In this document: positions 1 through 64,000 of the stretch, one piece after another | Layout: every line of letters starts with the position of its first letter | Position numbering within the stretch: the first letter of the stretch is position 1 | Source of the DNA: Candidatus Latescibacterota bacterium | Lineage (GTDB): Bacteria > Latescibacterota > UBA2968 > UBA8231 | DNA length: 64,000 nt | Reading direction: 5' to 3' | Assembly: GCA_965217585.1 (NCBI GenBank) | Contig: OZ244561.1 | Coordinates: 4,256,001 to 4,320,000, forward strand | The notes under the pieces: generated by a model | What the model was told of the DNA's origin: nothing | The model's input: the letters and a program-made list of their open reading frames with translations, nothing else | The model's database searches: none | Made by a program: the position numbers and the translations under genes

Positions 1-1
1 G

Positions 2-295
2 GAATGCGCCGAGATCCTGGGACTAGACCTATCGCTGAAGGTGGAGGATTTTGAGAGTTATGCTGCGTTTGTCGGCCCGGATTACGGCGTCGTAACCGCC
101 GACAGTCGCCAAGCACTGCACTTGGTGGCACAGCAGGAAGGGCTGTTACTCGATCCTTCCTATACCAGCAAAGCCATGGCCGGGCTTTTGGCGCATGTGC
201 GCGCTGGTTGGTGGCGTCCTGAGCAGAGCCTTATCTTTCTCCACACTGGCGGTACGCCCGCGCTTTTTGCTTACGCCAAAGACTTGGGCTACTAA
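2..295 (+). CDS. D-cysteine desulfhydrase/ACC deaminase family PLP enzyme, C-terminal part (5' truncated by window)
   Basis: Motifs EGLLLDPSYTSKAMAGL and FLHTGGTPALFAY; frame open to the window edge. Confidence 0.85.
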   Translation, partial: ECAEILGLDLSLKVEDFESYAAFVGPDYGVVTADSRQALHLVAQQEGLLLDPSYTSKAMAGLLAHVRAGWWRPEQSLIFLHTGGTPALFAYAKDLGY

Positions 296-298
296 CTA

Positions 299-595
299 AT
301 GCACAATCCTCCGCATCCAGGTGGAATCGTACGACGGCAGTGTCTGCAGCCGCTTGGTCTGTCCGTGACTAGGGCGGCGGCGGGTCTGGGCGTAACCCGT
401 CAGGCACTGTCCGATCTCGTAAACGAGAGGAGGGGCATCTCGACCGAAATGGCCATTCGCCTGTCCAAGGCGTTCGGCTCTACGCCGGAAACTTGGCTCG
501 GAATGCAGATGGCCTATGACCTCTGGCAGGCCCGCGAACGCGCCGAGCATATTGAGATCGAAATGTTTGAGATGCCGGCGACGACGGGCCGCTAG
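299..595 (+). CDS. higA: HigA-family antitoxin (XRE HTH)
   Basis: MHNPPHPG start, HTH, ISTEMAIRLSKAFGSTPETWLGMQMAYDLW typical of HigA. Confidence 0.9.
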   Translation: MHNPPHPGGIVRRQCLQPLGLSVTRAAAGLGVTRQALSDLVNERRGISTEMAIRLSKAFGSTPETWLGMQMAYDLWQARERAEHIEIEMFEMPATTGR

Positions 596-628
596 GGTAT
601 AGGAACTCCGCAGAAAGGAGCTTATATC

Positions 629-805
629 ATGTCCAACGATCAGCAACATGAAGCGAACATCCGCGAAGTGCAACGCAGCTTATATGGCCTTATGAATAGC
701 ATAGCGTCGGATAATCTAGGGGATAAGGACGAATGTTTAGAAAATCTTAGGACTGCTGTAGAATATCTTGGCTGGGCGATAGATAAGTTGAAAGAGGACG
801 ACTAG
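629..805 (+). CDS. Small hypothetical protein, 58 aa (not in ORF track)
   Basis: AAGGAG RBS at 615-620, ATG 629, TAG 803-805; MSNDQQHEANIREVQRSLYGLMNSIASDNLGDKDECLENLRTAVEYLGWAIDKLKEDD; fills the gap to glcD. Confidence 0.7.
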   Translation: MSNDQQHEANIREVQRSLYGLMNSIASDNLGDKDECLENLRTAVEYLGWAIDKLKEDD

Positions 806-814
806 TTACTAATA

Positions 815-2302
815 ATGCAACTTCCCACCCCCGATCCCACCCGCTTCAAGCGGCGCAAAGCCCTCATCGGCCTCCTGCGCGAACACTTGCGCGCCGATCA
901 GATTATTCATCACCGCGAGGACGTAGTCGCCTATGAATGCGACGGCCTGTCGGCGTATCGCCAGCGGCCCATGTTGGTCGCCTTGCCGGATAGCACTGAG
1001 CAAGTCGCGGCCGTACTCCGGTCTTGCTCTGAACTCGACATTCCCATCGTTCCTTGGGGTGCCGGTACCGGGCTTTCGGGGGGTGCCCTGCCGAGGGAAG
1101 ATGGAGTCGTGTTGAGTACGGCGCGGATGCGAGCGGTTCTCGACATCGACTTGGAAAACCGCACGGTGACTGTGCAGCCGGGCGTGACCAACCGAGCCGT
1201 GACCGAAGCGGTGGAGCAGAGCGGCTTCTACTACGCGCCCGATCCTTCGAGTCAGATCGCCTGCTCAATCGGCGGCAATATCGCCGAGAATTCAGGTGGG
1301 GTACACTGCCTCAAGTACGGCACGACGACTAACAATCTGCTCGGCTTGGAGGTAGTGTTGGCCGACGGCGAGGTGGTGCGGGTTGGGGGCAAGGGAATGG
1401 ACCAAGCGGGCTACGACTTGCTCGGGCTACTGACGGGTTCGGAAGGCCTGTTGGCCATTACCACGGAGGCCACGCTACGGATCTTGCCTAAGCCAGAAGT
1501 GGCACAGGCTGTGATGGCCGTGTACGATTCGGTCGCCGCGGCTGGGCAGGCGGTGGCCGAGATCATCGCCGCGGGCATGGTGCCGGCTGGCATGGAAATC
1601 ATGGATCAGCTATCTGTTGAAGCGGTGGAGGGTTTTGTCGGCGCGGGCTATCCACTCGGGGTCGCGGCGCTCTTGCTGGTTGAATTGGACGGGCCGCAAA
1701 GCGAGGTCGAGTGCCAAAGCCGCGTGCTAGAATCGCTCTTGCAGCAGACCGGCGCGACCGCGCTTTCCCGCGCTACAACCGAGGCCGAGCGGCAAAAGCT
1801 GTGGGCCGGCCGCAAAGCGGCCTTTCCGGCGATGGGCCGGATTAGTCCCGACTACTACTGCATGGACGGGACCATCCCTCGGGGCGCGCTGCCGCAGGTG
1901 CTAGAGAGAATCGGCGAGCTGTCGGCCGCGTATGGCCTGCGGGTGGCTAACGTCTTCCACGCGGGCGATGGCAACCTGCATCCGCTCGTGTTGTACGATA
2001 GCAATGTCGAGGGCGATCTGGAGAAGGCCGAGTCGCTAGGGGCCGAGATTTTGAAGCTCTGTGTCGAGGTGGGAGGTGTGTTGAGTGGGGAGCATGGGAT
2101 TGGCATTGAGAAGCGAGATTTAATGCCGTGCATGTTCAAGGACGCGGATTTGGACGCCCAGGAGCAGGTCAAGGTCGAGTTTGACCCGCAGCAGGTATTG
2201 AATCCGGGCAAAGTGTTCCCCACCTTGCGGCGGTGCGCTGAGGGCGGGGCCATGCACGTGCATAGAGGCGAGGAAAAATTCCCGGAGTTAGAACGGTTCT
2301 GA
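815..2302 (+). CDS. glcD: FAD-linked oxidase, glycolate oxidase subunit GlcD-like
   Basis: GAGTGLSGGA, YAPDPSSQIACSIGGNIAENSGGVHCLKYG, HAGDGNLHP, GEHGIG. Confidence 0.88.
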   Translation: MQLPTPDPTRFKRRKALIGLLREHLRADQIIHHREDVVAYECDGLSAYRQRPMLVALPDSTEQVAAVLRSCSELDIPIVPWGAGTGLSGGALPREDGVVLSTARMRAVLDIDLENRTVTVQPGVTNRAVTEAVEQSGFYYAPDPSSQIACSIGGNIAENSGGVHCLKYGTTTNNLLGLEVVLADGEVVRVGGKGMDQAGYDLLGLLTGSEGLLAITTEATLRILPKPEVAQAVMAVYDSVAAAGQAVAEIIAAGMVPAGMEIMDQLSVEAVEGFVGAGYPLGVAALLLVELDGPQSEVECQSRVLESLLQQTGATALSRATTEAERQKLWAGRKAAFPAMGRISPDYYCMDGTIPRGALPQVLERIGELSAAYGLRVANVFHAGDGNLHPLVLYDSNVEGDLEKAESLGAEILKLCVEVGGVLSGEHGIGIEKRDLMPCMFKDADLDAQEQVKVEFDPQQVLNPGKVFPTLRRCAEGGAMHVHRGEEKFPELERF

Positions 2303-2313
2303 GGAGGCGATTC

Positions 2314-3042
2314 ATGGCTACGGCTTTTGCCCTAGTGGGCGACCGCTATCACACGTCTGATTACATCCGCACGGCTTTGGGCCGCACTTTGGTCCAAGGC
2401 ATAGGCTTGTCTGTTGATTTTACCGACGAGCTTACGCTGCTCAACGCCCAACATCTGTCGAGCTACCGGCTGGTAATCGTCTTCCGCGACGGCATGATCT
2501 GGCCCAATGGCTACGGCCTAGAGGCTGCGCCTGTCAGCGAACCGCCCGTCCAAGCCGAGGAATCCCGTCCCGTGCAGTGGATTACCGAGGACCAAGGCCG
2601 CGCCGTGCGGAGCTTTGTGGAGGCGGGTGGAGCAGCTCTTTTCTACCACAATACCACGTACATCGCCCCGGGCAGCAGCGACTTCCGCCACGTGCTAGGT
2701 GCCGCGACGCAAGGGCACCCGCCGGTGCGTCCCTACCGAGTGCACATCACGCGCACAGACCATCCCATAACGCGCGGCGTGGAGGACTTTGTCGTCGAGG
2801 ACGAGCAGCACTTCATGCACTACGACAAGGACCCAGCCCATGTCTTGGCCGTCAGCATCAACGACGACGGGCACGTTTGGCAGGACTCGGGCACCACTTG
2901 CGAGGCGGCTTGGGCTTACGAGTACGGCGCGGGCCGGGTGTGCTATCTATCGCCGGGACACACCATCCCTGCGCTGTGGAATCCGTCCTACGAGAAGTTG
3001 CAGCAGAACGCCGTGCGCTGGCTGCTGCGCGACGCCTTGTAG
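2314..3042 (+). CDS. ThuA-like (class I glutamine amidotransferase-like fold) protein
   Basis: HPITRGVEDFVVEDEQH, YGAGRVCYLSPGH; GAGGAGG RBS. Confidence 0.75.
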   Translation: MATAFALVGDRYHTSDYIRTALGRTLVQGIGLSVDFTDELTLLNAQHLSSYRLVIVFRDGMIWPNGYGLEAAPVSEPPVQAEESRPVQWITEDQGRAVRSFVEAGGAALFYHNTTYIAPGSSDFRHVLGAATQGHPPVRPYRVHITRTDHPITRGVEDFVVEDEQHFMHYDKDPAHVLAVSINDDGHVWQDSGTTCEAAWAYEYGAGRVCYLSPGHTIPALWNPSYEKLQQNAVRWLLRDAL

Positions 3043-3273
3043 AGGTGCTCGGCAGCTAATGATAATAGGGATCGACGGGTTTTTGGGGAATCGCTATGCC
3101 GGACAAAGTGGCTGCCGACATCGTCCGCGTCTATTAGGTAAAAGAAAGGCGTGTTCTACACGCCGTTTTTTGACACTTCAAGAGCATCCCCAAGCACATT
3201 TTTAAGAGGCTGAATTGCTATCTCAGTGCGGACGAATTCACTCATCGCTTACCATTCATAACTCACCACTAAC

Positions 3274-6200
3274 ATGCAATCTTTAGCAGAGAAACTGGAA
3301 GTCAGCCGGTCGGAATTATTGGATATGGGCCTGCGTGGCAATACGCTGCTCAACTTTCGTCCCGGCGCGAAAACGCTTGAAGTGATCGACGAGAAGTCGA
3401 GAGAGGTGTTTCGGATATTGGTCGCTGAGCAAAAGCCCATGGCATTTATTCCGGTGCCCGCGTCGCTGGAGGACGAAAGCGAGCAGCAAGCACTGCACCA
3501 AATTTTGGAAGACCAGTACGCAGACCGCCGCCATACCGACAACCGCCTGCAAACCAAACTCACCGCGGATGCGCTGGATAAAAGCCTACTGAAGATCAGC
3601 ACGGAGGCCGAAGGCTACTACCAAGAGCAGGGCGTTGATCTTTTGTATTTGGCCTTGGGTTTCTTGACCTGGTATGAACACGAAAGCTCCTCCACGCCCC
3701 GCAAAGCACCTCTCGTATTAGTGCCGGTCGCTTTGGAGCGCGGCAGTGCGAGAGCGCGCTACAAGGTGGCGTACACCCAGGCTGATCTCGGCCCGAATCT
3801 GACGCTTGCCAACAAATTAAAAAGCGAGTTCGAGATAACGCTGCCGGAATTCGGGGAAGAGTTAGACATTGATGAGTACTTAAAAGAAGTGGCCGGTAGC
3901 GTGGATCACCAGCCGCGCTGGCAGGTGCAGGCAGATGAAATCGCGCTCGGCTTTTTTTCTTTTGGCAAGTTTCAGATGTATCAGGATTTAGACCCGGATA
4001 ATTGGCCCGAAGACCACAAGCCCTACGACCACGAGGTGTTGCAAAGATTGCTCGACGGCGGATTTGAGGGCGTCGGCGATGGATTACTCTCAACGCCGAG
4101 TGAAGAGACGTCATCCGAGTTGCTCAATCTCACGGATCTCCACTTTGTGTTGGACGCAGACTCCAGCCAAACGCAAGCAGTCATGGCGGTGAAGCAAGAC
4201 GCCAACTTGGTAATTCAAGGCCCTCCGGGCACGGGCAAATCGCAGACCATTACCAATATTATCGCTGAGGCCCTTGCCGACGGAAAAACCGTGCTCTTTG
4301 TAGCCGAAAAAATGGCTGCCTTAGAGGTGGTAAAACGTCGCCTCGACGAATGCCACTTGGGCGATGCCGTGCTGGAACTTCACAGCCATAAGAGCAATAA
4401 GAGTGCCGTTCTGCAAGAATTGAGGCGCACGTTGGAACTCGGCCCGCCGGCCGTGGAGAATCACGCAGCCAAAAAGCGTCGCCACACCCAGTTACGCGAA
4501 CAACTCGATGCGTATTGTGGCGAGGTGAACCGCTCCATTCTGACTTCGGGAACGAGCTATATAAATGCCCAAGGACACCTCTTGAATCTGAGAGAAGAAG
4601 CTGGTGAGCGCGAACTGCCGGCCTTGGACTTTGCCGAGTTCCGCCATTGGGACGGGGATGCTTTTACAAACGCCTGCGCGAATGTGCGCGAACTGGTTGA
4701 ACATTTAGAGGCGATGGGCACTCCGGCCCAGAATCCTTTTGCCCAATCGACGCTAGAGCACATCTCACCGATTGAGCAAAACGAGGTGGTTACTTGCTTG
4801 ACTAAAGCACTCGCATCGCTCAGCGACTGCTGGAAATTGGGTGACACCCTGTCCGAAGAGATGGGTCTAGACGGCCCAGAAAACCTCGCCGACATGAGGG
4901 CCATTTGCCGCGCTGGCGAGCGCGTGCTGAATGCACCGTCCTTGGAGGGAGTACAGCTAACCGCTTCGGATTGGAAACACCGCGGTGAGCAAATCGAGGC
5001 TCTGATCCAAGCCGGCGAAGAAATGACATCGTTGCAAGACAAGCGGCGCGAGCAATTGATCGAGCAGGCTTGGCAGGCCAACCTGTTGAGTGTGCGCCAA
5101 GCGTGGGCCACTACGGGCCGTCACTGGTGGCGTTTTATTTTTCCCAGCTTCCGCCGAGCCCAACGCACTCTGCAAGGTTTGGTGAAAGGCGAACTGCCAG
5201 CCGGTGCGGAAGCATGCGTGGCACTCATCGACGACATTCTCAAATACCAAGCCCTGCGCGAGCCATACACCGAGCACGAGTGCTTGGGCGAAAGCCTGTT
5301 GGGGATACAATGGAAAGGGCCGCGTAGCGATTGGAGTTCACTGAAGGTACTTAGTGCCTGGGTCGTCGAGTTGTACAAAGAAGTAGGCGAGGGCACGGTG
5401 CCGGAAGGCTTGCTAAAATTCTTGGAGAGCGGCAGAAAACTCAAAGGCGGCGAGGAGCAGTTGGAGGGGCTTGAGCGCACCGCTGGCGAACTGAAAGAGC
5501 TAATCGACGAGGTGAGCCAGCGTTTGGGGATGGAAGCGCGATCCATTGAAGAGCAACCGTTGGGCGCAATGGAAGACGAGCTCAATCATTGGCGCGACCG
5601 AATCGGCACCTTAGAGCAGATGGCGCGCTATAACCATCTGAGAAAAAAACTTTGCGCCAGCGAGTTGGAACAAATCGACCGATTGTCTTACGACTGGACA
5701 TGGCCACCAGCTTTGTTGCTGACATCCCTGAAGAAAGCCTATTACGAGGGCTTGGTGAATGAGGCGTATAACAAGAGTGAGACGCTCAAGCGGTTTAATC
5801 GGATGAGCCACGAAAGCGCCATCGCTGAATTTAGACGCTTAGATGAAGATCTGTTGTATCACGCCCAAGAAGAGTTGGTCTTGAAACACTACCACAGCTT
5901 GCCGGCGGCCAACGCCGCTGGCGAGATGGCGATTATTCGCCGCGAGATAAACAAGAAGCGCCGCCACATGCCGATTCGTCGGCTAATCACCCAAGCCGGC
6001 CGCGCGATCCAGCAAATAAAGCCCGTGTTTATGATGGGCCCTATGTCGGTAGCGACCTACTTGGAGCAAGGGGCGCTGGACTTTGAATTGGTGGTATTTG
6101 ACGAAGCTAGTCAAGTGAAAGTAGTGGATGCAATCGGCCCGATTCTGCGCGGTAAACAGGTTGTGGTGGTTGGGGACACGCGCCAGATGCCGCCGACGGA

Positions 6201-7932
6201 CTTTTTTACTAAAGCCTTGGAGCTAGACGACGAAGAAAGTCAGACCGCCGACATTGAGAGTATTCTGAGTATGTTCTTGTCGCAAGGGGTACCGGAGTCC
6301 ATGTTGCGCTGGCACTATCGGAGCCGACACGATTCCCTAATTGCCGTTTCCAATCGGGAATTTTACGATGGCCGCTTGATGATCTTCCCCAGCCCCGGGG
6401 TGAATCCCTACGCCAAGGGCTTGACATTTAACCATCTGCCCGAGTCAGTGTACGAGCGCGGTAGTTCGCGCACTAACCCGATGGAGGCGCGCGCCGTAGC
6501 CGAGGCGGTCATGCGCCACGCCAAAGCGCACCCGGATATGACCTTGGGAGTGGTCGCGTTTTCGACGGCTCAACGCGATTGTATTTTGCTGGAAATCGAG
6601 CGGTTGCGGCGTTTAGAGCCGAGTTGTGAGGAATTTTTTACTACGGGCGCGCTAGAAGGCTTTTTTGTAAAAAACTTGGAGAACGTGCAGGGGGATGAGC
6701 GCGATGTGATTTTCATCAGCATTGGCTATGGCCGTACGGCCGCTGGCAACATAAGCACGAGTTTTGGTCCGGTGAACCGCGAGGGCGGTGAGCGCCGCTT
6801 GAATGTGTTGATCACGCGCGCACGCTTGGCGATGGAGGTCTTTAGCAATTTTACGGCGGACGACATTAAAACCGAGATCAATTCGCCGTTTGGGGTTCGC
6901 GCCTTGAAGAGCTTCTTGCACTACGCGCAGACCGGTGAATTAGATCATCGCCACGAAACCGGGAAGGAGGCGGATTCGCCGTTTGAAGAGGCCGTGAGCG
7001 ACGCCATTCGCCATCTAGGCTATGACATTGAGCCGCAAGTGGGTTCGGCAGGCTTCTATATTGACATTGCCGTGCGCGACCCCGAAAAGCCCGGCCGCTA
7101 TATTTTGGCAGTAGAGTGCGACGGTGCGAGTTATCACAGCTCGGCAACGGCCCGTGATCGCGACCGTTTGCGCCAAAGCGTGCTAGAGGGATTGGGCTGG
7201 CGCTTCCATCGCATTTGGAGTACCGACTGGTTCCGGGACCCTCATAAAGAAAGCGTGCGCCTCAAGGATTCTATTGACCGAGCGCTGCGCTTTTACGAGG
7301 CGGAAGAAACCCACGCCGAGCAACCCCGTGTCGCAGCGCAGCCCAAGCGCATCGAGCGCGACGAGCCGACGGAAAAAGATTTGCGGGCCGACGCCTATGT
7401 GTTGGCCACGGGCGATTTGGGCATTGCTAATTTCGCTGAAATCCACGAGTTACCATTAAACAACGTCGCTCAAGCCATGCGCAAGGTAATTGACATTGAA
7501 GGCCCCGTTCACCTGACAGAGGCGGCGCGGCGACTCGCTGAATCGGCTGGCTTTGCCCGCGTGGGTTCGCGAATGCTAGGGCATATAAAACGAGCCGCCG
7601 CATACGGTCAAAGAAACGGTTTCCTCTACTTAGAAGGCGACTTTCTATTTGTCGATAGCGATAAGCCTGTACGGGTGCGCGATCGCTCGGACATGCCACT
7701 CACCGTTAAGAAAATCGAGTTGGTGCCCGACGAAGAAATTCACGTGGCCCTGATTACGGCAATCCGCGCGGCCTTTAGCCTGTCGGAAGATGATGCTATT
7801 TCTGAGGCCCTATCGCTGATGGGCTTTCGCCGCGTAACGGCCAAAGCGAATCGGAAGGTAGGATCCGCGCTGAGAAAGCTGGTGCAGGACGGCGCGGTAA
7901 CGGTTGAGGACGACAAGGTTGCAGTCGCTTGA
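3274..7932 (+). CDS. DUF4011 + SF1 helicase + Vsr/MTES_1575-like nuclease + DUF3320 protein (Hhe-like candidate defence protein)
   Basis: N-terminal LLDMGLRGNTLLNF; Walker A QGPPGTGKSQT; DEASQ; GDTRQMPP; HYRS; ENVQGDERD; nuclease region FYIDIAV...AVECDGASYHS...RDRLRQSVLEGLGW. Confidence 0.85.
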   Translation: MQSLAEKLEVSRSELLDMGLRGNTLLNFRPGAKTLEVIDEKSREVFRILVAEQKPMAFIPVPASLEDESEQQALHQILEDQYADRRHTDNRLQTKLTADALDKSLLKISTEAEGYYQEQGVDLLYLALGFLTWYEHESSSTPRKAPLVLVPVALERGSARARYKVAYTQADLGPNLTLANKLKSEFEITLPEFGEELDIDEYLKEVAGSVDHQPRWQVQADEIALGFFSFGKFQMYQDLDPDNWPEDHKPYDHEVLQRLLDGGFEGVGDGLLSTPSEETSSELLNLTDLHFVLDADSSQTQAVMAVKQDANLVIQGPPGTGKSQTITNIIAEALADGKTVLFVAEKMAALEVVKRRLDECHLGDAVLELHSHKSNKSAVLQELRRTLELGPPAVENHAAKKRRHTQLREQLDAYCGEVNRSILTSGTSYINAQGHLLNLREEAGERELPALDFAEFRHWDGDAFTNACANVRELVEHLEAMGTPAQNPFAQSTLEHISPIEQNEVVTCLTKALASLSDCWKLGDTLSEEMGLDGPENLADMRAICRAGERVLNAPSLEGVQLTASDWKHRGEQIEALIQAGEEMTSLQDKRREQLIEQAWQANLLSVRQAWATTGRHWWRFIFPSFRRAQRTLQGLVKGELPAGAEACVALIDDILKYQALREPYTEHECLGESLLGIQWKGPRSDWSSLKVLSAWVVELYKEVGEGTVPEGLLKFLESGRKLKGGEEQLEGLERTAGELKELIDEVSQRLGMEARSIEEQPLGAMEDELNHWRDRIGTLEQMARYNHLRKKLCASELEQIDRLSYDWTWPPALLLTSLKKAYYEGLVNEAYNKSETLKRFNRMSHESAIAEFRRLDEDLLYHAQEELVLKHYHSLPAANAAGEMAIIRREINKKRRHMPIRRLITQAGRAIQQIKPVFMMGPMSVATYLEQGALDFELVVFDEASQVKVVDAIGPILRGKQVVVVGDTRQMPPTDFFTKALELDDEESQTADIESILSMFLSQGVPESMLRWHYRSRHDSLIAVSNREFYDGRLMIFPSPGVNPYAKGLTFNHLPESVYERGSSRTNPMEARAVAEAVMRHAKAHPDMTLGVVAFSTAQRDCILLEIERLRRLEPSCEEFFTTGALEGFFVKNLENVQGDERDVIFISIGYGRTAAGNISTSFGPVNREGGERRLNVLITRARLAMEVFSNFTADDIKTEINSPFGVRALKSFLHYAQTGELDHRHETGKEADSPFEEAVSDAIRHLGYDIEPQVGSAGFYIDIAVRDPEKPGRYILAVECDGASYHSSATARDRDRLRQSVLEGLGWRFHRIWSTDWFRDPHKESVRLKDSIDRALRFYEAEETHAEQPRVAAQPKRIERDEPTEKDLRADAYVLATGDLGIANFAEIHELPLNNVAQAMRKVIDIEGPVHLTEAARRLAESAGFARVGSRMLGHIKRAAAYGQRNGFLYLEGDFLFVDSDKPVRVRDRSDMPLTVKKIELVPDEEIHVALITAIRAAFSLSEDDAISEALSLMGFRRVTAKANRKVGSALRKLVQDGAVTVEDDKVAVA

Positions 7933-7946
7933 GTGCCCGCCACGAA

Positions 7947-10121
7947 TCAATCGCTCGGCAGTGTCGGTTCCAGTGGGATGGCTTGTCCCGCTTCCAGCAC
8001 CGCGCCGACCTCGCCGCGCAGCCGCTCTTTGAGCGTGGTGTAGCGCTGGGTGACCTTGTCGTTGGCAATGGCCAGCTTGAGGGCCTTGGGGGTGCCGACG
8101 ATGACAATCATTTGTTTGGCGCGGGTAATCGCCGTGTAGAGCAGGTTGCGCTGGAGCATCACGTAGTGCTGAGTCGTCAACGGCAGCACCACCACGGGAA
8201 ATTCCGACCCCTGAGAGCGGTGGATGCTGATGGCGTAGGCGAGGGTGAGCTGGTCGAGATCGACTTGATCGTATTCCAAGGTGTAGTCAAAGCGCACGTA
8301 GAGGACCTGCTTTTCTGCGTCGAGCCGCTCGACCGTGCCGATGTCGCCGTTAAAAACGCCCTTGTCGTAGTTGTTTTTGACCTGCATGACCTTGTCGCCC
8401 ACCCGGAACTCAGCCTCCCGATGGCGGTGCGCCTGACCGTGCGGGTTGAGGCGCTGTTGCAGCCGCTGATTGAGGTTGAGCGCACCGGTCTCACCTCGGT
8501 ACATGGGCGAAAGCACTTGGATGTCGGCGCGTTGATCCCACCCCCGATAGCTGGGCAGCCGCGTGGCGCACAATTCCTCCACCAGCTCGACCACCCGCTC
8601 CGGGTCGCCTTCTTGGAGGAAGTAGAAATCCGCGTCCGCATGGTTCTCAACGATGGGCATTTCGCCGCTGTTGATGCGGTGCGCGTTGCGGATGATGTGG
8701 CTTTTTTGGGCCTGGCGAAAAATCTGCGTCAGGCGCACCACCGGCACTTGTGCAGAGTCGATGACATCGCGGAGTACGTTGCCCGGCCCCACCGAGGGCA
8801 ACTGGTCGATGTCGCCGACTAGCACTAGCCGAGCGTGGTCGGGCAGGGCGCGCAGGAGCGCGTTCATCAGCACCACGTCGATCATGGAAGCCTCATCGAC
8901 GATCAGCGCGTCGACTTCGAGGCGGTCGTCGTAGCCCTTTTTGAATTGCCGCTCGCCCGGCTGAAATCCCAGCAGCCGATGAATGGTCTTGGCCTCGCGT
9001 CCGCTGGCCTCGCTCAGTCGCTTGGCGGCGCGGCCCGTAGGCGAGCACAGCCCGACCTTGAGGCCACCTTCCTCCAAGAGGTGCAAAATGCGCCGCGTGA
9101 CCGTAGTCTTGCCGGTGCCCGGCCCGCCGGTTAGCACCAGCACTTTGCTGGTGGCAACCAGTTCCACGGCTTGTATTTGCGCCGGGGCCAATTCCAGCCC
9201 GTCCTCCGCTGCTGCGGGCACGGCCAATGCTTCGGCCGGTGCTTGCAAGAGCCGCTTTAGCGACGATGCTGCACCCACTTCGGAGCGGTGGAGTGGCGGC
9301 AGATAGTAGCGCAGATCTTCGGTGACTGCTCCGTCGCTGGTGCGCAGGGCCTCTAATGCCGGCGGCAACAGCTCGGCGTTGATTTCCAAAATTTCGACGG
9401 CCCGCTCCATCATTTCGACGGCCGGCAGGTACACGTGGCCTTCGTCAGCCGCTTCGGAGAGCAGGTAGCGGATACCGGCCTGCACGCGCTCGGGTGCATC
9501 GTGGCCCAGGCCCAAGCGCTGGGCAATGCGATCGGCGATGCGGAAGCCGATCCCATCCACATCGCGCTCTAGGCGATAGGGATCGCTGCGCACCTTTTGA
9601 ATGGCCTCTTGGCCATAGGTCTTGAAGATTTTTACCGCGTAGCCGGTGGTAATCCCGTGCGACTGCAAAAAGACCATCACGTCCTTGATTTGCCGCTGCT
9701 CGTCCCAAGCCTCGGCAATCAGCTCGACTCTCTTCTTGCCCAGCTTGGGCACTTCCGCTAGCCGGTGGGGGTCCGCGTCGATGATGTCGAGCGTTTCCGC
9801 GCCAAAGTGCTCGACGATGCGCTTGGCCGATCTCGGCCCGACGCCTTTGATCAAACCGGACCCGAGGTACTTTTGCATCCCTTCGAGGGTCGAGGGATAA
9901 ACGGTCTTATAGCGCTCCACCTTGAGCTGTTTGCCGTATTTGGGATGATTGGTCCACACGCCTTCGACTTCGATGCTCTCGCCCTCTTGGATGGAGGCAA
10001 TCGCCCCCACGATTGCGATCCGCTCCCGCTGGCCCTCGACGACTAAGCGCGCAATGGTATAGCCGTTTTCCGGGTTGTGGTAGGTCAGGCGATCTATAAA
10101 GCCTTTATACGATTGGTTCAT
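7947..10121 (-). CDS. recD2: ATP-dependent RecD-like DNA helicase RecD2
   Basis: N-terminal OB/HhH (IKGVGP), TGGPGTGKT, DEASM, GDIDQLPSVGPG, AYAISIHRSQGSEF, YTAITRAK. Confidence 0.95.
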   Translation of the reverse strand: MNQSYKGFIDRLTYHNPENGYTIARLVVEGQRERIAIVGAIASIQEGESIEVEGVWTNHPKYGKQLKVERYKTVYPSTLEGMQKYLGSGLIKGVGPRSAKRIVEHFGAETLDIIDADPHRLAEVPKLGKKRVELIAEAWDEQRQIKDVMVFLQSHGITTGYAVKIFKTYGQEAIQKVRSDPYRLERDVDGIGFRIADRIAQRLGLGHDAPERVQAGIRYLLSEAADEGHVYLPAVEMMERAVEILEINAELLPPALEALRTSDGAVTEDLRYYLPPLHRSEVGAASSLKRLLQAPAEALAVPAAAEDGLELAPAQIQAVELVATSKVLVLTGGPGTGKTTVTRRILHLLEEGGLKVGLCSPTGRAAKRLSEASGREAKTIHRLLGFQPGERQFKKGYDDRLEVDALIVDEASMIDVVLMNALLRALPDHARLVLVGDIDQLPSVGPGNVLRDVIDSAQVPVVRLTQIFRQAQKSHIIRNAHRINSGEMPIVENHADADFYFLQEGDPERVVELVEELCATRLPSYRGWDQRADIQVLSPMYRGETGALNLNQRLQQRLNPHGQAHRHREAEFRVGDKVMQVKNNYDKGVFNGDIGTVERLDAEKQVLYVRFDYTLEYDQVDLDQLTLAYAISIHRSQGSEFPVVVLPLTTQHYVMLQRNLLYTAITRAKQMIVIVGTPKALKLAIANDKVTQRYTTLKERLRGEVGAVLEAGQAIPLEPTLPSD

Positions 10122-10130
10122 GTGCCGTGC

Positions 10131-10751
10131 TCACAACATGAAAGCATTGTACAGTAGTGCCGTGCTCCCCGCGCCCAGCGCGCCGCCCGCGCCGAGTTGC
10201 ATCGGAGTATGCGCCCGCAAGTAAAGCCGCGCCCAAGCGACGGCCGGCCAACTCAGCAAGAAGGGCCACGCCGCACTGCCGACGCTGACCAACAATATGC
10301 AGGTCGCCCCCCCGACGCCAGCCGCGTGAATGCTGATTTTATAGGAGCGATTGATCCACCAGACCAAGAGCGTGTTGACGACACAGGACGCGGCCGTGAC
10401 TAGCATCAGGGGCGGGGCACTGATCCCGTAGAGGGCCGCCCCCCCCAAAGCGTAGCAACAAGCGCCCAGCAAGAGCAGGGTAGCGCGCTTGTCGCGGTCA
10501 TCTGTATAGGCTTTATCGAGATACCCCGAGCGCACCAAGTGCCAGAGTAGTAACCCGGGCACCACAGAGAAGGTGCCAATGGCCACCGCGCCGGCGAGCC
10601 AGTCGCCCAGCACGCGCGCTTGGACGCCGAAGACCAAGAGCGCCAACAGCGCAGGATTGAGCAAGTGGGAGAGGAAGCGTGCGACGCGGTGCGGGTGCAG
10701 ACGAAAAAAGGGACGAGCTAATTGCTCGCCCCTCGTTACTTCTTTTGCCAT
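10131..10751 (-). CDS. Multi-pass membrane protein, PAP2-superfamily-like
   Basis: Several hydrophobic helices; KISIH and WARLYLRAHT resemble PAP2 C2/C3 motifs. Confidence 0.6.
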   Translation of the reverse strand: MAKEVTRGEQLARPFFRLHPHRVARFLSHLLNPALLALLVFGVQARVLGDWLAGAVAIGTFSVVPGLLLWHLVRSGYLDKAYTDDRDKRATLLLLGACCYALGGAALYGISAPPLMLVTAASCVVNTLLVWWINRSYKISIHAAGVGGATCILLVSVGSAAWPFLLSWPAVAWARLYLRAHTPMQLGAGGALGAGSTALLYNAFML

Positions 10752-11167
10752 TTTTTTCCGCTAGCCGTGCCGCGGTCGGGCGGCCTGTCTTCGCCTGCTA
10801 GCACAAAGCCGACAAAGCGCTTCTGGCCAAGAGTTTTCAAATATTGGAGCAGGGAGACCTCGGCCTCCTTGCGGTTGAGTTGGTACTTTTCGCTGAGCAA
10901 TTCGATCATCTTACCGACCGAGTTGCGGCCGTTGCACATCCGCCAGACCTCGCTGCCGACCTCGTCGAGGGTGATTTTGCGCTGCCTGGGTATGTAGAAA
11001 AACTTGGACAGCAGCCGCACCTTCCAGGTCTCTTGGCGCTTTATTGAGACCTGGACCTCGTCGTTGTCGTTGTTCTCCCAGCTCAGGGACTCATTGCGCG
11101 TTGGCCGCGACGCCAGCATGGCGGCCCGGCTCAGCTTGGGTCCCTTGTCTTTCGATAAAATGCCCAT
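10736..11167 (-). CDS. PqqD-family (RRE-like winged helix) protein
   Basis: ITLDEVGSEVWRMCNGRNSVGKMIELLSEKY...LLQYLKTLGQKRFV matches the PqqD/RRE pattern. Confidence 0.8.
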   Translation of the reverse strand: MGILSKDKGPKLSRAAMLASRPTRNESLSWENNDNDEVQVSIKRQETWKVRLLSKFFYIPRQRKITLDEVGSEVWRMCNGRNSVGKMIELLSEKYQLNRKEAEVSLLQYLKTLGQKRFVGFVLAGEDRPPDRGTASGKKWQKK

Positions 11168-12083
11168 CTACTACCTTGGCGACTAGCTCGTCTGCTGTGT
11201 CTTTCTTGCGGTAGAGGTGCTCGACGATGAATATCTTGTCGAGGCTGGCATCGCGCCAGACGCGCCCTCGCAGATACAGGCGCGGCCTCGGGTTCATAAA
11301 GGGCAGGGGACGGATCAACTGACGCCAACGGCTGCGCGGCCGCCCCTCGACGCGAATGCCCTCGTGTTCCTGCACGGCCTCTGGATCAATGTCCACCACG
11401 AAGTCGCGCAATTGCTTCTTAAAAAAGACCGGATACCAGTCTTGAACGTGCGCTTCTTTGAGCATGATCCGGGCCATGCTCAACCGATGCACCCGTAGAA
11501 CCTGTTTACCGAGAGTGAACTCTAGCTGGATGTGGCCCGACTTGAGGGAATGGCTTTGTAGCTTGAGGTCGCTGGGCGCGAAAAACCGCAAGCCGTACAC
11601 GCTCCACATATAAGCGGCCTCGGCTTCTTGGTCGGCGAGCGAGCGGAACACGGCCTCGGCTTGCTCGGGCAAGGACTCGTCTAGTCTGGCCAGCACTCTC
11701 AGGAGCACTACCCGCCCGGACTTCAAGGCGAGCGCTAGATTGTACGCGCGGAAGTCGGCCTCCCAGATGAAGACCTCGTATTCGCGGCCTTCGAGGAATT
11801 TCTTGTTTTTGAGGAATCGGGCGCGGCGCTGGACCTCAAAGGGGGCATCGACCTTTTGGGCCTTCTTTTGCAGGTTGGCCAAGTAGCGATCTACCAACTC
11901 GGTCAGGCGCAGGGCCTCGCCGCGGCCTTTGAGACGCCGCCATTCGATTTCGGCACGCACGATTTCGGCGTCGTCGAGGCGGGCATAGCCCTTTTCAAAA
12001 TCCCCGTCAACTCGGCCGAGATTCCAGTCGTCAGGCACGGACAACCGCAGCCCTTGCCAAGCGAAATCCACCCGATCGCTCAT
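11091..12083 (-). CDS. Hypothetical soluble protein with two related halves
   Basis: 330-aa ORF starting 1 nt after the upstream stop; FAWQGLRLSVPDDW versus WSVYGLRFFAPSDL internal similarity. Confidence 0.8.
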   Translation of the reverse strand: MSDRVDFAWQGLRLSVPDDWNLGRVDGDFEKGYARLDDAEIVRAEIEWRRLKGRGEALRLTELVDRYLANLQKKAQKVDAPFEVQRRARFLKNKKFLEGREYEVFIWEADFRAYNLALALKSGRVVLLRVLARLDESLPEQAEAVFRSLADQEAEAAYMWSVYGLRFFAPSDLKLQSHSLKSGHIQLEFTLGKQVLRVHRLSMARIMLKEAHVQDWYPVFFKKQLRDFVVDIDPEAVQEHEGIRVEGRPRSRWRQLIRPLPFMNPRPRLYLRGRVWRDASLDKIFIVEHLYRKKDTADELVAKVVDGHFIERQGTQAEPGRHAGVAANAQ

Positions 12084-12084
12084 G

Positions 12085-14505
12085 CTAGAAGATCAGCACG
12101 GAGACCGATTTCTGGATCAGGGCGATCCCCACCGCCGCCATGCCCATCAAGGCCATGCCGCAGGAAAAGCCCACCGCCAGAATCGGGGCAAACAGCCGCC
12201 ACTCTTGCCGCCCGTACTTGTTCCAGAAGTAGTAGCGAGCCAAGAGCGCGCCGATGATCTCGGTCACCACGAAATGCGGCAGTTGCGTCAGCGAGCGCAC
12301 GAAGCCAAAGATCAGCAGGATCGGCAGCCCGAGGATGGAGAGCAGAATGAAACTCACCAGCCCGAAGCCGGCACCAAAGGCGATGACCTCTAGTTTCAGT
12401 GCCCTAAAGAGCCAAGGCACGTCGGTGGATCGCTGGATCCAAGAGCTGGTAAAGAGCGGGTCGGTATCGACCTCAAAGTAGAAGAACCATCCCGCCGGCA
12501 CGGCTCGCTCGATCTTCACTTCGAGGGTCGGGCGGGGATCGCGGATGACGGTGTCCATAGCCGGTCCCAAGGGCGCAATCGCCGGCAGACCCGCGACAAC
12601 TTCATCTTCGACTAGCAGCTCGTCGCGCAGGTAGCGCTCGGCGACGATGTCGGGTGCCCCTTGATCGAAGTACGAGTAGAAAACTTGGGTCGGCATCCAC
12701 GGACCGCCTTGGCCGCGCTTGCCTTCGGAGTCCAGCCATTCCTGATCCACCAGCCGCGTCCGCCAGTACCACCACTCGTTATCGATTAGATTGGCCGGAG
12801 TCCATCCCGCGCGGTCGTTGTCTACGGCCAGTTCGCTGCGCATGGTGCCGGTGATATAGAGGCATTGCTGGTAGGCGCGCAGCCGCCAGATGAGCTGGGC
12901 ATAGGGGTAGGAGGCCGAAGGGATCGGTGCCAGTTTCCAGATATAGGAGCCGTAGAGAAAACTGGTAAAGAGCACGACGGGCACCATGAAAATCTCGGCG
13001 CGAATGATGCTGGTAAACTGGGTGCCGGTCAGTTCGATTTCGCGGAACTTCTGGGTCTGGGCACCGTAGTTACCCAAGGGAAACGGAATGAACCAGATGT
13101 CAACGCCGCGATACCCAGAGAAGATAATCGTCGCCTCGCGCACGAAGGGGATGTCCACCGTCTGTCCCACCATCCCGACTAGGCGGGCGTTGACGAAGGA
13201 TTGAAAGGGCGTGAATACGAAACCAAAGAAGAGGAAAAACCATATAAATTGAGCAATGCCCGGCAGCAGCCAAGCGGCGACGCCGATCAGGCCGGCCGTG
13301 GCTAAAGAGTACAGTGCCAACGCCAACCAGATGGGGAAATCGCCGCGGCCGGCGGGGGTGGCAAAGCTGCGCTTGGGACTGCCATCATCCCCGTTGTTAG
13401 CCCTAGCACTGAGCACGCTCTGAACTATCTGATAGATGCCGATGACGGCGATGGCGAAGGTAGTGCCGAGGCCAAAGCTCATCCAGAAATCGACTTGGTT
13501 GACGAAGACGGTCTCGATCGTGCCCATGCCTTGCTGCCACAAGTTCAGATACGGCATCTCGCGCCACGAAGGCGTCCAAGTATAGAGCAGCGGGTTGGCA
13601 ATGGAGGCGACGACCACGCCGATAAAGGTGCCAATCACGCCCCAGAACGGCACCACTAAACCGACGAATATCGGCCCCAAGTGCGCGGTAAATCCCAGCG
13701 GAGTGGCCGGGATAAAGTTGCCGGTGACTTGCGTGAAGTCGACAAAGGGAATGGGTATGAGTTGGATTGGTTCGGTCAGCAGCGCGCCGGTAATCGCCGG
13801 CAGGGCCACGTAGATCGTGCCAAAGACCAAGCCGATCATCGCCCCTGCCGAGAATACCCGCCAGCGCCACGTCTCAACCCCTTGGGTGGTCTCAGCTAGC
13901 GCCATAGCGCCTTGGGCGTTTACGGGTGCGAAGGGAAAGGGCAGACGCTCGTAGTCGGAGGTGAGCCGGAAGAGCGCGTACGACATAGTGAACCAGTTGA
14001 TGCGCGAGATGATCATCCCCAAGACTAGGAGTACGATCGGCATCGCCCAATCCGAGTGTAGGAAGGTGCGCTCGAGGATGGCGGCGGAGTTGAGCGGCGG
14101 TGCCACCCAAGTGGGGATCAGCTTGGTGATGCCGAACTGCTTGGCCGCCGGCGATTGCACCAAGTACTGGTTGTAGAGCAATCCCTCAAAGGCGCCGGTC
14201 TCCGCGGCAATCAGCGAGGCGGCCACGTAGAACAGCACATAGACTTCTTGGCGCCGGAGGGTGGAAAAGGAGCGCTTGGTGATTTCGGCGAAGAGGATGA
14301 TAGTCACCCACTCGGCCGCCGCCCCCAAAGAGCCACCGATCATCAGGCTCAAGTACATGTTGCCCGGCACCATGATAAAGGCGACGAAGAACACGCCGAG
14401 GATGGCCTTGATCGTAAAGCCGTTCTCGAAGTGGTCCGGGACCTGCATTAAATCCCGATATTCTTCGATCTCTTGGTTCGGGTTTCTATTTTTGCTTCCG
14501 AGCAC
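12085..14505 (-). CDS. OPT-superfamily-like (peptide transporter-like) membrane protein with a soluble insertion
   Basis: Many TM segments; ERLPFPFAPV motif resembles OPT-type LxFP; GGAGG RBS. Confidence 0.7.
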   Translation of the reverse strand: MLGSKNRNPNQEIEEYRDLMQVPDHFENGFTIKAILGVFFVAFIMVPGNMYLSLMIGGSLGAAAEWVTIILFAEITKRSFSTLRRQEVYVLFYVAASLIAAETGAFEGLLYNQYLVQSPAAKQFGITKLIPTWVAPPLNSAAILERTFLHSDWAMPIVLLVLGMIISRINWFTMSYALFRLTSDYERLPFPFAPVNAQGAMALAETTQGVETWRWRVFSAGAMIGLVFGTIYVALPAITGALLTEPIQLIPIPFVDFTQVTGNFIPATPLGFTAHLGPIFVGLVVPFWGVIGTFIGVVVASIANPLLYTWTPSWREMPYLNLWQQGMGTIETVFVNQVDFWMSFGLGTTFAIAVIGIYQIVQSVLSARANNGDDGSPKRSFATPAGRGDFPIWLALALYSLATAGLIGVAAWLLPGIAQFIWFFLFFGFVFTPFQSFVNARLVGMVGQTVDIPFVREATIIFSGYRGVDIWFIPFPLGNYGAQTQKFREIELTGTQFTSIIRAEIFMVPVVLFTSFLYGSYIWKLAPIPSASYPYAQLIWRLRAYQQCLYITGTMRSELAVDNDRAGWTPANLIDNEWWYWRTRLVDQEWLDSEGKRGQGGPWMPTQVFYSYFDQGAPDIVAERYLRDELLVEDEVVAGLPAIAPLGPAMDTVIRDPRPTLEVKIERAVPAGWFFYFEVDTDPLFTSSWIQRSTDVPWLFRALKLEVIAFGAGFGLVSFILLSILGLPILLIFGFVRSLTQLPHFVVTEIIGALLARYYFWNKYGRQEWRLFAPILAVGFSCGMALMGMAAVGIALIQKSVSVLIF

Positions 14506-14518
14506 TCGCTAGCCTCCC

Positions 14519-17500
14519 TTACGCCGACACTTCGCTGCGCAGCCCTTGCAGAATTTCCGCGCCCTGTTGGCGGTAGCCTTCTTTGGCCTCGGCATCCACC
14601 GTGCGCCAGATGAGGAACTGTTTGCGGATGACGTTCATAAAGCGCTGGTTGACCCTCCGCCACGAGGCGTCCTCGCCGCTGAGTCGCTTGATTTGCAGGC
14701 CGACTGCGTAAATGTTGTGCTCGGCCTCTGGCATGGCCTGCACGGTGACGTGTTGGCTGACGCCCAAGTCGAAAGGAGCCAGCCAGATATTCATGTCGAT
14801 GAGGTACCCTTCGCCGTTGGGCGTTTCTTCGCGTCTCAAGCTGGCACCGTCGGTGTAGAAGGTGCCGATGGACTCCTCACTGTAGGAGTCGAAGTAGCCG
14901 ATGAGGAATACGCTCAAGCCCAAGACCTCGTGGCCGCTGACCGTAAAGGGGAACTCGAAATCCCACTGGTCACCGTCGGGCGGCGGCAGCTTCCACTTGC
15001 GGGTCACGTCCGGCACGGCCATCTGCGAAGCCTTGCGCGCTGGATAAATCGTCGAGAGCATGACCACGGCCATCACCAGCATACAGGACAGCACCGCTGC
15101 TACTGAGGAGTAGTTGAGCGTGAAGCCGCCCAGCAGATCGAACTCGATGAGCACTTTGGCGATTACTTGGCCGCTGAGATAACCAGCGACGACGCCCAGC
15201 ACCGAATAGACGCAACTCTCGGCGATAAAGAGCCAAGAGATATGGCCGGGGGCTAGGCCCACCGAAGAGTAGATGCCGATTTCGCGGAAGCGCTCGTACA
15301 CGCTGCCCATCATGGTGTTGAGCACGATCAGCGAGGCGATCAGCATGGGGATAAACAAGTTGCTCATGCCGGAAAAGGAGGTCAGCCCCAGCGATGAGTA
15401 AATCGCCACCTTGATGTATTCATCGCCGGGCTCCTTGACTCCGGCGAACAGCGTCACCGCGAGGCGCGCGAGAAACTCCTCGACCTCGCCGCGCACGTCG
15501 GTGCCCCCGGGAAAGCGCACGGCCACCGATTGCAGGGGGTTGCCGCTGCCGACGTTGCGCAGCGTGTGGTAGGGCGTGATTAGGATGTTGGCCGGTTCTA
15601 GATGGACAAAGGGCTTGATGACGACCTTGGCGTCCTCCAAGCCCTGCTTTTCGCGCTTTTCTTCCTCGGCGATTTCCTGTACGGCTTGGCCGCCGGTGAC
15701 GGCGAAGTCGGCTGGCGTCAGGATTTCATCGTCGAGGTCTTTGAGGTCCTTCATCCGCTTGGAGTCGAGGACGCCAACGACCGTGAACAAGTCGCCGAAG
15801 ACCCTGACTTTCGCTCGGCCGACATCGGCTAAGTCAATGTCGAGATGGGCCTCCTTAACCATGTCGATGGGCAGGATGCAAACCTTGTCCTCGCCCGGCC
15901 CAAACCACCGCCCGGCGACTAGGGCTTGGTCCAGCCCGGTGACCTCGGTTTCCTCCGGGGTCAATCCGAGGACACCGAGCGCGTTATGGGCCTTGTCACC
16001 GTGTTTTATTTTGATGTGCGCCTTGGCCTTGTTGCTGTACCAGCTGCGCGGTGCGACCGCGGCCCGATCACCGAAATTGCTGCGGGCGTATTCGAGCACG
16101 GAATCTTCCATCGGATTCCATGCCTTGCTGCGGATTAGGATGCCTTCGTAGAGGCCCTCGTTGTCGCGGCTGATTTGGTTGAACCGCAGGCCCGTGCGGA
16201 TGGAGGTGAAAGACAGCACCGTAAAGGTCAGCAGCAAGAGCGTGGTAAAGGTGAGAACCGTGCGCGTCTTGCGCCGCTTCATGTTGGAAATCCCGAGCTC
16301 GAAGGCCGTTACCGAAGCCGAAGAGCGGCTGACGTCCGTGTCGTGGATCACGGCCACCTCGGTGCGCAGCTTTTTCATCTGCTCGTTGAAGCGGCCGGAA
16401 ATGATCGACATCACGAGAGCGGCCAGCGCGATGATGATGAAAGCGAGCAGAATGACGAAGGGATTGGATAGCTGAAAGGCCGGATGCACCATCCACAGCA
16501 CGATCCAGATCACTAGGAATACCCCGACGAATCCGATGATCTGATTGCGGATCGTGGCGGCGGAAAAAATGAGTCGCTCGGTAAAAAAGGCGCAGGGAAT
16601 GACGAGGGCCATAAAGAAGATAATGCCCTGAACGACGTCGTTTTGGGTGGATTTGACGTCTGGATAGGCGCGCGACTCCAGCCCAAAGGCCGCGCGCGTG
16701 TGACGCACAAAGTCGCGCCAACGCAGCTCGGCACCCGCCGTCGCGGCTTGAGCTAACTCGGTCTCGGCCCGGTAGTGGAGATCGTTGAGACGCTGGTTCT
16801 CAATCGCAAAGCTCCGCAACTCGCGCATCCGCGACTCGTCGAGATTCCACATGTCTTGGGCGGCTTGGAAGGTCGTGCGGGCAAAGGAAGTACCGGGGCG
16901 GATCTCAAAGCCCTCGCCCTCGGCCTTGTCTTTGTCGGTGGCACTGGTGGAGTTGAGCAGCAGCGAGCGAAATCCCAGCAGGCCAGCGCCAAAACCCATC
17001 TTGACGCGCGAGCCGGGCCGCGCGAAGAGCACCCCAACCGGCTCGTTTTGGGCCGAGGGGCCTTCGCCGATGGTGTAACCGTACTCCACGGGTGCGCCGT
17101 TTGTCTCGTCGAAGACCGCCACGTTGGATAGCTTGGTGAGATAGCGCGGATCGACGATGTCGAAGAAGTTGTAGGGCACGCAGGGGAAGAGGATGACCAT
17201 CCACTGCTTGTCGCGCCAGTCCATGGAGACCCTCATCGGGTAGCTCTCGTCGCCTTGCACGCCGCGATCCGGGGCGTAGGTGATGCGGCCGGTGATCGGG
17301 TCCATGTAGTAGCCCTCGATCTGCACGTTGTTGACCCGCACCCGATTTACGTAAAAGGCCCCCTTATCATCGACGACCTCGTAGTACTCGCCGCGCACGC
17401 CTTTGTACGACTTTTTCTTGCCGTTGCGCACGACGGCCACTGCGTCTGCACGCGGTAGGTCGGGGATGATGCTGCGGCGCGGAAAGACCATGGTCCGACC

Positions 17501-19348
17501 GCGCAGCGAGCGCAGATTGTCGCGCAGGCGCATCTTGAAGTCCGGGAAAAGCTCTGGGTCTTCAAAGGCCATCTCGAACATGCCGGCGAGCACCCGGATC
17601 TGTTTGGCGAGATTGGCGTGGTTGACGTGCTCGGCTCGATCTAAGGGCGTATCGACGAGGAAGCGCGCATCGTTGACGGTGACAAAGGCCAACGCCGGCG
17701 TACCCGTCGCCAACACCAATTCGCTATTGACCGATATTTCGCCCGGCACAAAGGTCTGCCAGCTCATCCCGCCTTCGGGACTGATGCCATTGACCAACAC
17801 GTCGCGCCGCTGGTAGCCCAACTCGCGGCTGATCTTGCGCGCATAACCCATAAAGTTCTTGCCGAAGGGCGCGAAGTAGCGCTTGTAGTAAAAGCTGGTA
17901 TTGCTATTCCATACTCCGAGCTCGTCGGTCTGCGACGACAGGTCGAGGCTGATGAAGAGCTTGACCGCGAGCGAATCGACTTTGGGATCGACCCAGCGCT
18001 TGTAGAGCGCAAGGCGCAAGTCGTCGTCCGAGTGCAACTCATCAACCAGTTCGTCGCGGTTTTTGAATTGCTTGCCGGCGAGGTGCAGTGCGCCTTCTTC
18101 TCGACTCAGCAGCCCCTTAATGCCCTCTATTGTCTTCTTCCACAAGCCCCACGAACTGCTGGCTGCGTCTTCCTCTTGGCTCAGCAGCCCTTCGGCGAGT
18201 GCGGCGTCGGCAATGTGCGCGGCCAAGTCGGTACGTCCTTCGGCAACGCTCCGCACGAGGGCTTCCTTGCCGGTAAACTCCTCCTCCTCGCCGATGGCGT
18301 AGTGGATGCCGTCTTGGGCGACCATGTTCCGCGCAAGTGCGGCATCGACGACCCGCCGTACCAGCATGTGTTCGATAAAGGGATCCTCTTTGCGCAAATA
18401 GCGCTGGATGAAATCATCGACCCCGCGCAGGCCCAAGTGGTGCGCCGAAGTGGCGAGAAAGACGATCGTGCGCGCCGGTGGGTTGGCGCGAAAATAGCGC
18501 GCCAGCTCTAAAAGCGCAGTAATGCTGGAGGCCTGCTCGGCACCCGGGGCGAGGGCTGGCACGACCGACATGGCGTCGTAGTACGCCTCCAGCACGATTA
18601 CGTCTTCTTTCAGCAAGGGATCGTATCCGGGGATCGTGCCGAGGATATTCCAAGCAGAACGCCGCTCCCAATCCATGCGGTACTCGAGGTGGAGCGTCTG
18701 CTCGCCCGCGGCGGCCAACTGGTGGCGCAAGTGATGGCCGGCTTGGCGATTGATCCAGAACCTCGGCAGGTCGAGCGGCATGGAGAGGAACTTTTTTTCG
18801 CCCTCCAGGTACACGGTGGAGTCCGGCTCGATAAAGAGGATGGCCTGCGCCCCGAGATAGGCGGCATTGAGCCAAGCGTCGCCCGAATTGAAGTCCATCA
18901 GGGCCACGGCTCCTTCGACTTGTTTGCCGTCCATGTCCGCGTACTCGCCCGCGCCGGCGTCGATCAAGCGCCCGGTCACCCCGCCTTCGGGCAGCGTCGA
19001 GGTTTTGACTAGATTGGGCCAGAGGCCGTGGATTGGCACTGATTCGTCGCTGCCGACGACTTGCAGAAACCCACCCTTATCGACCGGAATCGAGACATCG
19101 TATTCGTGGATTGCGATGTCGTCGAGGCCGATTGCACGGAAGCGCTCCTGCACGATCTGGGCCGCTTGGTCGGCACCTGGGTAGCCGGCGATTCTAGATC
19201 CCAAGCTGGCAAAGGTGTCCATCGTCTGCTGCACGCGCTCGACTGGGGTCGTGCGCGCCAACTCGGCAAAATCGACCTCGGCTTGGGCTAGTGTTGCGCC
19301 GGCCAGAACCCAGCCGAAGGCCATCCACCTCACCGCGAACTTAGGCAT
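14519..19348 (-). CDS. Fusion: signal peptide - PA/M28-peptidase-like domain - extracytoplasmic region - FtsX/MacB-like permease (1609 aa)
   Basis: Start reassigned to ATG 19348 (GAAAGG RBS, signal MPKFAVRW...AQA); M28-like LEAYYD/PGAEQASSITALLELARYF; permease signatures SNMKRRKTRTVLT, ERFREIGIYSSVGL, YPARKAS. Confidence 0.85.
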   Translation of the reverse strand: MPKFAVRWMAFGWVLAGATLAQAEVDFAELARTTPVERVQQTMDTFASLGSRIAGYPGADQAAQIVQERFRAIGLDDIAIHEYDVSIPVDKGGFLQVVGSDESVPIHGLWPNLVKTSTLPEGGVTGRLIDAGAGEYADMDGKQVEGAVALMDFNSGDAWLNAAYLGAQAILFIEPDSTVYLEGEKKFLSMPLDLPRFWINRQAGHHLRHQLAAAGEQTLHLEYRMDWERRSAWNILGTIPGYDPLLKEDVIVLEAYYDAMSVVPALAPGAEQASSITALLELARYFRANPPARTIVFLATSAHHLGLRGVDDFIQRYLRKEDPFIEHMLVRRVVDAALARNMVAQDGIHYAIGEEEEFTGKEALVRSVAEGRTDLAAHIADAALAEGLLSQEEDAASSSWGLWKKTIEGIKGLLSREEGALHLAGKQFKNRDELVDELHSDDDLRLALYKRWVDPKVDSLAVKLFISLDLSSQTDELGVWNSNTSFYYKRYFAPFGKNFMGYARKISRELGYQRRDVLVNGISPEGGMSWQTFVPGEISVNSELVLATGTPALAFVTVNDARFLVDTPLDRAEHVNHANLAKQIRVLAGMFEMAFEDPELFPDFKMRLRDNLRSLRGRTMVFPRRSIIPDLPRADAVAVVRNGKKKSYKGVRGEYYEVVDDKGAFYVNRVRVNNVQIEGYYMDPITGRITYAPDRGVQGDESYPMRVSMDWRDKQWMVILFPCVPYNFFDIVDPRYLTKLSNVAVFDETNGAPVEYGYTIGEGPSAQNEPVGVLFARPGSRVKMGFGAGLLGFRSLLLNSTSATDKDKAEGEGFEIRPGTSFARTTFQAAQDMWNLDESRMRELRSFAIENQRLNDLHYRAETELAQAATAGAELRWRDFVRHTRAAFGLESRAYPDVKSTQNDVVQGIIFFMALVIPCAFFTERLIFSAATIRNQIIGFVGVFLVIWIVLWMVHPAFQLSNPFVILLAFIIIALAALVMSIISGRFNEQMKKLRTEVAVIHDTDVSRSSASVTAFELGISNMKRRKTRTVLTFTTLLLLTFTVLSFTSIRTGLRFNQISRDNEGLYEGILIRSKAWNPMEDSVLEYARSNFGDRAAVAPRSWYSNKAKAHIKIKHGDKAHNALGVLGLTPEETEVTGLDQALVAGRWFGPGEDKVCILPIDMVKEAHLDIDLADVGRAKVRVFGDLFTVVGVLDSKRMKDLKDLDDEILTPADFAVTGGQAVQEIAEEEKREKQGLEDAKVVIKPFVHLEPANILITPYHTLRNVGSGNPLQSVAVRFPGGTDVRGEVEEFLARLAVTLFAGVKEPGDEYIKVAIYSSLGLTSFSGMSNLFIPMLIASLIVLNTMMGSVYERFREIGIYSSVGLAPGHISWLFIAESCVYSVLGVVAGYLSGQVIAKVLIEFDLLGGFTLNYSSVAAVLSCMLVMAVVMLSTIYPARKASQMAVPDVTRKWKLPPPDGDQWDFEFPFTVSGHEVLGLSVFLIGYFDSYSEESIGTFYTDGASLRREETPNGEGYLIDMNIWLAPFDLGVSQHVTVQAMPEAEHNIYAVGLQIKRLSGEDASWRRVNQRFMNVIRKQFLIWRTVDAEAKEGYRQQGAEILQGLRSEVSA

Positions 19349-19365
19349 AATTGTAAGTGCCTTTC

Positions 19366-21336
19366 TCAGATCCAGAAGACCACATTGTCGGTCATACCCA
19401 TAAAAAAGTCGATAATCAACCAAAGCCCGGCGATGAAAAACTGGCCTATGATCAGGCCTAAAAAGAAGGGACGCGCCCGGCGAAAAAGGCTGGGACCGCC
19501 GTATTTCATCGCCAATAGCTTTAAGAGCCAAGCAAGGGCAATGCTAAACCACAACTGATCCATCAGCCATACGGCACCAATGGGGTATCCAATGGGATGC
19601 AGAGGCCACCACAAGAGCCGCTGGCGCGCCCACATGAGCAGGGCCATGATGCCCCCGCCGACAAAAGTGTGAATCCAGCCATCGATGTTCGGCTTGGTGG
19701 GCGCGCTTAACTTGGTGGTAATATAATCAAAAGGGGCGCGAGTTCCACCACCAAAAAACCACCCGTTGAGATTGATGCCGCCGTATTCGTAGGCGAGGTA
19801 CAAAATCGCTGCGACCGAACCGACAATGCTGACAAAAATCGCCAGCAGCATGTACCAAAAAAGCGGTCGCAGCCGCGGCCCCAGTTCTTCGCCCAGCTTG
19901 AGGCCGTGTGCGCAGGAAGCCATGACAAACGTGCGGATATCCGCCGCCCACACATAGGTGTACGCAAGGCCCACCATGCCCGCCGGTCCGATCGCCGAAG
20001 AGCCTACGGCCGAGACCAAGGCCGACGAAGAAATCATCGGCCCGACTGCCGCTGCCACGCCCCCCTCTACTACCACTCGGGTCAGGCCGATGAAGATAAG
20101 AATGGCCAGCATCAGGGTCAAAAGGGACGCCCACAGCGGCAAGCCGGACTGCCACAGCCAGATGGTCATCACCGCGACTCCGGCGAGCCAGGTTAAGACC
20201 GCCGCCCGGTAGGACAGCATCTCGCCGCGGTCGTCGATGCGGTCGTCGCCCGTGAGGGCCTTGCGCAGTACGTCGCGCAGGTGTTCGCGGCCGACCCATA
20301 GGCCGAAGAACACTAAGACGATCATCGCCCCCTGCCCTTGGTGGGCGAGAATTGGCTCGCTAGGAGCGCCGTAAATGCCCAGCTTTTCGGTGCTGCCGAC
20401 TCCTAAAACCCCCAGCCCCCCTCGGATCAGCTTGGCGATGGTGTTGAAAAACCACAGACTGAAGGCGATGTCGAGGTTGATTAAATAGGCGAACCCCACC
20501 ATGGGAAAGCTCAGGCGGAAGATCAGGCTGACGGTATTGCGCAGGATCGGAACGGAGGAGACGAGCTGGATGGCGGGAATGAAGTTGAAGTACGCGTGTA
20601 GGGCGTTGAGGCTGCTGACGAGCACAGGCAAGGCAAAGCCGATCCACATGATCGGGTTTTTGAAGAAAGGACCTAGCGCCTGTCCGCGGTCTCCGCTCTC
20701 CACCATGGCCAAGGGCACTTGCACCAGCGGGTAAACTAGCCGCTCCCGCTCCACCCACTGGCGGCGCAGAATGACCATAGACGAGATCATAACCAAGTAC
20801 AGGGCCACGATCAGCACGGCCCAATAGCACAGCGGGCCACCCCAGACGGCCCAAGGCACCCCAGCGGTGCGCGGTGCTCCTTCGTAAAACCACTTGATCG
20901 ACTCGGGATCCTGCGGCGCGATCCACTCGGGAAGGTGCGGCAGGATGTGCAAGGCCCACTCGTTTTCCGGGGTGGCGTAGTACTGAGCGCCGGTGATGAT
21001 CGTCAGCCAGTACTCGCTGAGGCCCATCGTGGGGATGGCCGAGGCCGTGAGCATCATAATGTACGCGACGATGAGCTCGCAGCGCCCGAGGGCCACAGGG
21101 GCGGCGAAGCGAGTCAGCAAGGCGTTGAACAAGCCCGTCAGCACGAAGAAGAGGAACAGGGCACCCGCCGCGCTGAAATCAATCGACATGTAGGAGCCGC
21201 GGATGACCATATTGCCGTACGGTGCCCCCACGGCGATGCACAGTGACCCTAGGGTGCCCGCCACCAGCGCTTTGGCGCTGAAGACCGGCTCGGCTCGTAC
21301 TGGGGCCTGAGAGGTAGGCTCTTTCGACAAATCCAT
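19366..21336 (-). CDS. DUF6785/DUF6784-like multi-pass membrane protein (OPT-related)
   Basis: RRQWVERERLVYPLVQVP, WWPLHPIGY, KYGGPSLFRRARPFFLGLIIG; very hydrophobic. Confidence 0.75.
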   Translation of the reverse strand: MDLSKEPTSQAPVRAEPVFSAKALVAGTLGSLCIAVGAPYGNMVIRGSYMSIDFSAAGALFLFFVLTGLFNALLTRFAAPVALGRCELIVAYIMMLTASAIPTMGLSEYWLTIITGAQYYATPENEWALHILPHLPEWIAPQDPESIKWFYEGAPRTAGVPWAVWGGPLCYWAVLIVALYLVMISSMVILRRQWVERERLVYPLVQVPLAMVESGDRGQALGPFFKNPIMWIGFALPVLVSSLNALHAYFNFIPAIQLVSSVPILRNTVSLIFRLSFPMVGFAYLINLDIAFSLWFFNTIAKLIRGGLGVLGVGSTEKLGIYGAPSEPILAHQGQGAMIVLVFFGLWVGREHLRDVLRKALTGDDRIDDRGEMLSYRAAVLTWLAGVAVMTIWLWQSGLPLWASLLTLMLAILIFIGLTRVVVEGGVAAAVGPMISSSALVSAVGSSAIGPAGMVGLAYTYVWAADIRTFVMASCAHGLKLGEELGPRLRPLFWYMLLAIFVSIVGSVAAILYLAYEYGGINLNGWFFGGGTRAPFDYITTKLSAPTKPNIDGWIHTFVGGGIMALLMWARQRLLWWPLHPIGYPIGAVWLMDQLWFSIALAWLLKLLAMKYGGPSLFRRARPFFLGLIIGQFFIAGLWLIIDFFMGMTDNVVFWI

Positions 21337-21371
21337 TGAGATGATCTAAAGAAAAGGTCTATACATTTATA

Positions 21372-21893
21372 TTATTGGCCCTGGTCCAACCAGCCTATTT
21401 TTGCTAGTTGTTCCAAGGTCCACCAAGCCAAAAACCCGATCACTCCTCCGCTGACCAAAGCGCTGAACAAGGCCAGCGGCAACAGTGCGAACAGACCGCT
21501 GTGGCCGATATAGCCAGAGGCGAGGACGAGCTGGCTGAGCTGGTGCGCCAACGCGCCCCAGATGCTCAGACCCACGACGCTGAAAAGCCGCGCTCCCATG
21601 CGGCGGACCGCAACCATGACCAACCAGCTCGCCAAGCCAGCCCCACCGCCAATGACAAAGGCCGGACCGGCAAATCCCCCGCTGAGCAAGCCGCCAGCTA
21701 CGAGCTTGATGGCACTAACGGCCAACGCCGGACCGCCGCCAAAGCTCACCAGCGCGACCAAGACCGGCAGATTGCCGAGCCCCAACTTCATCCAGGGCAA
21801 GGGTTTGGGCACCAGCGCTTCAAAGGCGAAGAGCACGATTGCCGCACTGGCTATAAGCCCCAAACGGGCCACGTCTCTAGGCTGCGCAAACAT
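21372..21893 (-). CDS. Gx transporter / heptaprenyl diphosphate synthase component I family membrane protein
   Basis: PKPLPWMKLGLGN and SIWGALAHQLSQL motifs; ATG 21893 overlaps the upstream TGA (TGATG). Confidence 0.8.
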   Translation of the reverse strand: MFAQPRDVARLGLIASAAIVLFAFEALVPKPLPWMKLGLGNLPVLVALVSFGGGPALAVSAIKLVAGGLLSGGFAGPAFVIGGGAGLASWLVMVAVRRMGARLFSVVGLSIWGALAHQLSQLVLASGYIGHSGLFALLPLALFSALVSGGVIGFLAWWTLEQLAKIGWLDQGQ

Positions 21894-22282
21894 CAGCGAA
21901 TCATCGCGTCTATGGGCGCGGCTCCAGCGATCCTCAGCACTAGGCCGTTGGGCACGCACGCGGCTACGTCGCCCGCCTGCCGCATCCAGCCCTGCCGCAT
22001 GCAGATCTTGTGGACGCAGGGCGCGGAAATCACGCGCACCCCCTTGGGGCCGATCTCGATTTCGCTCGCTCCCAAAGGTCCTACAACCGGCAAGACCCCG
22101 TAGCTGGAGAGGGCATGTGCGGCGGGCGCGGCCCCTGCCAACTCGACGATGAGCACGCCGCCGGCCTCGGCCGTGTAGCGGCCGTAGAGTACCAGCCCGA
22201 TCGCACTCAAGCCCACGACGAGCGCGAGGATTTTATCCGCTCGCGTCAACGCCGGTGCGTTTTCGGTATTTAGCCGCCACAT
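21893..22282 (-). CDS. NusG domain II-containing (DUF1312) membrane-anchored protein
   Basis: TRADKILALVV anchor; GPLGASEIEI, APCVHKICMRQGW, ACVPN. Confidence 0.85.
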   Translation of the reverse strand: MWRLNTENAPALTRADKILALVVGLSAIGLVLYGRYTAEAGGVLIVELAGAAPAAHALSSYGVLPVVGPLGASEIEIGPKGVRVISAPCVHKICMRQGWMRQAGDVAACVPNGLVLRIAGAAPIDAMIR

Positions 22283-22421
22283 CCTGCGTCCTTTTCTATT
22301 TCCATTTTAATCTAACTTCTACTGCGCGTGCAAACGAGTGGGTAACTTCTGCTTGTATGTACTTGTTTTTTTTCTAAATACTTATTTATATTGACGGGCA
22401 AATAGAAGAACAAAGGATCCC

Positions 22422-24623
22422 ATGGTCGAAACCACTCCCACGCCTCTTCCGGCCCTCCCGAATACCTACTTGGACGAACTCGTCGAGCAGGGGGGCGACG
22501 AGTTGCGGCTGTCGATGCTGCTGATCGAGGTCTCCTCCTGCAACGACCAAGCCGATTTCGCGCTGATCAACCGCGCCTATCACTTCGCCAAGGAGCATCA
22601 CAAGGGCCAGATCCGCAAGTCCGGCGAGCCGTTCCTAGCCCACTGCGTCGAAGTAGCTCGGCTCCTCGCCCAGCTAGGCTTGGATCACACCACGGTTGCA
22701 GCCGGGCTTTTGCACGACGTCATCGAGGATACACCGGCCACGTATGCAGAGGTCGCCGAGCAATTTGGCGACAAGATCGCCGAACTGATCGCCGGGGTTA
22801 CCAAAATCGATCAGATAACCTACGAAAGCCGCGAGGCGCGCCAAGCCGAGACCTACCGCAAGATGCTGCTCTCCATGGTCAAGGACATCCGCGTCATGCT
22901 CATCAAGCTGGCCGACCGCCTGCACAACATGCGCACGCTCCAATACCTAAGCCCCCAATCCCGCGAGCGGACCGCGAGTGAAACGCTCGAAGTGTACGCG
23001 CCGCTGGCCCACCGCTTTGGGCTGGCGCGGATCCGCTGGCAGCTAGAGGACCAAAGCCTCAAGTTCCTCGAACCCGACATTTACCAAGAACTGCGCAACA
23101 ACGTGGCCATGACGCGCCGAGAGCGCGAAGACTATATAAAGGAATTTAAGGTCCCGCTCGAAGAGAGCCTGCACGCCAATGGCATTAAAGCCGAGTTTAC
23201 GAGCCGCGCCAAGAACTTCTACAGCATCTACAACAAGATGAAGGCGCGGAGTAAGCCCTTTGAGGAAATCTACGACCTGCTGGCTGTGCGCATCATCACC
23301 GGCACCGTGCGCGAATGCTATCAAATTCTCGGCTGGGTCCACCACATTTACACTCCCATCCCCGGGCGCATCAAAGACTATATATCGACTCCCAAGAGCA
23401 ACATGTACCAGTCGCTGCACACTTCGGTGATCGGCCCTAAAGGCCAATACGTCGAAGTGCAAATCCGCACCGCGCAGATGCACCACACGGCCGAAATCGG
23501 CATCGCCGCCCACTGGCGCTACAAATCCAACGACACGGGTCCCAGCGATTTAAACCAACACATGAGCTGGCTGCACCAAGTCATCGACTGGCAACAAGAG
23601 GCCACCGACCCGGTCGAGTTCATGGAAAGCCTGAAGACCGAGCTGGCGTCTCAGGACGAGATTTTCGTCTTCACCCCCAAAGGCGACCTGCACCAGTTGC
23701 CCAAGGGGGCCACGCCGATTGACTTCGCCTTCGCCATCCACACCGACATCGGGCTGCACTGTTCGACCGCCAAAGTAAACGACCAAGTCGTGCCGCTGAG
23801 CGCGACGTTGAGCAGCGGCGAAACCGTGGAGATCGCCACGACGCCGCAGCAAAAGCCCAAACTCACTTGGCTGGATCAAGTTAAGACCGCCAAGGCCCGC
23901 CAAGCCATCCGCCGCTGGCTGCGGGAGGAGCAATACGACCACAACGTGCGCTTCGGCAAGGAGGCGCTCGACAGGGGGTTGAAGCACTATCGGGCCGCCA
24001 ATCCACCAGACTTCGATGCCGTGGCTGAGGAGTTCGGATTCGGCGACGCCGAGCACCTCTACGCGGCCCTCGGCAACGGGGACCTGTCCATCGGCAGGGT
24101 CATCGGCAAAATAGCCCCGCTCAAGCCCAAGCGGCGCGCGCTCCGGCCCCAAGACCGCAGAGACATCCGCATTCAAGGCATGCAAAACCTGATGATCCGC
24201 TTCGGCAAGTGCTGTGGTCCCATCCCGGGCGACGAGATTGTCGGCCTAGTCACCCGCGGCCGCGGCGTCACTGTCCATCGCACCAACTGCCCGAACATCG
24301 GCCGGATTTCTGCAGAGCCAGACCGCTTGCTCGCGGTCGAGTGGGAAATGGAGGACGAACCGGCCTTTACCGTTCAGCTACGCACCCGTAGCTGGGACCG
24401 CACGTACTTGCTCGCGGACATCGCGCGGGCGATCAGCGACGCTGGCTCCAACATCCGCGACTCTACTACCCGCACCGATGGCCACATCGTCGAACAGGAC
24501 TTCTGGATCGATGTCGCCGACAACGAGCAGTTGCGCCAGGCCATGGACCAAATCGAGCGCATCGAGGGCGTCTTGGTAGTGCTGCGGGTGGATGAGCCTG
24601 CAAACGGCGACCTGCTGCCTTAG
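22422..24623 (+). CDS. rel: Bifunctional (p)ppGpp synthetase/hydrolase (RelA/SpoT homologue)
   Basis: RKSGEPF, HD motif LLHDVIED, KLADRLHNMRTL, YQSLHT, TGS (FTPKGD...DFAF), ACT domain. Confidence 0.96.
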   Translation: MVETTPTPLPALPNTYLDELVEQGGDELRLSMLLIEVSSCNDQADFALINRAYHFAKEHHKGQIRKSGEPFLAHCVEVARLLAQLGLDHTTVAAGLLHDVIEDTPATYAEVAEQFGDKIAELIAGVTKIDQITYESREARQAETYRKMLLSMVKDIRVMLIKLADRLHNMRTLQYLSPQSRERTASETLEVYAPLAHRFGLARIRWQLEDQSLKFLEPDIYQELRNNVAMTRREREDYIKEFKVPLEESLHANGIKAEFTSRAKNFYSIYNKMKARSKPFEEIYDLLAVRIITGTVRECYQILGWVHHIYTPIPGRIKDYISTPKSNMYQSLHTSVIGPKGQYVEVQIRTAQMHHTAEIGIAAHWRYKSNDTGPSDLNQHMSWLHQVIDWQQEATDPVEFMESLKTELASQDEIFVFTPKGDLHQLPKGATPIDFAFAIHTDIGLHCSTAKVNDQVVPLSATLSSGETVEIATTPQQKPKLTWLDQVKTAKARQAIRRWLREEQYDHNVRFGKEALDRGLKHYRAANPPDFDAVAEEFGFGDAEHLYAALGNGDLSIGRVIGKIAPLKPKRRALRPQDRRDIRIQGMQNLMIRFGKCCGPIPGDEIVGLVTRGRGVTVHRTNCPNIGRISAEPDRLLAVEWEMEDEPAFTVQLRTRSWDRTYLLADIARAISDAGSNIRDSTTRTDGHIVEQDFWIDVADNEQLRQAMDQIERIEGVLVVLRVDEPANGDLLP

Positions 24624-24625
24624 CC

Positions 24626-25690
24626 GTGTCGGACCTGTTTCGCCCCAATATCGCCCGTCTGCGCGGCTATGTCCCCGGGGAACAGCCCCGCGACAAGGGC
24701 TATATCAAGCTCAATACCAACGAAAACCCCTATCCGCCCTCCCCCTTAGTGCTAGCGCGGCTGCGCGATGCCTGCGCGGCTGATCTGCGCCTCTATCCCG
24801 ACCCGGACGCTTGGGCCCTGCGCCGCAAGTTGGGCGAGGTATTCGCCATTGCCCCCCAACAGATTATGGTCGGCAACGGCTCGGACGAGCTGCTCAACGT
24901 CATCATCCGCAGCTTCGCCGGCGAGGGCGACAAAATCGCCTATCCCCATCCCACGTATGGCTATTACAAGCCGCTGATCGACATCCAGGGAGCTGAGGCG
25001 GTCCCGGTCGAGTTCGGCGAGGACTTCGCCCTGCCCGAGGGTATGGCCGTGCCCGGGGCCCGCATCACCTTTCTCGCCAATCCCAATGCGCCCTCGGGTA
25101 CCCTCGTGCCCTACGACGAGGTCGCCGCGCTCTGTGCGCGGGTTGACGGCGTCTTGGTCGTGGATGAAGCGTATATCGATTTTTCGCAGGGTGGCTGCGT
25201 TCAGCTCATCGAGGAACACCCCAACGCCATCGTCGTGCGCACCATGTCCAAATCCTTTTCCCTCGCCGGCATGCGCATTGGCTTTGCCTTTGCTCCGGCC
25301 ACGCTAATCGAGGGGATGTGGAAGGTCAAGGACCACTACAACCTCAATCGGCTGAGTCTGGTGGCCGCCGAGGCTGCCGTAGAAGATATCGACGCAATGC
25401 GCGCAAACGCCGCCCGCGTCTGCGCGACGCGCGCGCACCTGTGTGCTGGGCTGCGGGCGTTGGGTTTTTACGTGTGGGATTCGCAGGCGAACTTCGTGCT
25501 CGCCAAGCTCGGTGAGCGCTGGGCCAACTGCGCCGCTGAGGCGCTCTACGCACAGCTCAAGGAGCGCCGGATCTTGGTGCGCTACTTTGCCGCGCCGCCG
25601 CGCTTGGCCGACTGTCTGCGCATTTCGGTGGGTACGGACGCAGAGATCGCCGCGTTGCTGGCGGCCCTAAAAGAGCTATCATCCGTTTAA
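24626..25690 (+). CDS. hisC: Histidinol-phosphate aminotransferase
   Basis: KLNTNENPY, GNGSDE, VDEAY, RTMSKSFSLAGMRIG. Confidence 0.93.
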   Translation: MSDLFRPNIARLRGYVPGEQPRDKGYIKLNTNENPYPPSPLVLARLRDACAADLRLYPDPDAWALRRKLGEVFAIAPQQIMVGNGSDELLNVIIRSFAGEGDKIAYPHPTYGYYKPLIDIQGAEAVPVEFGEDFALPEGMAVPGARITFLANPNAPSGTLVPYDEVAALCARVDGVLVVDEAYIDFSQGGCVQLIEEHPNAIVVRTMSKSFSLAGMRIGFAFAPATLIEGMWKVKDHYNLNRLSLVAAEAAVEDIDAMRANAARVCATRAHLCAGLRALGFYVWDSQANFVLAKLGERWANCAAEALYAQLKERRILVRYFAAPPRLADCLRISVGTDAEIAALLAALKELSSV

Positions 25691-26647
25691 GCGCTCGGCA
25701 ATGCGCGGGGTGCGCCCGCCGCGCTGGTGCATACTGGCGATCATGTCTCCTAAGAAGCCGATGGAGAAGCACTGAATGCCGACGATGATCAGCAGGATGC
25801 CCAGCATGAGCAGGGGATGGCGGTTTTGGATGTTGCCGTGCTCGTAGCGCAGCAAGGCCACATAGGCGCAGATGACCGATCCGCAAAGCGTGGAGCCAAG
25901 ACCCAAAGTACCGAAGACGTGCATGGGCGTGGTCATAAAGCGCACGACGAAGGTCACGGTCAGCAGGTCCAAAAACCCGTTTAGCAACCGCTTGGCCCCG
26001 AATTTGGAATGGCCGAAGCGGCGGGGATGGTGTTGCACCGGAATCTCGCCGACTCGATAGCCCATCCAGTGGGCCACGGCGGGCAAAAACCGATACAATT
26101 CTCCGTAGAGGTAAGGCAGCGCGTCTTCGGCCACCTCGCGCCGATACGCCTTGAGGCCGCAGTTGAAATCGCGCAGGCGAACCCCGGAGACCAGCGAGGT
26201 GATCCAGTTGAACAAACGGGAAGGGAGGGTCTTGCTCAAAGGGTCGCGGCGCTTCGCCTTCCAGCCTGAGACCAAGTCGTAATCGCGGTTGAGCTCGGCC
26301 AACAGCCGGGGGATTTCGCGGGGGTCGTCTTGCAGGTCGGCGTCCATGGTGATGATGACTTGGCCGCGCGACTGCTTGAAGCCGGCGGCGAGGGCCGCGG
26401 CCTTGCGGTAGTTGCGGCGGAAGCGCAAGGCGCGCACCTGCGGATGCTGTTTGGCCAACTCTCCTAAGACCGCAAACGAGGCGTCCGTACTCCCGTCGTC
26501 CACGAAAATGGCCTCCCAAGCCCATTCCGCGGTTGCGAGGGCGCGGTCGATCTGGACCCACAGATGGGGCAGGCTTTCCTCTTCGTTAAAAACGGGAATG
26601 ACAAGGGAGAGAAAAATCTCCTCTGCCGCTTCTTTCTCTTGGCCCAT
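25679..26647 (-). CDS. Family 2 glycosyltransferase (polyprenol-phosphate GT, ArnC/GtrB-like)
   Basis: VIPVFNEE, VDDGSTD, MDADLQDDP, two C-terminal TM helices; start set at ATG 26647 after GAGGAG. Confidence 0.9.
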   Translation of the reverse strand: MGQEKEAAEEIFLSLVIPVFNEEESLPHLWVQIDRALATAEWAWEAIFVDDGSTDASFAVLGELAKQHPQVRALRFRRNYRKAAALAAGFKQSRGQVIITMDADLQDDPREIPRLLAELNRDYDLVSGWKAKRRDPLSKTLPSRLFNWITSLVSGVRLRDFNCGLKAYRREVAEDALPYLYGELYRFLPAVAHWMGYRVGEIPVQHHPRRFGHSKFGAKRLLNGFLDLLTVTFVVRFMTTPMHVFGTLGLGSTLCGSVICAYVALLRYEHGNIQNRHPLLMLGILLIIVGIQCFSIGFLGDMIASMHQRGGRTPRIAERLNG

Positions 26648-26757
26648 GATCTCCTCTCTTGCAAGCAAGTGCTTCCACAATAAAACAATCGCCGCTTGCC
26701 GAGCACAAACGGCCCGATTCTCTTGACACCTGCATCTCCCCAACGGTATATACGGAC

Positions 26758-28185
26758 ATGCAGCTTCCCTTGGGTTCCCACATTCATTTGATTGGCGCTT
26801 GCGGCACGGCCATGGGGTCTTTGGCCGGCATGCTGCGCGAGCGGGGATATCGCGTCACCGGGTCGGACAGCCACGTCTATCCTCCGATGAGCACCCTGCT
26901 CGAAGATTTGGGGATCGACGTGCGGGCCGGCTTCTCGGCGGATCACTTAGTGCCAGCACCGGATTTGGTCGTAATTGGCAACGCAGTCTCGCGTGGCAAC
27001 CCAGAGGCCGAGGCCGTACTCTCGCGCCGGATCCCGTACCTGTCGCTACCGGAAGTGCTGCGCGAGTTCTTCATCCGCGGCAAGCGCTCGGTAGTAGTAA
27101 CCGGAACCCACGGCAAGACCACCACTACCGCGCTCATCGCCCACCTCTTCACCGCCTGCAACCTGGACCCTTCCTTTCTAGTTGCCGGGGTGCCGCAAAA
27201 CTTCGACCGCTCCTACCGGCTCGGCCAAGGCACGCACTTCATAGTCGAAGGCGACGAATACGACAGCGCTTTTTTTGCCAAGTGGGCGAAGTTTTTCTAT
27301 TACCTACCCGATGTGCTAATCGTCAACAACATCGAATTCGACCACGCCGACATTTACCAAGACCTTGGCGAAATCGTCAAAGCCTTCCGCCAACTCGTCA
27401 ACATGGTGCCACAAAACGGCCTGATTCTAGCCAACGGCACCGACCCCAATATCGCCGAACTCCTCCCCGACGCGCCGGCACCGGTGGAGACCTTTGGCCT
27501 TGAAGAAGGCGCATTTTGGCGCGCTACCAACCTCCGGGCCCGTGCCGAGGGCACGCGCTTCACCTTGTGCCGGGAGGGTCGAGAAATGGGGGTTTTCGAC
27601 TTGCCGCTGAGCGGCGATTACAACGTCTGCAATGCTCTCGCCAGCTTGGCCGCTGGTTTCCACGCTGGCCTGACTGCCGGTGACCTGCACACGGCCCTGG
27701 CCAGCTTTGCCGGCGTCAAGCGCCGACAAGAGCAGATAGGCCTCATCGACGACATTCTCCTCATCGACGACTTCGCCCACCATCCCACTGCGGTCGCCTC
27801 CACTCTAGAAGGGCTGCGTCGGTCCCATCCCGGACGCAGGCTCCTCGCGGTTTTTGAGCCGGCCAGCGCGACCAACGCCCGCGCTATCTTTGAGGACCGC
27901 TATATCGAGGCGTTTGCCTTGGCCGACGCTTTCGTCGCAACCGCGGTCCCCCGCCCCGAACGCGCCCGAGACGACGAGCCTTTCGCGCCTGAGCGCTTAG
28001 TGGAACGTCTCCGCATCACCGGCAAGACGGCGCACTACCTGCCCGACGCCGAATCGATGGCCGCTTTTTTAGCTGCGGAAGCCCGCCCGGGCGATTTGGT
28101 GGTTTTTATGAGCAATGGCGGTTTCGGCGGCCTGCAACAGAAGCTGTGCACGGCACTCGCCGCCCGCGCACACTGTATCGACTAG
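26758..28185 (+). CDS. mpl: Murein tripeptide ligase Mpl (MurC-like)
   Basis: GACGTAMGSLA, YPPMS, GTHGKTTT, EGDEYDSAFF, DDFAHHPTA, MSNGGFGG. Confidence 0.88.
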   Translation: MQLPLGSHIHLIGACGTAMGSLAGMLRERGYRVTGSDSHVYPPMSTLLEDLGIDVRAGFSADHLVPAPDLVVIGNAVSRGNPEAEAVLSRRIPYLSLPEVLREFFIRGKRSVVVTGTHGKTTTTALIAHLFTACNLDPSFLVAGVPQNFDRSYRLGQGTHFIVEGDEYDSAFFAKWAKFFYYLPDVLIVNNIEFDHADIYQDLGEIVKAFRQLVNMVPQNGLILANGTDPNIAELLPDAPAPVETFGLEEGAFWRATNLRARAEGTRFTLCREGREMGVFDLPLSGDYNVCNALASLAAGFHAGLTAGDLHTALASFAGVKRRQEQIGLIDDILLIDDFAHHPTAVASTLEGLRRSHPGRRLLAVFEPASATNARAIFEDRYIEAFALADAFVATAVPRPERARDDEPFAPERLVERLRITGKTAHYLPDAESMAAFLAAEARPGDLVVFMSNGGFGGLQQKLCTALAARAHCID

Positions 28186-28350
28186 GTGTCAGAACTGTTG
28201 CCGGACAGACGCGCTAGGCGCGGATGAGATGCGCAGCGCGAATTCTCTACTTACCTATTTTACAATATGTTATAAAAAGTAAAACCCTAGGGTACGCATA
28301 TTGCATTAAACGCATGGCACTTGCCATCTCACCCCAACCTGGAGGCTGCC

Positions 28351-29025
28351 ATGCGCTCTTTTATCGCCTTTGTCTTTTTCGCTCTTGCCGCACCTATCTC
28401 GGCCCAAGCCGGCCCGGTCGTCATCTCCGAACTGATGTGGCCGGGTAGTACGGCATCTACTGCCGACGAGTGGATCGAACTCTACAACTCCAGCGACGCA
28501 ACGGTTGATCTGGCCGGCTGGACCTTGATCTACCGCAGCGGCGACGAGGACAAGGTAATGCTCGTCCTCGAGGCTGCTGCGATCCCTCCCGGACAGACCT
28601 TTCTCATCGCCAACTATGCCGCCGATCACAAAAAATCCCTCCTCGCCGTCCAGCCCCAGCACGTTGACGCAGCCGTTTCGCTACCCAACACCAAGCTGCT
28701 CTTACATCTATACGACGGCGACCCGCAAGCTGGGGGCCAGCTCATCGACGTGGCCGACGATGGCCGCGGGGCCCCTTTCGCCGGCGACTCAGCCAACAAA
28801 AGCGCCATGGTGCGCATTGCCTTGGACCAGCCCGGTGACCAGCCCGCAAGCTGGGCGACGGCAACCGAACAAAGCGGCTGGGATGCGGGTGCCAGCGAAT
28901 TGGGCACGCCGGGATCCATTCCCGCGTACCTGCTCTTGGACGGGGGTGAAGCGCCCGAGCGCGTCATGGGAACGAACATTTTACCGACGCCTTGGGCCTT
29001 GGTAAAAGAGAGTCTATATCCATAG
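28351..29025 (+). CDS. Secreted lamin tail domain (LTD) protein
   Basis: GGAGG RBS, signal peptide, VVISELMW, DEWIELYN, GTPG; tail LPTPWALVKESLYP. Confidence 0.8.
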   Translation: MRSFIAFVFFALAAPISAQAGPVVISELMWPGSTASTADEWIELYNSSDATVDLAGWTLIYRSGDEDKVMLVLEAAAIPPGQTFLIANYAADHKKSLLAVQPQHVDAAVSLPNTKLLLHLYDGDPQAGGQLIDVADDGRGAPFAGDSANKSAMVRIALDQPGDQPASWATATEQSGWDAGASELGTPGSIPAYLLLDGGEAPERVMGTNILPTPWALVKESLYP

Positions 29026-29039
29026 CGCGGATTGCAACA

Positions 29040-29075
29040 AAAAAAGGCACCTACTTGCGGGTAGGTGCCTTTTTT
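29040..29075. terminator. Bidirectional intrinsic terminator
   Basis: AAAAAAGGCACCTAC-TTGCGG-GTAGGTGCCTTTTTT perfect hairpin with A and T tails between convergent units. Confidence 0.9.
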
Positions 29076-29080
29076 AGCAC

Positions 29081-29128
29081 AAAAAAGGAAAAGGCCGTGG
29101 AAGCTAAAATGCGCTTCGCACGGCCTTT
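29081..29128 (-). terminator. Intrinsic terminator after tRNA-Val(CAC)
   Basis: AAAGGCCGTG-GAAGC...GCTTC-GCACGGCCTTT stem with a T-rich tail on the minus strand. Confidence 0.7.
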
Positions 29129-29132
29129 GCGA

Positions 29133-29209
29133 TGGTGGGCAATCGCAGATTTGAACTGCGGACCTCCGGTATGTGAGACCGGCGCTCTAACCAACTGAGC
29201 TAATCGCCC
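29133..29209 (-). tRNA. tRNA-Val(CAC)
   Basis: GGGCGATTAGCTCAGTTGG...CCGGT-CTCACAT-ACCGG...GTTCAAATC...GCCCACCA, 77 nt. Confidence 0.96.
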
Positions 29210-29247
29210 AAGAGCATTTTTTAAATTAGCCCCCCACGGCTACTGAG

Positions 29248-31449
29248 TCAATGTCCGTTGTGCCTGGCGGCAAAGTGGAATTTCGGCAGGGTTACTTCAA
29301 TCGCCGCCTCGTGGCCCTCGCGCAGGCGATACGCTCGGTCGAGCTTCAGCTCCTGCCAGCGCTGCGTCTGCTGAGTCGCCGGCCAGGTGATTTCCACAAA
29401 CTCCAATGCCACAGCGTCGCCCAGCCCGAGCTGCGGCGCGAGCGGGTTGGCCCCAAAGCTGCCTCCCGAGCCGATGAGGTGGTGGATGTCGCGGGTGCCG
29501 CCGTCCGGTCGCCGCACGCGCACGCGCACGCGCACGCGGCCGCCAATAGCACCTCGATTCGACTGCACGCCTTGGGGAAACAGCCGCAGCCAGCGATTGC
29601 CGTGCCCGGGATTTTCGTAGAGCACGTTCTGGTAGAGGTCGCCTTCAAAGGCACCGCCCATGACCTCAAAGACGTCTTGGTCTCCATCGTTGTCGAAGTC
29701 TGCAAAGGACACGCCGTGTCCTTTCTGCACGTTGCCGAAGCCGCCTGTCGTGGTGACGTCCAAAAACCGCACACCACCGTCGTTGCGCAGCATGCGGTTG
29801 GGCGTGAGCGAGCGCAGGTCGGGAATCCCGGTGCCCACGTAGCAGTCGGGGAACCCATCGTTGTCCAAGTCGCCGTAGTTGGCACCCATGGCTAGGATGA
29901 CTTGGCCAAAGCTCCCCAGCGATTCGGTGACCTCGGTGAAGGTGCCGTCGCCGTCGTTGCGGTACACGCGTGCGCGATCGGCGGCAAATTCCTCGCCGAG
30001 GTACGCGCGCGCCATGTCGCCGAGGTCGTCCATGTTGTAGCCGCCGGCAAACAAATCGAGCCAGCCGTCGTTGTCGTAGTCCCAAAACCAAGTGGGAAAG
30101 CTCTCGGTCGGCCCTGGCGCGACGACCGTTGCTGCAAAGCGCCAGCCCTCCGGCGCGTCGCCGAGGTTGCGGTAGAGGACGTTTTCGCGGTAGAACTGGG
30201 ATACGTACAGGTCGATCAAACCGTCGTTGTCTATATCGCCCCAGGCAACCCCCTTTACAAAGCCCACGTGATCGACGCCGACCGCGGGGGCTACATCGAC
30301 AAAACCGCCGTCTCCTTGGTTGCGAAACAACTGGCATGGGTGGGGCTGCTTGCCGGATTCGTTGCCGACGAACAGATCCAACCAGCCGTCGTTGTCGTAA
30401 TCGGCAAAGGCCGCTGCGTGGGTCGGGTGCAAGGTGAACAAGCCGGCGCGCCGCGTCACGTCCGCAAAGGTGCCGTCGCCGTTGTTCCGCAACAGGGAGT
30501 TCGGCATACGGCCCTCTTCCCCCATCCAAGCACCGCGCAAAACGAACAGATCGACATCGCCGTCGTTGTCGTAGTCGGCTTGCTCTAGATTGATCCCCCC
30601 GATTTGCCCAGCTAGCCCGGCCGCTGTCGTGGCCTCAGTGAAAGTGCCATCGCCCTCGTTGTGGAAGTAGCGCAGCGGATCGCGCAGCCCCCACGAGGAG
30701 ACCGCGATATCCAGCAGACCGTCGCCGTCGAAGTCCTCGACCGCGCTGCCGCCCGCTAGGCCTACAGCCGCGATTCCAGCCGCCGGTGCTACGTCGCGGA
30801 AGCGCTGGATCCCGCCGCGGTCGCCGTCGAATACGCGCGGGGGAATGCGCCAAGGTTGTGGTACCCCTTCCGGGTATTCGCCCAAGGTCATGTACGCCAA
30901 GTTCAGCAGCCAGCGCGTCCCCAGATCGCTTGGGCGCTTGTTCAGGTTTATGGTGTAGTGCTCGATGGCGCGGCGGGAACCTTCCTGCAAGCGATGGACG
31001 CCGTCGTCGCGGATCGGCAGCAAGCAGGAATTCGTGGTGTGGTTGCGCAGGCAGTTCTCCTGCTCCCCGAGGCGCAGATAGGCGATGGCGAGCTGGTCGT
31101 GCAGCCCATAGACGAAGCCCTCGGTTGCCGGTACCTGCCCAGCCTCTACGGCCGCTAGAACGCGTTGCATCTCTTCGATGCCTGAGCGCAAATCTCCGGC
31201 CCGCACCCGCTCTTGGGCAATCCGCAGGCGCATATTCAGCCGCTTGCCCGCGCTCATCGGTTGCCCCAGCAGGGCACTAAGGCCCTCGGCGCGGGCTTGG
31301 TTTAGATAGATGTTGGCAATGGGATCGGCCCGCTGGGCGAGGCGCGCCAGCACAGTCGCCATAAAACGCGAATCCCCGCGATCGACGCCGGCGTCGACCT
31401 GCCCCAAGACGGCTGTGGCCCATAGAAGGATGGCTATAGTGCTCTGCAT
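29248..31449 (-). CDS. CRTAC1-family protein (FG-GAP/VCBS repeats + ASPIC/UnbV domain)
   Basis: Signal peptide; repeated D[YF]DNDGxxDL motifs; C-terminal SNRGAIGGRVRV...GLG...ITWP. Confidence 0.88.
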   Translation of the reverse strand: MQSTIAILLWATAVLGQVDAGVDRGDSRFMATVLARLAQRADPIANIYLNQARAEGLSALLGQPMSAGKRLNMRLRIAQERVRAGDLRSGIEEMQRVLAAVEAGQVPATEGFVYGLHDQLAIAYLRLGEQENCLRNHTTNSCLLPIRDDGVHRLQEGSRRAIEHYTINLNKRPSDLGTRWLLNLAYMTLGEYPEGVPQPWRIPPRVFDGDRGGIQRFRDVAPAAGIAAVGLAGGSAVEDFDGDGLLDIAVSSWGLRDPLRYFHNEGDGTFTEATTAAGLAGQIGGINLEQADYDNDGDVDLFVLRGAWMGEEGRMPNSLLRNNGDGTFADVTRRAGLFTLHPTHAAAFADYDNDGWLDLFVGNESGKQPHPCQLFRNQGDGGFVDVAPAVGVDHVGFVKGVAWGDIDNDGLIDLYVSQFYRENVLYRNLGDAPEGWRFAATVVAPGPTESFPTWFWDYDNDGWLDLFAGGYNMDDLGDMARAYLGEEFAADRARVYRNDGDGTFTEVTESLGSFGQVILAMGANYGDLDNDGFPDCYVGTGIPDLRSLTPNRMLRNDGGVRFLDVTTTGGFGNVQKGHGVSFADFDNDGDQDVFEVMGGAFEGDLYQNVLYENPGHGNRWLRLFPQGVQSNRGAIGGRVRVRVRVRRPDGGTRDIHHLIGSGGSFGANPLAPQLGLGDAVALEFVEITWPATQQTQRWQELKLDRAYRLREGHEAAIEVTLPKFHFAARHNGH

Positions 31450-31513
31450 AATAAAAAACGGCTACAAAAATTGGCTGCCCCAATCCTCGTAACCGCGCAT
31501 GTCGCAAAATTAA

Positions 31514-31590
<77 letters not shown>

Positions 31591-31630
31591 ATTAAGGTTA
31601 GCTAAAAACCTAGGATTTTTCCCAAGTAGG

Positions 31631-33451
31631 TCAAGAGCTTTGTTGGGCAGCGACCGCTTGGCGTTCTTGATTGAGCGCGACGAGCTCGGCGCTGATGCGC
31701 GCAATTTCGCCGTCGTCGGATGCCGCGGCGAGGGCTTGACGCGCGTTGGCGATGCGCTGTTGCAGCGCATTTTTCTGAAAATAAAGCAAATAGTCGCGCC
31801 ATTGCCTGTCGATTTGTTCCTCGTCGAAACCCAGGGCCGCGCATTGGGCAACGAGCTGCGCGAGTGCGTCGTCCTCTAGCTCGGTGATGATCATTGCAAG
31901 GTCGATGGCTTTGCTGTGGGCATGGCGGTCGAGGAGCATGCGGCACAGGGCCTGAGTGCGGGCGTCGGTGAGTGCATCTGGAGCGAATTCCTTCGCGGTA
32001 GCAGGTATGAACTGCGGGAAGTTGAGCAGCAGCCCCATGAATTCGAGCTCGTGGCGCGGCGGGTCGGGCGCGGCTGTCGAGGACGGCTCGGCGAGCGTCT
32101 TGCGCGGCCGTTGGGGACGGCGCATGGAGGCTTGCAGGTCGTGGCGCAGGGATTGCTCATCAACTGAGAGGCTTTGGGCGACTTCGCGCAGGAGCAGGTC
32201 GCGGAAGACCGCATCTTGGGGTTTGTTCAGCTTGGCTATGAGCGGTTTGAACGTTTCGACGGCGCGGACCTTGCCTTCGACGCTGGAGAGATCGTGCCTC
32301 TGGGCGAGTTGTTCAAGGCAGAAATTGAGGGCCGGCTGGGGGTTTTCAATCTGCTTTATCAGCGCGTCCGGGCCGTGCTGTTGCACGAAGCTGTCAGGAT
32401 CGTACTCAGGGGGCAGCGAGACGACGCGGGTGTCTATGCGACTTCCTAGGACGGTGCTTAGGAAGCCGGTGCCTAGAAGAGCTTCGAAGGCTCGCGTGGC
32501 AGCCGTGGAACCAGCCTCGTCGCCGTCGAAAAGCAGCACAACTCGGCGGGCAACGCGAGCCAACAGGCGGCCGTGGTCTTCGGTCAGGGCCGTGCCGGAG
32601 GTGGCTGCCACATGCTGGATGCCGGCCTGCGCTAGGCTGAGCAAATCCATATAGCCTTCGACGACCAAGACGGTATCTTGGCGGCGGATGGCGTCGCGGG
32701 CGGCGGACAGGCCGTAGAGCACTCGACCCTTGTGATAGATGGGCGTCTCGGGCGAGTTGAGGTACTTGGGCTCTTGGTCGGGCTGGAGTGCGCGCGCGCC
32801 GAAGGCTATGGTCCGATTGGAGAGATTGGCAATGGGAAAGGCGATCCGGTCGCGGAAGCGGTCGTAGTGACCGCTGCCTGTGGAGCGCGGCAGAGCCAAC
32901 CCCGCCCGCTCCAAGATCTGGGGATTCAAGCCTCGGCGACCGGCTACTTTGAGCAAGGCGTCCCACTCCGGCGGCGCGTAGCCCAAGCCGAAACGCTCGA
33001 TGGTTTCGCCTGTGAGGCCGCGGGTCTGTAGATACGTGCGGGCACTAGTGCCGACATCGTCGTTAAGCAACAGATGGTGAAAGTACTTTCGTGCTAGGTC
33101 GTTAGCCCGGTAGAGCTCGTCGGCGGCCGCGTCCTCCTCGCGCGATGGCCCCGAACGCTCGGGCAGGGCGACGCCGGTGCGCTCGGCGAGGAATTTGACC
33201 GCTTCGATAAAGGTGACTCGATCGATCTCTTGGATGAACTTGAAGACATCTCCGCCGACGCCACAGCCGAAGCAGTGGTAGAATTGGCGGTCGGGATCGA
33301 CGCTGAAAGAGGGGGATTTTTCGTCGTGAAAAGGGCAGAGGCCGGAGTAGTTGCGACCCTTTTTGACGAGCTGGACGTGTTCGGAGACCAAGTCGACAAT
33401 GTCGGTGGCGTCGCGGATGCGTTGGAGGATGTCTTCAGGGACGAGTGGCAT
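31631..33451 (-). CDS. dnaG: DNA primase
   Basis: CPFHDEKSPSF...CFGC zinc finger, KYLNSPET, VEGYMD, TOPRIM FDGD. Confidence 0.97.
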   Translation of the reverse strand: MPLVPEDILQRIRDATDIVDLVSEHVQLVKKGRNYSGLCPFHDEKSPSFSVDPDRQFYHCFGCGVGGDVFKFIQEIDRVTFIEAVKFLAERTGVALPERSGPSREEDAAADELYRANDLARKYFHHLLLNDDVGTSARTYLQTRGLTGETIERFGLGYAPPEWDALLKVAGRRGLNPQILERAGLALPRSTGSGHYDRFRDRIAFPIANLSNRTIAFGARALQPDQEPKYLNSPETPIYHKGRVLYGLSAARDAIRRQDTVLVVEGYMDLLSLAQAGIQHVAATSGTALTEDHGRLLARVARRVVLLFDGDEAGSTAATRAFEALLGTGFLSTVLGSRIDTRVVSLPPEYDPDSFVQQHGPDALIKQIENPQPALNFCLEQLAQRHDLSSVEGKVRAVETFKPLIAKLNKPQDAVFRDLLLREVAQSLSVDEQSLRHDLQASMRRPQRPRKTLAEPSSTAAPDPPRHELEFMGLLLNFPQFIPATAKEFAPDALTDARTQALCRMLLDRHAHSKAIDLAMIITELEDDALAQLVAQCAALGFDEEQIDRQWRDYLLYFQKNALQQRIANARQALAAASDDGEIARISAELVALNQERQAVAAQQSS

Positions 33452-33560
33452 TGCTAGCAGTGGGCTTTTTATCTATATTAACAGCGCCATTGAGCAAAAT
33501 ATGGCGGCCCATTAACCGGGTCAAGAAAGTTAATTAGCGACGCTAATTTGCGTTAATTCC

Positions 33561-33617
33561 TTGAGTTTACAGCAAACAGTTGGTATTATTGATAAGTGCT
33601 TATTCATGGCCTATACT
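33561..33617 (+). promoter_or_regulatory. Two tandem sigma70-like promoters
   Basis: TTGAGT-N17-TATTAT with extended TG (33561-33589) and TTGATA-N17-TATACT (33589-33617). Confidence 0.55.
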
Positions 33618-33668
33618 GGGGCCAAATCAGAATTTGACCCATTGAGCATTAAGAGGAGGATATCAGAT

Positions 33669-34334
33669 ATGTCGAAAGGCATAAAAGGAGCTATCGCGAG
33701 TTTGGCCTTGTTGGGACTCAGTGTTTTTCTGTGCGCGAGTCCGGCTGCAGCGCAGTTGGCGGTCTCTGGGGCTGCGGCGGATACAGACGATCGTGCACCC
33801 AGTCCTGTCGGCGGAGTACAGGCTGAGTTCAACGAAGGTGGAAGGAGCATCACTGTCTCTTGGACCTTGTCCGGCGACGATGTCGTGCGCCAGTCCCCGA
33901 CGAGTAGCGACTTTACGTCGGGTGGCACCTTTATCAACGTCAACGATGTGGCTGGTTACAATATATGGCGTCGTCCCGCCGATAACCCTGAAGGCAGCTT
34001 GGCAATAGTCGGCACTGCTGGTGCCGGGGGGACGGCCTTAGTTGATGCCTCGATCAACGTGAGCGCGGGGAGCAGGCGGTATTTCTATCTGGTCTCGGTC
34101 GTCGATGCTAGCGGCAACGAGAGCGCTCCCATCGAGTCTGACGAAGTCAAGAACATGTTGCTCCTCGGCGACTTTGACTACGATGGCGATGTGGACCTTT
34201 TAGACTACGGAATTTTTCAAGTCAACTTCGGCCAAGCCGATTTCGATCCAGCCACAGATATCGACGGCAACGGCGTGGTTGATCTTGAGGACTTTTTCCT
34301 TTGGGCCGACAACCTCGGTGCCGATTTGTACTAG
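33669..34334 (+). CDS. Secreted FN3-like protein with C-terminal EF-hand/dockerin-like pair
   Basis: AGGAGG RBS, signal ...PAAAQ; GYNIWRR, YFYLVSVVDASGNES; GDFDYDGDVDLLD and DIDGNGVVDLEDFFLWADNLG. Confidence 0.8.
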   Translation: MSKGIKGAIASLALLGLSVFLCASPAAAQLAVSGAAADTDDRAPSPVGGVQAEFNEGGRSITVSWTLSGDDVVRQSPTSSDFTSGGTFINVNDVAGYNIWRRPADNPEGSLAIVGTAGAGGTALVDASINVSAGSRRYFYLVSVVDASGNESAPIESDEVKNMLLLGDFDYDGDVDLLDYGIFQVNFGQADFDPATDIDGNGVVDLEDFFLWADNLGADLY

Positions 34335-34388
34335 GTGCCGGCCTCAATATATCTATGTATTCCATCCTTTCAAAAGGAGTATAGTTCG

Positions 34389-35078
34389 ATGAAAGAGTAT
34401 ATCCGCATCGTCGCGCTAGCCGTTTTTTGCGCTGCTCCCGCGGCCGCTCAGTTGACCACCTCTGGGCCCGTAGCTTCCGTCGATAATATTCCTCCTGCAC
34501 CTGTGACCAATCTGCAAGCGCTCGCCACAGTCGGTGATGATCCATCCGTGTCGCTCACTTGGACGCTATCAACAGATGACGCTCGTTCGTTTACGACCTT
34601 TGGTGACCAGGTGGTGCCCACGGGCGACGTACACGGCTATCGCGTGTACCGTACGGATTTCTTTTTCCCCGTGGATGATAGCGGCGAGATAGTGCTTGGT
34701 TGGTTTACCCGTGAGGGGGACAGAGTTGACTTCGACGACTTCTTCCTCTTAGCCGATCGCTTCGGCACTTCTGACGCCGATGCGGGTTTTGAGTTGTTAT
34801 TCGACATAGTGCCCAATGGCCAAATTGATGTCGATGATTTTCTTCGTTTCGCCGATGATTTCGGCAAGGCCGTAACTCAGGAACAGGGCAGTGAAAAGTT
34901 GATCGCCACGCTGGGGCCGGGCATCTCCGAATTTGTCGACGATGATATCGTCAATGGGGCTTCCTATGTCTATGACGTAAGAGCCTTTGACGGAGACAAC
35001 GAAACTGGCGTTGTCGCAGAGGTTGCTTCCAATGAAGATATAGCCCGGACGGCGATGGTTGTCAGCGCCGATCAATAA
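34389..35078 (+). CDS. Secreted FN3-like paralog with internal EF-hand/dockerin-like pair
   Basis: AAGGAG RBS, signal ...PAAAQ; PPAPVTNL, GYRVYR, VDFDDFFLLADRFG, IDVDDFLRFADDFG, YVYDVRAFDG. Confidence 0.8.
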   Translation: MKEYIRIVALAVFCAAPAAAQLTTSGPVASVDNIPPAPVTNLQALATVGDDPSVSLTWTLSTDDARSFTTFGDQVVPTGDVHGYRVYRTDFFFPVDDSGEIVLGWFTREGDRVDFDDFFLLADRFGTSDADAGFELLFDIVPNGQIDVDDFLRFADDFGKAVTQEQGSEKLIATLGPGISEFVDDDIVNGASYVYDVRAFDGDNETGVVAEVASNEDIARTAMVVSADQ

Positions 35079-35101
35079 GGGCGTACGCGAAGCCGCAGAG
35101 G

Positions 35102-35140
35102 ATAGGACGCCCACTCGACGAGCGAGCGTCCTATTTTTTT
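35102..35140 (+). terminator. Intrinsic terminator
   Basis: ATAGGACGC...GCGTCCTAT followed by TTTTTT. Confidence 0.8.
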
Positions 35141-35152
35141 GCAGTACACGTC

Positions 35153-35181
35153 TTGACAAACAAAGATGTTCTCTGTATTCT
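35153..35181 (+). promoter_or_regulatory. sigma70-like promoter of rho
   Basis: TTGACA-N17-TATTCT. Confidence 0.7.
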
Positions 35182-35462
35182 TTAATCTCTTTCGCACCTC
35201 TCTTTTCCAAGCAAATACCTCAGCGGTTTATTCCGCTTGAAATTCCACTCTCCCTTTAGATATTCTTCGCGATAGACTTCCTGTAGCGATTAAAGAATTT
35301 TGCCAAGGTACGGCATACCCTAGGTTTTAGTGTCTCAGCGGTACTACCGCTTTTAACAATCCAATCCTCGCAATAGCCCTAGGTGCTTCTAGTGCCGCAT
35401 CGCGCCTGAATATCCGCTTCGAGTTCCTGCACTTTAACCGCAAGAAAGGTCGCAAGGAAGAG

Positions 35463-36737
35463 ATGCCGCCTGTCAATAGAACGCAGAAAATGAATATTGT
35501 CGAACTCCAGCGCATGAACATCTTGGATCTCCAAGAGCTGGCCAAGAAATTGGAAGTTGTAGATTGCACCTCTTTGCGCAAGCAAGAGTTGATCTTTTCC
35601 ATCCTCAAGCACCAGACTGAGCGCAGTGGGCTGATTTTTGCCCAAGGCACTTTGGAGGTGCTGGAAGAGGGATTCGGCTTTCTCCGCTCGCCGAGCTATA
35701 ACTACTTGCCTGGCCCCGACGACATTTACGTTTCCCACTCGCAGATTAAGCGATTCAGTCTGCGCACGGGAGACACGATCTCCGGTCAGATCCGCCCGCC
35801 GAAAAACGACGAGAAGTACTTTGCACTGCTGCGAGTCGAGGCAATCAACTTCGACGATCCAGAAGTCACCAAGACGAAGACGATCTTCGAAAACCTGACG
35901 GCCTTGCATCCCACGGATCGCTTCAAGTTAGAGCACAATCCCAAGGACATGACGACGCGGATTCTCGACTTGCTCTCGCCCATTGGCAAGGGGCAGCGCG
36001 GCCTAATCGTCGCGCCGCCCTTCACCGGCAAAACCATGCTCCTGCAAAAGGTCGCCAACGCCATTACCACCAATCACCCTGAAGCGATTCTCATCGTCTT
36101 GCTCATCGACGAGCGCCCCGAAGAAGTCACCGATATGCTGCGTTCGGTCCAGGGCGAAGTCGTCAGTTCGACCTTTGATGAGTCGGCTACGCGGCACGTG
36201 CAGGTGGCGGATATGGTGATCGAGAAGGCTCGGCGCCTAGTCGAGCACAAGCGGGATGTGGTCGTCCTGCTCGACAGCATCACGCGTTTGGCGCGGGCCT
36301 ACAATACGGTGACGCCGCATTCGGGCCGGATTCTCACCGGCGGCGTTGACTCGACGGCTTTGCAGTGGCCGCGCCGCTTTTTCGCCGCCGCTCGCAATCT
36401 TGAAGAAGGCGGCAGCCTGACGATTATCGCCACGGCCTTGGTCGAGACCGGGAGTCGCATGGACGAAGTGATCTTTGAAGAATTCAAAGGCACGGGCAAT
36501 ATGCAGGTGCAGCTAGACCGCCGGCTGAGCAACCGCCGCGTCTATCCGGCCGTTGACGTGACAGCGACTAGCACCCGCAAAGAAGAGCTACTGCTCACGG
36601 AGTTTGAATTGAACCGCTCGTGGGTACTGCGCCGCATACTCAATCAGATGGGAGTCATTGAGGGCATGGAGTTCCTTCAAGAGCGCATGCAGGGCACGGA
36701 ATCCAACGAGGAATTCCTCAAGGCCATGAACGACTAG
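35463..36737 (+). CDS. rho: Transcription termination factor Rho
   Basis: [47 protein letters not shown]. Confidence 0.98.
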
Positions 36738-36822
36738 TCGCCTTGTTTTTTGAGCTTCAAGCTTCTATTTTTATTAACTCGGTAGCCGAGTTTCACCGCC
36801 AAGAAAACAGAGGAGTGTAAAG

Positions 36823-37080
36823 GTGCAAAAAGACATGCATCCCCCGTACCAAACGGTTATCTTTCTCGACACTAGCTGTGACTATAAGGTACTGTCGCGT
36901 TCGACGATGAAGTCCGAAGAGACGATGGAGTGGGAAGACGGGAATTCCTATCCGGTGATTCGGGTCGAAATCAGTTCGGCTTCGCATCCTTTCTACACAG
37001 GCAAGCGCCAGCAGATCATGGATCGAGGTGGGCGCATCGATCAGTTCAATCGCCGCTACGGCACAAGCGCGCAAGCCTAG
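36823..37080 (+). CDS. rpmE2: 50S ribosomal protein L31, type B (zinc-free)
   Basis: [28 protein letters not shown]; lacks the four-cysteine zinc motif; GAGGAG RBS with GTG. Confidence 0.93.
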
Positions 37081-37157
37081 CGATTCACTCCGTGCGAAGA
37101 GGTGGTAGGACGCCCTCCTGAGGGCGGTCGTATCGCCTTTTTCGTGTACGCGAATCC

Positions 37158-38105
37158 ATGGACAGAGAGCAACTCACACAAGATCTACCGGTCGGCGGCC
37201 AAGCCGTCATCGAAGGAGTGATGATGCGCGTGCCCGGCAAGATCGTCACCGCGGTGCGGGCGGCTGACCGCCAGATCGTAGTGCGTGAGGAAGCGTACGA
37301 TCCCCTAGCGCAGCGCTATCGCCTATTGGGCCTGCCCGTATTGCGCGGTGCCCTCTCTTTTTTTGAAATGATGCTCATTGGGCTGAAGGCCCTCAATTTC
37401 TCAGCCGATGTCGCAAGGCAAGGAGAGGAGGAGGTCGAGCAGCGGGAGGAGGGTTGGCGGGAGCAATTGGCCTTGTGGGCGACGATGATCTTTTCCGTGG
37501 GACTGGGCGTGGGCCTATTCTTCTTCTTGCCGCTGCTAGCTGCCCAGCTCTTCGGCTTGCAGGAGAACGCCCTCGAATTCAACCTAGTGGCCGGTGCCGT
37601 GCGGGCGACGCTTTTGCTTCTCTACCTTTGGGCGATAAGCCAGTGGCGCGAAATCCAGCGAGTTTTTCAATACCACGGGGCCGAGCACAAAAGCATTTTC
37701 ACCTTAGAGGCCGGTGCCGAGCTGACGGTGGCAACGGCGCGGGGCTTCGGCCGGCTGCATCCGCGCTGCGGAACCAGCTTCATGCTGATCGTAGTGCTCT
37801 TTGCGATCCTGATCTTCGCCTGCGTGGATTCGCTGTTCCCGATCGTCTTTGGGTACACGCAGAGCCTTTTTGAGCGCTTTGCCACCCATTTTGCGGTGCT
37901 GCCCTTTATCGCGGGGACGAGCTTTGAGTTGCTCAAGCTCTCGGGCAAGAAGCGCAATGCCCCGCTGATCCGGTTGCTGAGTGCCCCGGGGCTGTGGTTG
38001 CAGCGAATAACGACCCGCGAGCCGGATGACGACCAGCTAGAGGTCGCCCTGTTCGCGCTGCGTTGCGCCCTAGATGAAGAAGTCGAGGCCAACACGTCGT
38101 GTTAG
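37158..38105 (+). CDS. DUF1385 membrane protein
   Basis: GGQAVIEGVMM, YHGAEHK, HPRCGTSF, LQRITTREP; typical position between rpmE and prfA. Confidence 0.9.
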   Translation: MDREQLTQDLPVGGQAVIEGVMMRVPGKIVTAVRAADRQIVVREEAYDPLAQRYRLLGLPVLRGALSFFEMMLIGLKALNFSADVARQGEEEVEQREEGWREQLALWATMIFSVGLGVGLFFFLPLLAAQLFGLQENALEFNLVAGAVRATLLLLYLWAISQWREIQRVFQYHGAEHKSIFTLEAGAELTVATARGFGRLHPRCGTSFMLIVVLFAILIFACVDSLFPIVFGYTQSLFERFATHFAVLPFIAGTSFELLKLSGKKRNAPLIRLLSAPGLWLQRITTREPDDDQLEVALFALRCALDEEVEANTSC

Positions 38106-39166
38106 ATAAATTGAATGAATACGGGCAGCGCTACGAGGAGCTAGGCGCGCTTATGGCCGACCCGGCCATAAGCCAAAACCCGACTCAGTACCAGAAGCTG
38201 GCGCGGGAGATGGGCGACTTGCAGGAAGTGGTGGATTTAGCGGGCCAGTACCGCGCCGCACGCACACAGCTCGCAGAGGCCGAGGAAATCATCGCCGATG
38301 GCAGCGATGCAGAGCTAGTCGAGTTGGCCGCAGCCGAACGCGACCAACTACGGGGAAAAGTGGTGCAGCTAGAAGAAGCACTCAAAGTGCTGCTGATTCC
38401 CAAAGACCCCAATGACAGCCGCAACGCCATCGTCGAGATCCGCGCCGGCACCGGCGGCGACGAAGCCGGGCTTTTCGCCAGCGATCTATGCCGCATGTAC
38501 CACCGCTTCGCCGAGCGCAAGGGCTTGAAAACCGAGGAGCTTTCCTCCAGTCAGAATCCGGCCGGCGGCTTTAAGGAGGTGGTGTTCGTGGTCTCGGGCG
38601 CGGACGCCTTCGGCCAGCTCAAGTTCGAGAGCGGGGTACACCGCGTGCAGCGGGTTCCCAAAACCGAGGCTTCGGGCCGGATTCACACGTCGGCGGCCTC
38701 GGTGGCGGTCTTGCCCGAAGCCGAGGAAGTGGAGGTGGCGATCGCTCCCGAGGATTTGAAAATCGAGGTGTACCGCTCCAGTGGGCCTGGCGGCCAGAGC
38801 GTCAACACCACGGATTCGGCCGTGAAAATCACCCATATCCCAATGGGCATTATCGTCTCCTGTCAAGACGAGAAGTCGCAGCTAAAGAACAAGAACAAGG
38901 CATTGAAGGTCCTCCGTGCCCGGCTTTACGACAAATTACAGGCCGAGCAAAAGGCCGCCCGCGACGCCGCCCGCGCCGGCCAGATCGGCTCCGGCGACCG
39001 CAGCGCGAAAATTCGCACCTACAACTTCCCGCAGGGCCGGGTCACCGACCATCGCATCGGCTTGTCCCTCTATCGCCTAGAGGAAATCCTCGACGGTGAT
39101 TTTGAAAAATTCGTAGAGCAATTGGCCCTCGCATCTCAGCAGGACGCGCTAGCGGCAGATCTATGA
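38099..39166 (+). CDS. prfA: Peptide chain release factor 1
   Basis: GVHRVQRVPKTE (PxT), SGPGGQSVN, IRTYNFPQ. Confidence 0.97.
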   Translation: MLDKLNEYGQRYEELGALMADPAISQNPTQYQKLAREMGDLQEVVDLAGQYRAARTQLAEAEEIIADGSDAELVELAAAERDQLRGKVVQLEEALKVLLIPKDPNDSRNAIVEIRAGTGGDEAGLFASDLCRMYHRFAERKGLKTEELSSSQNPAGGFKEVVFVVSGADAFGQLKFESGVHRVQRVPKTEASGRIHTSAASVAVLPEAEEVEVAIAPEDLKIEVYRSSGPGGQSVNTTDSAVKITHIPMGIIVSCQDEKSQLKNKNKALKVLRARLYDKLQAEQKAARDAARAGQIGSGDRSAKIRTYNFPQGRVTDHRIGLSLYRLEEILDGDFEKFVEQLALASQQDALAADL

Positions 39167-40035
39167 GCGGGCGCTCTTGGCGGCTGCTCGACATCCTCGA
39201 AAACACGAGTCGTTTCTTCGCGTCGAAGGGGTTGGAAAACGCCCGTCTACAAGCAGAGCTCCTGCTCGCCGCCGTGCTCGGTGTCAAACGCCTCGATCTC
39301 TACCTGCAATTTGAACGTCCCTTGCACCGCGGTGAAGTGGATCGCTACCGAGAATACGTGCGTCAGCGGTTGCAGCACGTGCCCGTGCAGTACATCACGG
39401 GCGTAGCCGCCTTTCGCCGTCTAGAGCTGGCCGTGACGCCCGCGGTGTTGATTCCGCGCCCCGAGACCGAGGTGCTCGTCGATGTGGCATTGGAGCTTTT
39501 GCCCGCAGGTGGCCGGGTCCTCGACCTGTGTTGCGGCTCAGGCGCAGTCGCCCTGTCGCTGGCCCAAGAGGCGGTAGCGGCCGAGGTAGTGGCAGCCGAC
39601 GTATCGGACGCTGCTTTAGAAGTAGCGAAGGCCAACGGCCAGTGCTGCGGGCTAGCAGAGCGTGTCGAGTGGCACTGTGGCGATCTTTTCACACCCCTTT
39701 GCGGCACCGAGCCTTTTGACCTCATCGTGGCCAACCCGCCGTATGTGCGCCGCAGCGACTTGGAGCAACTAGCGCCGGAAGTACGCGACCACGAGCCTCA
39801 TCTCGCGCTAGATGGGGGCGAGGACGGCTTGGCGTACTACCGCCGCATCGCGCAGGAAGCCGCTGACCTTATTCGCCCCAGAGGCTATCTACTTCTAGAG
39901 GTAGGAGACGGCCAGAGCGCGGCCGTGGCGGACCTACTTGCGCAGTCTGAACGCTTGGCTGAGGTTCAGATAAGACCGGACTTAAACCAAATGCCCCGAG
40001 TCGTTGTCGCGCGTACGGCTACTCAGGTGAGTTGA
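39163..40035 (+). CDS. prmC: Release factor glutamine methyltransferase
   Basis: LIPRPETE, DLCCGSG, NPPY, ALDGGEDGL; overlaps prfA stop. Confidence 0.95.
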   Translation: MSGRSWRLLDILENTSRFFASKGLENARLQAELLLAAVLGVKRLDLYLQFERPLHRGEVDRYREYVRQRLQHVPVQYITGVAAFRRLELAVTPAVLIPRPETEVLVDVALELLPAGGRVLDLCCGSGAVALSLAQEAVAAEVVAADVSDAALEVAKANGQCCGLAERVEWHCGDLFTPLCGTEPFDLIVANPPYVRRSDLEQLAPEVRDHEPHLALDGGEDGLAYYRRIAQEAADLIRPRGYLLLEVGDGQSAAVADLLAQSERLAEVQIRPDLNQMPRVVVARTATQVS

Positions 40036-40040
40036 GGGCC

Positions 40041-41414
40041 ATGGCCAAAAAGAACCGTTCCGCTTACGTCTGTCAGTCCTGCGGTCACAGTGTCGCGCGC
40101 TGGTTTGGGCGCTGTGCGGCCTGCGGCGAATGGAACACTTGCGTCGAAGAGCGGCCCCAAGCACCCGATAGCCGACGCGAACATCTAACGGTGTCGCCCC
40201 GCGCCCAATTGCAGCCCATCACTCAAGTCGATGACCAAGACCACGAGCGGCTGCAAATCGGCATCTCCGAGTTCGACCGAGTCTTGGGCGGCGGCATCAT
40301 GCCCGGTTCGGTCGTCTTAGTCGGCGGCGATCCCGGCATCGGCAAATCGACGCTCCTGTTGCAGATGGCCGGACAGCTAGCGGCTTCTGATTTTCGCATC
40401 GCGTACATTTCCGCCGAGGAGTCGGCCGCGCAGATCCGCCTGCGCGCCGGGCGCTTGGGAGCGTTGTGCGAAAGCCTGCACGTGATGGCCGAGACCAGTC
40501 TCGCGGCCATTCTCGACCAGTTGCGATCCGCTAGCCCGCTGGCTGTCGTCATCGACTCGATCCAGACCATTTACATGCCCGAGTTGGAGAGCGCGCCCGG
40601 CAGCGTGACCCAAGTGCGCGAGTGCGCTGCGCGGCTCGTCTATTTGGCCAAAGAGAGCGGCATTCCCACGTTTTTGGTAGGGCATGTGACGAAAGAGGGT
40701 ACGGTCGCCGGGCCACGGGTGCTGGAGCACTTAGTCGATACCGTACTCTATTTAGAAGGCGAGCGGCACCATCATTTCCGCATCCTTCGCGCCGCCAAAA
40801 ATCGCTTTGGTTCAACCAACGAGATCGGCATTTTTGAGATGCGGGACCAGGGGCTAATCGAGGTCTCCAATCCCTCCAAGTTTCTGCTGGCCGAGCGCGC
40901 CGAAGGCGTGTCGGGTTCGGCCATCGTCTGTAGCATGGAGGGCACCCGACCGCTCTTGATCGAAATTCAGGCCCTCGTCTCGCGCTCTAGTTTTGGCTAT
41001 CCGCAGCGGGTCGCGACCGGCATAGACACCAAGCGGCTCTCGATTATTATCGCGGTGCTCGAAAAGCGCTGCGGCCACGACCTATCGGGCGAGGACATTT
41101 TCGTCAATGTCGTAGGGGGTATTCGCCTCGACGAGCCGGCGGTGGATATGGGGGTGGGGCTGGCGATTGTCTCGAGCTTCCGCAACAAGCCCATTGACGC
41201 GAAGACCGCGGCTATTGGCGAGATCGGGTTGGGGGGGGAAATCCGGCCGGTGAACCAGATTGACCGGCGGGTGGCCGAGGCGCGGAGTTTGGGGTTTGAG
41301 CAGTGTTTGGTGGCACGGAGCAACTTGCAGGGTTGGAAGCGGCCGGAGGGGATGGAGGTGGTTGGGGTGGGGGGGATGGAGGCGGTCGAAGCGCTCGCAT
41401 TTGGCCCAAGCTAG
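40041..41414 (+). CDS. radA: DNA repair protein RadA/Sms
   Basis: CxxC-x10-CxxC, GDPGIGKST, KNRFG, Lon-like C-terminal domain. Confidence 0.97.
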   Translation: MAKKNRSAYVCQSCGHSVARWFGRCAACGEWNTCVEERPQAPDSRREHLTVSPRAQLQPITQVDDQDHERLQIGISEFDRVLGGGIMPGSVVLVGGDPGIGKSTLLLQMAGQLAASDFRIAYISAEESAAQIRLRAGRLGALCESLHVMAETSLAAILDQLRSASPLAVVIDSIQTIYMPELESAPGSVTQVRECAARLVYLAKESGIPTFLVGHVTKEGTVAGPRVLEHLVDTVLYLEGERHHHFRILRAAKNRFGSTNEIGIFEMRDQGLIEVSNPSKFLLAERAEGVSGSAIVCSMEGTRPLLIEIQALVSRSSFGYPQRVATGIDTKRLSIIIAVLEKRCGHDLSGEDIFVNVVGGIRLDEPAVDMGVGLAIVSSFRNKPIDAKTAAIGEIGLGGEIRPVNQIDRRVAEARSLGFEQCLVARSNLQGWKRPEGMEVVGVGGMEAVEALAFGPS

Positions 41415-41586
41415 CTCCTTTTCTTCACAGCGCTGTTTCTCGCAGTTCCCAATTGTTCGCTTTTCGCAGAACCCTTCTCTTTTTCTAACATATTATTAAA
41501 CAATAAATTGCGCGTATTATTACCGTTTGGCACGGCATTTGTTATAAGTGGGTAGAGCAGCTTAATACGCTTCAATTAAAAAATGC

Positions 41587-41626
41587 TTGACACCTGAACA
41601 TTGATTCACTATCTTTTTGTTCAGGT
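41587..41626 (+). promoter_or_regulatory. recA promoter overlapped by an inverted repeat (candidate operator)
   Basis: TTGACA-N17-TATCTT; ACCTGAACA(41592-41600)-N17-TGTTCAGGT(41618-41626). Confidence 0.65.
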
Positions 41627-41678
41627 TATTCAGGTGGCGGTGTAATAGACATCTCATAGGACACGCGAGGAGGAAATC

Positions 41679-42761
41679 ATGGTAGCGGGCAAAGGCAGAG
41701 CCAGTGCTAACGGCAAGCCCTTCGGCGAGGATAAGGACAAGGCCATCGGCTTGGCTCTCGCCCAGATCGAACGGCAGTTTGGCAAAGGGGCCATCATGCG
41801 GTTAGGCGAGTCAGCAGCAATGGACGTCGACGTCATTTCCACTGGTGCCATTTCGCTAGACGCGGCCCTCGGGGTCGGTGGGGTGCCCAGAGGTCGGGTC
41901 GTCGAGCTTTTCGGGTCTGAAGCCGCGGGCAAGACCATGCTGGCGTTGCACATCGTCTCCCAGGCGCAACAAACCGGCACGGCAGCTTTCATCGACGCCG
42001 AACACGCGCTCGACGTGAATTTTGCCCGTCGGCTGGGCGTTGATATCGACAATTTGCTCGTCTCACAGCCGGATTCGGGCGAAGAGGCCCTAGAGATTAC
42101 GGATACGCTGGTGCGCAGCGGTGCCCTCGATCTCGTCGTGATCGATTCGGTAGCAGCGCTAGTGCCCAAGGCCGAGCTCGAAGGCGATATGGGCGACTCC
42201 CACGTAGGGTTGCAAGCGCGGCTAATGTCCCAAGCCCTGCGCAAGCTCACCGGGTCCTCTAAGAAGTCAGGGACCACGGTGATCTTTATCAACCAGTTGC
42301 GGATGAAGATCGGCGTGATGTTCGGCAGTCCCGAGACTACCACCGGCGGTCGTGCCCTAAACTTCTATTCCTCGGTCCGCCTCGACATCCGTGGCATTGG
42401 CGCGATCAAGGACGGCGACGAGATCATCGGTCGTCGCACCCGCGTCAAGGTCGTCAAGAACAAGGTCGCCCCGCCCTTCCGCGAGGCCGAGTTCGACATC
42501 ATGTTCCGCGGCGACGACGTAGGCATATCGCGCGAGGGCGATCTGCTGGACTTGGGCGTCGACAGCGGTTTCGTCGCCAAAAGTGGCACCTGGTTCTCCT
42601 ATGGTGACGAGCGGTTGGGCCAGGGGCGCGAGAACGCGCGTGTCTTCCTCCGCGACAACCACGAGGTCCGCACGCGCCTAGAGACCGAGGTGCGCCAAGC
42701 CCTCAACATGAAGGTCCCAGAAGTACCTGAGCACAAAGAAGCAGAGGCCGAACTGGCCTAG
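41679..42761 (+). CDS. recA: Recombinase RecA
   Basis: [54 protein letters not shown]. Confidence 0.98.
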
Positions 42762-42872
42762 CCTCTGCGCTCTCGCGGGTCGAGGTGCCAAGGCTACTAA
42801 GGATCCCCACTCCAAGGCGGCCGCAGCGCCTCGCACCCGCGCGTACTCCTTAACTCCCCCAAGGAGGTAATT

Positions 42873-43136
42873 ATGCAGACTGCCATACTAAGCCCCGCGG
42901 CCATCCCCTTGCAAGCGCGCATTGGCCGCGCCCGCTCTTGGGCCGACTTGGAGTTGCTGTGCGAGCACATCGACGACGCCTACCAGCGCGGCGAGCTCGA
43001 GCTGTCCAGCGCCGACGAGCTAAGTGCCTTGGTGGCCTCGGCCGCCCTGAAGGTGCCCGAGCAACCCAGCATCCCCGCCGAGGCGCTCTTAGGTCGGGAA
43101 CGGGAAATGCCGCACAACACCCGTCAAGCAGCCTGA
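42873..43136 (+). CDS. Small hypothetical protein downstream of recA
   Basis: Perfect AAGGAGG RBS, 87 aa, host-like codon usage. Confidence 0.7.
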   Translation: MQTAILSPAAIPLQARIGRARSWADLELLCEHIDDAYQRGELELSSADELSALVASAALKVPEQPSIPAEALLGREREMPHNTRQAA

Positions 43137-43180
43137 CCAAGCCGCGGCACAGCCCGCCTTTAGGGCGGGCCAACATGGGC

Positions 43181-43208
43181 GCCGGAGCAAAAAACTCCGG
43201 TGCCTTTT
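43181..43208 (+). terminator. Probable intrinsic terminator
   Basis: GCCGGAG-CAAAAAA-CTCCGGT followed by GCCTTTT. Confidence 0.5.
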
Positions 43209-43210
43209 GT

Positions 43211-43238
43211 TTGCAAAAAACAGCCCATGCCGTATAAT
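43211..43238 (+). promoter_or_regulatory. sigma70-like promoter of hpt (leaderless geometry)
   Basis: TTGCAA-N16-TATAAT, 7 nt before ATG 43246. Confidence 0.65.
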
Positions 43239-43245
43239 CAAAGGC

Positions 43246-43791
43246 ATGCCCCGCAGTTCGTTGGAAACCCCCGCCTTAAGAGTGCTAATCGAGCGCCAGC
43301 AAGTGGAGCGGCGTATCGGCGAGCTGGCCCAGCTGCTAGCCGCCGACTACGCTGGGTCCACCCCCTTGTTTATCGGCCTCCTCAACGGAGCAGTGCAGTT
43401 TATGATGGCCCTGATGGACCACTTGCCCGAGGAGCTGTTGGCGCGATTGGACTACGATTTCGTCGGCGTTTCGAGCTACCAAGGCACAGAGAATACCGGG
43501 CAGATTGAACTGACCAAAGATCTCGTCGTCGAGGTGGCCGGACGGGACGTGCTAGTCGTCGATGGCATCGTCGATACGGGCCGATCCTTAGATTTTGTGA
43601 TGGCCATGCTAAAGTCGCGGCAACCCCTTTCGCTTAGAGTATGTACGCTGCTGAACAAGCGCGCCCGCAGGGAGTTTCCAGTGCAGATAGAGTACTGTGG
43701 TTTTGAAATTGAAGACACGTTCGTCGTTGGCTACGGCATGGATTGCGACCAGCGCTACCGCGCCCTGCGCCACATCGCCGCCATTGGATGA
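43246..43791 (+). CDS. hpt: Hypoxanthine phosphoribosyltransferase
   Basis: VSSY, VLVVDGIVDTGRSL, FVVGYGMD..QRYRAL. Confidence 0.9.
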   Translation: MPRSSLETPALRVLIERQQVERRIGELAQLLAADYAGSTPLFIGLLNGAVQFMMALMDHLPEELLARLDYDFVGVSSYQGTENTGQIELTKDLVVEVAGRDVLVVDGIVDTGRSLDFVMAMLKSRQPLSLRVCTLLNKRARREFPVQIEYCGFEIEDTFVVGYGMDCDQRYRALRHIAAIG

Positions 43792-43811
43792 GATAGAGGA
43801 GAAGAGGAGCC

Positions 43812-44630
43812 ATGGCCCCCAAGAAAGTCTTAATTACCGGCGTTTGCGGATTGATCGCCGGGGCTGTGTATCGGCATCTGCGCACCCAACCCGACCGCTA
43901 TGACCTCTATGGCCTAGCGCGGCGGTCCCAGCTTTCGGAGCGGGCACCCAGAGACACAGATTTGGGAATTCCCGAAGAGAAATTCACCCTTGCAGACCTG
44001 ACCGACTACAACGCGATAGCAAAGGCTGTCGAGGGTATGGACGTGGTCGTGCAACTGGCAGCCGACCCGCGGCCAGACGCTAGTTGGGAGAGCCTGCTCG
44101 GCAGCAATATAGTCGGGCCGCGCAATGTGCTAGAGGCTGCGCGCCGCGCTGGTGTCAGGAGAGTGGTCTTCGCCAGCTCGATCATGGTGTCTTGGGGCTA
44201 CCAGCAAGAGGATCCGTACAAAGCAATCTCCGAAGGGCGCTTCGACGCGGTCAATGCCGGTCAGGTACAGGCCGTGACTCACGAGTGGCCGCATCGGCCG
44301 ACTGGCCTCTATCCGGCGACCAAAATTTGGGGCGAGGCCCTAGCGCGCTACTACGCCGACGTACACAATATGTCGGTGCCCTGTTTGCGCATCGGCTGGG
44401 TCAATGCCGAGGACCATCCGCGCGACGAGCGGGGCGGGGCTATCTGGTGCAGCCAGCGCGACGTGGTACAACTCGTGCAGCGCGCGATCGAAGCTCCGGC
44501 AGACTTGCGCTTTGATATTTTTTACGGAGTGTCCAATAACCGCTGGCGCTGGGTCGATATTGACCACCCGCGCGAGGTCTTGGGCTATATCCCCGCAGAT
44601 AGCGCCGAAGAGAAGCTGGGGCTGGCCTGA
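43812..44630 (+). CDS. NAD-dependent epimerase/dehydratase (uronate dehydrogenase-like extended SDR)
   Basis: ITGVCGLIA, FASS, YPATK (YxxxK), CLRIGW. Confidence 0.82.
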   Translation: MAPKKVLITGVCGLIAGAVYRHLRTQPDRYDLYGLARRSQLSERAPRDTDLGIPEEKFTLADLTDYNAIAKAVEGMDVVVQLAADPRPDASWESLLGSNIVGPRNVLEAARRAGVRRVVFASSIMVSWGYQQEDPYKAISEGRFDAVNAGQVQAVTHEWPHRPTGLYPATKIWGEALARYYADVHNMSVPCLRIGWVNAEDHPRDERGGAIWCSQRDVVQLVQRAIEAPADLRFDIFYGVSNNRWRWVDIDHPREVLGYIPADSAEEKLGLA

Positions 44631-44634
44631 GCCA

Positions 44635-45189
44635 ATGGGCCGAACGCCTAAGACCAAAACGGACCTATTGTCCGTCAAGCTCTTCTTTCTCGTCCTAGGG
44701 GCCATTGCCGCCTACAATGTCGTTAATTGGGTGCGCGGCGAACCGGAATGGGAAGAGCGGAGCTATGAGCCGGGGGTCTTCACCGTACAGGTGGCCGGCC
44801 GGCCCAATCTGCGCAAGCTACGCGAGCCGTTGTCCTTCGGCGAGGTAGAGTTCCAATACCTGATGTTCGAGCGCGACGACGTGCAATACGCCGTTGCCTA
44901 TGGGGACGTGCCCGAGACCGTCCCAGCCGATAGTGCGATTGCCGCGCGCCGCGATGCCATCTTGCGGAAGGTGAAGGGGACGATCCTGTCGGAAGCCGCC
45001 GTTGAGATGGACGGGCATTCCGCTTGGCAGACGCAGATACAAGCTGAGGACGAAAGCCTCCTGAGATTGCAGTGCCTACAGGTGGGCCAACGGCTCTACA
45101 GCTTGATGGCGGTCGGAGCACCCTACGCGTTTGACGACCCCTCGGATATCGAGCGGTTTTTCGCGTCCTTCAGGCTCGTCAAGCCCTGA
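44635..45189 (+). CDS. Membrane-anchored hypothetical protein (possible PsbP/DcrB-like fold)
   Basis: ATG 44635, N-terminal TM, C-terminal RLYSLMAV...ERFFASFRL. Confidence 0.65.
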   Translation: MGRTPKTKTDLLSVKLFFLVLGAIAAYNVVNWVRGEPEWEERSYEPGVFTVQVAGRPNLRKLREPLSFGEVEFQYLMFERDDVQYAVAYGDVPETVPADSAIAARRDAILRKVKGTILSEAAVEMDGHSAWQTQIQAEDESLLRLQCLQVGQRLYSLMAVGAPYAFDDPSDIERFFASFRLVKP

Positions 45190-45205
45190 TGATAAGGAGT
45201 ATCAA

Positions 45206-46255
45206 GTGAAGCTGCTCAAAGAGCTATGCGAAAGTGCGGGGGTTCCCGGCCGAGAGGATCGGCTGCGCGAGATCGTGCGGCGGGAGCTCGCGCCCCTGAC
45301 CGACGAGATGCGGGTGGATGCCTTGGGCAACCTGATCGCTGTGAAGAAGGCGAGCAAGGGCAAAAAGGCCAAGAAGCTGATGATCGCCGCGCACATGGAC
45401 GAGATCGGTTTCGTGGTTTCACACATCGACGAGCGGGGCCTTTTGCGGCTGGTGCCCTTAGGCGGGCACGACCCGCGCAACATGGTGGCCCAAAGGGTCG
45501 TCGTCAGGGGCAAGAAGCGCGATCTACCGGGTTTGCTCTACCCAGGTATTAAACCACCGCACATCCAGACGGCGGCCGACCGCGATGCCAAGTTGGCCAT
45601 CAGCGACTTTATCGTCGATCTCTACCTGGCACCTGCCAAGGTCAAGCGCGAGGTCGAGCTTGGTGCGATGGTGACGTTGCAGCGGGATTTCGCCGAGATC
45701 GGCGACGGAGTTTCCTGTAAGGCCATGGACGATCGGGTTGCGCTCTACGTGATGATCCGCGCCATGCAGCAGGCCAAGACCTTTGGCTGTGAGACCTATG
45801 CGGTGGCCACTGTGCAGGAGGAGGTTGGCTTGCGGGGCGCGCAGGTAAGCGCGTTTGGGGTCGAGCCGGACCTGGGGGTAGCCCTCGACGTGACGCTGGC
45901 GGCCGATATTCCGGGGATACCCGAGCACGAGCAGGTGACGCGCTTAGGGCAGGGCGCAGCGATTAAACTGCTGGACTCGTCGGCGATCTCGCACCCGGGC
46001 TTGGTGGCTCAGCTCAGAGGGCTAGCGAAGAAGAGGAAAATCGAGTGCCAATTGGAAATCCTCCCTCTGGGCGGCACGGACGCCGGTGCCATGCAAAGGG
46101 TCCGTACTGGTGTGCCGGTGGCGACGATTTCAGTGCCGACTCGCTACATTCACACCTCGGTCGAGCTGGTTGACAAAGGCGACTTGCAAGCAGCCGTGGA
46201 TCTGCTGACCGCCTTTCTCGAAGAGGGCCATCGGGCCGACTTGACGCTCGTCTGA
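45206..46255 (+). CDS. M42 family aminopeptidase
   Basis: AAHMDEIG, KAMDDR, VQEEVGLRGA, GGTDAG, RYIHT; AAGGAG RBS with GTG. Confidence 0.93.
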   Translation: MKLLKELCESAGVPGREDRLREIVRRELAPLTDEMRVDALGNLIAVKKASKGKKAKKLMIAAHMDEIGFVVSHIDERGLLRLVPLGGHDPRNMVAQRVVVRGKKRDLPGLLYPGIKPPHIQTAADRDAKLAISDFIVDLYLAPAKVKREVELGAMVTLQRDFAEIGDGVSCKAMDDRVALYVMIRAMQQAKTFGCETYAVATVQEEVGLRGAQVSAFGVEPDLGVALDVTLAADIPGIPEHEQVTRLGQGAAIKLLDSSAISHPGLVAQLRGLAKKRKIECQLEILPLGGTDAGAMQRVRTGVPVATISVPTRYIHTSVELVDKGDLQAAVDLLTAFLEEGHRADLTLV

Positions 46256-46280
46256 ACGATCCCACCCGCAACGGGATCAT

Positions 46281-47189
46281 TCAGCCGAGAGTGATCCTCA
46301 ATACTGGACACTTCCGTCGAGCTCCGCGGGGAATGATACCGATGACATCGACTTTCGCTCCCATCTGCTCGAACTGCCCATGAATCCTATCGCACATGTC
46401 CATGGCAATTAGTAGGATCAGTCGTCCCGTGTGCTTCATGACGCGTAACAGCTCAGGCAACGAGTCCATGACGGCCTGACGGCAGGAACTCCGGAAGGGC
46501 GGTTCTGTGACGATCAGATCGAAGTGGTCGGTTCGTATTGGCAGATGTCTGGCATCGGCAACTACATACAAGTTCGGAAAGTTCACTGAGAGACCTGGAG
46601 ACAGGCTATCATCGATGTCGGACACGAAGACTGTGAGTCCACGACGTCTCCCTTCAAGGGCAAGCCCGCCAAATCCGGCAAATGGATCCAAGATGACATC
46701 CGTTGGCTTTGGATCAGCGATGTTGAACAGAAACCGGGCATCTAGAGTAGACACGGCTCGATGCCAGTTGTGTCCTGACACAACACGCCTGTCTCCATTC
46801 TGGACGATCTCGAACTTGCGATTGCTCGGGGCATCCGCCAGTAGCGCCTGCTTGTCTTGAACGTAAACCTCTGTCTGGTGCACCTTGTAATCACCAACGC
46901 GAATCCAGCCAAGAAGCCACCGTTCGCTCCGAACGGCAGAGATCTCCTCTCCACGGAAGGGCTCGTAGTGCTGGCCGACGATTGCTTCAGTAAACCCGAG
47001 GTCGCCTGCGAGTGCTGCGACTCGATCAGGAATGAGTGGCAGTTCGATCGACATCCGATGCCGTTCCCGCCGGTCCTTCTTGAGTTCTAGACCAAACCGG
47101 CGGTAGACAGCTAGGAACTCCGTCTTCGCCAACTCGTACGGAATGCCAATTCCTCCACGGCTGGTGCGGAAGTAGATCTCATACTGCAT
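46281..47189 (-). CDS. SAM-dependent methyltransferase (Trm11/Trm14-like amino-methyltransferase), cassette
   Basis: ILDPFAGFGG, DARHLP, TEPPF. Confidence 0.75.
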   Translation of the reverse strand: MQYEIYFRTSRGGIGIPYELAKTEFLAVYRRFGLELKKDRRERHRMSIELPLIPDRVAALAGDLGFTEAIVGQHYEPFRGEEISAVRSERWLLGWIRVGDYKVHQTEVYVQDKQALLADAPSNRKFEIVQNGDRRVVSGHNWHRAVSTLDARFLFNIADPKPTDVILDPFAGFGGLALEGRRRGLTVFVSDIDDSLSPGLSVNFPNLYVVADARHLPIRTDHFDLIVTEPPFRSSCRQAVMDSLPELLRVMKHTGRLILLIAMDMCDRIHGQFEQMGAKVDVIGIIPRGARRKCPVLRITLG

Positions 47190-47284
47190 ATCGCCTCAAT
47201 CCCCGACAGGCCTCAATGCCAATTCTCTCCTTAAGAGCGGATATATCTCAATCTATTCTGGATCAACTCGTTTTGTCCCATGTC

Positions 47285-47427
47285 GCTTAACGTCATGCCG
47301 GTTTGCGAACCTGGCTCTCACCCGAAGGGGCTGGCGCGAGCTTGGCCCTGCAAAGCGAGTGACAGAAGCCAGGTTGCCCGAAGGGCCAAGACGCGAATGT
47401 GCCGCAGCGTAAACTGCGCTGTTAAAT
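47285..47427 (-). repeat. attC-like site
   Basis: GCTTAAC...GCCGGTTTGCG...CGTAAACTGC...GTTAAAT. Confidence 0.75.
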
Positions 47428-47460
47428 GACGTGGGCCAATCCGCGGCAAGATATAACGGG

Positions 47461-48000
47461 CTAAACCTCCTCGGCGAAGTCCGATGAGAGAGCTCCCCGA
47501 AATCCAATGCGTTTGTGCGGATCTCTGTATTGAGTCAATTCGTAATGTCCGATCATGAAGCCTTGGGACTCCCAGAACGTCAGGGCGCTCGGATTGTCGC
47601 GGCGTACATTCAAGTCAATCCGATCGATACCCAAGCCGTCGGTGATTTCTGTTACGGCTTGTACAAGGAATGACCCAATGCCCTCTCGGCGTTGCGCAGG
47701 AACAACGTAGAAGTCATTGATCTTCGCGCTAGTGCCACTAATTGAAAATGAAACAAATCCAACCGGGGACCCTTCGCTGAGGCACCAGAAAATCCTTGGT
47801 TCCGGACTGGAAAGGGGAAACCGATCTGCGAAATACACATCGCGGCGATCCGATGAACGTACTGTATCTGCAGTTGGCATTGTCTCCAACCAGTAGGCGT
47901 CAACTAGTGGCCGAAACCTATCCTCAGCGGAAGGAAGCACCTGCTCGAATTCAAGGCGAACGGTCAAAACTCGTCTCTTCTCATATAAGGCCCATGTCAT
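47461..48000 (-). CDS. GNAT family N-acetyltransferase, cassette
   Basis: FYVVPAQRREGIG, NPSALTFWESQGF. Confidence 0.85.
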   Translation of the reverse strand: MTWALYEKRRVLTVRLEFEQVLPSAEDRFRPLVDAYWLETMPTADTVRSSDRRDVYFADRFPLSSPEPRIFWCLSEGSPVGFVSFSISGTSAKINDFYVVPAQRREGIGSFLVQAVTEITDGLGIDRIDLNVRRDNPSALTFWESQGFMIGHYELTQYRDPHKRIGFRGALSSDFAEEV

Positions 48001-48106
48001 TTAACAGCTTTCCGGTTTGCGAACCCGGAGCGAAGCGGAGGTATTCTCTCCTGTCTACGGTCCATCCGAACACCTCGTTTAGACACCGGTCTGTCGCGCC
48101 AATTTC

Positions 48107-48242
48107 AGGTAACGTTCCGCGGGTTGCCGATGTGTCCGCACATCAGCAGACAGATCGGGGCTTTCAATCAGTCCAACCCATCGGTTGCGGCCATTTTGGT
48201 TGGGTTATAGTTGGGTTGGGTCTCGGCAACTCGCCGTTATCG
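48107..48242 (-). repeat. attC-like site
   Basis: AGGTAAC...GCGGGTTGCCGA...TCGGCAACTCGC-C-GTTATCG. Confidence 0.7.
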
Positions 48243-48329
48243 GCTGTGGCGAAGGGGTGGTTTCGTCACTTTCAGCTCTTGAGATCGGGGCGACAATAGA
48301 GCGTGCACCATAGATTCAGCGTGCTTTGT

Positions 48330-48964
48330 TCATTTTGTCAGCACCGGTTTTCGCAAAGTGAAAGACTGGAAGTGCACGCCCTAGGGCTCGACTACGTGGA
48401 AATCCAAGACATCGAAATACTCCCGTACATATCCATGCATCTGATCGTCGGTTCGAAAAGAAAAAAATCGAGGAGGATCGTGCCAGTCGTTAGGCGCTTC
48501 GCCCTCAAACGGGTCACCCCCGTACACGCCCAAAAAAAAGAGACCGCCTGGAACTAAGACGTTTCGGATAGCAGCCAGTACGTCAGATAAATTGACATTC
48601 GGGACATGAAGCAGGCAATTCATTGCATAGACTGCGTCGAAAGAACTCAGGGGAAAGCCCAAATTTAGAAAGTCAGCCGGGTAGCCACGAGACCTTTAGC
48701 GCGGCAGCGTGCAACCATTTCCGGTGAAAGATCAGTCACAACTGTTTCTAACCCACCTTTCTGGAAAAACAAGCCATCCTGACCTGTCCCGGCACCGATC
48801 TCCAGAAGACTCACCTTACCCTCGGTGCGTACGATACTGAGAAAGTCTGCACGCTCAGTCAGCTTCCACGGGGCTTTCTCACGCTGATCGCGTTCTCCTG
48901 CGCTACCGTCATAGGCTACTTGAAGACGAGCGACGACATCTTTGTACTCGAACATTGCTTCCAT
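48330..48964 (-). pseudogene. Class I SAM methyltransferase pseudogene, cassette
   Basis: LEIGAGTG motif; frameshift near 48683 (ADFLNLGF continues in another frame); TAG at 48381-48383 followed by GVHFQSFTLRKPVLTK*. Confidence 0.8.
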
Positions 48965-49210
48965 TCATTGACCCATTGATTCAGCCTGCCCAAATATCAT
49001 AAGCGAATGTGATTACGATAATGAATGAATAGACGTCTTTGCTACTGCACGCTTTAACGCTTTTTCTGGGTGGGGTTGGGGCGATTGCCGATAACGGTCC
49101 CGCCGTGCGCGAACTGCCGGAGGCAGTTGGGCGAAGGCCCTCGTGGCCTGAGCAAGAAAGATAAGTCTGGATCCAAGCTACAACCTTCTGTTCTGTGACT
49201 CCGGGCTGGC

Positions 49211-49293
49211 GGCTAACGATTTGCCGTGCCCGAACCGTGTAGCGGTTGGGCGAAGGCGCCCAAGCGCCAAAGCCGGGCACGGACGTGTTACCG
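49211..49293 (-). repeat. attC-like site
   Basis: GGCTAAC...CCGTGCCCG...CGGGCACGG...GTTACCG. Confidence 0.75.
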
Positions 49294-49303
49294 GAAATGA
49301 ACA

Positions 49304-49813
49304 CTAACACGAGCGCTCGAGAAGTTTACGCATACGAGGCCGATGGATCTCTACGAACCAGGGGTCCAGAAAAGGCAAATACTCGAGCTGCCGGGAATCC
49401 GGAAGGAAAAAGAAGTCGCACTTATGACGTCGTCGGCAATTGGACGCCCCGCATTGACACTCCCAAACATCACCGTCAACCGCGTTCAACGAGTAGTCAA
49501 AGAAGAGTTCCTCGTTCGGACAAATATCGCGCATTGCCAATACGAACCGCTGCCTAAAAACAGAATACACGAAAACATTTGGATCGCAGGAGTGGTTAAA
49601 GAAGCCTGCGGGCTTTTGCATTAGCACCGTCGTGCCATCCGGTAGCCAGTCTCGGTGGATCGGATCTTCGCCCAATTCTGGCCTGAGCGGGTGTTCCTCG
49701 TCAACGACGCGGGTATCGTCGATTCGGTGAATGACCTCGCACCGGCGTATATAGGCCGTGGAAAACACGCCATAGCCGTGTAACGTTGATTTTTTCACAA
49801 CAACCTTGCTCAT
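49304..49813 (-). CDS. SET domain protein with post-SET cysteine motif, cassette
   Basis: HGYGVF, NHSCDPN, EELFFDY, CQCGASNCR. Confidence 0.9.
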   Translation of the reverse strand: MSKVVVKKSTLHGYGVFSTAYIRRCEVIHRIDDTRVVDEEHPLRPELGEDPIHRDWLPDGTTVLMQKPAGFFNHSCDPNVFVYSVFRQRFVLAMRDICPNEELFFDYSLNAVDGDVWECQCGASNCRRRHKCDFFFLPDSRQLEYLPFLDPWFVEIHRPRMRKLLERSC

Positions 49814-49842
49814 TTCTTGACAGCAGTTGGTTAGTTCGTTTC

Positions 49843-49931
49843 AGGTAACGTATTGCCGGTTTGCGAACCGCGGAGCGGTTACCGGAGGCCAAGGCGCCAT
49901 CGGCGCCGCAACGCAAAACGCGCTGTTATCG
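49843..49931 (-). repeat. attC-like site
   Basis: AGGTAAC...GCCGGTTTGCG...CGCAAAACGCGCT-GTTATCG; a second possible end (CGCAAACCGAGT-GTTGCCT) at 49989-50007. Confidence 0.7.
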
Positions 49932-50014
49932 GCAGTCGCCTTCGCAGCCCGTCCTCGAGAGGAGGCGTGGGGTGCGCAAACGAGAACTCGCAAACCGAGT
50001 GTTGCCTCGGTTGC

Positions 50015-50554
50015 TTACTCCTTCAATAGGCCAGCAGCAATGAGAGCGCGATGGTGCAGGGGTAGAAAAACGTCCAGCGCCAACTCCCCAAGGACTCCTT
50101 CAGGTTGAACCAGTTTGCGCGCCAGCGTCTCGTGTTCGGGCACCCACTCATTGAGCTCGACTCTCGCTAGCCAGATCGAGCGCACGAGCACTAGACCCTT
50201 TTCGTGCCCCCTGATGCACTCTCCGCGGGAGAATCCCAGAAGCTTTGCCTCTCTGACCTCAACGCATGCTTCCTCTCTCATCTCCCGCCGCAGGGTTTCC
50301 TCCCACGACTCGCTTCCTTCCGGTCTGCCTGCCGGGAATCCCCACGTTTCCCCATCTTGCGTAGCCAACACGACCTCGCCGTTGTCTGTCAAGCAAATAC
50401 CACCAGAGCCGTGGCGTTGCCCTTCCGGCACATCGTGAGAAGGAAACCAAGTGACGAGAACATCCTGTCCTCCCGTTTCTACCAGAAATGCTTCGTATTC
50501 CCTTGCTGGCCCTGATGCCTCAGACATCCATTGCCCTCTTTGGAATGTGATCAT
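50015..50554 (-). CDS. NUDIX hydrolase, probable cassette
   Basis: Nudix box GRPEGSESWEETLRREMREEA; start could be 50527. Confidence 0.85.
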   Translation of the reverse strand: MITFQRGQWMSEASGPAREYEAFLVETGGQDVLVTWFPSHDVPEGQRHGSGGICLTDNGEVVLATQDGETWGFPAGRPEGSESWEETLRREMREEACVEVREAKLLGFSRGECIRGHEKGLVLVRSIWLARVELNEWVPEHETLARKLVQPEGVLGELALDVFLPLHHRALIAAGLLKE

Positions 50555-50671
50555 GAGATGTGCTCCAATTTGCGTCCATTTCGTCCACCACCTGCACCGC
50601 TATAACCCAGTCGTTTTTGTCGGGAATGGGAAAGTCGGCGAGGGGAGCGTGACCGGTCTGATATTCCCCGT

Positions 50672-52822
50672 TCAGTATGCTACAGCGACGGGCTGCAGGC
50701 GGATCTCACTGCCCTTATCCGTCTCTACTTCCACCCGCGCCAGATAGATGCCAGGGCCGACCAGCTGTCCGGCTCCATCCCGACCGTCCCAGCGGGCCGT
50801 ATGGCGCCCCGCGGCCTGAGCCTCTGGCTGCGCCTGCCATACCCGCCGTCCGTCCAGGGCATAGATGCCGACCTTTACCTCGGACGCCTGCTGCACCCGG
50901 AACAAGGTATACTGGATGGATAACTGGTCGTTGACGCCGTCCCCCTGAGGGGTAAAAGCGCGGCTCCCCACCTCGAGATCCCCCAGAACTCCCCTTGCCG
51001 CGGAGGCCGACGCCACCACCACCAGCTGGTTGGAACCAAGCTCCTCGCTGACATCACCGCCTTCGACCCGCTGCAACAAGCTCTGTTCCCCGCGGTTGAA
51101 GACCTCCCCTCCGAACTCGCCGGCCTCGTCGTAGAGCACCGTTTCCAGCCCAATGCGCAGCCGCTGATCGCCCTCCGGACTCAAGCGGCGGGGCAAAAAT
51201 ACAACAAAACCGCTTTCCTCGTTCACGATGCTGTCCGGTTCCACGGCGCCCAGGGGCTCACCTATCTCCAGCCAGCCGAACTCCGCTTCCGCCGGCGTCA
51301 TGACCCGCACGACGTCGAAGCCGGTGCGATCCGCGCTGGAAAATTCAACGCCAATATCGTATACGAACGACTTTTTCTCGCCCGCCGGCACGCGAACTCG
51401 CCCGCCCTGCGGCTGGTGATTTTCCTCCAGGACCACCTCGCCCACGACCCGATCCGCCAACAGCGGCGCGATCTCGATCTGCAGCGAATCCAGCCGGGCA
51501 AAGTCAAAGAACGCATCCGTCTCTAGCTGCACCCGCAGCTGAAAGTAGCGCCCCCACGGCAGGCGCGGGTGCTGCCCCGACTCCTCGAGTGGCACCGACC
51601 AGAAACTCCAGTTTTTCAGATCCTCGACCACCGGCCCTCGGAATCCCACCGCCGGCACCGTGGCGCCGCGCGCCTCCAGTCTAGATATGGAACTGATCAA
51701 GGTCGCCCTCGGCACGGAGGAAGTCAGCCGTTCCCACTGTTTCTTGGTCACCTCCACGTGGGCTCCCAGATCGTCAAAGCCGAAGTAGGCCGTCGGAGTG
51801 TCGTCGCGACCCGTCCTGATCTCCACCTGGACGCGAACCGGCCCGTCCTCGAGGGCGACCAACTGCTCCCCGTCCTTGCGCCACTTGCTCACCTCGAAGA
51901 CCACTCGCCCGAAGTTGACCTCCCGCCCCAGGTCCACTATCTGCGACTCCCAGGTCGCCGTAGGCGCAAAACCCCGGCCGTAGACCTCCATCTCCGCATA
52001 AGCCGACTGGACGACGATCGGCTGACCGTCCAAAGTGACTCCGTCGGGGACTTCCAGCAGGCGCAAATAGCGCAAATTCTGCAGCGGGAAGCGGACCTCG
52101 GTGACGCTGTCGCGGTTGGCTTGGCGGTAGGCTAGCTGATTTTCCAGCGGGCAGCAGAAGCCCGCCCCGCGCCATCTGAAGCCCCGCTCCATCTCCTCTT
52201 CCATTATACCTCCCTCGTCCTGGCGGGCTGTCAGGCTGAATAATTTGAGGACATAGTTGGGACGAAAGGGCTGGTCGCTGTCGGGGCTCACCCCCTCGGG
52301 AGGGTAGAACACAAAGCGCTCCACCGGCACCTGCGCGCCCATATCTATCGTGTAATAGAAAGACGACCCCAATGGTGGGCGGCTGCGCCGGTCGGCGACC
52401 TCGTCCCTGCGCTCGACGTAGGTGGCGGGATCGCCGTCGACGAAGACGAGGAGGTCGGCCTGGTACAAAATGCCATAATTCCCCAGGTTCTCGTCGCGGC
52501 TCTTCAATAGAAAGTTGCCGTGTCCCAGCCACAAACGCGGATGACCCGGGTGGTAAACCGGGTCGAAGGTGAACCTGAAGGGCTGCCAGGGTCCCAACCG
52601 AGGCAAGAGGTTCTCGTCCGGCTTGAGTTCGAAAGGCTGGAGCGCCCCGGCGGCGGTCGAGTCGTCCGTCATCAGGCTGAAATCCGCTACTTCCGTCCAG
52701 GAAACGCCGCCCTCTCCTCCGAGCCGCCACCAATTTTCTTGGGCCGCCCCATGGCTGCAAAACCCTGCAATCCCACACAGCACGGCAAAGGCCAAAATCG
52801 CCACTTTCGCGTTTATGCGCAC
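50672..52822 (-). CDS. Large secreted protein with C-terminal FlgD-like Ig domain
   Basis: Signal peptide, FTPQGDGVND, WDGRDGAGQLVGPGIY; start uncertain (GTG 52822 or TTG 52843). Confidence 0.8.
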   Translation of the reverse strand: MRINAKVAILAFAVLCGIAGFCSHGAAQENWWRLGGEGGVSWTEVADFSLMTDDSTAAGALQPFELKPDENLLPRLGPWQPFRFTFDPVYHPGHPRLWLGHGNFLLKSRDENLGNYGILYQADLLVFVDGDPATYVERRDEVADRRSRPPLGSSFYYTIDMGAQVPVERFVFYPPEGVSPDSDQPFRPNYVLKLFSLTARQDEGGIMEEEMERGFRWRGAGFCCPLENQLAYRQANRDSVTEVRFPLQNLRYLRLLEVPDGVTLDGQPIVVQSAYAEMEVYGRGFAPTATWESQIVDLGREVNFGRVVFEVSKWRKDGEQLVALEDGPVRVQVEIRTGRDDTPTAYFGFDDLGAHVEVTKKQWERLTSSVPRATLISSISRLEARGATVPAVGFRGPVVEDLKNWSFWSVPLEESGQHPRLPWGRYFQLRVQLETDAFFDFARLDSLQIEIAPLLADRVVGEVVLEENHQPQGGRVRVPAGEKKSFVYDIGVEFSSADRTGFDVVRVMTPAEAEFGWLEIGEPLGAVEPDSIVNEESGFVVFLPRRLSPEGDQRLRIGLETVLYDEAGEFGGEVFNRGEQSLLQRVEGGDVSEELGSNQLVVVASASAARGVLGDLEVGSRAFTPQGDGVNDQLSIQYTLFRVQQASEVKVGIYALDGRRVWQAQPEAQAAGRHTARWDGRDGAGQLVGPGIYLARVEVETDKGSEIRLQPVAVAY

Positions 52823-52829
52823 CCGAACA

Positions 52830-53825
52830 TCAGGAATCCACAAGGCTTTTTAATCCACTTTCCAAGTCATCCAGCCATTGCGGCGTTTTGGGGTGAAAGG
52901 CTCCCAACACTTCCCAGAACCAGCACAAACCGGCACCCATGGTGGCTTGTCTGACTTTAAGGTACGTCTCATCTGGTTCTATCCGCACTCCACCTGCCTC
53001 CGCATACCCCGCCCAAAACTCCTGCGGATAGTGATCGCGACCATAAATTTCTTGAGGTTCTCGGGTAAACTCTGCTGCGACATGCAGTTGTTCATGTAGA
53101 AGGTCGCCAGTCGCTCCATTCTCAAAATCGTGAATGCCGACTATATGGCCATCATCATCAACCAAAAGATTGTGTATAGTTGCATCTCCCCATAGAAGCC
53201 CTTGAGGACTCGGATTCGGCACGACATCAATCTTGTCCAGAAGATCTTCGATAATGGGCAACTTGGCTTGACAATCTTCTGGCAGGTCGGCTACCAAGTC
53301 CTGATTGTAAAGGAGCTTTCTCCGTATGTCTTCTCGCCATTGGGTCATATCCTGCACGGGCAGAAGACCGTCGGATACTCTCTGTTCATTGATGGCAGCG
53401 ACCACTGAGCCAAATTCTTTGAGCAGGCGACACCGCCGATCATCGCTAGTACTGGGCATCTCGAAAAAGTCTCGTCCTTGAGTACCGGGGAGCAGACTAG
53501 AAATCAGATAAGGATATCCGAACGCATCGGTGTCCTCGCATAATACACTGATCTCCGGGACGGGCAGAGTGGTTGTATCGCGTAACAATGCGGTAATATT
53601 GAAATCGACCGCTAGCGAGAAGGCTTTTCGATACTTGATCTTGATCACATAGCTGCCGTCGCAACACACTGCCTTGTAGACACAGTTGGTTGGATTTGCT
53701 TCAAGTTCAGTCCATTCGATAACCGAGCCTAGCCCCTGTCTAGCAAAAGCCACTGCTCCCTGCTCAGCAGTAAAGGTCGGCTTTGCCTTGGAGGCTTCTA
53801 TAAATGCTTGCTTGCTGATCGCCAA
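52830..53825 (-). CDS. Aminoglycoside phosphotransferase/choline kinase-like protein, cassette
   Basis: YVIK, LPVPE, WGDATIHNLL (Brenner-like), HDFE. Confidence 0.75.
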   Translation of the reverse strand: MAISKQAFIEASKAKPTFTAEQGAVAFARQGLGSVIEWTELEANPTNCVYKAVCCDGSYVIKIKYRKAFSLAVDFNITALLRDTTTLPVPEISVLCEDTDAFGYPYLISSLLPGTQGRDFFEMPSTSDDRRCRLLKEFGSVVAAINEQRVSDGLLPVQDMTQWREDIRRKLLYNQDLVADLPEDCQAKLPIIEDLLDKIDVVPNPSPQGLLWGDATIHNLLVDDDGHIVGIHDFENGATGDLLHEQLHVAAEFTREPQEIYGRDHYPQEFWAGYAEAGGVRIEPDETYLKVRQATMGAGLCWFWEVLGAFHPKTPQWLDDLESGLKSLVDS

Positions 53826-53892
53826 ATCTACGCTCTGATATACTGTAACTTTCTTGATGTGCTAACTGATGTGCGCAAGGATCTCATTTTTC

Positions 53893-53980
53893 GCGTAACG
53901 TTCCCGGCACCCACGAACCTGCCGAAGGCGGGTTGGGCGGAGGGCCGTATGGCCCGAAGCCGTGGGTGCTCGTGTTACAC
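53893..53980 (-). repeat. attC-like site
   Basis: GCGTAAC...GCACCCACG...CGTGGGTGC...GTTACAC; the TAA stop of the upstream gene lies inside the inverse core. Confidence 0.85.
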
Positions 53981-54718
53981 GCTGACCGTGGTCCGACTCG
54001 GGCTTCCTTGATCTTTAGATGTCAGAGATTCCTCAAACCTACTCAGGCCTTCTTTGAACGTAGGACCGTAGGCCTCTTTCTTCTGTTCCAGACAGTCCGC
54101 GGCTTCCCGATACCTGGTATAGTCATCCTCGTTCAGAGCTCTGAACCCCTGGATTATCCTGTCCTCCAGGTTTGGCATTTGGTATTCTCCTTCGTTTTTC
54201 GGACAGAAGGGAATCCACGACCACTGAAACTGCCAATACATCAGAAAGACAGATTCATTGAATCTGTCCGTCAGACCAACGAAGTCGAACTCGCGGACAC
54301 CGCGTCCACCTCTCTTGAGCCACTTTGTGAAGCGATTATGATTATATCCGGGAGGATTCGGCCACTGGAACTCCTGATCGTGAGTCAACCATTCCGCGAG
54401 GCCTTTGTCATCGAAATGAGGTTCAGAACTATCGGCGGACCTTTTTCGAGTGTGGTGATACATCGAAATCGCCGACTCAAGTGGGTCCCTCAGAAAGGTC
54501 AGCCAAATGCAGTTCTCGTAAGATGTAATAAGACCAGTGAAGCGGTCAAGAACGCTGTGACCGTGAAGGCAGACTGGATTCTCTACGATAGGATCTTCCG
54601 GATGGTCATCATAAGTTCTCTGAAGCCGGGACCCAAACCGTGCCTCTAGAATTGAGGCCAGAGTGCTCCCACCCGTCTTTGGAATGTGTATGCTCACATA
54701 GAGCGGTTCTTTCGGCAC
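53975..54718 (-). CDS. Sulfotransferase-family protein, cassette
   Basis: HIPKTGGST (5'-PSB loop), FLRDP (3'-PB), FDFVGLTDRFNES. Confidence 0.8.
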   Translation of the reverse strand: MPKEPLYVSIHIPKTGGSTLASILEARFGSRLQRTYDDHPEDPIVENPVCLHGHSVLDRFTGLITSYENCIWLTFLRDPLESAISMYHHTRKRSADSSEPHFDDKGLAEWLTHDQEFQWPNPPGYNHNRFTKWLKRGGRGVREFDFVGLTDRFNESVFLMYWQFQWSWIPFCPKNEGEYQMPNLEDRIIQGFRALNEDDYTRYREAADCLEQKKEAYGPTFKEGLSRFEESLTSKDQGSPSRTTVSV

Positions 54719-54787
54719 GGAGAGTCCCCTATGGGTTGGTGCTCAATAAACCGGTGGCCGGGACCCGTAGTTCAGACCACGGTTTGC

Positions 54788-54881
54788 GTGTAACGGCCTC
54801 ACCATTTACGACCCCGCGCATGCGGGGTGGGCGGTAGCCCCAAGCGCCATATGGCGCGCAGCGTAAATGGATGTGTTAGAT
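54788..54881 (-). repeat. attC-like site
   Basis: GTGTAAC...CCATTTACG...CGTAAATGG...GTTAGAT. Confidence 0.85.
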
Positions 54882-55064
54882 GAAGTGAGCTCTTCATATA
54901 TGATATTACAAATGGGGCCGGTCAGCTCGATACGTTACCTGATGCCGGATTGCGCTGTCGGTCAACGCGCCGAGGGGAGGCATATCCAAAAAGAAGAAAA
55001 CGACCATTCGAGGCGCGATACTATGGGGTAACAGGCAGTGACAGTGTGCCCCAATTGCTTCCCG

Positions 55065-55174
55065 TCACTCGTCGATCCGATGTCGAAGTTCCTTGACGCG
55101 CGTGTCTTGCCGACCGCCGAAATAGAGTTCACTCTCTCATACGGGCCGTCAACCAGGTTGTAGAGCCCGTGCTC
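55065..55174 (-). pseudogene. Possible sulfatase C-terminal relic
   Basis: EHGLYNLVDGPYERVN, then frameshifted RVKELRHRIDE*; resembles the LYDLxxDPxExxN sulfatase tail. Confidence 0.4.
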
Positions 55175-55211
55175 GCTGGCTCGGCGTCCATCCAGAACCC
55201 CGTCGAAATTC

Positions 55212-56657
55212 TCACTCGCAGAACTGAAATGCGTAGAGCTTCGCGTCGCGCATGATGAAGCGTATCCTGACCGGTTGGCCGGCGAGTTGGCGAAGGTCGC
55301 CAGCGGGCCACGAAACGGGCAGCCTGACGGAATTGCCGACGTGCCATATTGAATCTGCGCCACTATACCCCTCAAGCGGACTTCCGTCTTCGGCGAGTAG
55401 TTCAACGCGCACGCTGCCTCCGGCGGCTGTGTCGACATTGAGTTTGAGGCGCGATCCGTCGAATATCAGCGCCGGTGTGGTGAACTTGCCCCCTTCGTAA
55501 GGGGCGTCGAGCGAAACAAAGCCGTCCAGGCGCATGACCGCCCGCCCGATGCCGCCGATGTGCTCGCCGTTGGCTGCATCGGTGCGACCCGCCCGGTCGT
55601 AGTTGATGCCGGCATAGTAAAACCAGATTTCGTCGCCCATCACAATCGGGTTGGGCAGGGCCCAAATCTGGCGCGAATCGAAACGACCATCGGGACCCGG
55701 GCGCATAAAGGCCTGGCGCTGGCCGCAGCGCACAAAGGTTTTGGTGTCGCGACTGAAGGCCAAACGCACGTCGCGCGTACCCGGCGCTCTCGCGGCGCCC
55801 TTGCCCGTCGGAATCCAGTGCCAGAACGCCTGCGCCAGCATGATGGTGATATCCGGGGCTTCTGAGTAGCGGAAGACGGTGGCGCCATAGAAGTCCACTG
55901 GCGGATCGTCGGATTCTGTTGGGTACAAGCCGCGATCCAGTTCGTCGGGCCACATGGCCAGGCCGGTATTTTCAATGTCCTTCAGGTCGGTCATTTCGGC
56001 GCGTCGCACGCTGCGAAAGCGGGCGTCGATCTCGGCCGTCGGCGTTTCGTCACTGCGCAGTTTGTGGCGGCCAAAAAACAGATAGCGCTGCAATGGCTCA
56101 TCCCAATAGACTATCGTCTGCGTATCCTTGGCGCCCTTCGGATCGATCTCGGCCCAGAGGGACCAGTGTATCCCGTCCGGCGAACTGAACATGTGAAACT
56201 TGCCGGACGGGTAGACCTTGGCCTGCGTCTTGTAGCGCTGCTCTTCCGGCGCCTGCGGATCAATCCATACCGAGGCGCCGCCGATGACGCCCGGCAAAAC
56301 GACGTTATTGTCCTGCGAGCCCCGCTTCTCGTGCAGACCCAGATGCGGCTTGACGAAGTGAATGCCGTCCTGCGATTCGGCATAACACACGCAGCGCTCG
56401 TGGTCGAAGGGGCCATCGCCCGTGGAGGTCAACAGATCATACCAGAGGCGCACGCGGCCATCGGCCTCCTTGAGGATACTGGACAACAAGTAGACCTCTC
56501 CGCCCACCTCCCATTCCCTGTCCGCCGTTAGCAATAATTCGCCGGTCGGGTACGGAGCATTCATGGTCAAGGCCACATTGTGCTTGCGCTCGACGAGCAT
56601 TTCATCGACAAACAGTTGTTTGCGCGATCCGATGCGAATAGTGGATGTAGTTTTCAT
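55212..56657 (-). CDS. Glycoside-hydrolase-like beta-propeller protein
   Basis: KQLFVD, YAESQDGIHFVKP, SSPDGIHW, RLDGFVSL, KLYAFQF. Confidence 0.65.
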   Translation of the reverse strand: MKTTSTIRIGSRKQLFVDEMLVERKHNVALTMNAPYPTGELLLTADREWEVGGEVYLLSSILKEADGRVRLWYDLLTSTGDGPFDHERCVCYAESQDGIHFVKPHLGLHEKRGSQDNNVVLPGVIGGASVWIDPQAPEEQRYKTQAKVYPSGKFHMFSSPDGIHWSLWAEIDPKGAKDTQTIVYWDEPLQRYLFFGRHKLRSDETPTAEIDARFRSVRRAEMTDLKDIENTGLAMWPDELDRGLYPTESDDPPVDFYGATVFRYSEAPDITIMLAQAFWHWIPTGKGAARAPGTRDVRLAFSRDTKTFVRCGQRQAFMRPGPDGRFDSRQIWALPNPIVMGDEIWFYYAGINYDRAGRTDAANGEHIGGIGRAVMRLDGFVSLDAPYEGGKFTTPALIFDGSRLKLNVDTAAGGSVRVELLAEDGSPLEGYSGADSIWHVGNSVRLPVSWPAGDLRQLAGQPVRIRFIMRDAKLYAFQFCE

Positions 56658-56672
56658 CTCCTGAACTCCGTC

Positions 56673-58091
56673 CTAGGCCCTGAGCCACGCCTCCGTCATT
56701 TCCCGTTCCACATCGCTCCACCCGGGCAGAATCCCGGCCATGGCTTCTTCGTACGCCGTAGGCCCGATCTCCTCCCGCCACGCGGAGAAGGACGCTTTGT
56801 CATAGGCCTTCGCCCTGGCATCGATCGCTTCGTAGTCGACGATTTCCCGCAGTTTGCGATCCATCTCCCCAGCGAGCTCGGGCCGCTTTGTCGCAAGATC
56901 CTCGACCTCCTCCGGATCTTCTGCGAGATTGAACAACTGCAGGGCGTATCCGGCGTAGGCGACGTACTTCAAATCGCCCTGTCGCAACATAAATTCGCCG
57001 GTGTTGGCGAATCGGCTGTGGTACTGGCACAGCACTCGGTCCGGTCGATCCGCCCGTTTGCCGACTAGTTCGGGCATCAGCGACACGCCGTCCAGGTCAT
57101 CCGGCGTATCGAGTTCGGCCATGTCCATAAACGTCGGATAAAGGTCTACCAAGGACACCAGCGCATCGACCTCGTGCCCCGCGCGTACATCCGGGCCGGC
57201 GACGATCAGCGGCACGCGAGCGGACGCCTCGTACATCGCGTTTTTCAGATGTTGGCGATGTTCCATATTCATCTCGCCGTGATCGCTGGCGAACAGTACA
57301 TAGGTGCTGTCCATTAGCCCGAGCCGATCGACCGTGGCCATCACCTCACCTACCATCTCGTCGACTTCCGTCACCATCGCGAAATACGTGCGCCGCACCG
57401 TGCGAATTTCGTCTTCGGTGAACGGATCGGCGCAGCCCTTGGTCGCGCACATGTAGTCCACCACGGGATGCAGATGGGCCTCATACGGTGGAATGGTCAC
57501 TGCGTCGGGGTCAATTCTGTCGAGATAGTATTGCGAGGAGACGAAAGCGGGGTGCGGACAATCCAAACTGCAGTGCAGGATGAAGGGTCGGTCGTCCGCC
57601 TGGCGCGTCTCCAGGTAGGCGATGGTGTCCTCGACCTTAGCCCAGTCGCGCTGGTGTACGCGACGCTCATCCGTTGCGATGTGCTTCAGGCCCGGAAGCG
57701 GTCCGGTGCTGCGCGATAGCCGGATGTTGGCCGCGCGGGTCCAGGACGATATTCGATTGTGCAGTGAATGGCGGCCTGACAGGTAATCCGTCTTGCCGTA
57801 GGCCTGGTGGATATAGCCCGCGTCCTCCAGGTCGGAGACATAGGTTCGCTCGTCCGGCTCGAGCCCCTTATAATTGTTCCATCCTTCGATGACGTGGGTG
57901 TGCTTGCCGCTCCAGCGACTGGAGCGCGACGGGCAACACTGGGGAGAGCTGCAATAGGTGTTGCGGAACAGAGCGCCGCGCTCCGCCAGATGGTCCAGGT
58001 GCGGCGTCTTCACCGCCGGATGGCCGACGCACCCCATCGCGCGCCCGTCCATGCTGTCGCACTCGATGAACAGGATGTTCCGCTTGCTCAT
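56673..58091 (-). CDS. Sulfatase (FGly-dependent, choline-sulfatase-like)
   Basis: CCPSR (CxPxR), SDHGEM, YEASARVPL, LFNLAEDPEE. Confidence 0.92.
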   Translation of the reverse strand: MSKRNILFIECDSMDGRAMGCVGHPAVKTPHLDHLAERGALFRNTYCSSPQCCPSRSSRWSGKHTHVIEGWNNYKGLEPDERTYVSDLEDAGYIHQAYGKTDYLSGRHSLHNRISSWTRAANIRLSRSTGPLPGLKHIATDERRVHQRDWAKVEDTIAYLETRQADDRPFILHCSLDCPHPAFVSSQYYLDRIDPDAVTIPPYEAHLHPVVDYMCATKGCADPFTEDEIRTVRRTYFAMVTEVDEMVGEVMATVDRLGLMDSTYVLFASDHGEMNMEHRQHLKNAMYEASARVPLIVAGPDVRAGHEVDALVSLVDLYPTFMDMAELDTPDDLDGVSLMPELVGKRADRPDRVLCQYHSRFANTGEFMLRQGDLKYVAYAGYALQLFNLAEDPEEVEDLATKRPELAGEMDRKLREIVDYEAIDARAKAYDKASFSAWREEIGPTAYEEAMAGILPGWSDVEREMTEAWLRA

Positions 58092-59143
58092 GGCGTCGTC
58101 GGTGCGTCCTCGCTCGGATCCCAGATGGTCGCCGCGATGTGCTGCTGGGGATGCTCGGCGCTATTGAAGTAGTAGATCGTCACGAGCTTACCGTCCGGTC
58201 TTACGACCATGCGCGGATAACCCATGTCTCCGTACTGCGCCCCGTCACGGATCGCGATCTCTTCACCCCACTGGGTCCCGTCAGGGGACGTGAATCGGGC
58301 GCGTATCCCGCTCTGTTTGCCTGCCCGGTAGCCGTAGGCGCACACGAGGCGTCCGTCGGCGAGGCGGACCAAAGCCGGCGGATTGCCGTTGGAGGGGAGG
58401 TCGGGCGGGTGGGTGGCGGCGACCTTGCCCAAGAAGCGCCAGGAGACGCCGCCATCGACCGATTCGGCCGAGTCGATCCAGCTATTCTTGACGAATTCTC
58501 CATCGACCTCCAGGTCCCGGCGGCGGCGCATGGCGCTGACGAGGTGCCCCTCGCCGACGCGCACCGTCGAGGGCATGACCGAACGCGTATCGGGCGGCTC
58601 GGGAAGCATCCAGGCGACGAAGGAGAAGCTCTTGCCGCCGTCGTTCGTGCGGGCGCAGAACGCCCTATCCCGGAGCCCCGCCATCACCTGTGGGGCCCGC
58701 ACCGACAGGAAGAACAGGCACTCGTTCTCGCCGAGGACGAGATAGTCGGTGCGGGATGTGAGCTGCTCGGAGAAGCCGAAATCCGGGAAAAGGTACGGCC
58801 CCCGCCAGGAGCGACAGCGATCGTAGGAGACGAGGAGGCGGTTGGCAGAGCAGCGGATCGCCAGATTGGGGTGGGTGAAGTCGATCGCCTCGGCCGGAAT
58901 CGGTTCCGCCGCCATATTATAGCTGGCCGCTTCTTCCCGCTGCCAACTCTCGCCCCCGTCGCGGCTGCGCGAAAGGGCTGGGAAGGATGGTTGCTCACCA
59001 CTGATTCGGTGGCCCTGTTCCTTGAACTCGTAGGCACCGTTCGTATAGCCAACGACGATCTCGTCCGCCCAGCTCCATACCCCATCGTTGGCCGGCCAGC
59101 CCAGGAATCGGCCTTCCTCTCTGGCTACGATAATATGCTTCAT
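58088..59143 (-). CDS. Sialidase-like BNR/Asp-box protein
   Basis: SRDGGESW, TNDGGKSF, SVDGGVSW, SPDGTQW, DMGYP. Confidence 0.8.
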   Translation of the reverse strand: MKHIIVAREEGRFLGWPANDGVWSWADEIVVGYTNGAYEFKEQGHRISGEQPSFPALSRSRDGGESWQREEAASYNMAAEPIPAEAIDFTHPNLAIRCSANRLLVSYDRCRSWRGPYLFPDFGFSEQLTSRTDYLVLGENECLFFLSVRAPQVMAGLRDRAFCARTNDGGKSFSFVAWMLPEPPDTRSVMPSTVRVGEGHLVSAMRRRRDLEVDGEFVKNSWIDSAESVDGGVSWRFLGKVAATHPPDLPSNGNPPALVRLADGRLVCAYGYRAGKQSGIRARFTSPDGTQWGEEIAIRDGAQYGDMGYPRMVVRPDGKLVTIYYFNSAEHPQQHIAATIWDPSEDAPTTP

Positions 59144-59180
59144 GAGACGACCTTCATGATGGCGTACGGGGATAAGAAGA

Positions 59181-59204
59181 AAGCCCCTGAAAAATCAGGG
59201 GCTT
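59181..59204 (-). terminator. Hairpin terminator after tRNA-Val(GAC)
   Basis: AAGCCCCTGA-AAAA-TCAGGGGCTT with TCTTCTT tail on the minus strand. Confidence 0.7.
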
Positions 59205-59210
59205 AGAAGA

Positions 59211-59287
59211 TGGTGGGCGATCGCAGACTTGAACTGCGGACCTCCTGCATGTCAAGCAGGCGCTCTAGCCAGCTGAGCTAATCGCCC
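59211..59287 (-). tRNA. tRNA-Val(GAC)
   Basis: GGGCGATTAGCTCAG...CCTGC-TTGACAT-GCAGG...GCCCACCA, 77 nt. Confidence 0.96.
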
Positions 59288-59316
59288 TCGTGTTGCCTAA
59301 TTGCAGACGGGCCAAT

Positions 59317-59345
59317 AATATATCCCAGCACACTAACTGCGTCAA
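59317..59345 (-). promoter_or_regulatory. Promoter of tRNA-Val(GAC)
   Basis: TTGACG-N17-TATATT on the minus strand. Confidence 0.65.
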
Positions 59346-59368
59346 GATTGCGCGAAGAGGAGAGCAAA

Positions 59369-60421
59369 ATGCCCACTACTTATCGAGTTGGACTCATCGG
59401 CTGCGGGCGCATGGGTGCCACCATTGACGACGAAGTCAAAGGCGGCCCCAATGCCCAACTCTTTCTGCCGTATTCGCACGCCGCGGCCATCGTTGCCTGC
59501 GAGCGGATGGAACTGGTCGCTGTCTGCGACCCGATCGAGGAGAAGGCCGAAAGGATCCGCGACCGCTACGGTGCCCAACGAGCCTATGCCGATTACAGGG
59601 AAATGATCGAGCGCGAAAACCTCGACGTGGTCAGCATTGCCACCCGGCCGGGTCCGCACGCCGAGCAGGTGATTTTCGCGGCCGAAGCTGGCGTCAAAGG
59701 CATCTACTGCGAGAAGTCGCTGTGCAACGCCGTGCACGAGATGGACGCCATGCTGCAAGCCTGCATGCCGCGGGGCGTCAAATTCAACTACGGCACGCAG
59801 CGGCGTTATGCCGCGCTCTACCGCGATGCTCGCGCCATGATCGAGCGCGGCGATATCGGCGAGGTACAGGCGGTTGTGGCAAACTGCGGGATCAGCGTGG
59901 CGCAATGGGGGCACACGCACGCGGCCGACATGATGCTCTTTTTCGCGCTGGACTCGGAGGCGGAATTCGCACAGGGGACGGTACAGGCAGAGGCCGCGGA
60001 TTGGGAGGGCGACCGGCTGACCATAGATCCGAGGATTAGCAATGGATACGTAAAGTTCAAAAACGAGATCCACGCCTATCTGGTGGGCACGCCCGGCTGG
60101 GAATTTGAAATCAGCGGCACCGAGGGTCAGCTACGCACCCTGAGCAATGGGATGGGCTATAGCTTGCGCAAGAAAGACGAGAACGGCGAGTTGCGCCCGG
60201 TGTCCGCGCCCGAAGCTGTCATTGAGAGCGGCACGCTGCGCGGAATGGAAGACATCGTCCGGGCAATCGACGAGGACGGCGATACCCAAGGCAATCTAAC
60301 GCTCGCCTGTCGCAGCCAAGAGCTAATTTTCGCGATCGTCGAGTCGCATCGGCAGGGTGGGGCGCGGGTGACCTTGCCGCTGGAGAACCGGGCCTTGTCG
60401 ATTGCTCCAGATCACTACTAG
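59369..60421 (+). CDS. Gfo/Idh/MocA family oxidoreductase
   Basis: GLIGCGRMG, DVVSIAT, YCEKSL; GAGGAG RBS. Confidence 0.88.
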   Translation: MPTTYRVGLIGCGRMGATIDDEVKGGPNAQLFLPYSHAAAIVACERMELVAVCDPIEEKAERIRDRYGAQRAYADYREMIERENLDVVSIATRPGPHAEQVIFAAEAGVKGIYCEKSLCNAVHEMDAMLQACMPRGVKFNYGTQRRYAALYRDARAMIERGDIGEVQAVVANCGISVAQWGHTHAADMMLFFALDSEAEFAQGTVQAEAADWEGDRLTIDPRISNGYVKFKNEIHAYLVGTPGWEFEISGTEGQLRTLSNGMGYSLRKKDENGELRPVSAPEAVIESGTLRGMEDIVRAIDEDGDTQGNLTLACRSQELIFAIVESHRQGGARVTLPLENRALSIAPDHY

Positions 60422-60426
60422 CGCCG

Positions 60427-60553
60427 ATGCAGATCAGCGCTGTCTCCTACGAGAAACATCGCAATTCCGCGCTAGAAGCTAGCGCGCCTGCTGTTGTTAG
60501 AGGCCCTGTATCGGTCCTTTGACATTTTAAGCGGCGGGCGTTACCACAAATAG
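60427..60553 (+). pseudogene. rlmH: rlmH relic with large internal deletion
   Basis: 60479-60553 encodes LARLLLLEALYRSFDILSGGRYHK*, matching the RlmH C-terminal consensus; MQISAVSYEK at 60427 is a plausible N-terminus in a different frame. Confidence 0.75.
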
Positions 60554-60562
60554 ACGCGCTGC

Positions 60563-61693
60563 TTAAAAGTACGTCATTAGCTTGTCCCAAATCCCCATGC
60601 GGCCGATGCTCTTTTCAGCGTGGATGGGCACCACGGCGAGCAGGCTATCGCCCAGCGAGACCCGCAGCTTGCCCACCTCGTCGCCCGCAGCGACCGGTGC
60701 CGGCAATTCCTCGGGCAGCTCTAGATGGCGGACGATATGTTTCTCCTGTTCGGAGGTGAGCACGGCCATTACGGTGTCTTGGGCCAAGACGCGTACCTCT
60801 GGCTCTATGCCCCAGTTGAGCACGACCTTGCCCATCAGCTCGCCGGTTTCGACGATGGGCACGCGCGAGAAGTTGTTAAAGCCCCAAGTTAGCAGGCGTT
60901 GGGTCTCTCGATTGCGGACGCGCACGGAGGAAGCCCCCAAGATCACAGAGATTAGGCGCATGTTGTGGCGCGTGGCCGTGGAAACGAGGCAGGAGCCAGC
61001 GCGCCGCGTATAGCCGGTTTTTAGCCCGTCAAGCCCTTGGAACCGCCCTAGCAGCCTGTTGGTGGCCCAGAGCGTGAACTTGCCGTTGCGAAAGGGCTTG
61101 CGGCGGGTGGACGACCATTGCAGCACCTCCGGATGATCGGCCAGGAGCACGCGGGCGATTTTGGAGAGATCGCGGGCCGTGCTTAGGTTGCCCTTGCCGC
61201 GCGGGGTGTTGTCGAGGCCGTGGACATTGACGCAGCGCGTGTCCTGCATCCCGAGGCTTTGGGCGCGCTTGTTCATCAGCTTGACAAATCCGGTGGTGGA
61301 GCCGCTGATGTGCTCGGCAATTGCGACGCAGGCATCGTTGGCCGAGGCAATTGCCACAGCCTCCATCAGTTCCTCCAGCGTAAAGACCTCTCCCTGCTTC
61401 AAGAAAACCTGAGAGCCGCCAGTGCGTGCAGCGCGACGGGAGACCGAGACCGAGTCCTCTAGTGAGATTTTGCCAGCTTTGACCAATTCTAGAACGACGA
61501 ACTCGAGCACCAGCTTTTGAGTACTGGCAGGCGAGCGCTTCAAGTCTGGATGGTGGGCAAAGAGCACGGTACCGCTTTCGGCTTCGAGCAAAATGGCGGC
61601 GGCATACGGCGGATTTGAGCCAGGGTCGAAGCCGGCAGCTTGAAGCGGTACCCAGGACAAACATATAGCGACACACAGCGAACGAATGTGCAT
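60563..61693 (-). CDS. D-alanyl-D-alanine carboxypeptidase (peptidase S11)
   Basis: PASTQK (SxxK), SAN (SxN), KTG, PBP5 C-terminal domain. Confidence 0.93.
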   Translation of the reverse strand: MHIRSLCVAICLSWVPLQAAGFDPGSNPPYAAAILLEAESGTVLFAHHPDLKRSPASTQKLVLEFVVLELVKAGKISLEDSVSVSRRAARTGGSQVFLKQGEVFTLEELMEAVAIASANDACVAIAEHISGSTTGFVKLMNKRAQSLGMQDTRCVNVHGLDNTPRGKGNLSTARDLSKIARVLLADHPEVLQWSSTRRKPFRNGKFTLWATNRLLGRFQGLDGLKTGYTRRAGSCLVSTATRHNMRLISVILGASSVRVRNRETQRLLTWGFNNFSRVPIVETGELMGKVVLNWGIEPEVRVLAQDTVMAVLTSEQEKHIVRHLELPEELPAPVAAGDEVGKLRVSLGDSLLAVVPIHAEKSIGRMGIWDKLMTYF

Positions 61694-61887
61694 TGTTTTT
61701 CTCGCTCAAAAAGCCAAAGGGAGTTACAAGGGATGGGCCTAAATGTAATAATTAAGACACTTTAGGTCAATCAAGATGTTGTACTGTCCATGTGGGCACC
61801 GAGAGGGGCGGTACACCGCCCTTTTGGTCGGCGGGCATTTGCTTGCGAGAGCCAGCAGCGTAATTTTAGTTCCAGAAAGGACGACAT

Positions 61888-62871
61888 ATGACTACGGCAA
61901 CCATACCTCAACTCACGTATAGCGGCAAGCCGATCGCCATGGATCAGGTACGCGAGCTCCGCCGCTCAGATGATATAACCGAAGATCGGGACGCACTCTG
62001 GCAGCGGATGGAAGAAGACGGGTATTTGTTTTTGCCTAAGTATTTGGACCGGCGAGAAGTGTTGGCGGCGCGGGCAGAATTGTGCGATCGCCTCTTCAAA
62101 TCCGGGGTGCTAGACCCGGCACGTCCGCCGATGGAAGGAGTAGTGGCGACGGACAAGACGATTAATCCAGCGGCCACTGGCCCGTTTATGCCGATCTTAG
62201 CGCGGGACAATCCGCCGCTGGACAAGGTCCTCTACGACGGTCCGATGATGGCTTTTTACGAATTCTTCTTAGGTGGGCCTGTCCGGCACTACGACTATAC
62301 TTGGTTCCGCGCCAAGCAGCCGGGCACTAACACAGCGACGACCCCGCATTGCGACATCGTCTATATGGGCCGAGGGACCAAGGCGCTCTATACGTCGTGG
62401 ACGCCCTTCAGCGATGTGCCCTACGAAATGGGGGGGCTGATGGTGTTGGAGGGATCGCATAAGAACCAAGCCCTGAAACAAGGCTACGGCCAGACCGATG
62501 TGGATGCGTTTTGCGAAAACGACGGCCCCACAGCGGGCCAAATCGTCGCGGTCGCTCAGCAACAGGGCCGCGAGCTGACACAAGAAGAACGCGAGCAAAT
62601 TCGCTGGAACTCGTCCGGGGCCTACTCGCACGACGCGATTGCCGTGCGCGAGGAGCTACAGGGGCGCTGGCTGACGGCCGAGTACCAGATGGGGGATTTG
62701 CTGGTCTTCTGTATGTACCTGCTGCACGCTAGCTCAGACAACCAGACGGACCGCATTCGCCTCTCTTCCGATACGCGCTACCAGCTTTCACACGAGCCAA
62801 TAGACGAGCGCTGGATCGGCGACGACCCGCCTGCGCACGGCATCCGCGCCAAGCGGGGCATGGTATGCTGA
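61888..62871 (+). CDS. Phytanoyl-CoA dioxygenase (PhyH) family Fe/2OG enzyme
   Basis: EDGYLFL, PHCD (HxD), GGLMVLEGSH, LLHAS, RLSSDTRY. Confidence 0.87.
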   Translation: MTTATIPQLTYSGKPIAMDQVRELRRSDDITEDRDALWQRMEEDGYLFLPKYLDRREVLAARAELCDRLFKSGVLDPARPPMEGVVATDKTINPAATGPFMPILARDNPPLDKVLYDGPMMAFYEFFLGGPVRHYDYTWFRAKQPGTNTATTPHCDIVYMGRGTKALYTSWTPFSDVPYEMGGLMVLEGSHKNQALKQGYGQTDVDAFCENDGPTAGQIVAVAQQQGRELTQEEREQIRWNSSGAYSHDAIAVREELQGRWLTAEYQMGDLLVFCMYLLHASSDNQTDRIRLSSDTRYQLSHEPIDERWIGDDPPAHGIRAKRGMVC

Positions 62872-63462
62872 TTAGTTGACGGCTGGATCTTTGGGAAACA
62901 CGGAGATGGGGCGGTATTTGCCCCCCATGGAATGGAGCACTGTTTGCCACATGGTTTCGGGCGTGGGCGCGAGGATCAATTCGGGGTCGCCTGGGGTCAA
63001 AAACCATGTGCCAGCGCCAATCTCGGATTCGAGCTGGCCCGGCTCCCAGCCGGCATAGCCCAAGTAGAACCGCAGCCGCGGCGCGTCGGTCCGGAGCACC
63101 TCGGTTTCGGCATACTTGGTGTCGAGGTTGCCGCCCAAATAGAGGCCATCGAGGATTTTTGTGCCTCCCTCGACTAAGCCGTCGAGCTGGTGCAAGAAGA
63201 AAAGATAGCGCTGGTGTACTGGCCCGCCCTGATAGAATATCCGACCCAACTCCGCACACGCATCTTCGCCGCCCGTGAGCTGTTGCAGGGACTCGGGCGC
63301 ATAGCGCCGAACCCGCTCGCCGAGGGGCCGGTTGAGCACTAAGCCCATGGTGATGTCTGTTTCGCTATAGTGGGTAATGAGCACGACCGCGCGGTCGAAG
63401 TCGAGCTCTTCGAGCGCGGGAGTAGCGACCAATAGGGTGCCGGTTTGGAGCGGTGCAGGCAT
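62872..63462 (-). CDS. YqgE/AlgH (UPF0301) family protein
   Basis: LLVATP, FDRAVVLI, GLVLNRP, GGPV, GYAGWEPGQLESEI. Confidence 0.9.
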   Translation of the reverse strand: MPAPLQTGTLLVATPALEELDFDRAVVLITHYSETDITMGLVLNRPLGERVRRYAPESLQQLTGGEDACAELGRIFYQGGPVHQRYLFFLHQLDGLVEGGTKILDGLYLGGNLDTKYAETEVLRTDAPRLRFYLGYAGWEPGQLESEIGAGTWFLTPGDPELILAPTPETMWQTVLHSMGGKYRPISVFPKDPAVN

Positions 63463-63530
63463 GATAGGTATCAGGTGTAGCGAGTGCTGCTATGGACGAT
63501 AATAAAGATCGCGTGGCGAGACAACCTCAC

Positions 63531-63998
63531 TCAAGAGTACGCCAAGTAGCGGTGGCGAATAGCGTCAAAGGCTTGGCACGCCTCGGCCCAAGCAGCCTGC
63601 AGCTCGGCGACGGCCGCGCCCCCATCGAGTGCGCGGCGGATCTGGTCGGTGCCGGCGAGGCGGTCAAAGTTGTGGATGCCACCGGCGGGCACGCGCCAAG
63701 CGAATTCGCTTGGATAGAGCCGACGCACGGCCGCGAGCGCCTCAAAGCCAACACCGACAGGCTCGACGGCCGCGCGATCGAGGACGTGGACTTGGACACC
63801 TCCGCAGGTTTCGCTCGCGTACTTGCCGGCCGCCGGCTGGAAAAACACCGGGCGGAAGCCCACCCCAGGCAGTGCTCGGCTGTTGAGTGCGTCGGCTAGG
63901 TGTGCCCCGTCGATAAACGGTGCGCCAACCTGCTCAAAAGGCTTGGCCGTCCCCCGTCCTTCAGACACGTTCGTTCCTTCGAAGAAGCAGGTTCCCGG
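63531..63998 (-). CDS. DUF1343 / NamZ-like exo-beta-N-acetylmuramidase, C-terminal part (5' truncated by window)
   Basis: CFFEGTNVSEGRGTAKPFEQVGAP, FDRLAGT, RHRYLAY. Confidence 0.85.
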   Translation of the reverse strand, partial: PGTCFFEGTNVSEGRGTAKPFEQVGAPFIDGAHLADALNSRALPGVGFRPVFFQPAAGKYASETCGGVQVHVLDRAAVEPVGVGFEALAAVRRLYPSEFAWRVPAGGIHNFDRLAGTDQIRRALDGGAAVAELQAAWAEACQAFDAIRHRYLAYS

Positions 63999-64000
63999 AT

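Follow-up and report, generated by a model that had tools for sequence, protein, structure and literature searches.

An M28-like ectodomain with a remodelled zinc site heads an FtsX-type membrane protein linked to putative OPT-fold permeases in a Latescibacterota bacterium

The protein encoded at 14519..19348 on the minus strand of the window (the whole 64,000-nucleotide stretch of Candidatus Latescibacterota bacterium DNA that was analysed) carries a periplasmic M28-like ectodomain in which the zinc ligands of M28 aminopeptidases are absent as a set. We put at about one in two the probability that this PA/M28-fold ectodomain holds a rebuilt, selectively kept zinc site that would be used for binding or altered chemistry, in the service of OPT-fold permeases. 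Judging from the pattern of kept and substituted residues, it is probably neither a canonical di-zinc aminopeptidase nor a decaying relic.

The open reading frame starts with MPKF at 19348 (residue 1) and gives 1609 amino acids, ordered as a signal peptide, the PA/M28-like ectodomain, a β-rich middle region, three transmembrane (TM) segments, a MacB-type periplasmic core domain, an FtsX TM bundle and a C-terminal domain. Homologues of this protein, which we call M28-FtsX, extend over its full length; from record P0099 on, they align with just 46-48% of the query region. Pfam places Peptidase_M28 at residues 234-318, MacB_PCD at 1030-1216 and FtsX at 1332-1443, with both the FtsX TM domain (PF02687, 56.7 bits) and the MacB periplasmic core (PF12704, 33.2 bits) above their cut-offs, and profile searches with the family match MacB (5LIL), YtrF and LolC/E/F. 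These two domains, together with the three TM segments predicted by hydropathy scan (residues 903-989), make up the membrane part of the protein (15020..16642, minus strand). An internal duplication of this part, in which the first TM region would be a second, degenerate FtsX unit, is unsupported: residues 890-1000 and the FtsX region 1315-1445 pair with an hhalign probability of ~1%.

The ectodomain, delimited by an AF2 model, Foldseek and VIA, spans residues 25-600 (17549..19276, minus strand) and encloses the remodelled site. Its model (pLDDT 92.8, pTM 0.92) has the full M28 core fold, superposing on 1AMP with a Z of 29.6 and an rmsd of 2.5 Å over 265/291 residues, whilst VIA gives a Z of 29.4 to 6HC6 and the best Foldseek matches are 2EK8 (E 1.9e-22), 6HC6/7, PaAP, TfR1 and GCPII. 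The PA-domain M28 aminopeptidases (Bacillus subtilis YwaD/BSAP 6HC6, Aneurinibacillus 2EK8 and Pseudomonas PaAP), in which a PA domain is likewise inserted into the M28 core, are thus the best matches by both sequence and fold; alignment to 2EK8 and 6HC6 locates the PA (protease-associated) insert at about residues 124-239 (18632..18979, minus strand). Unlike these secreted enzymes, the head of M28-FtsX is joined to a membrane module of the FtsX type, and it contains an extra insertion of ~140 residues between motifs 3 and 4 (residues ~320-460; 17969..18391, minus strand), built of helices and small sheets in the AF2 model. The proposal of the sequence-only reading that the scaffold is intact therefore stands for the M28 core, but not for this stretch.

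The same reading had picked out five strings, AYYD, GAEQ, AHH, LD and VDTPLD, as replacements for M28 motifs. All five are encoded there on the minus strand, and their equivalence to the M28 motifs was examined with phmmer, MAFFT, the family profile, the AF2 superposition and Pfam. In motif 1 (AYYD, residues 255-258; 18575..18586), Tyr256 takes the place of the first His ligand and Asp258 is retained; in motif 2 (GAEQ, 269-272; 18533..18544), Glu271 replaces the bridging Asp, and Gln272 an Asp or Asn; and in motif 3 (AHH, 302-304; 18437..18445), His303 stands at the position of the catalytic general-base Glu, the first of the EE pair, and His304 at that of the Glu ligand. Asp469, in motif 4 (SLDL, 467-470; 17939..17950), is the fourth of the canonical ligands His, Asp, Glu, Asp and His, and the only one unchanged, whilst Asp566, in motif 5 (VDTPLD, 565-570; 17639..17656), probably takes the place of the last His, with Asp570 retained. 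Just ahead of motif 5 lies a family-specific pair, Asp560-Ala-Arg562 (17663..17671), that is unmatched in canonical proteins.

Several alignments support these equivalences. Elsewhere, the same genome encodes canonical M28 enzymes with an intact H/D/EE/D/H set, and in two M28 proteins of this genome the counterparts of the five motifs read GHYD, xDN, EE, ND/LD and H-x-x-x-D. A MAFFT alignment that adds two of the genome's canonical PA-M28 proteins sets Y256 against His, E271 against Asp, Q272 against Asn, H303/H304 against Glu-Glu and D469 against Asp, the last being the Asp of 'INND'/'INLD'. Against the PDB, phmmer pairs 'leayydamsvvpalapgaeq' with 'VTAHYDSV-P-FSPGAND' of YwaD, and 'flatsahhlglrg' with 'FIAFGAEELGLLG'. 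The final motif is less secure: the family profile pairs 'vDtPlD' with 'YHTPND' of 2EK8, a stretch that is weak on its own, and since MAFFT drops the canonical His into a 5-residue gap and not opposite D566, the equivalence of the two is only the likeliest one. Pfam Peptidase_M28 (PF04389) clears its cut-off of 21.3 with 35.9 bits, and covers only positions 1-79 of the 193 in the profile. The PA-M28 aminopeptidases and the M28-FtsX head have in common PGA, TPxD, the HxD Asp and the residue equivalent to Asp179, and they differ in that the catalytic Glu has become His, the Glu ligand His or Phe, the first His Tyr, the bridging Asp Glu and the last His Asp.

How far these substitutions are kept was assessed in 121 close homologues, 149 distant representatives (drawn from a search that gave 688 representatives at E<=1e-30) and a further 39 proteins. 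Motifs 4 and 5 are gapped in 53-58 of the 149 distant rows, which are fragments or poorly aligned by hmmalign, so the distant counts for these motifs rest on fewer sequences. In the close set H303, D258, E271, D469, D560, R562, D566 and D570 are each present in 121/121, and position 256 is Tyr in 117 and Phe in four. The same residues persist from orthologues at 91-98% identity down to paralogues at about 45%, and all seven paralogues in this genome keep the signature. Conservation of the substituted positions among orthologues, proposed beforehand as the check on the idea, thus holds for His303, Tyr256, Glu271, Asp469 and Asp566 alike, and drift was not what we found; of these five, only His303 holds across the family.

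Beyond the close set, H303 is found in 144/145 aligned distant rows and 35/39 further proteins, D258 in 148/148 distant rows, D560 in 96/96 distant and 36/36 further rows aligned there, and R562 in 95/96 and 36/36, such that the invariance of His303, Asp560 and Arg562 spans sequences that are only about 30% identical. Among aligned distant rows D570 is kept in 94/95, D566 in 83/95 and D469 in 83/91, and in the PA insert K186 and R196 are each present in 147/148. Only 33 of 636 positions reach a conservation of >=93% in the distant set, 12 of them inside segments 250-276, 298-310 and 555-572. By contrast, distant representatives carry Y116/H13/F10 and others at position 256 (of 149), E103/D25/Q5/T4/G3/S3 at position 271, and F81/H16/Y16/C10/G10 at position 304 (of 149), where the close set has His in 117/121. 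Phe also occupies position 256 in 9/39 further proteins, among which one subclade combines Phe256, His469 and Gly566. Across these alignments, then, the constant features of the family are His303, Asp258, Asp560/Arg562, Asp570 and the Lys186/Arg196 of the PA lid, whereas the zinc-ligand-equivalent positions 256, 271, 304, 469 and 566 are conserved clade by clade only.

This pattern divides what had been claimed for the site. The replacement of the Glu pair by His-His is family-wide for the first His, but the second is specific to this orthologue group, Phe being the commonest residue there and His accounting for only 16/149. Since that second His is local, and positions 256, 271, 469 and 566 vary, the conserved core is His303/Asp560/Arg562 and not a swapped metal site; the idea that ligands were exchanged systematically to create a new metal site is not supported, and the same variation makes a single metal site shared by the whole family doubtful. 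On the other hand, the conservation of the substituted residues in the close set, and of His303 throughout, argues that this is not an ordinary aminopeptidase, as was proposed, and not drift. The sequence-only reading had spotted the invariant His303, Asp560, Arg562 and Arg196 only in part, and had missed both the FtsX membrane part and the tie to OPT-fold permeases.

The gene immediately upstream (19366..21336, minus strand) encodes a polytopic membrane protein in which Pfam yields DUF6785 and DUF6784 only, with OPT (PF03169) absent. It models as an OPT/Yellow-Stripe-like fold: with an AF2 model built on a 17-row alignment (pLDDT 84.9), Foldseek returns barley YS1 (7WSR/7WST) as the only PDB matches at E<=0.001 (E 6.8e-8, TM 0.62/0.67), and the matches that follow have a TM of about 0.1. 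In the Atlas, OPT-bearing clusters appear, at 0.77 only, for this partner, which is a lead. Downstream lies p806 (12085..14505, minus strand), an 806-residue polytopic membrane protein without a Pfam family; Pfam and NCBIfam gave no match for it or for the 330-aa and 206-aa downstream proteins, save a faint PAP2 signal (E 0.0025) for the 206-aa one. PDB profile searches with the p806 and DUF6785 alignments returned nothing relevant, and neither family matched UPF0182. A kinship between the two was considered, and at an hhalign probability of 8.8% (E 0.0038) is too weak to claim.

Each of the seven M28-FtsX copies in the genome has a DUF6785/6784 gene next to it, no more than about 4 kb away, or fused to it, as in the 2118-aa paralogue par4 of this genome and in a second fused record, P0293. 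Across 121 genomes, 108 are positive for M28-FtsX and 107 for DUF6785, both being absent from all 13 genomes of one family (f10). A p806 homologue occurs in 49/62 related loci, searched with a 15-row alignment, and the five p806-family members of this genome all have an M28-FtsX gene no farther than about 10 kb away. The module is locked genetically to the DUF6785/6784 permeases, of putative OPT/Yellow-Stripe fold, and to p806, probably likewise of that fold. The reverse dependence does not hold: an M28-FtsX gene neighbours just 7 of the genome's 77 DUF6785 genes, so these permeases are not in general need of the head, and the neighbours of 17 others are a mixture of gamma-glutamyltranspeptidase, sugar oxidoreductases, a BNR sialidase-like protein and TPR proteins. 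A predicted complex between the DUF6785 protein and M28-FtsX residues 1315-1609 scored 0.13 (mark 0.32), which speaks neither for nor against contact.

The membrane module is that of the Type VII ABC systems (MacB, LolCDE, FtsEX-EnvC and YtrEF), which share the FtsX TM bundle and the MacB-type periplasmic core domain, and FtsEX-EnvC provides a precedent for a degenerate metallopeptidase-like domain that acts with an FtsX module. In M28-FtsX, however, the peptidase-like domain is present in cis, the putative OPT-fold permeases are the constant partners, and all 85 ABC_tran (PF00005) matches in the genome are more than 15 kb from each of the seven copies, the nearest being 17 kb away. No ABC ATPase was seen in the scanned flanks of M28-FtsX loci either, though a partner could be encoded elsewhere.

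Could the head still be an aminopeptidase-type hydrolase, with His303 as general base and the carboxylate/Tyr set binding a single metal or a pair (Zn, Mn, Fe or Ca), which shortens peptides that the OPT-fold permeases then take up? We regard this as possible but unlikely. The best-scoring AAP entry against the M28-FtsX protein is PDB 2ANP, the E151H variant of the Aeromonas/Vibrio proteolytica aminopeptidase, titled 'Functional Glutamate 151 to Histidine mutant', which bears the very same Glu-to-His change at the general-base position; the paper matching this entry is said to be that of Bzymek, 2005. A strictly invariant His at such a position would be expected of a catalyst more than of a scaffold for binding. 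His256 and Asp271 occur together in some members, the two Asp residues within the site are both common, and the OPT-fold partners suit a peptide theme. However, 2ANP retains all five zinc ligands and the M28-FtsX family does not: Phe at position 304 in more than half of the distant representatives (81/149) removes one metal site, and both the Phe256 proteins (10/149 and 9/39) and the Gly566/His469 subclade count further against this reading. Moreover, the canonical M28 enzymes encoded elsewhere in this genome indicate that the remodelled form is not merely the phylum's version of the enzyme.

The opposite extreme, a dead pseudo-peptidase with a purely structural or protein-docking role, in which the conserved residues are structural, seems to us rather improbable. 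It would follow the transferrin receptor, nicastrin and nicalin; TfR1, nicastrin, nicalin and GPAA1 are non-catalytic M28-fold ectodomains of membrane complexes and, like the M28-FtsX head, membrane-attached M28/PA-like ectodomains that have lost zinc ligands inside a larger membrane assembly, albeit eukaryotic, single-pass and without an FtsX module. The canonical catalytic features are indeed all lost, the family profile matches nicalin (E 5e-8) and the transferrin receptor (E 2e-6), and TfR1 is also a strong fold match (Z about 27). D258, S261, PGA, P568 and D570 are conserved in canonical M28 proteins too, and may be structural. Yet His303, Asp560 and Arg562 are invariant without any counterpart in canonical M28, which is hard to explain by structure alone and speaks for a site in use. 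In addition, Tyr seems to shift between positions 256 and 304 in the distant set, where Tyr256 accompanies Phe304 in 72/81 rows and Tyr304 in only 5/16; such an exchange fits positions that neighbour one another at a used site, and suggests a hydroxyl in use. The chance that the substitutions arose by neutral drift, in a gene that is decaying or mis-assembled, is negligible, given an intact 1609-aa frame, residues kept from close orthologues to distant paralogues and a family found in 108/121 sampled genomes of the phylum.

Two more specific sites were considered and dropped. A transferrin/FbpA-like Fe(III) site of Tyr256-Tyr257 with a His and a Glu fails because Tyr257 is simply the usual central Tyr of the canonical H-Y-D, and a Ser-His-Asp triad through Ser261 fails because this residue matches the Ser of the canonical H-x-D-S in YwaD.

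We therefore return to the reading with which we opened, that of a rebuilt and selectively kept site. The fold suggests that His303, Asp560, Arg562 and Arg196 may come together in the old cleft, in which case the former active site would have become a polar His/Asp/Arg site that recognises a periplasmic substrate or acts by a non-canonical chemistry, and the old 'site 2' might hold one metal. The glutaminyl cyclases, M28-fold enzymes with one zinc (fold match Z 26-27), offer a precedent for an M28 scaffold with a partly kept site and changed chemistry; they retain an Asp/Glu/His zinc site and the catalytic Glu, whereas in the M28-FtsX head the Glu-ligand and catalytic-Glu positions are both changed. 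The M28-like domain would then form the head of a MacB/FtsX-type membrane module without a neighbouring ATPase, and its likeliest role, as we infer it, would be the capture, gating or trimming of a substrate imported by the OPT-fold permeases, with which it may form a physical complex. A bolder version, which we offer tentatively and with low confidence, is that His303, Asp560 and Arg562, with Asp258, Lys186 and Arg196, constitute a new active centre on the M28 scaffold that is independent of a zinc pair, and that couples periplasmic capture or processing to OPT-fold import through an FtsX module without an ATPase.

In the literature that we searched, with subscription journals outside its scope, we found no published description of the M28-FtsX/DUF6785 family, and this is probably a so far undescribed transporter-linked membrane module with an M28-like head. 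In genome surveys such proteins are counted among the M28 aminopeptidases, enzymes that set free amino acids loose; one example is the Latescibacteria genome analysis PMC4454575, in which M28 was assigned by MEROPS BLAST. This label is probably wrong for seven genes in this genome, and likewise for the wider family, with its 688 representative clusters (E<=1e-30). The family occurs in nearly all sampled genomes of the phylum, and it forms a fixed module with putative OPT-fold permeases and without the usual FtsX ATPase. The rebuilt site offers concrete residues for mutation: were it catalytic, it would represent new chemistry on an old scaffold, and were it a receptor, bacteria would have a parallel to the eukaryotic reuse of dead M28 ectodomains in membrane machines.

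The M28-FtsX product, 1609 residues long, is encoded by a single long gene (window 14519-19348, minus strand), whose longest frame begins earlier than the start that we assign, MPKFAVRW at 19348, which lies 18 bases past the upstream gene's stop and opens a signal-peptide-like stretch. Pfam places Peptidase_M28 at residues 234-318 (above cut-off, though the match reaches no further than profile position 79 of 193), MacB_PCD at 1030-1216 and FtsX at 1332-1443, and hydropathy points to some three TM helices at 903-989, a single one at 1030-1050 and three more at 1324-1438. The protein is therefore of MacB/FtsX type, and its M28-like part forms the extracytoplasmic head. After the last FtsX helix comes a conserved C-terminal domain of ~165 residues (1444-1609; window 14519-15019, minus strand), which matches no Pfam family, shows no Walker motif on visual inspection and may be a cytoplasm-facing part replacing the ATPase contact. 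None of the 85 ABC_tran matches in this 7.32 Mb, one-contig genome lies within 15 kb of any of its seven M28-FtsX copies.

The sequence-only reading had proposed an M28-like domain with swapped metal ligands, and its five motif strings, AYYD (255-258), GAEQ (269-272), AHH (302-304), LD (within SLDL, 467-470) and VDTPLD (565-570), were all confirmed in place. Against the PDB, phmmer pairs the head with two aminopeptidases that have a PA domain, 6HC6 (YwaD/BSAP, E 1.6e-9) and 2EK8 (E 1.9e-7), setting AYYD opposite AHYD, PGAEQ opposite PGAND and SAHH opposite GAEE. As internal controls we used two canonical PA-M28 proteins of the same genome (C1:4114548-4116119 and C1:2030018-2031385, both plus strand), each with intact GHYD/GHHD, xDN, EE, NND/NLD, SDH and H-x-x-x-D motifs; MAFFT alignment with the seven family copies equates Tyr256 with His, Glu271 with Asp, His303-His304 with Glu-Glu and Asp469 with Asp. 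Asp566 likely, if not certainly, takes the position of the canonical last His ligand: the family profile sets vDtPlD opposite YHTPND of 2EK8, and the uncertainty arises because that stretch is weak taken alone and because the canonical His falls into a 5-residue gap in the MAFFT alignment.

Residues 25-660 were modelled with AlphaFold2 on an 82-row alignment (pLDDT 92.8, pTM 0.92). For this model, Foldseek ranks 2EK8, BSAP, PaAP, 3IIB, transferrin receptor 1 and GCPII at the top (E 1e-22 to 1e-16), and VIA-align fits it to 1AMP (Z 29.6, rmsd 2.5 A, 265 of 291 residues) and to 6HC6 (Z 29.4 across 390 residues). The scaffold is intact in its core, which superposes on both enzymes, with an extra insertion of ~140 residues between motifs 3 and 4. 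PA-M28 aminopeptidases are the closest relatives of the head; the ligands and the catalytic Glu disqualify it as an active M28 peptidase, in agreement with the proposal that this is not an ordinary aminopeptidase.

When 1.84 billion representatives were searched exhaustively, 2919 proteins matched at E<=0.001, 688 of them also at E<=1e-30; most of the 150 matches listed have 1450-1750 aa. In a close set of 121 rows (the query and the 120 homologues listed by a separate search), Tyr257, Asp258, Glu271, His303, Asp469, Asp560, Arg562, Asp566 and Asp570 are each present in all 121, His304 in 117, and position 256 is Tyr in 117 and Phe in four. A distant set (149 of the 150 matches listed, 33-68% identity) keeps His303 in 144 of 145 aligned rows and Asp258 in 148/148; at motifs 4-5 the counts rest on fewer rows, as 53-58 of the 149 are gapped (fragments or poor alignment), and give Asp560 in 96/96, Arg562 in 95/96, Asp570 in 94/95, Asp469 in 83/91 and Asp566 in 83/95. 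Position 271 reads E103, D25, Q5, T4, G3 and S3 in this set, position 256 Y116, H13, F10 and a few others, and position 304 F81, H16, Y16, C10 and G10; 33 of the 636 domain positions are at least 93% conserved, 12 of them inside motif segments. Among 39 further proteins around one 33%-identical member, His303 is found in 35, Asp560 and Arg562 in 36/36 aligned and Arg196 in 37. Eight of these proteins (P0299, P0301, P0302, P0305-P0309) form a divergent subclade that carries Phe/Ala256, Asp271, Ala/Pro304, His/Tyr469 and Gly566, with Asp258, Asp560, Arg562 and Asp570 kept in all and His303 in five; here the ligand-equivalent positions are re-shuffled once more. All seven copies in the genome itself have [Y/H]-Y-D, E, H-[F/H], D, D-x-R and D-[TS]-P-x-D. 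With the family residues kept across the close, distant and further sets and in every genomic copy, drift is ruled out for practical purposes.

Across the family, the constant residues are Asp258, His303 (which occupies the general-base position), Asp560, Arg562, Asp570 and, in the PA domain, Lys186 and Arg196. The alignments mark His303, Asp560 and Arg562 as novel to the M28-FtsX family. The zinc-ligand-equivalent positions are constant within clades and differ between them, and the Glu-ligand position, 304, is Phe in most members, so that a di-metal site common to the family is unlikely. Nor does the His-His pair hold as a family feature: it is local, and in this genome only the window's copy has it. 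Tyr256 accompanies Tyr304 in 5 of 16 distant-set rows and Phe304 in 72 of 81; related sequences are not independent, and with that limit the shifting of a Tyr between 256 and 304 suggests a used hydroxyl and spatial nearness. We infer that the conserved residues cluster in space.

Taking binding and altered catalysis together, we give a used, non-canonical site a probability of about 0.5. Could the head instead be a surviving aminopeptidase-type hydrolase? PDB entry 2ANP is an Aeromonas enzyme variant, E151H, called 'functional' in its title; it shows that His at the general-base position can support hydrolysis with zinc ligands intact; those of the M28-FtsX head are not, and we consider this reading unlikely, if worth keeping in mind. 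Less likely again is a purely structural pseudo-peptidase: Asp258, Ser261, the PGA turn, Pro568 and Asp570, also found in canonical M28, may be structural, and the apparent shift of a Tyr between 256 and 304 suggests a hydroxyl in use.

The partner membrane protein in the window is DUF6785/6784 (19366-21336, minus strand). A DUF6785/6784 gene lies directly upstream of three of the seven copies, directly downstream of one, one gene away from another and ~4 kb from a sixth; the seventh is a fusion of M28-like head, FtsX module, DUF6785 and DUF6784 in one 2118-aa frame (G000:C1:137652-144008, minus strand; L074:3252-9608). As a Rosetta-stone fusion it links the two gene families, and a second fused record, P0293 (2088 aa), has the same Pfam set. 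Among 121 sampled genomes of the phylum, the head occurs in 108 and DUF6785 in 107, each in 13 of 14 families and each in 0/13 genomes of family f10; the single discordant genome is 67% complete. DUF6785 is also expanded in this genome, with 77 ORFs (nine have an M28-FtsX gene no more than 12 kb away, 68 are farther from any), seven DUF6785/DUF6784 tandem groups (six of two genes, one of four) and heterogeneous neighbours around 17 sampled genes. All five genes that the genome has from the family of p806, an 806-aa polytopic membrane protein (window 12085-14505, minus strand), lie within ~10 kb of an M28-FtsX copy; the one beside paralogue 2 (G000:C1:6458320-6461511, 1063 aa) has PDZ domains.

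Across 62 related loci from Latescibacterota MAGs, some labelled Gemmatimonadota, the orthologous order is NusG_II, Hpre_diP_synt_I, (DUF6785/6784), M28-FtsX, p806, p330, p206 (330- and 206-aa proteins) and RecD2. Using the window's proteins, tblastn finds p806 in 49 loci and DUF6785 in 35, counts that may fall short, as some loci are truncated and distant partners can escape detection. More distant loci have DUF6785/6784 immediately upstream of M28-FtsX, and L061:886-14356 holds this pair twice in tandem, and the gene that comes next is a fusion of AdoMet decarboxylase and spermidine synthase. A UPF0182 (PF03699) membrane protein takes the place of p806 directly downstream in two paralogous loci from other MAGs (L049:14756-17590; L053:14787-17633); no profile similarity between it and p806 or DUF6785 was detected. 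The NusG_II-domain protein and Hpre_diP_synt_I-family membrane protein directly upstream (window 21372-22282, minus strand) keep their position in most orthologous loci, even where no DUF6785 gene separates them from the M28-FtsX gene. The RecD2-type helicase (window 7947-10121, minus strand), also syntenic in most, adjoins a 1552-aa DUF4011/AAA_11/AAA_12/MTES_1575 nuclease/DUF3320 helicase-nuclease (window 3274-7932, plus strand).

The window's DUF6785/6784 member models as an OPT/Yellow-Stripe-like fold (AlphaFold2, 17-row alignment, pLDDT 84.9): just two PDB entries match it at E<=0.001, both of them barley Yellow Stripe 1 (E 6.8e-8, TM 0.62/0.67), all others having TM ~0.1. Atlas look-ups of DUF6785 and p806 reach 'peptide transporter' and OPT-bearing clusters, with scores (0.77-0.79 for clusters other than the query's own) that make them leads only, and hhalign hints weakly (probability 8.8%) at kinship between DUF6785 and the p806 family, which has no Pfam family.

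In databases the family goes under the names 'M28 family peptidase' and 'FtsX-like permease', and our literature search found no paper on it. The nearest functional parallels are the catalytically dead M28 ectodomains found in eukaryotic membrane complexes, and FtsEX together with its degenerate peptidase partner. What emerges is an FtsX-type membrane base that carries an M28/PA fold whose site has been rebuilt and kept by selection, without an ATPase in cis, and obligately linked to permeases of predicted OPT fold. In the reading that we favour, the head would bind what these permeases transport, or would act on that substrate by non-canonical chemistry; either would proceed through the His303/Asp560/Arg562 site in the old cleft, to which the PA lid would add Lys186 and Arg196.

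Follow-up and report, generated by a model that had tools for sequence, protein, structure and literature searches.

An orphan array of gene cassettes in a Latescibacterota genome, probably of an unrecognized integron variant

A Cassette Array without an Integrase

A row of palindromes with AAC and GTT ends, lying behind genes that all point the same way, raises the question of whether genes were moved here as cassettes and, if so, by which enzyme. The palindromes lie in the window, the whole stretch of 64,000 nucleotides analyzed here, from the 7.3-Mb genome of a Candidatus Latescibacterota bacterium. An earlier note, made from the sequence, had read them as an integrase-less cassette array with a shared site family; the cassettes, the common sites, and the absence of an integrase are all borne out, but the proposed array end at 54942 is wrong, as congener synteny, matching pieces in genome G040, and the ends of public contigs carry the array on to 59167. 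We consider it quite likely that positions 46257 through 59167 are an orphan array of gene cassettes built by a tyrosine recombinase following the attC × attC logic of integrons. Overall, this is probably a real orphan cassette array, of an unrecognized integron variant.

No tyrosine recombinase lies in the window, as the note had claimed: the five PF00589 matches of the genome all fall elsewhere. A genome-wide check for intI found none, the best TIGR02249 match reaching 84 bits against a cutoff of 265, and a tblastn search of the 7.3-Mb genome found no integrase remnant. The label of an integrase-less array (CALIN) therefore holds. The congeners G012 and G022 retain a recombinase remnant of 34 to 40 residues at the tRNA end of their arrays.

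The array spans ∼13 kb between an M42 glutamyl aminopeptidase gene (45131 through 46255, + strand; Pfam PF05343, 1e-86) and tRNA-Val(GAC) (59211 through 59287, − strand; ARAGORN and Rfam). The conserved left flank ends at 46256, where synteny with congener G022 stops, and the conserved right flank begins at 59168/59169 (synteny with G012, G022, and G044). These three congeners have arrays at the equivalent chromosomal place, with partly the same cassettes in a different order. About 10 cassettes make up the array, usually with one minus-strand gene each and in one case with three; every gene in it is on the minus strand, so the co-orientation described earlier stands.

Six Complete Sites and Their Decayed Relatives

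The six palindromes of the note occupy exactly the positions given there, heptamer to heptamer (47285 through 47427, 48107 through 48242, 49211 through 49293, 49843 through 49931, 53893 through 53980, and 54788 through 54881). R2, a covariance model built from sites of relatives and of the window and run without filters on 44000 through 61000, recovers all six on the + strand, with scores from 81.5 down to 31.4 bits (E 2e-17 to 2e-5); the same places on the − strand score only 9 to 14 bits. Site 1 (47281 through 47431, +), read as the exchanged (“bottom”) strand, has its AAC at 47289 through 47291, its GTT at 47421 through 47423, and a long variable loop (R1 model, 26.9 bits; R2, 45.9 bits, E 6e-9). 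Site 2 (48103 through 48246, +) also has a long variable loop and is recovered by R2 (31.4 bits, E 1.7e-5) and not by R1. Sites 3 (49207 through 49297), 4 (49839 through 49935), 5 (53889 through 53984), and 6 (54784 through 54885), all on the + strand, score 100, 43.5, 82.3, and 44 bits with R1 and 81.5, 61, 79.8, and 54.6 bits with R2, respectively. Their cores deviate from consensus as the note had said, RYYYAAC fitting one of the six and GTTRRRY two, and one inverse core indeed holds a stop codon (TTA at 53975 through 53977, within GTTACAC at 53974 through 53980 of site 5). The shared motifs are likewise present: CCGGTTTGCGAACC occurs three times in the window, out of five occurrences in the whole genome, and GTTGGGCG-x-AGG lies at 49126, 49245, and 53932.

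The array also holds cassettes and decayed sites beyond those first listed. Decay shows in sites that are halved or truncated, in a gene interrupted by an in-frame stop, and in the deletion of the end of the array. A half site (47991 through 48028, +; repeat family D1) consists of the AAC end and the 5′ stem arm; the unit at 48006 through 48113 has an AAC triplet at both bounds and is missing from contigs of two studies. The truncated seventh site (49085 through 49200, +; R2 21.4 bits, E 0.004; repeats D2 and I21) keeps the AAC end, the 5′ stem arm, and the inner hairpins, its 3′ arm and GTT end being gone; the Nudix cassette type has its missing start in the left flank of this site (..GCGATTGCCGATAAC). 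A stretch at 50602 through 50677 (+; TATAAC ... GTTCAGT) may be the site of the 723-aa cassette in atypical or decayed form; neither R1 nor R2 detects it, and the G044 copy of that cassette ends at 50602. Judging from sequence and cassette breakpoints, a putative site remnant (..CGTTTATGCGCACCCGAAC; 52805 through 52829, +) separates the APH-family and 723-aa genes.

The cassette genes, all on the − strand, encode a GNAT acetyltransferase (47461 through 48000; PF00583, 8e-16), a class I SAM methyltransferase (48381 through 48964) broken by an in-frame TAA at 48665 through 48667 into two same-frame ORFs that each match half of Methyltransf_11/25, a SET-domain protein (49304 through 49813; PF00856, 1e-14), and a Nudix hydrolase (50015 through 50554; PF00293) whose 5′ end is replaced past 50545. 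The 723-aa secreted protein with a FlgD-Ig/T9SS C-terminal domain (50672 through 52843; PF13860, PF13585) is 97% identical in G012, G044, and G011 and forms a separate cassette in congener arrays, with breakpoints at 52808/52810. Next to it, the APH-family phosphotransferase gene (52830 through 53825; PF01636, 3e-16) is 97% identical in G012 and G044 and located separately there. The 247-aa gene (53975 through 54718), whose product has no match in Pfam or NCBIfam, has flanks that form a 23-nt inverted repeat with 87% identity (I1).

The three-gene cassette body (54886 through 59167) encodes, by Pfam, an unknown 481-aa protein (55212 through 56657), a sulfatase (56673 through 58091), and a BNR-repeat protein (58088 through 59143); its final ∼30 nt and anything past them are deleted in the window. 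Pieces 98 to 99% identical to it occur in G040, a genome of another family, where the end of the segment, ..TTCATCTAAC, is the sequence that partners the flank of site 6, GTTAGATGAAG. At the other end of the variable region, a 302-aa methyltransferase-like ORF (46281 through 47189, −; Pfam UPF0020/Methyltransf_11; TIGR01177 48 bits, below cutoff) has no site between 46256 and 46281 by R2 or sequence, and is either a terminal cassette minus its site or a noncassette gene.

Strands Were Exchanged at the AAC of Each Site

Recurring cassette copies, complementary flanks across genes, and alternative junctions in metagenomes show that exchange was site-specific and took place at each site's AAC. 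Another array, at 0.619 Mb, holds a second copy of the GNAT cassette (618955 through 619609, 96.5% identical over 656 nt); the copies share the 3′ half of the cassette's own site, and identity ends at the AAC at 48003 through 48005. A second copy of the Nudix cassette, in an array at 3.29 Mb (94.9% over 704 nt to 3291209 through 3290509), likewise includes its own site. The left halves of both sites diverge more between copies than the genes do, so exchange at the AAC is not the sole process, and homologous exchange between similar sites is likely also at work.

The R″ flanks of sites 1, 3, and 5 pair, across the gene, with the next site's flank; of 18 positions 2, 4, and 2 are mismatched, as against 4, 11, and 8 with their own physical partners. 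The SET gene accounts for the site-3 case, its start flank being the one that pairs there with 4 mismatches. For sites 4 and 6 no partner flank was found in the window. Across 10 arrays with 68 sites, the next-site partner has a mean of 2.95 mismatches of 14 (three or fewer in 43 of 57 pairs), compared with 6.1 for the own partner (three or fewer in 8 of 68) and 6.75 for random flank pairs (three or fewer in 3.2%).

Natural populations hold differing cassette orders. Public metagenome contigs X1 and X5, from two studies, join 48005 to 48118, AAC to AAC with GTTTT between. Other contig joints run from 50545 to 49069, from 46256 to 52808, and from 50545 to 53896, the last reaching the site-5 AAC by way of the cassette's missing start; public contigs stop at 46256, at 53900 (three runs), and at 59167 (three runs). 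Contigs were aligned at 90% likeness with ∼28 to 34 letters on each side of a joint, so that some may come from related organisms or other arrays.

We propose that a tyrosine recombinase brought about the insertion, loss, and reordering of cassettes, exchanging strands at the AAC in the left end of the site as read on the + strand. As in integron attC × attC recombination, a unit [C..site..gene..AA] would leave as a circle, its site closing on itself. The enzyme would since have been lost from this genome, leaving the array frozen or reliant on an enzyme acting in trans.

A Recombinase without the I2 Domain Adjoins Related Arrays

In all 12 related genomes checked, a tyrosine recombinase resembling IntI but devoid of the IntI-specific (I2) domain is encoded 0.7 to 6.0 kb from sites of this family; two genomes entered this sample through partial TIGR02249 hits and ten as the best recombinase matches on long contigs, with multicopy and short-contig cases outside it. 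A 36-site array in G101 ends 678 nt from the recombinase gene. Across phyla, R2 sites occur at 23 of 80 loci of this domain-less family, many of the other 57 loci being on short contigs and R2 being biased to one phylum. The pairing extends to Bacillota, where arrays begin 0.3 to 1.7 kb past the recombinase gene in a fixed orientation, and to Chloroflexota and Spirochaetota.

The array-adjacent recombinase finds its best solved-structure match in VchIntIA/IntI4 (PDB: 2a3v; E 4e-45) and is 37 to 39% identical to the IntI of the class, but has 18 residues where IntI4 has 60 and a motif spacing of 65 to 72 aa rather than 107. TIGR02249 scores it at 215 to 241 bits, under its cutoff of 265, and NF040815 at 212 to 235 bits against a cutoff of 220. 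Its gene is frameshifted or interrupted in G030, G040, and G101, and a quick recombinase tree was poorly resolved. Because it adjoins the ends of arrays of the same site family in relatives and in other phyla, we infer that this domain-less recombinase most likely acted on the sites, and hold this with moderate confidence. The additional IntI domain reportedly made single-strand recombination possible (Escudero 2020). The IntI-like enzyme beside the relatives' arrays is missing that part, which is considered essential for reactions of this kind, and our literature search found no description of these sites combined with a domain-less recombinase.

Alternatively, this could be an ordinary CALIN whose cassettes were moved by a canonical IntI, I2 domain included and since lost, the domain-less recombinase adjoining the relatives' arrays for another reason, for example as an island integrase or an array-targeting element. 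Integrons have the same AAC/GTT triplets, the same R-box pairing and gene orientation, and the same exchange point, canonical IntI occurs in 12 of 132 genomes of the class, and congener G015 has a broken one. In G049 a multicopy domain-less recombinase comes immediately after a canonical IntI gene, an arrangement which shows that some members of the family behave like mobile elements. Sites nevertheless keep to the domain-less enzyme, in the related genomes and at the loci counted above: within 10 kb of eight canonical IntI genes there are no R1 sites (E ≤ 1), none of nine canonical IntI loci has an R2 site, and in G093, which has both enzymes, the site adjoins the domain-less one. With the fixed Bacillota arrangement added, we regard a lost canonical IntI as unlikely.

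The Sites Probably Fold as Strand-Asymmetric Hairpins

A site is an imperfect palindrome of 80 to 150 nt directly beyond the stop codon of its cassette's gene. On the + strand it reads, from the left, TTKC-nnn-TAAC and then G with four bases that are unpaired. A step of 2 bp leads into a stem of 9 bp whose sequence is free; inside it are two small hairpins, after which the stem arm returns and is followed by 3 to 4 bases and GTTA-nnn-G. Compared with canonical attC, the spacers are 7 and 4 nt rather than 5 to 6 each, and the large unpaired stretch is on the AAC arm. A search of Rfam with the sites found no family. On the + strand, five of the six sites outdo 200 shuffled sequences in folding (sites 1, 2, 3, 5, and 6; z = −2.13, −2.68, −3.98, −3.30, and −4.00), the exception being the site-4 region (49838 through 49938), with a z of −0.84.

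Among 21 sites, pairing is seen in 91.1% of cells, compared with 31 to 37% for slid partners; 17 of 28 pairs, and 8 of 10 stem pairs, changed on both sides, and none of 500 shuffles reached the observed covariation score. Stem arms that covary at free sequence indicate selection for folding. Pairs of G·T outnumber A·C (49 versus 22), and the + strand gives the stabler fold at 14 of the 21 sites (p 0.023), by a small difference (mean 1.17 kcal/mol). A folded single strand would be the likely substrate.

These observations bear on a second alternative, in which the sites are double-strand Xer-type modules, exchanged as duplex within the AACGTT palindrome at the left site end in the manner of dif/pdif, the long hairpin serving something else such as transcription termination or cruciform formation. 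TAAC-GTT is almost invariant at the exchange end, and the enzyme is as XerA-like as IntI-like, both in its NF040815 scores and in aligning to 4a8e in one stretch, besides lacking the domain credited with single-strand recombination. Yet the covarying stem arms point to selection for folding, the two ends of each unit are complementary over 14 to 23 nt, as one would expect of a closed site that folds back on itself whereas a duplex core has no need of it, and the strand asymmetry in G·T pairs, fold stability, and model scores also counts against this reading. We judge duplex exchange quite improbable.

Finally, the 19 matches that R1 finds (E ≤ 1) across the 7.3-Mb genome all fall within a few co-oriented clusters, with nhmmer in agreement, and the end of an opposite-strand open frame follows within 200 nt of all 21 sites, compared with 228 of 400 random places; the repeats are therefore not the genome-wide REP/MITE elements away from gene ends that the note had raised against its own reading. 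A reading of the palindromes as terminators or REP/MITE-like repeats unconnected with gene mobility, as GC-rich hairpins downstream of genes and the many AAC..GTT hairpins in simple genome-wide palindrome scans might suggest, is already contradicted by this clustering, by cassette copies bounded at AAC, complementary flanks across genes, and alternative junctions in populations, and by linkage to a recombinase in relatives, and is extremely improbable.

Relation to Known Integron and Xer Systems

CALINs are described as clusters of attC sites without an integron integrase (Cury 2016; Neron 2022). As in that description, two or more co-oriented sites follow promoterless-looking genes here, no IntI lies nearby or elsewhere in the genome, and the signs of decay fit the proposal that CALINs are degraded integrons. 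Unlike there, the sites are defined by our own models, R1 and R2, instead of IntegronFinder's attC model, the cores are mostly off RYYYAAC/GTTRRRY with unpaired bases on the AAC arm, and the relatives' recombinase would not count as IntI under IntegronFinder's definition as described. Strict membership among integrons is doubtful, because the site geometry is noncanonical and the relatives' sites lie beside a domain-less IntI-like recombinase and not a canonical IntI.

Xer recombination takes place at dif, and the CTX phage integrates through a folded single strand. The likeness is that an Xer-like enzyme lacking the I2 domain may act on a hairpin in place of the duplex site it imitates; no dif-like partner site was identified here, and the present system differs in its cassette arrays and in exchange between like sites. 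Reverse (inverted-integrase) integrons, of which Treponema denticola has one, carry an IntI with the additional domain. As in these, the recombinases of G040, G065, G084, G077, and the Bacillota are co-directed with the cassettes, 3′ end toward the array, whereas both orientations occur here (G101, G097, G047, G100, and G102 are divergent) and the domain is absent.

The Vibrio cholerae superintegron with its VCR sites is a sedentary chromosomal integron. Integrons of this kind resemble the present family in the large arrays of relatives, as in G101, and in small accessory-enzyme cassettes, and differ in that here no IntI is present, arrays are split over several genome loci, and relatives have another type of integrase. 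The VCRs, as described, match the sites in being homogeneous, lineage-specific, and 80 to 150 nt long, with long variable terminal structures (Nivina 2016).

Extent and content of the array

Three congeners (G012, G022 and G044) carry arrays at the same chromosomal place, and the flanks shared with them are the window up to 46256, with the M42 peptidase gene, and from 59168 onward, with a hairpin and tRNA-Val. The array therefore spans 46257-59167; the end at 54942 proposed in the earlier note falls short, and the array continues to 59167. As that note had described, the array genes are co-oriented, all of those from 46281 to 59143 lying on the minus strand. Two more tRNA genes occur on the minus strand elsewhere in the window (29136-29209 and 31517-31590).

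Six full sites (47285-47427, 48107-48242, 49211-49293, 49843-49931, 53893-53980 and 54788-54881; sites 1 to 6) coincide exactly with the six palindromes first noticed from the sequence alone; together with one truncated site they lie within 7.7 kb, as called by our own models. In Cury 2016 and Neron 2022, an integron cassette array lacking an integrase is termed a CALIN, for which IntegronFinder asks for at least two attC sites; the window has more than that number of attC-like sites. The reading of this locus as an integrase-less cassette array with a shared site family is supported.

In array order, a methyltransferase-like gene without a site is followed by site 1 with a GNAT gene, a half site, site 2 with a methyltransferase gene that an in-frame TAA interrupts, then a truncated site, site 3 with a SET-domain gene, site 4 with a Nudix gene, a possible atypical site with the gene for a 723-aa protein whose tail is of T9SS type, the remnant of a site with an APH-family kinase, site 5 with a 247-aa unknown protein, and site 6 with a three-gene body (481-aa unknown protein, sulfatase, BNR protein). 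The array is decayed. The TAA (48665-48667) splits a SAM-methyltransferase gene, and single-base indels occur nearby (48532 and 48682) in contigs from other runs. In G012 and G044 the 723-aa protein and the kinase are encoded on cassettes of their own, the breakpoints being 52808/52810 and 50602. Paralogues of the 723-aa cassette (50668-52354) are found outside arrays in the source genome, at 1515808-1514167 and 2444792-2445574 (73% and 64% DNA identity), and the cassette may have been recruited from this host gene family. The G+C content is 50-57% in the small cassettes, 60% in the flanks and a host-like 61-65% in the larger cassettes. Public RNA runs contain only small shares of the window's words.

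Pieces of the three-gene body totaling about 2 kb (303, 1464 and 261 nt) are 98-99% identical between the window (55157-59167) and G040, a genome of another family (locus L022, 15040-17058), where the segment has two internal deletions; both copies stand beside arrays of window-type sites. Sharing of this kind suggests that a large cassette was transferred recently. In G040 the segment is followed by ~30 nt and then ..TTCATCTAAC, the partner sequence to the flank of site 6 (GTTAGATGAAG); the window copy lacks this end, being cut off at 59167.

Architecture and folding of the sites

Read on the plus strand, each palindrome lies directly beyond a gene's stop codon, and the sites share a common plan. 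At the 5' end, TTKC-nnn-TAAC is followed by a G facing a T, four unpaired bases and a 2-bp step; the middle comprises a 9-bp stem whose sequence varies between sites and two hairpins, one small (AACC..GGTT) and the other GC-rich; at the 3' end the returning stem arm leads through one bulged base (in five of the six sites), the step and a T to GTTA-nnn-G. TAAC and GTTA are invariant or nearly invariant among 14 to 21 aligned sites, and R-box cells are 97% paired; in the L box and stem the structure is kept and the sequence is free, with changes on both sides in 8 of 10 stem pairs. The deviation of the cores from consensus that had been pointed out is real: RYYYAAC fits one window site and GTTRRRY two. 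Folding of the bottom strands, suggested as a check, distinguishes five of the six sites from shuffles (z -2.1 to -4.0); the sixth does not stand out (z -0.84).

In plain MAFFT alignments, register shifts hid the main stem from RNAalifold. A covariance model (R1) was therefore built from six in-register sites of the source genome, with the structure written by hand and the remainder realigned by Infernal. R1 retrieves 21 sites, in the window and at five other loci of this genome. Pairing in these reaches 91.1% of cells, compared with 31-37% for slid partners; the alignment, fitted to R1, leans toward the structure, a bias that the slid controls carry equally. Changes on both sides occur in 17 of 28 pairs, and the observed covariation was reached by none of 500 shuffles. 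A second covariance model (R2; 64 sites from several phyla), run without filters, recovers on the plus strand all six full sites and the truncated seventh, and gives only 9-14 bits at the same places on the minus strand. Outside the array, past its tRNA flank, R2 also has a weak minus-strand match at 60513-60583 (17.7 bits, E 0.029), which may be a hairpin of another kind. Searching the window with Rfam at gathering thresholds returned three tRNAs and no attC-like family.

The sites differ from attC in that the consensus cores are mostly unmet and the unpaired bases are misplaced. In canonical attC, according to Nivina 2016, the extrahelical bases of the recombined strand lie on the arm facing the AAC, and each arm contributes 5-6 nt of central spacer. 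The window family instead has its 4-5 extra bases after AAC, on the same arm, the opposite arm having only a 1-nt bulge (in five of the six sites), and its central spacers are 7 and 4 nt.

Cassette boundaries and the exchanged triplet

Two cassettes are found again in arrays elsewhere in the genome: 618955-619609 is 96.5% identical to the GNAT unit (47372-48026), and 3291209-3290509 is 94.9% identical to the Nudix unit (49846-50545). Both copied units include the site at their own gene's 3' end; for GNAT, identity ends at the AAC of the next site (48003-48005), beyond which the spacers diverge. At sites 1, 3 and 5, the 18 nt from the GTT onward complement the 18 nt that run up to the AAC of the following site, on the far side of the gene, with 2, 4 and 2 mismatches, compared with 4, 11 and 8 between the GTT and AAC flanks of the same physical site. 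This complementarity looks like the pattern of a unit C..site..gene..AA once closed as a circle.

Junctions in natural populations were sought in contigs of four public runs from four studies, matched to the window at 90% likeness; gaps in coverage and depth differences among these contigs were excluded from the evidence. Contigs from two studies join 48005 to 48118 with GTTTT between, which removes a unit bounded by two AACs. Others join 50545, extended by 34 letters with which the Nudix cassette regains its lost start, to site 5 at its TAAC, or the flank end 46256 to 52808, and contig ends fall at 46256, 53900 and 59167. The sides of the joints are only ~28-34 letters long and some may derive from related organisms or other arrays, so the alternative junctions count as support, not proof.

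The cassette copies and population junctions fix the exchanged triplet as the AAC at the plus-strand 5' end of each site; the predicted exchange between A and C is resolved to the triplet, not to the bond. With the AAC so placed, the genes occupy the opposite ("top") strand, an arrangement shared with integrons. The gene is opposite the exchanged strand, with the site just past its stop codon, at 21 of 21 sites. Weaker signs of the same polarity are an excess of G.T over A.C pairs (49 vs 22) and a plus-strand fold that is the more stable one at 14 of 21 sites (p 0.023; mean difference 1.17 kcal/mol). Judged by how it operates, with units that carry a folding site, exchange at AAC and integron-like gene orientation, the array is an integrase-less integron cassette array, a CALIN, and the mechanism with the best support is an exchange of integron type, taking place at the AAC when the sites are folded and carried out by an enzyme since lost from this genome. 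Taken by itself, this genome's array has a more limited significance, as a stock of accessory genes, frozen and in decay (acetyltransferase, methyltransferases, Nudix, kinase, and secreted and glycan-degrading proteins), whose content varies between natural populations.

Distribution of the sites in the genome

The genome is a single contig of 7.32 Mb, in which R1 has 19 matches (E ≤ 1), near 0.10, 0.61-0.62, 2.10, 2.17-2.19, 2.27, 3.28-3.32 and 4.30-4.31 Mb. Every multi-site cluster is co-oriented, and an nhmmer profile recovers the same clusters. An open frame of at least 70 codons on the opposite strand ends within 200 nt after 21 of 21 sites, compared with 228 of 400 random places. A dispersed REP or MITE element unrelated to gene ends, the scenario named earlier as the one that would overturn the array reading, is therefore not what the genome contains: the sites form few clusters and all stand at gene ends. 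AAC..GTT palindromes with perfect stems, counted by a scan written for the purpose, showed no enrichment over the reversed genome (52 vs 90, 164 vs 320 and 591 vs 1149), and the scan was dropped.

Besides the window, integrase-less clusters of window-type sites lie at 0.61-0.62, 2.10, 2.16-2.19, 2.27 and 3.275-3.32 Mb of the chromosome, with a lone site at 98731-98804; two of these clusters have cassettes in common with the window.

Absence of an integrase

The absence of a tyrosine recombinase from the window, noted from the start, was borne out by the lack of any PF00589 match there, and a genome-wide search for intI, proposed at the same time, found none: the best TIGR02249 match scores 84 bits against a cut-off of 265, and tblastn detected no remnant. 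Neither window nor genome has an intI with the IntI-specific domain that a complete integron calls for. Only five PF00589 genes occur in the genome, none near any array. Canonical IntI and the array-type recombinase described below, used as tblastn queries over the whole genome (E ≤ 5), found only three housekeeping Xer-like genes, along with one chance-level match near the 3.31-Mb array (E 3.8).

Traces of an enzyme are found in congeners. Between the array and the tRNA flank, G012 and G022 retain a C-terminal tyrosine recombinase remnant of 34-40 residues; over this stretch, which is conserved in all, identity is 59-62% with the array-type enzyme and 50-53% with IntI; in the window the truncated three-gene cassette occupies its place. 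Across the genus, window-type sites are present in 20 of 31 genomes, an array-type recombinase only in G017 and a canonical IntI, broken, only in G015. The intact G017 recombinase is on a 2.5-kb contig, and that short contig bears no site.

A recombinase without the IntI-specific domain beside arrays in relatives

The type of enzyme and of site is pointed to by relatives, through association. We checked 12 related genomes, two reached via partial TIGR02249 hits and ten as best matches on long contigs, leaving out multi-copy and short-contig cases. In all 12, the nearest site lies 0.7-6.0 kb from the gene of an IntI-like tyrosine recombinase lacking the IntI-specific (I2, additional) domain, in both gene orientations. 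The gap is 678 nt in G101, whose array has 36 sites; 907 and 1037 nt for the two genes of G096; 909 nt in G040, 922 nt in G084, 1177 nt in G097, 1319 nt in G047, 1395 nt in G102, 1423 nt in G093, 1788 nt in G077, 1960 nt in G030 and 3695 nt in G100; and about 5-6 kb in G065.

The closest solved structure to this array-type recombinase is IntI4 (PDB: 2a3v; E 4e-45), with 18 residues where IntI4 has 60; relative to canonical IntI of the same class, both inserts of the IntI-specific region are absent. Two catalytic-core motifs are spaced by 65-72 aa (57 of 80 domain-less loci measured), compared with 107 aa in canonical IntI (three of seven measured). Among NCBIfam models, the array-type recombinase scores 212-235 bits with XerA (cut-off 220) and 215-241 bits with IntI (cut-off 265). 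A recombinase tree that was quickly built and midpoint-rooted, and that left 36 of 86 inner branches open, supports no sister relation to IntI.

Canonical IntI is present in 12 of 132 genomes of the source genome's class, and R1 (E ≤ 1) places no site closer than 10 kb to any of the eight canonical genes examined; an energy-based hairpin scan was too insensitive to tell whether those genes have arrays of their own. In G049 (2493564-2495712 and 2158606-2160397) a canonical IntI gene has a 314-aa domain-less recombinase ~0.4 kb downstream. This protein exists in several near-identical copies per genome (three of equal score in G049, six in G048); it looks like a mobile element and may target integrons.

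Relation to integrons and spread across phyla

Integrons are the textbook gene-capture system, and their integrase is defined by an extra domain. Acquisition of that domain is described, in Escudero 2020, as the step that opened single-strand recombination. In Cury 2016, recombinases without the IntI domain near attC, four of them between IntI and Xer and each with fewer than three sites, were judged not to be IntI; arrays of 10-36 sites beside a domain-less enzyme do not fit that conclusion. The supplementary lists of Cury 2016 and Neron 2022 (CALINs; 21 recombinases without the IntI domain near attC) may already include some of our loci. Our literature search, to which most subscription journals and survey supplements were outside scope, found no description of this pairing of site and domain-less recombinase or of Latescibacterota integrons.

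A scan of one genome per species yielded 80 loci of the domain-less recombinase family in many phyla. R2 (E ≤ 0.05) finds 94 sites in 23 of them and none in nine canonical IntI loci; many of the 57 site-less loci are short contigs and R2 is biased, so 23 is a floor. Site-bearing loci include those of Desulfitobacterium sp. Sab5 (12 sites), Paenibacillus solani (10), Halanaerobacter, a Spirochaetia MAG and a Dehalococcoidia genome, and the cross-phylum consensus is TTKC-nnn-ATAAC-GTTyy ... yTGTTAT-nnG. Over 10 arrays with 68 sites, a flank and the flank of the next site differ on average by 2.95 mismatches of 14 (three or fewer in 43 of 57 pairs), compared with 6.1 for a site's own partner (three or fewer in 8 of 68) and 6.75 for random pairs (three or fewer in 3.2%); the cassette logic of the window thus holds in those phyla too.

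We tentatively propose, as a possibility just short of an even chance, that the array is a relic of an undescribed integron-like class found across phyla (Latescibacterota; Bacillota, with Desulfitobacterium and Paenibacillus; Chloroflexota; Spirochaetota; Gemmatimonadota), with an IntI-like integrase lacking the I2 domain and with sites whose unpaired bases lie on the arm opposite to that of canonical attC. Were this so, all arrays of this kind would pass as integrase-less, or go unnoticed, under standard integron definitions, and cassette platforms would exist in Gram-positive and candidate phyla now thought almost integron-free; Cury 2016 and Neron 2022 report almost no integrons in Firmicutes. 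If the domain-less enzyme serves these arrays, the origin of integrons would become testable through living intermediates or a parallel lineage, uncultured and Gram-positive lineages would hold a large hidden pool of mobile cassettes, and a second family of structure-specific recombination sites would be usable as a tool.

One record of the scan, titled as an archaeon MAG (L083), carries a recombinase of the domain-less family at 10001-10813 and a weak site match 0.35 kb downstream, at 11159-11243 (E 0.048).
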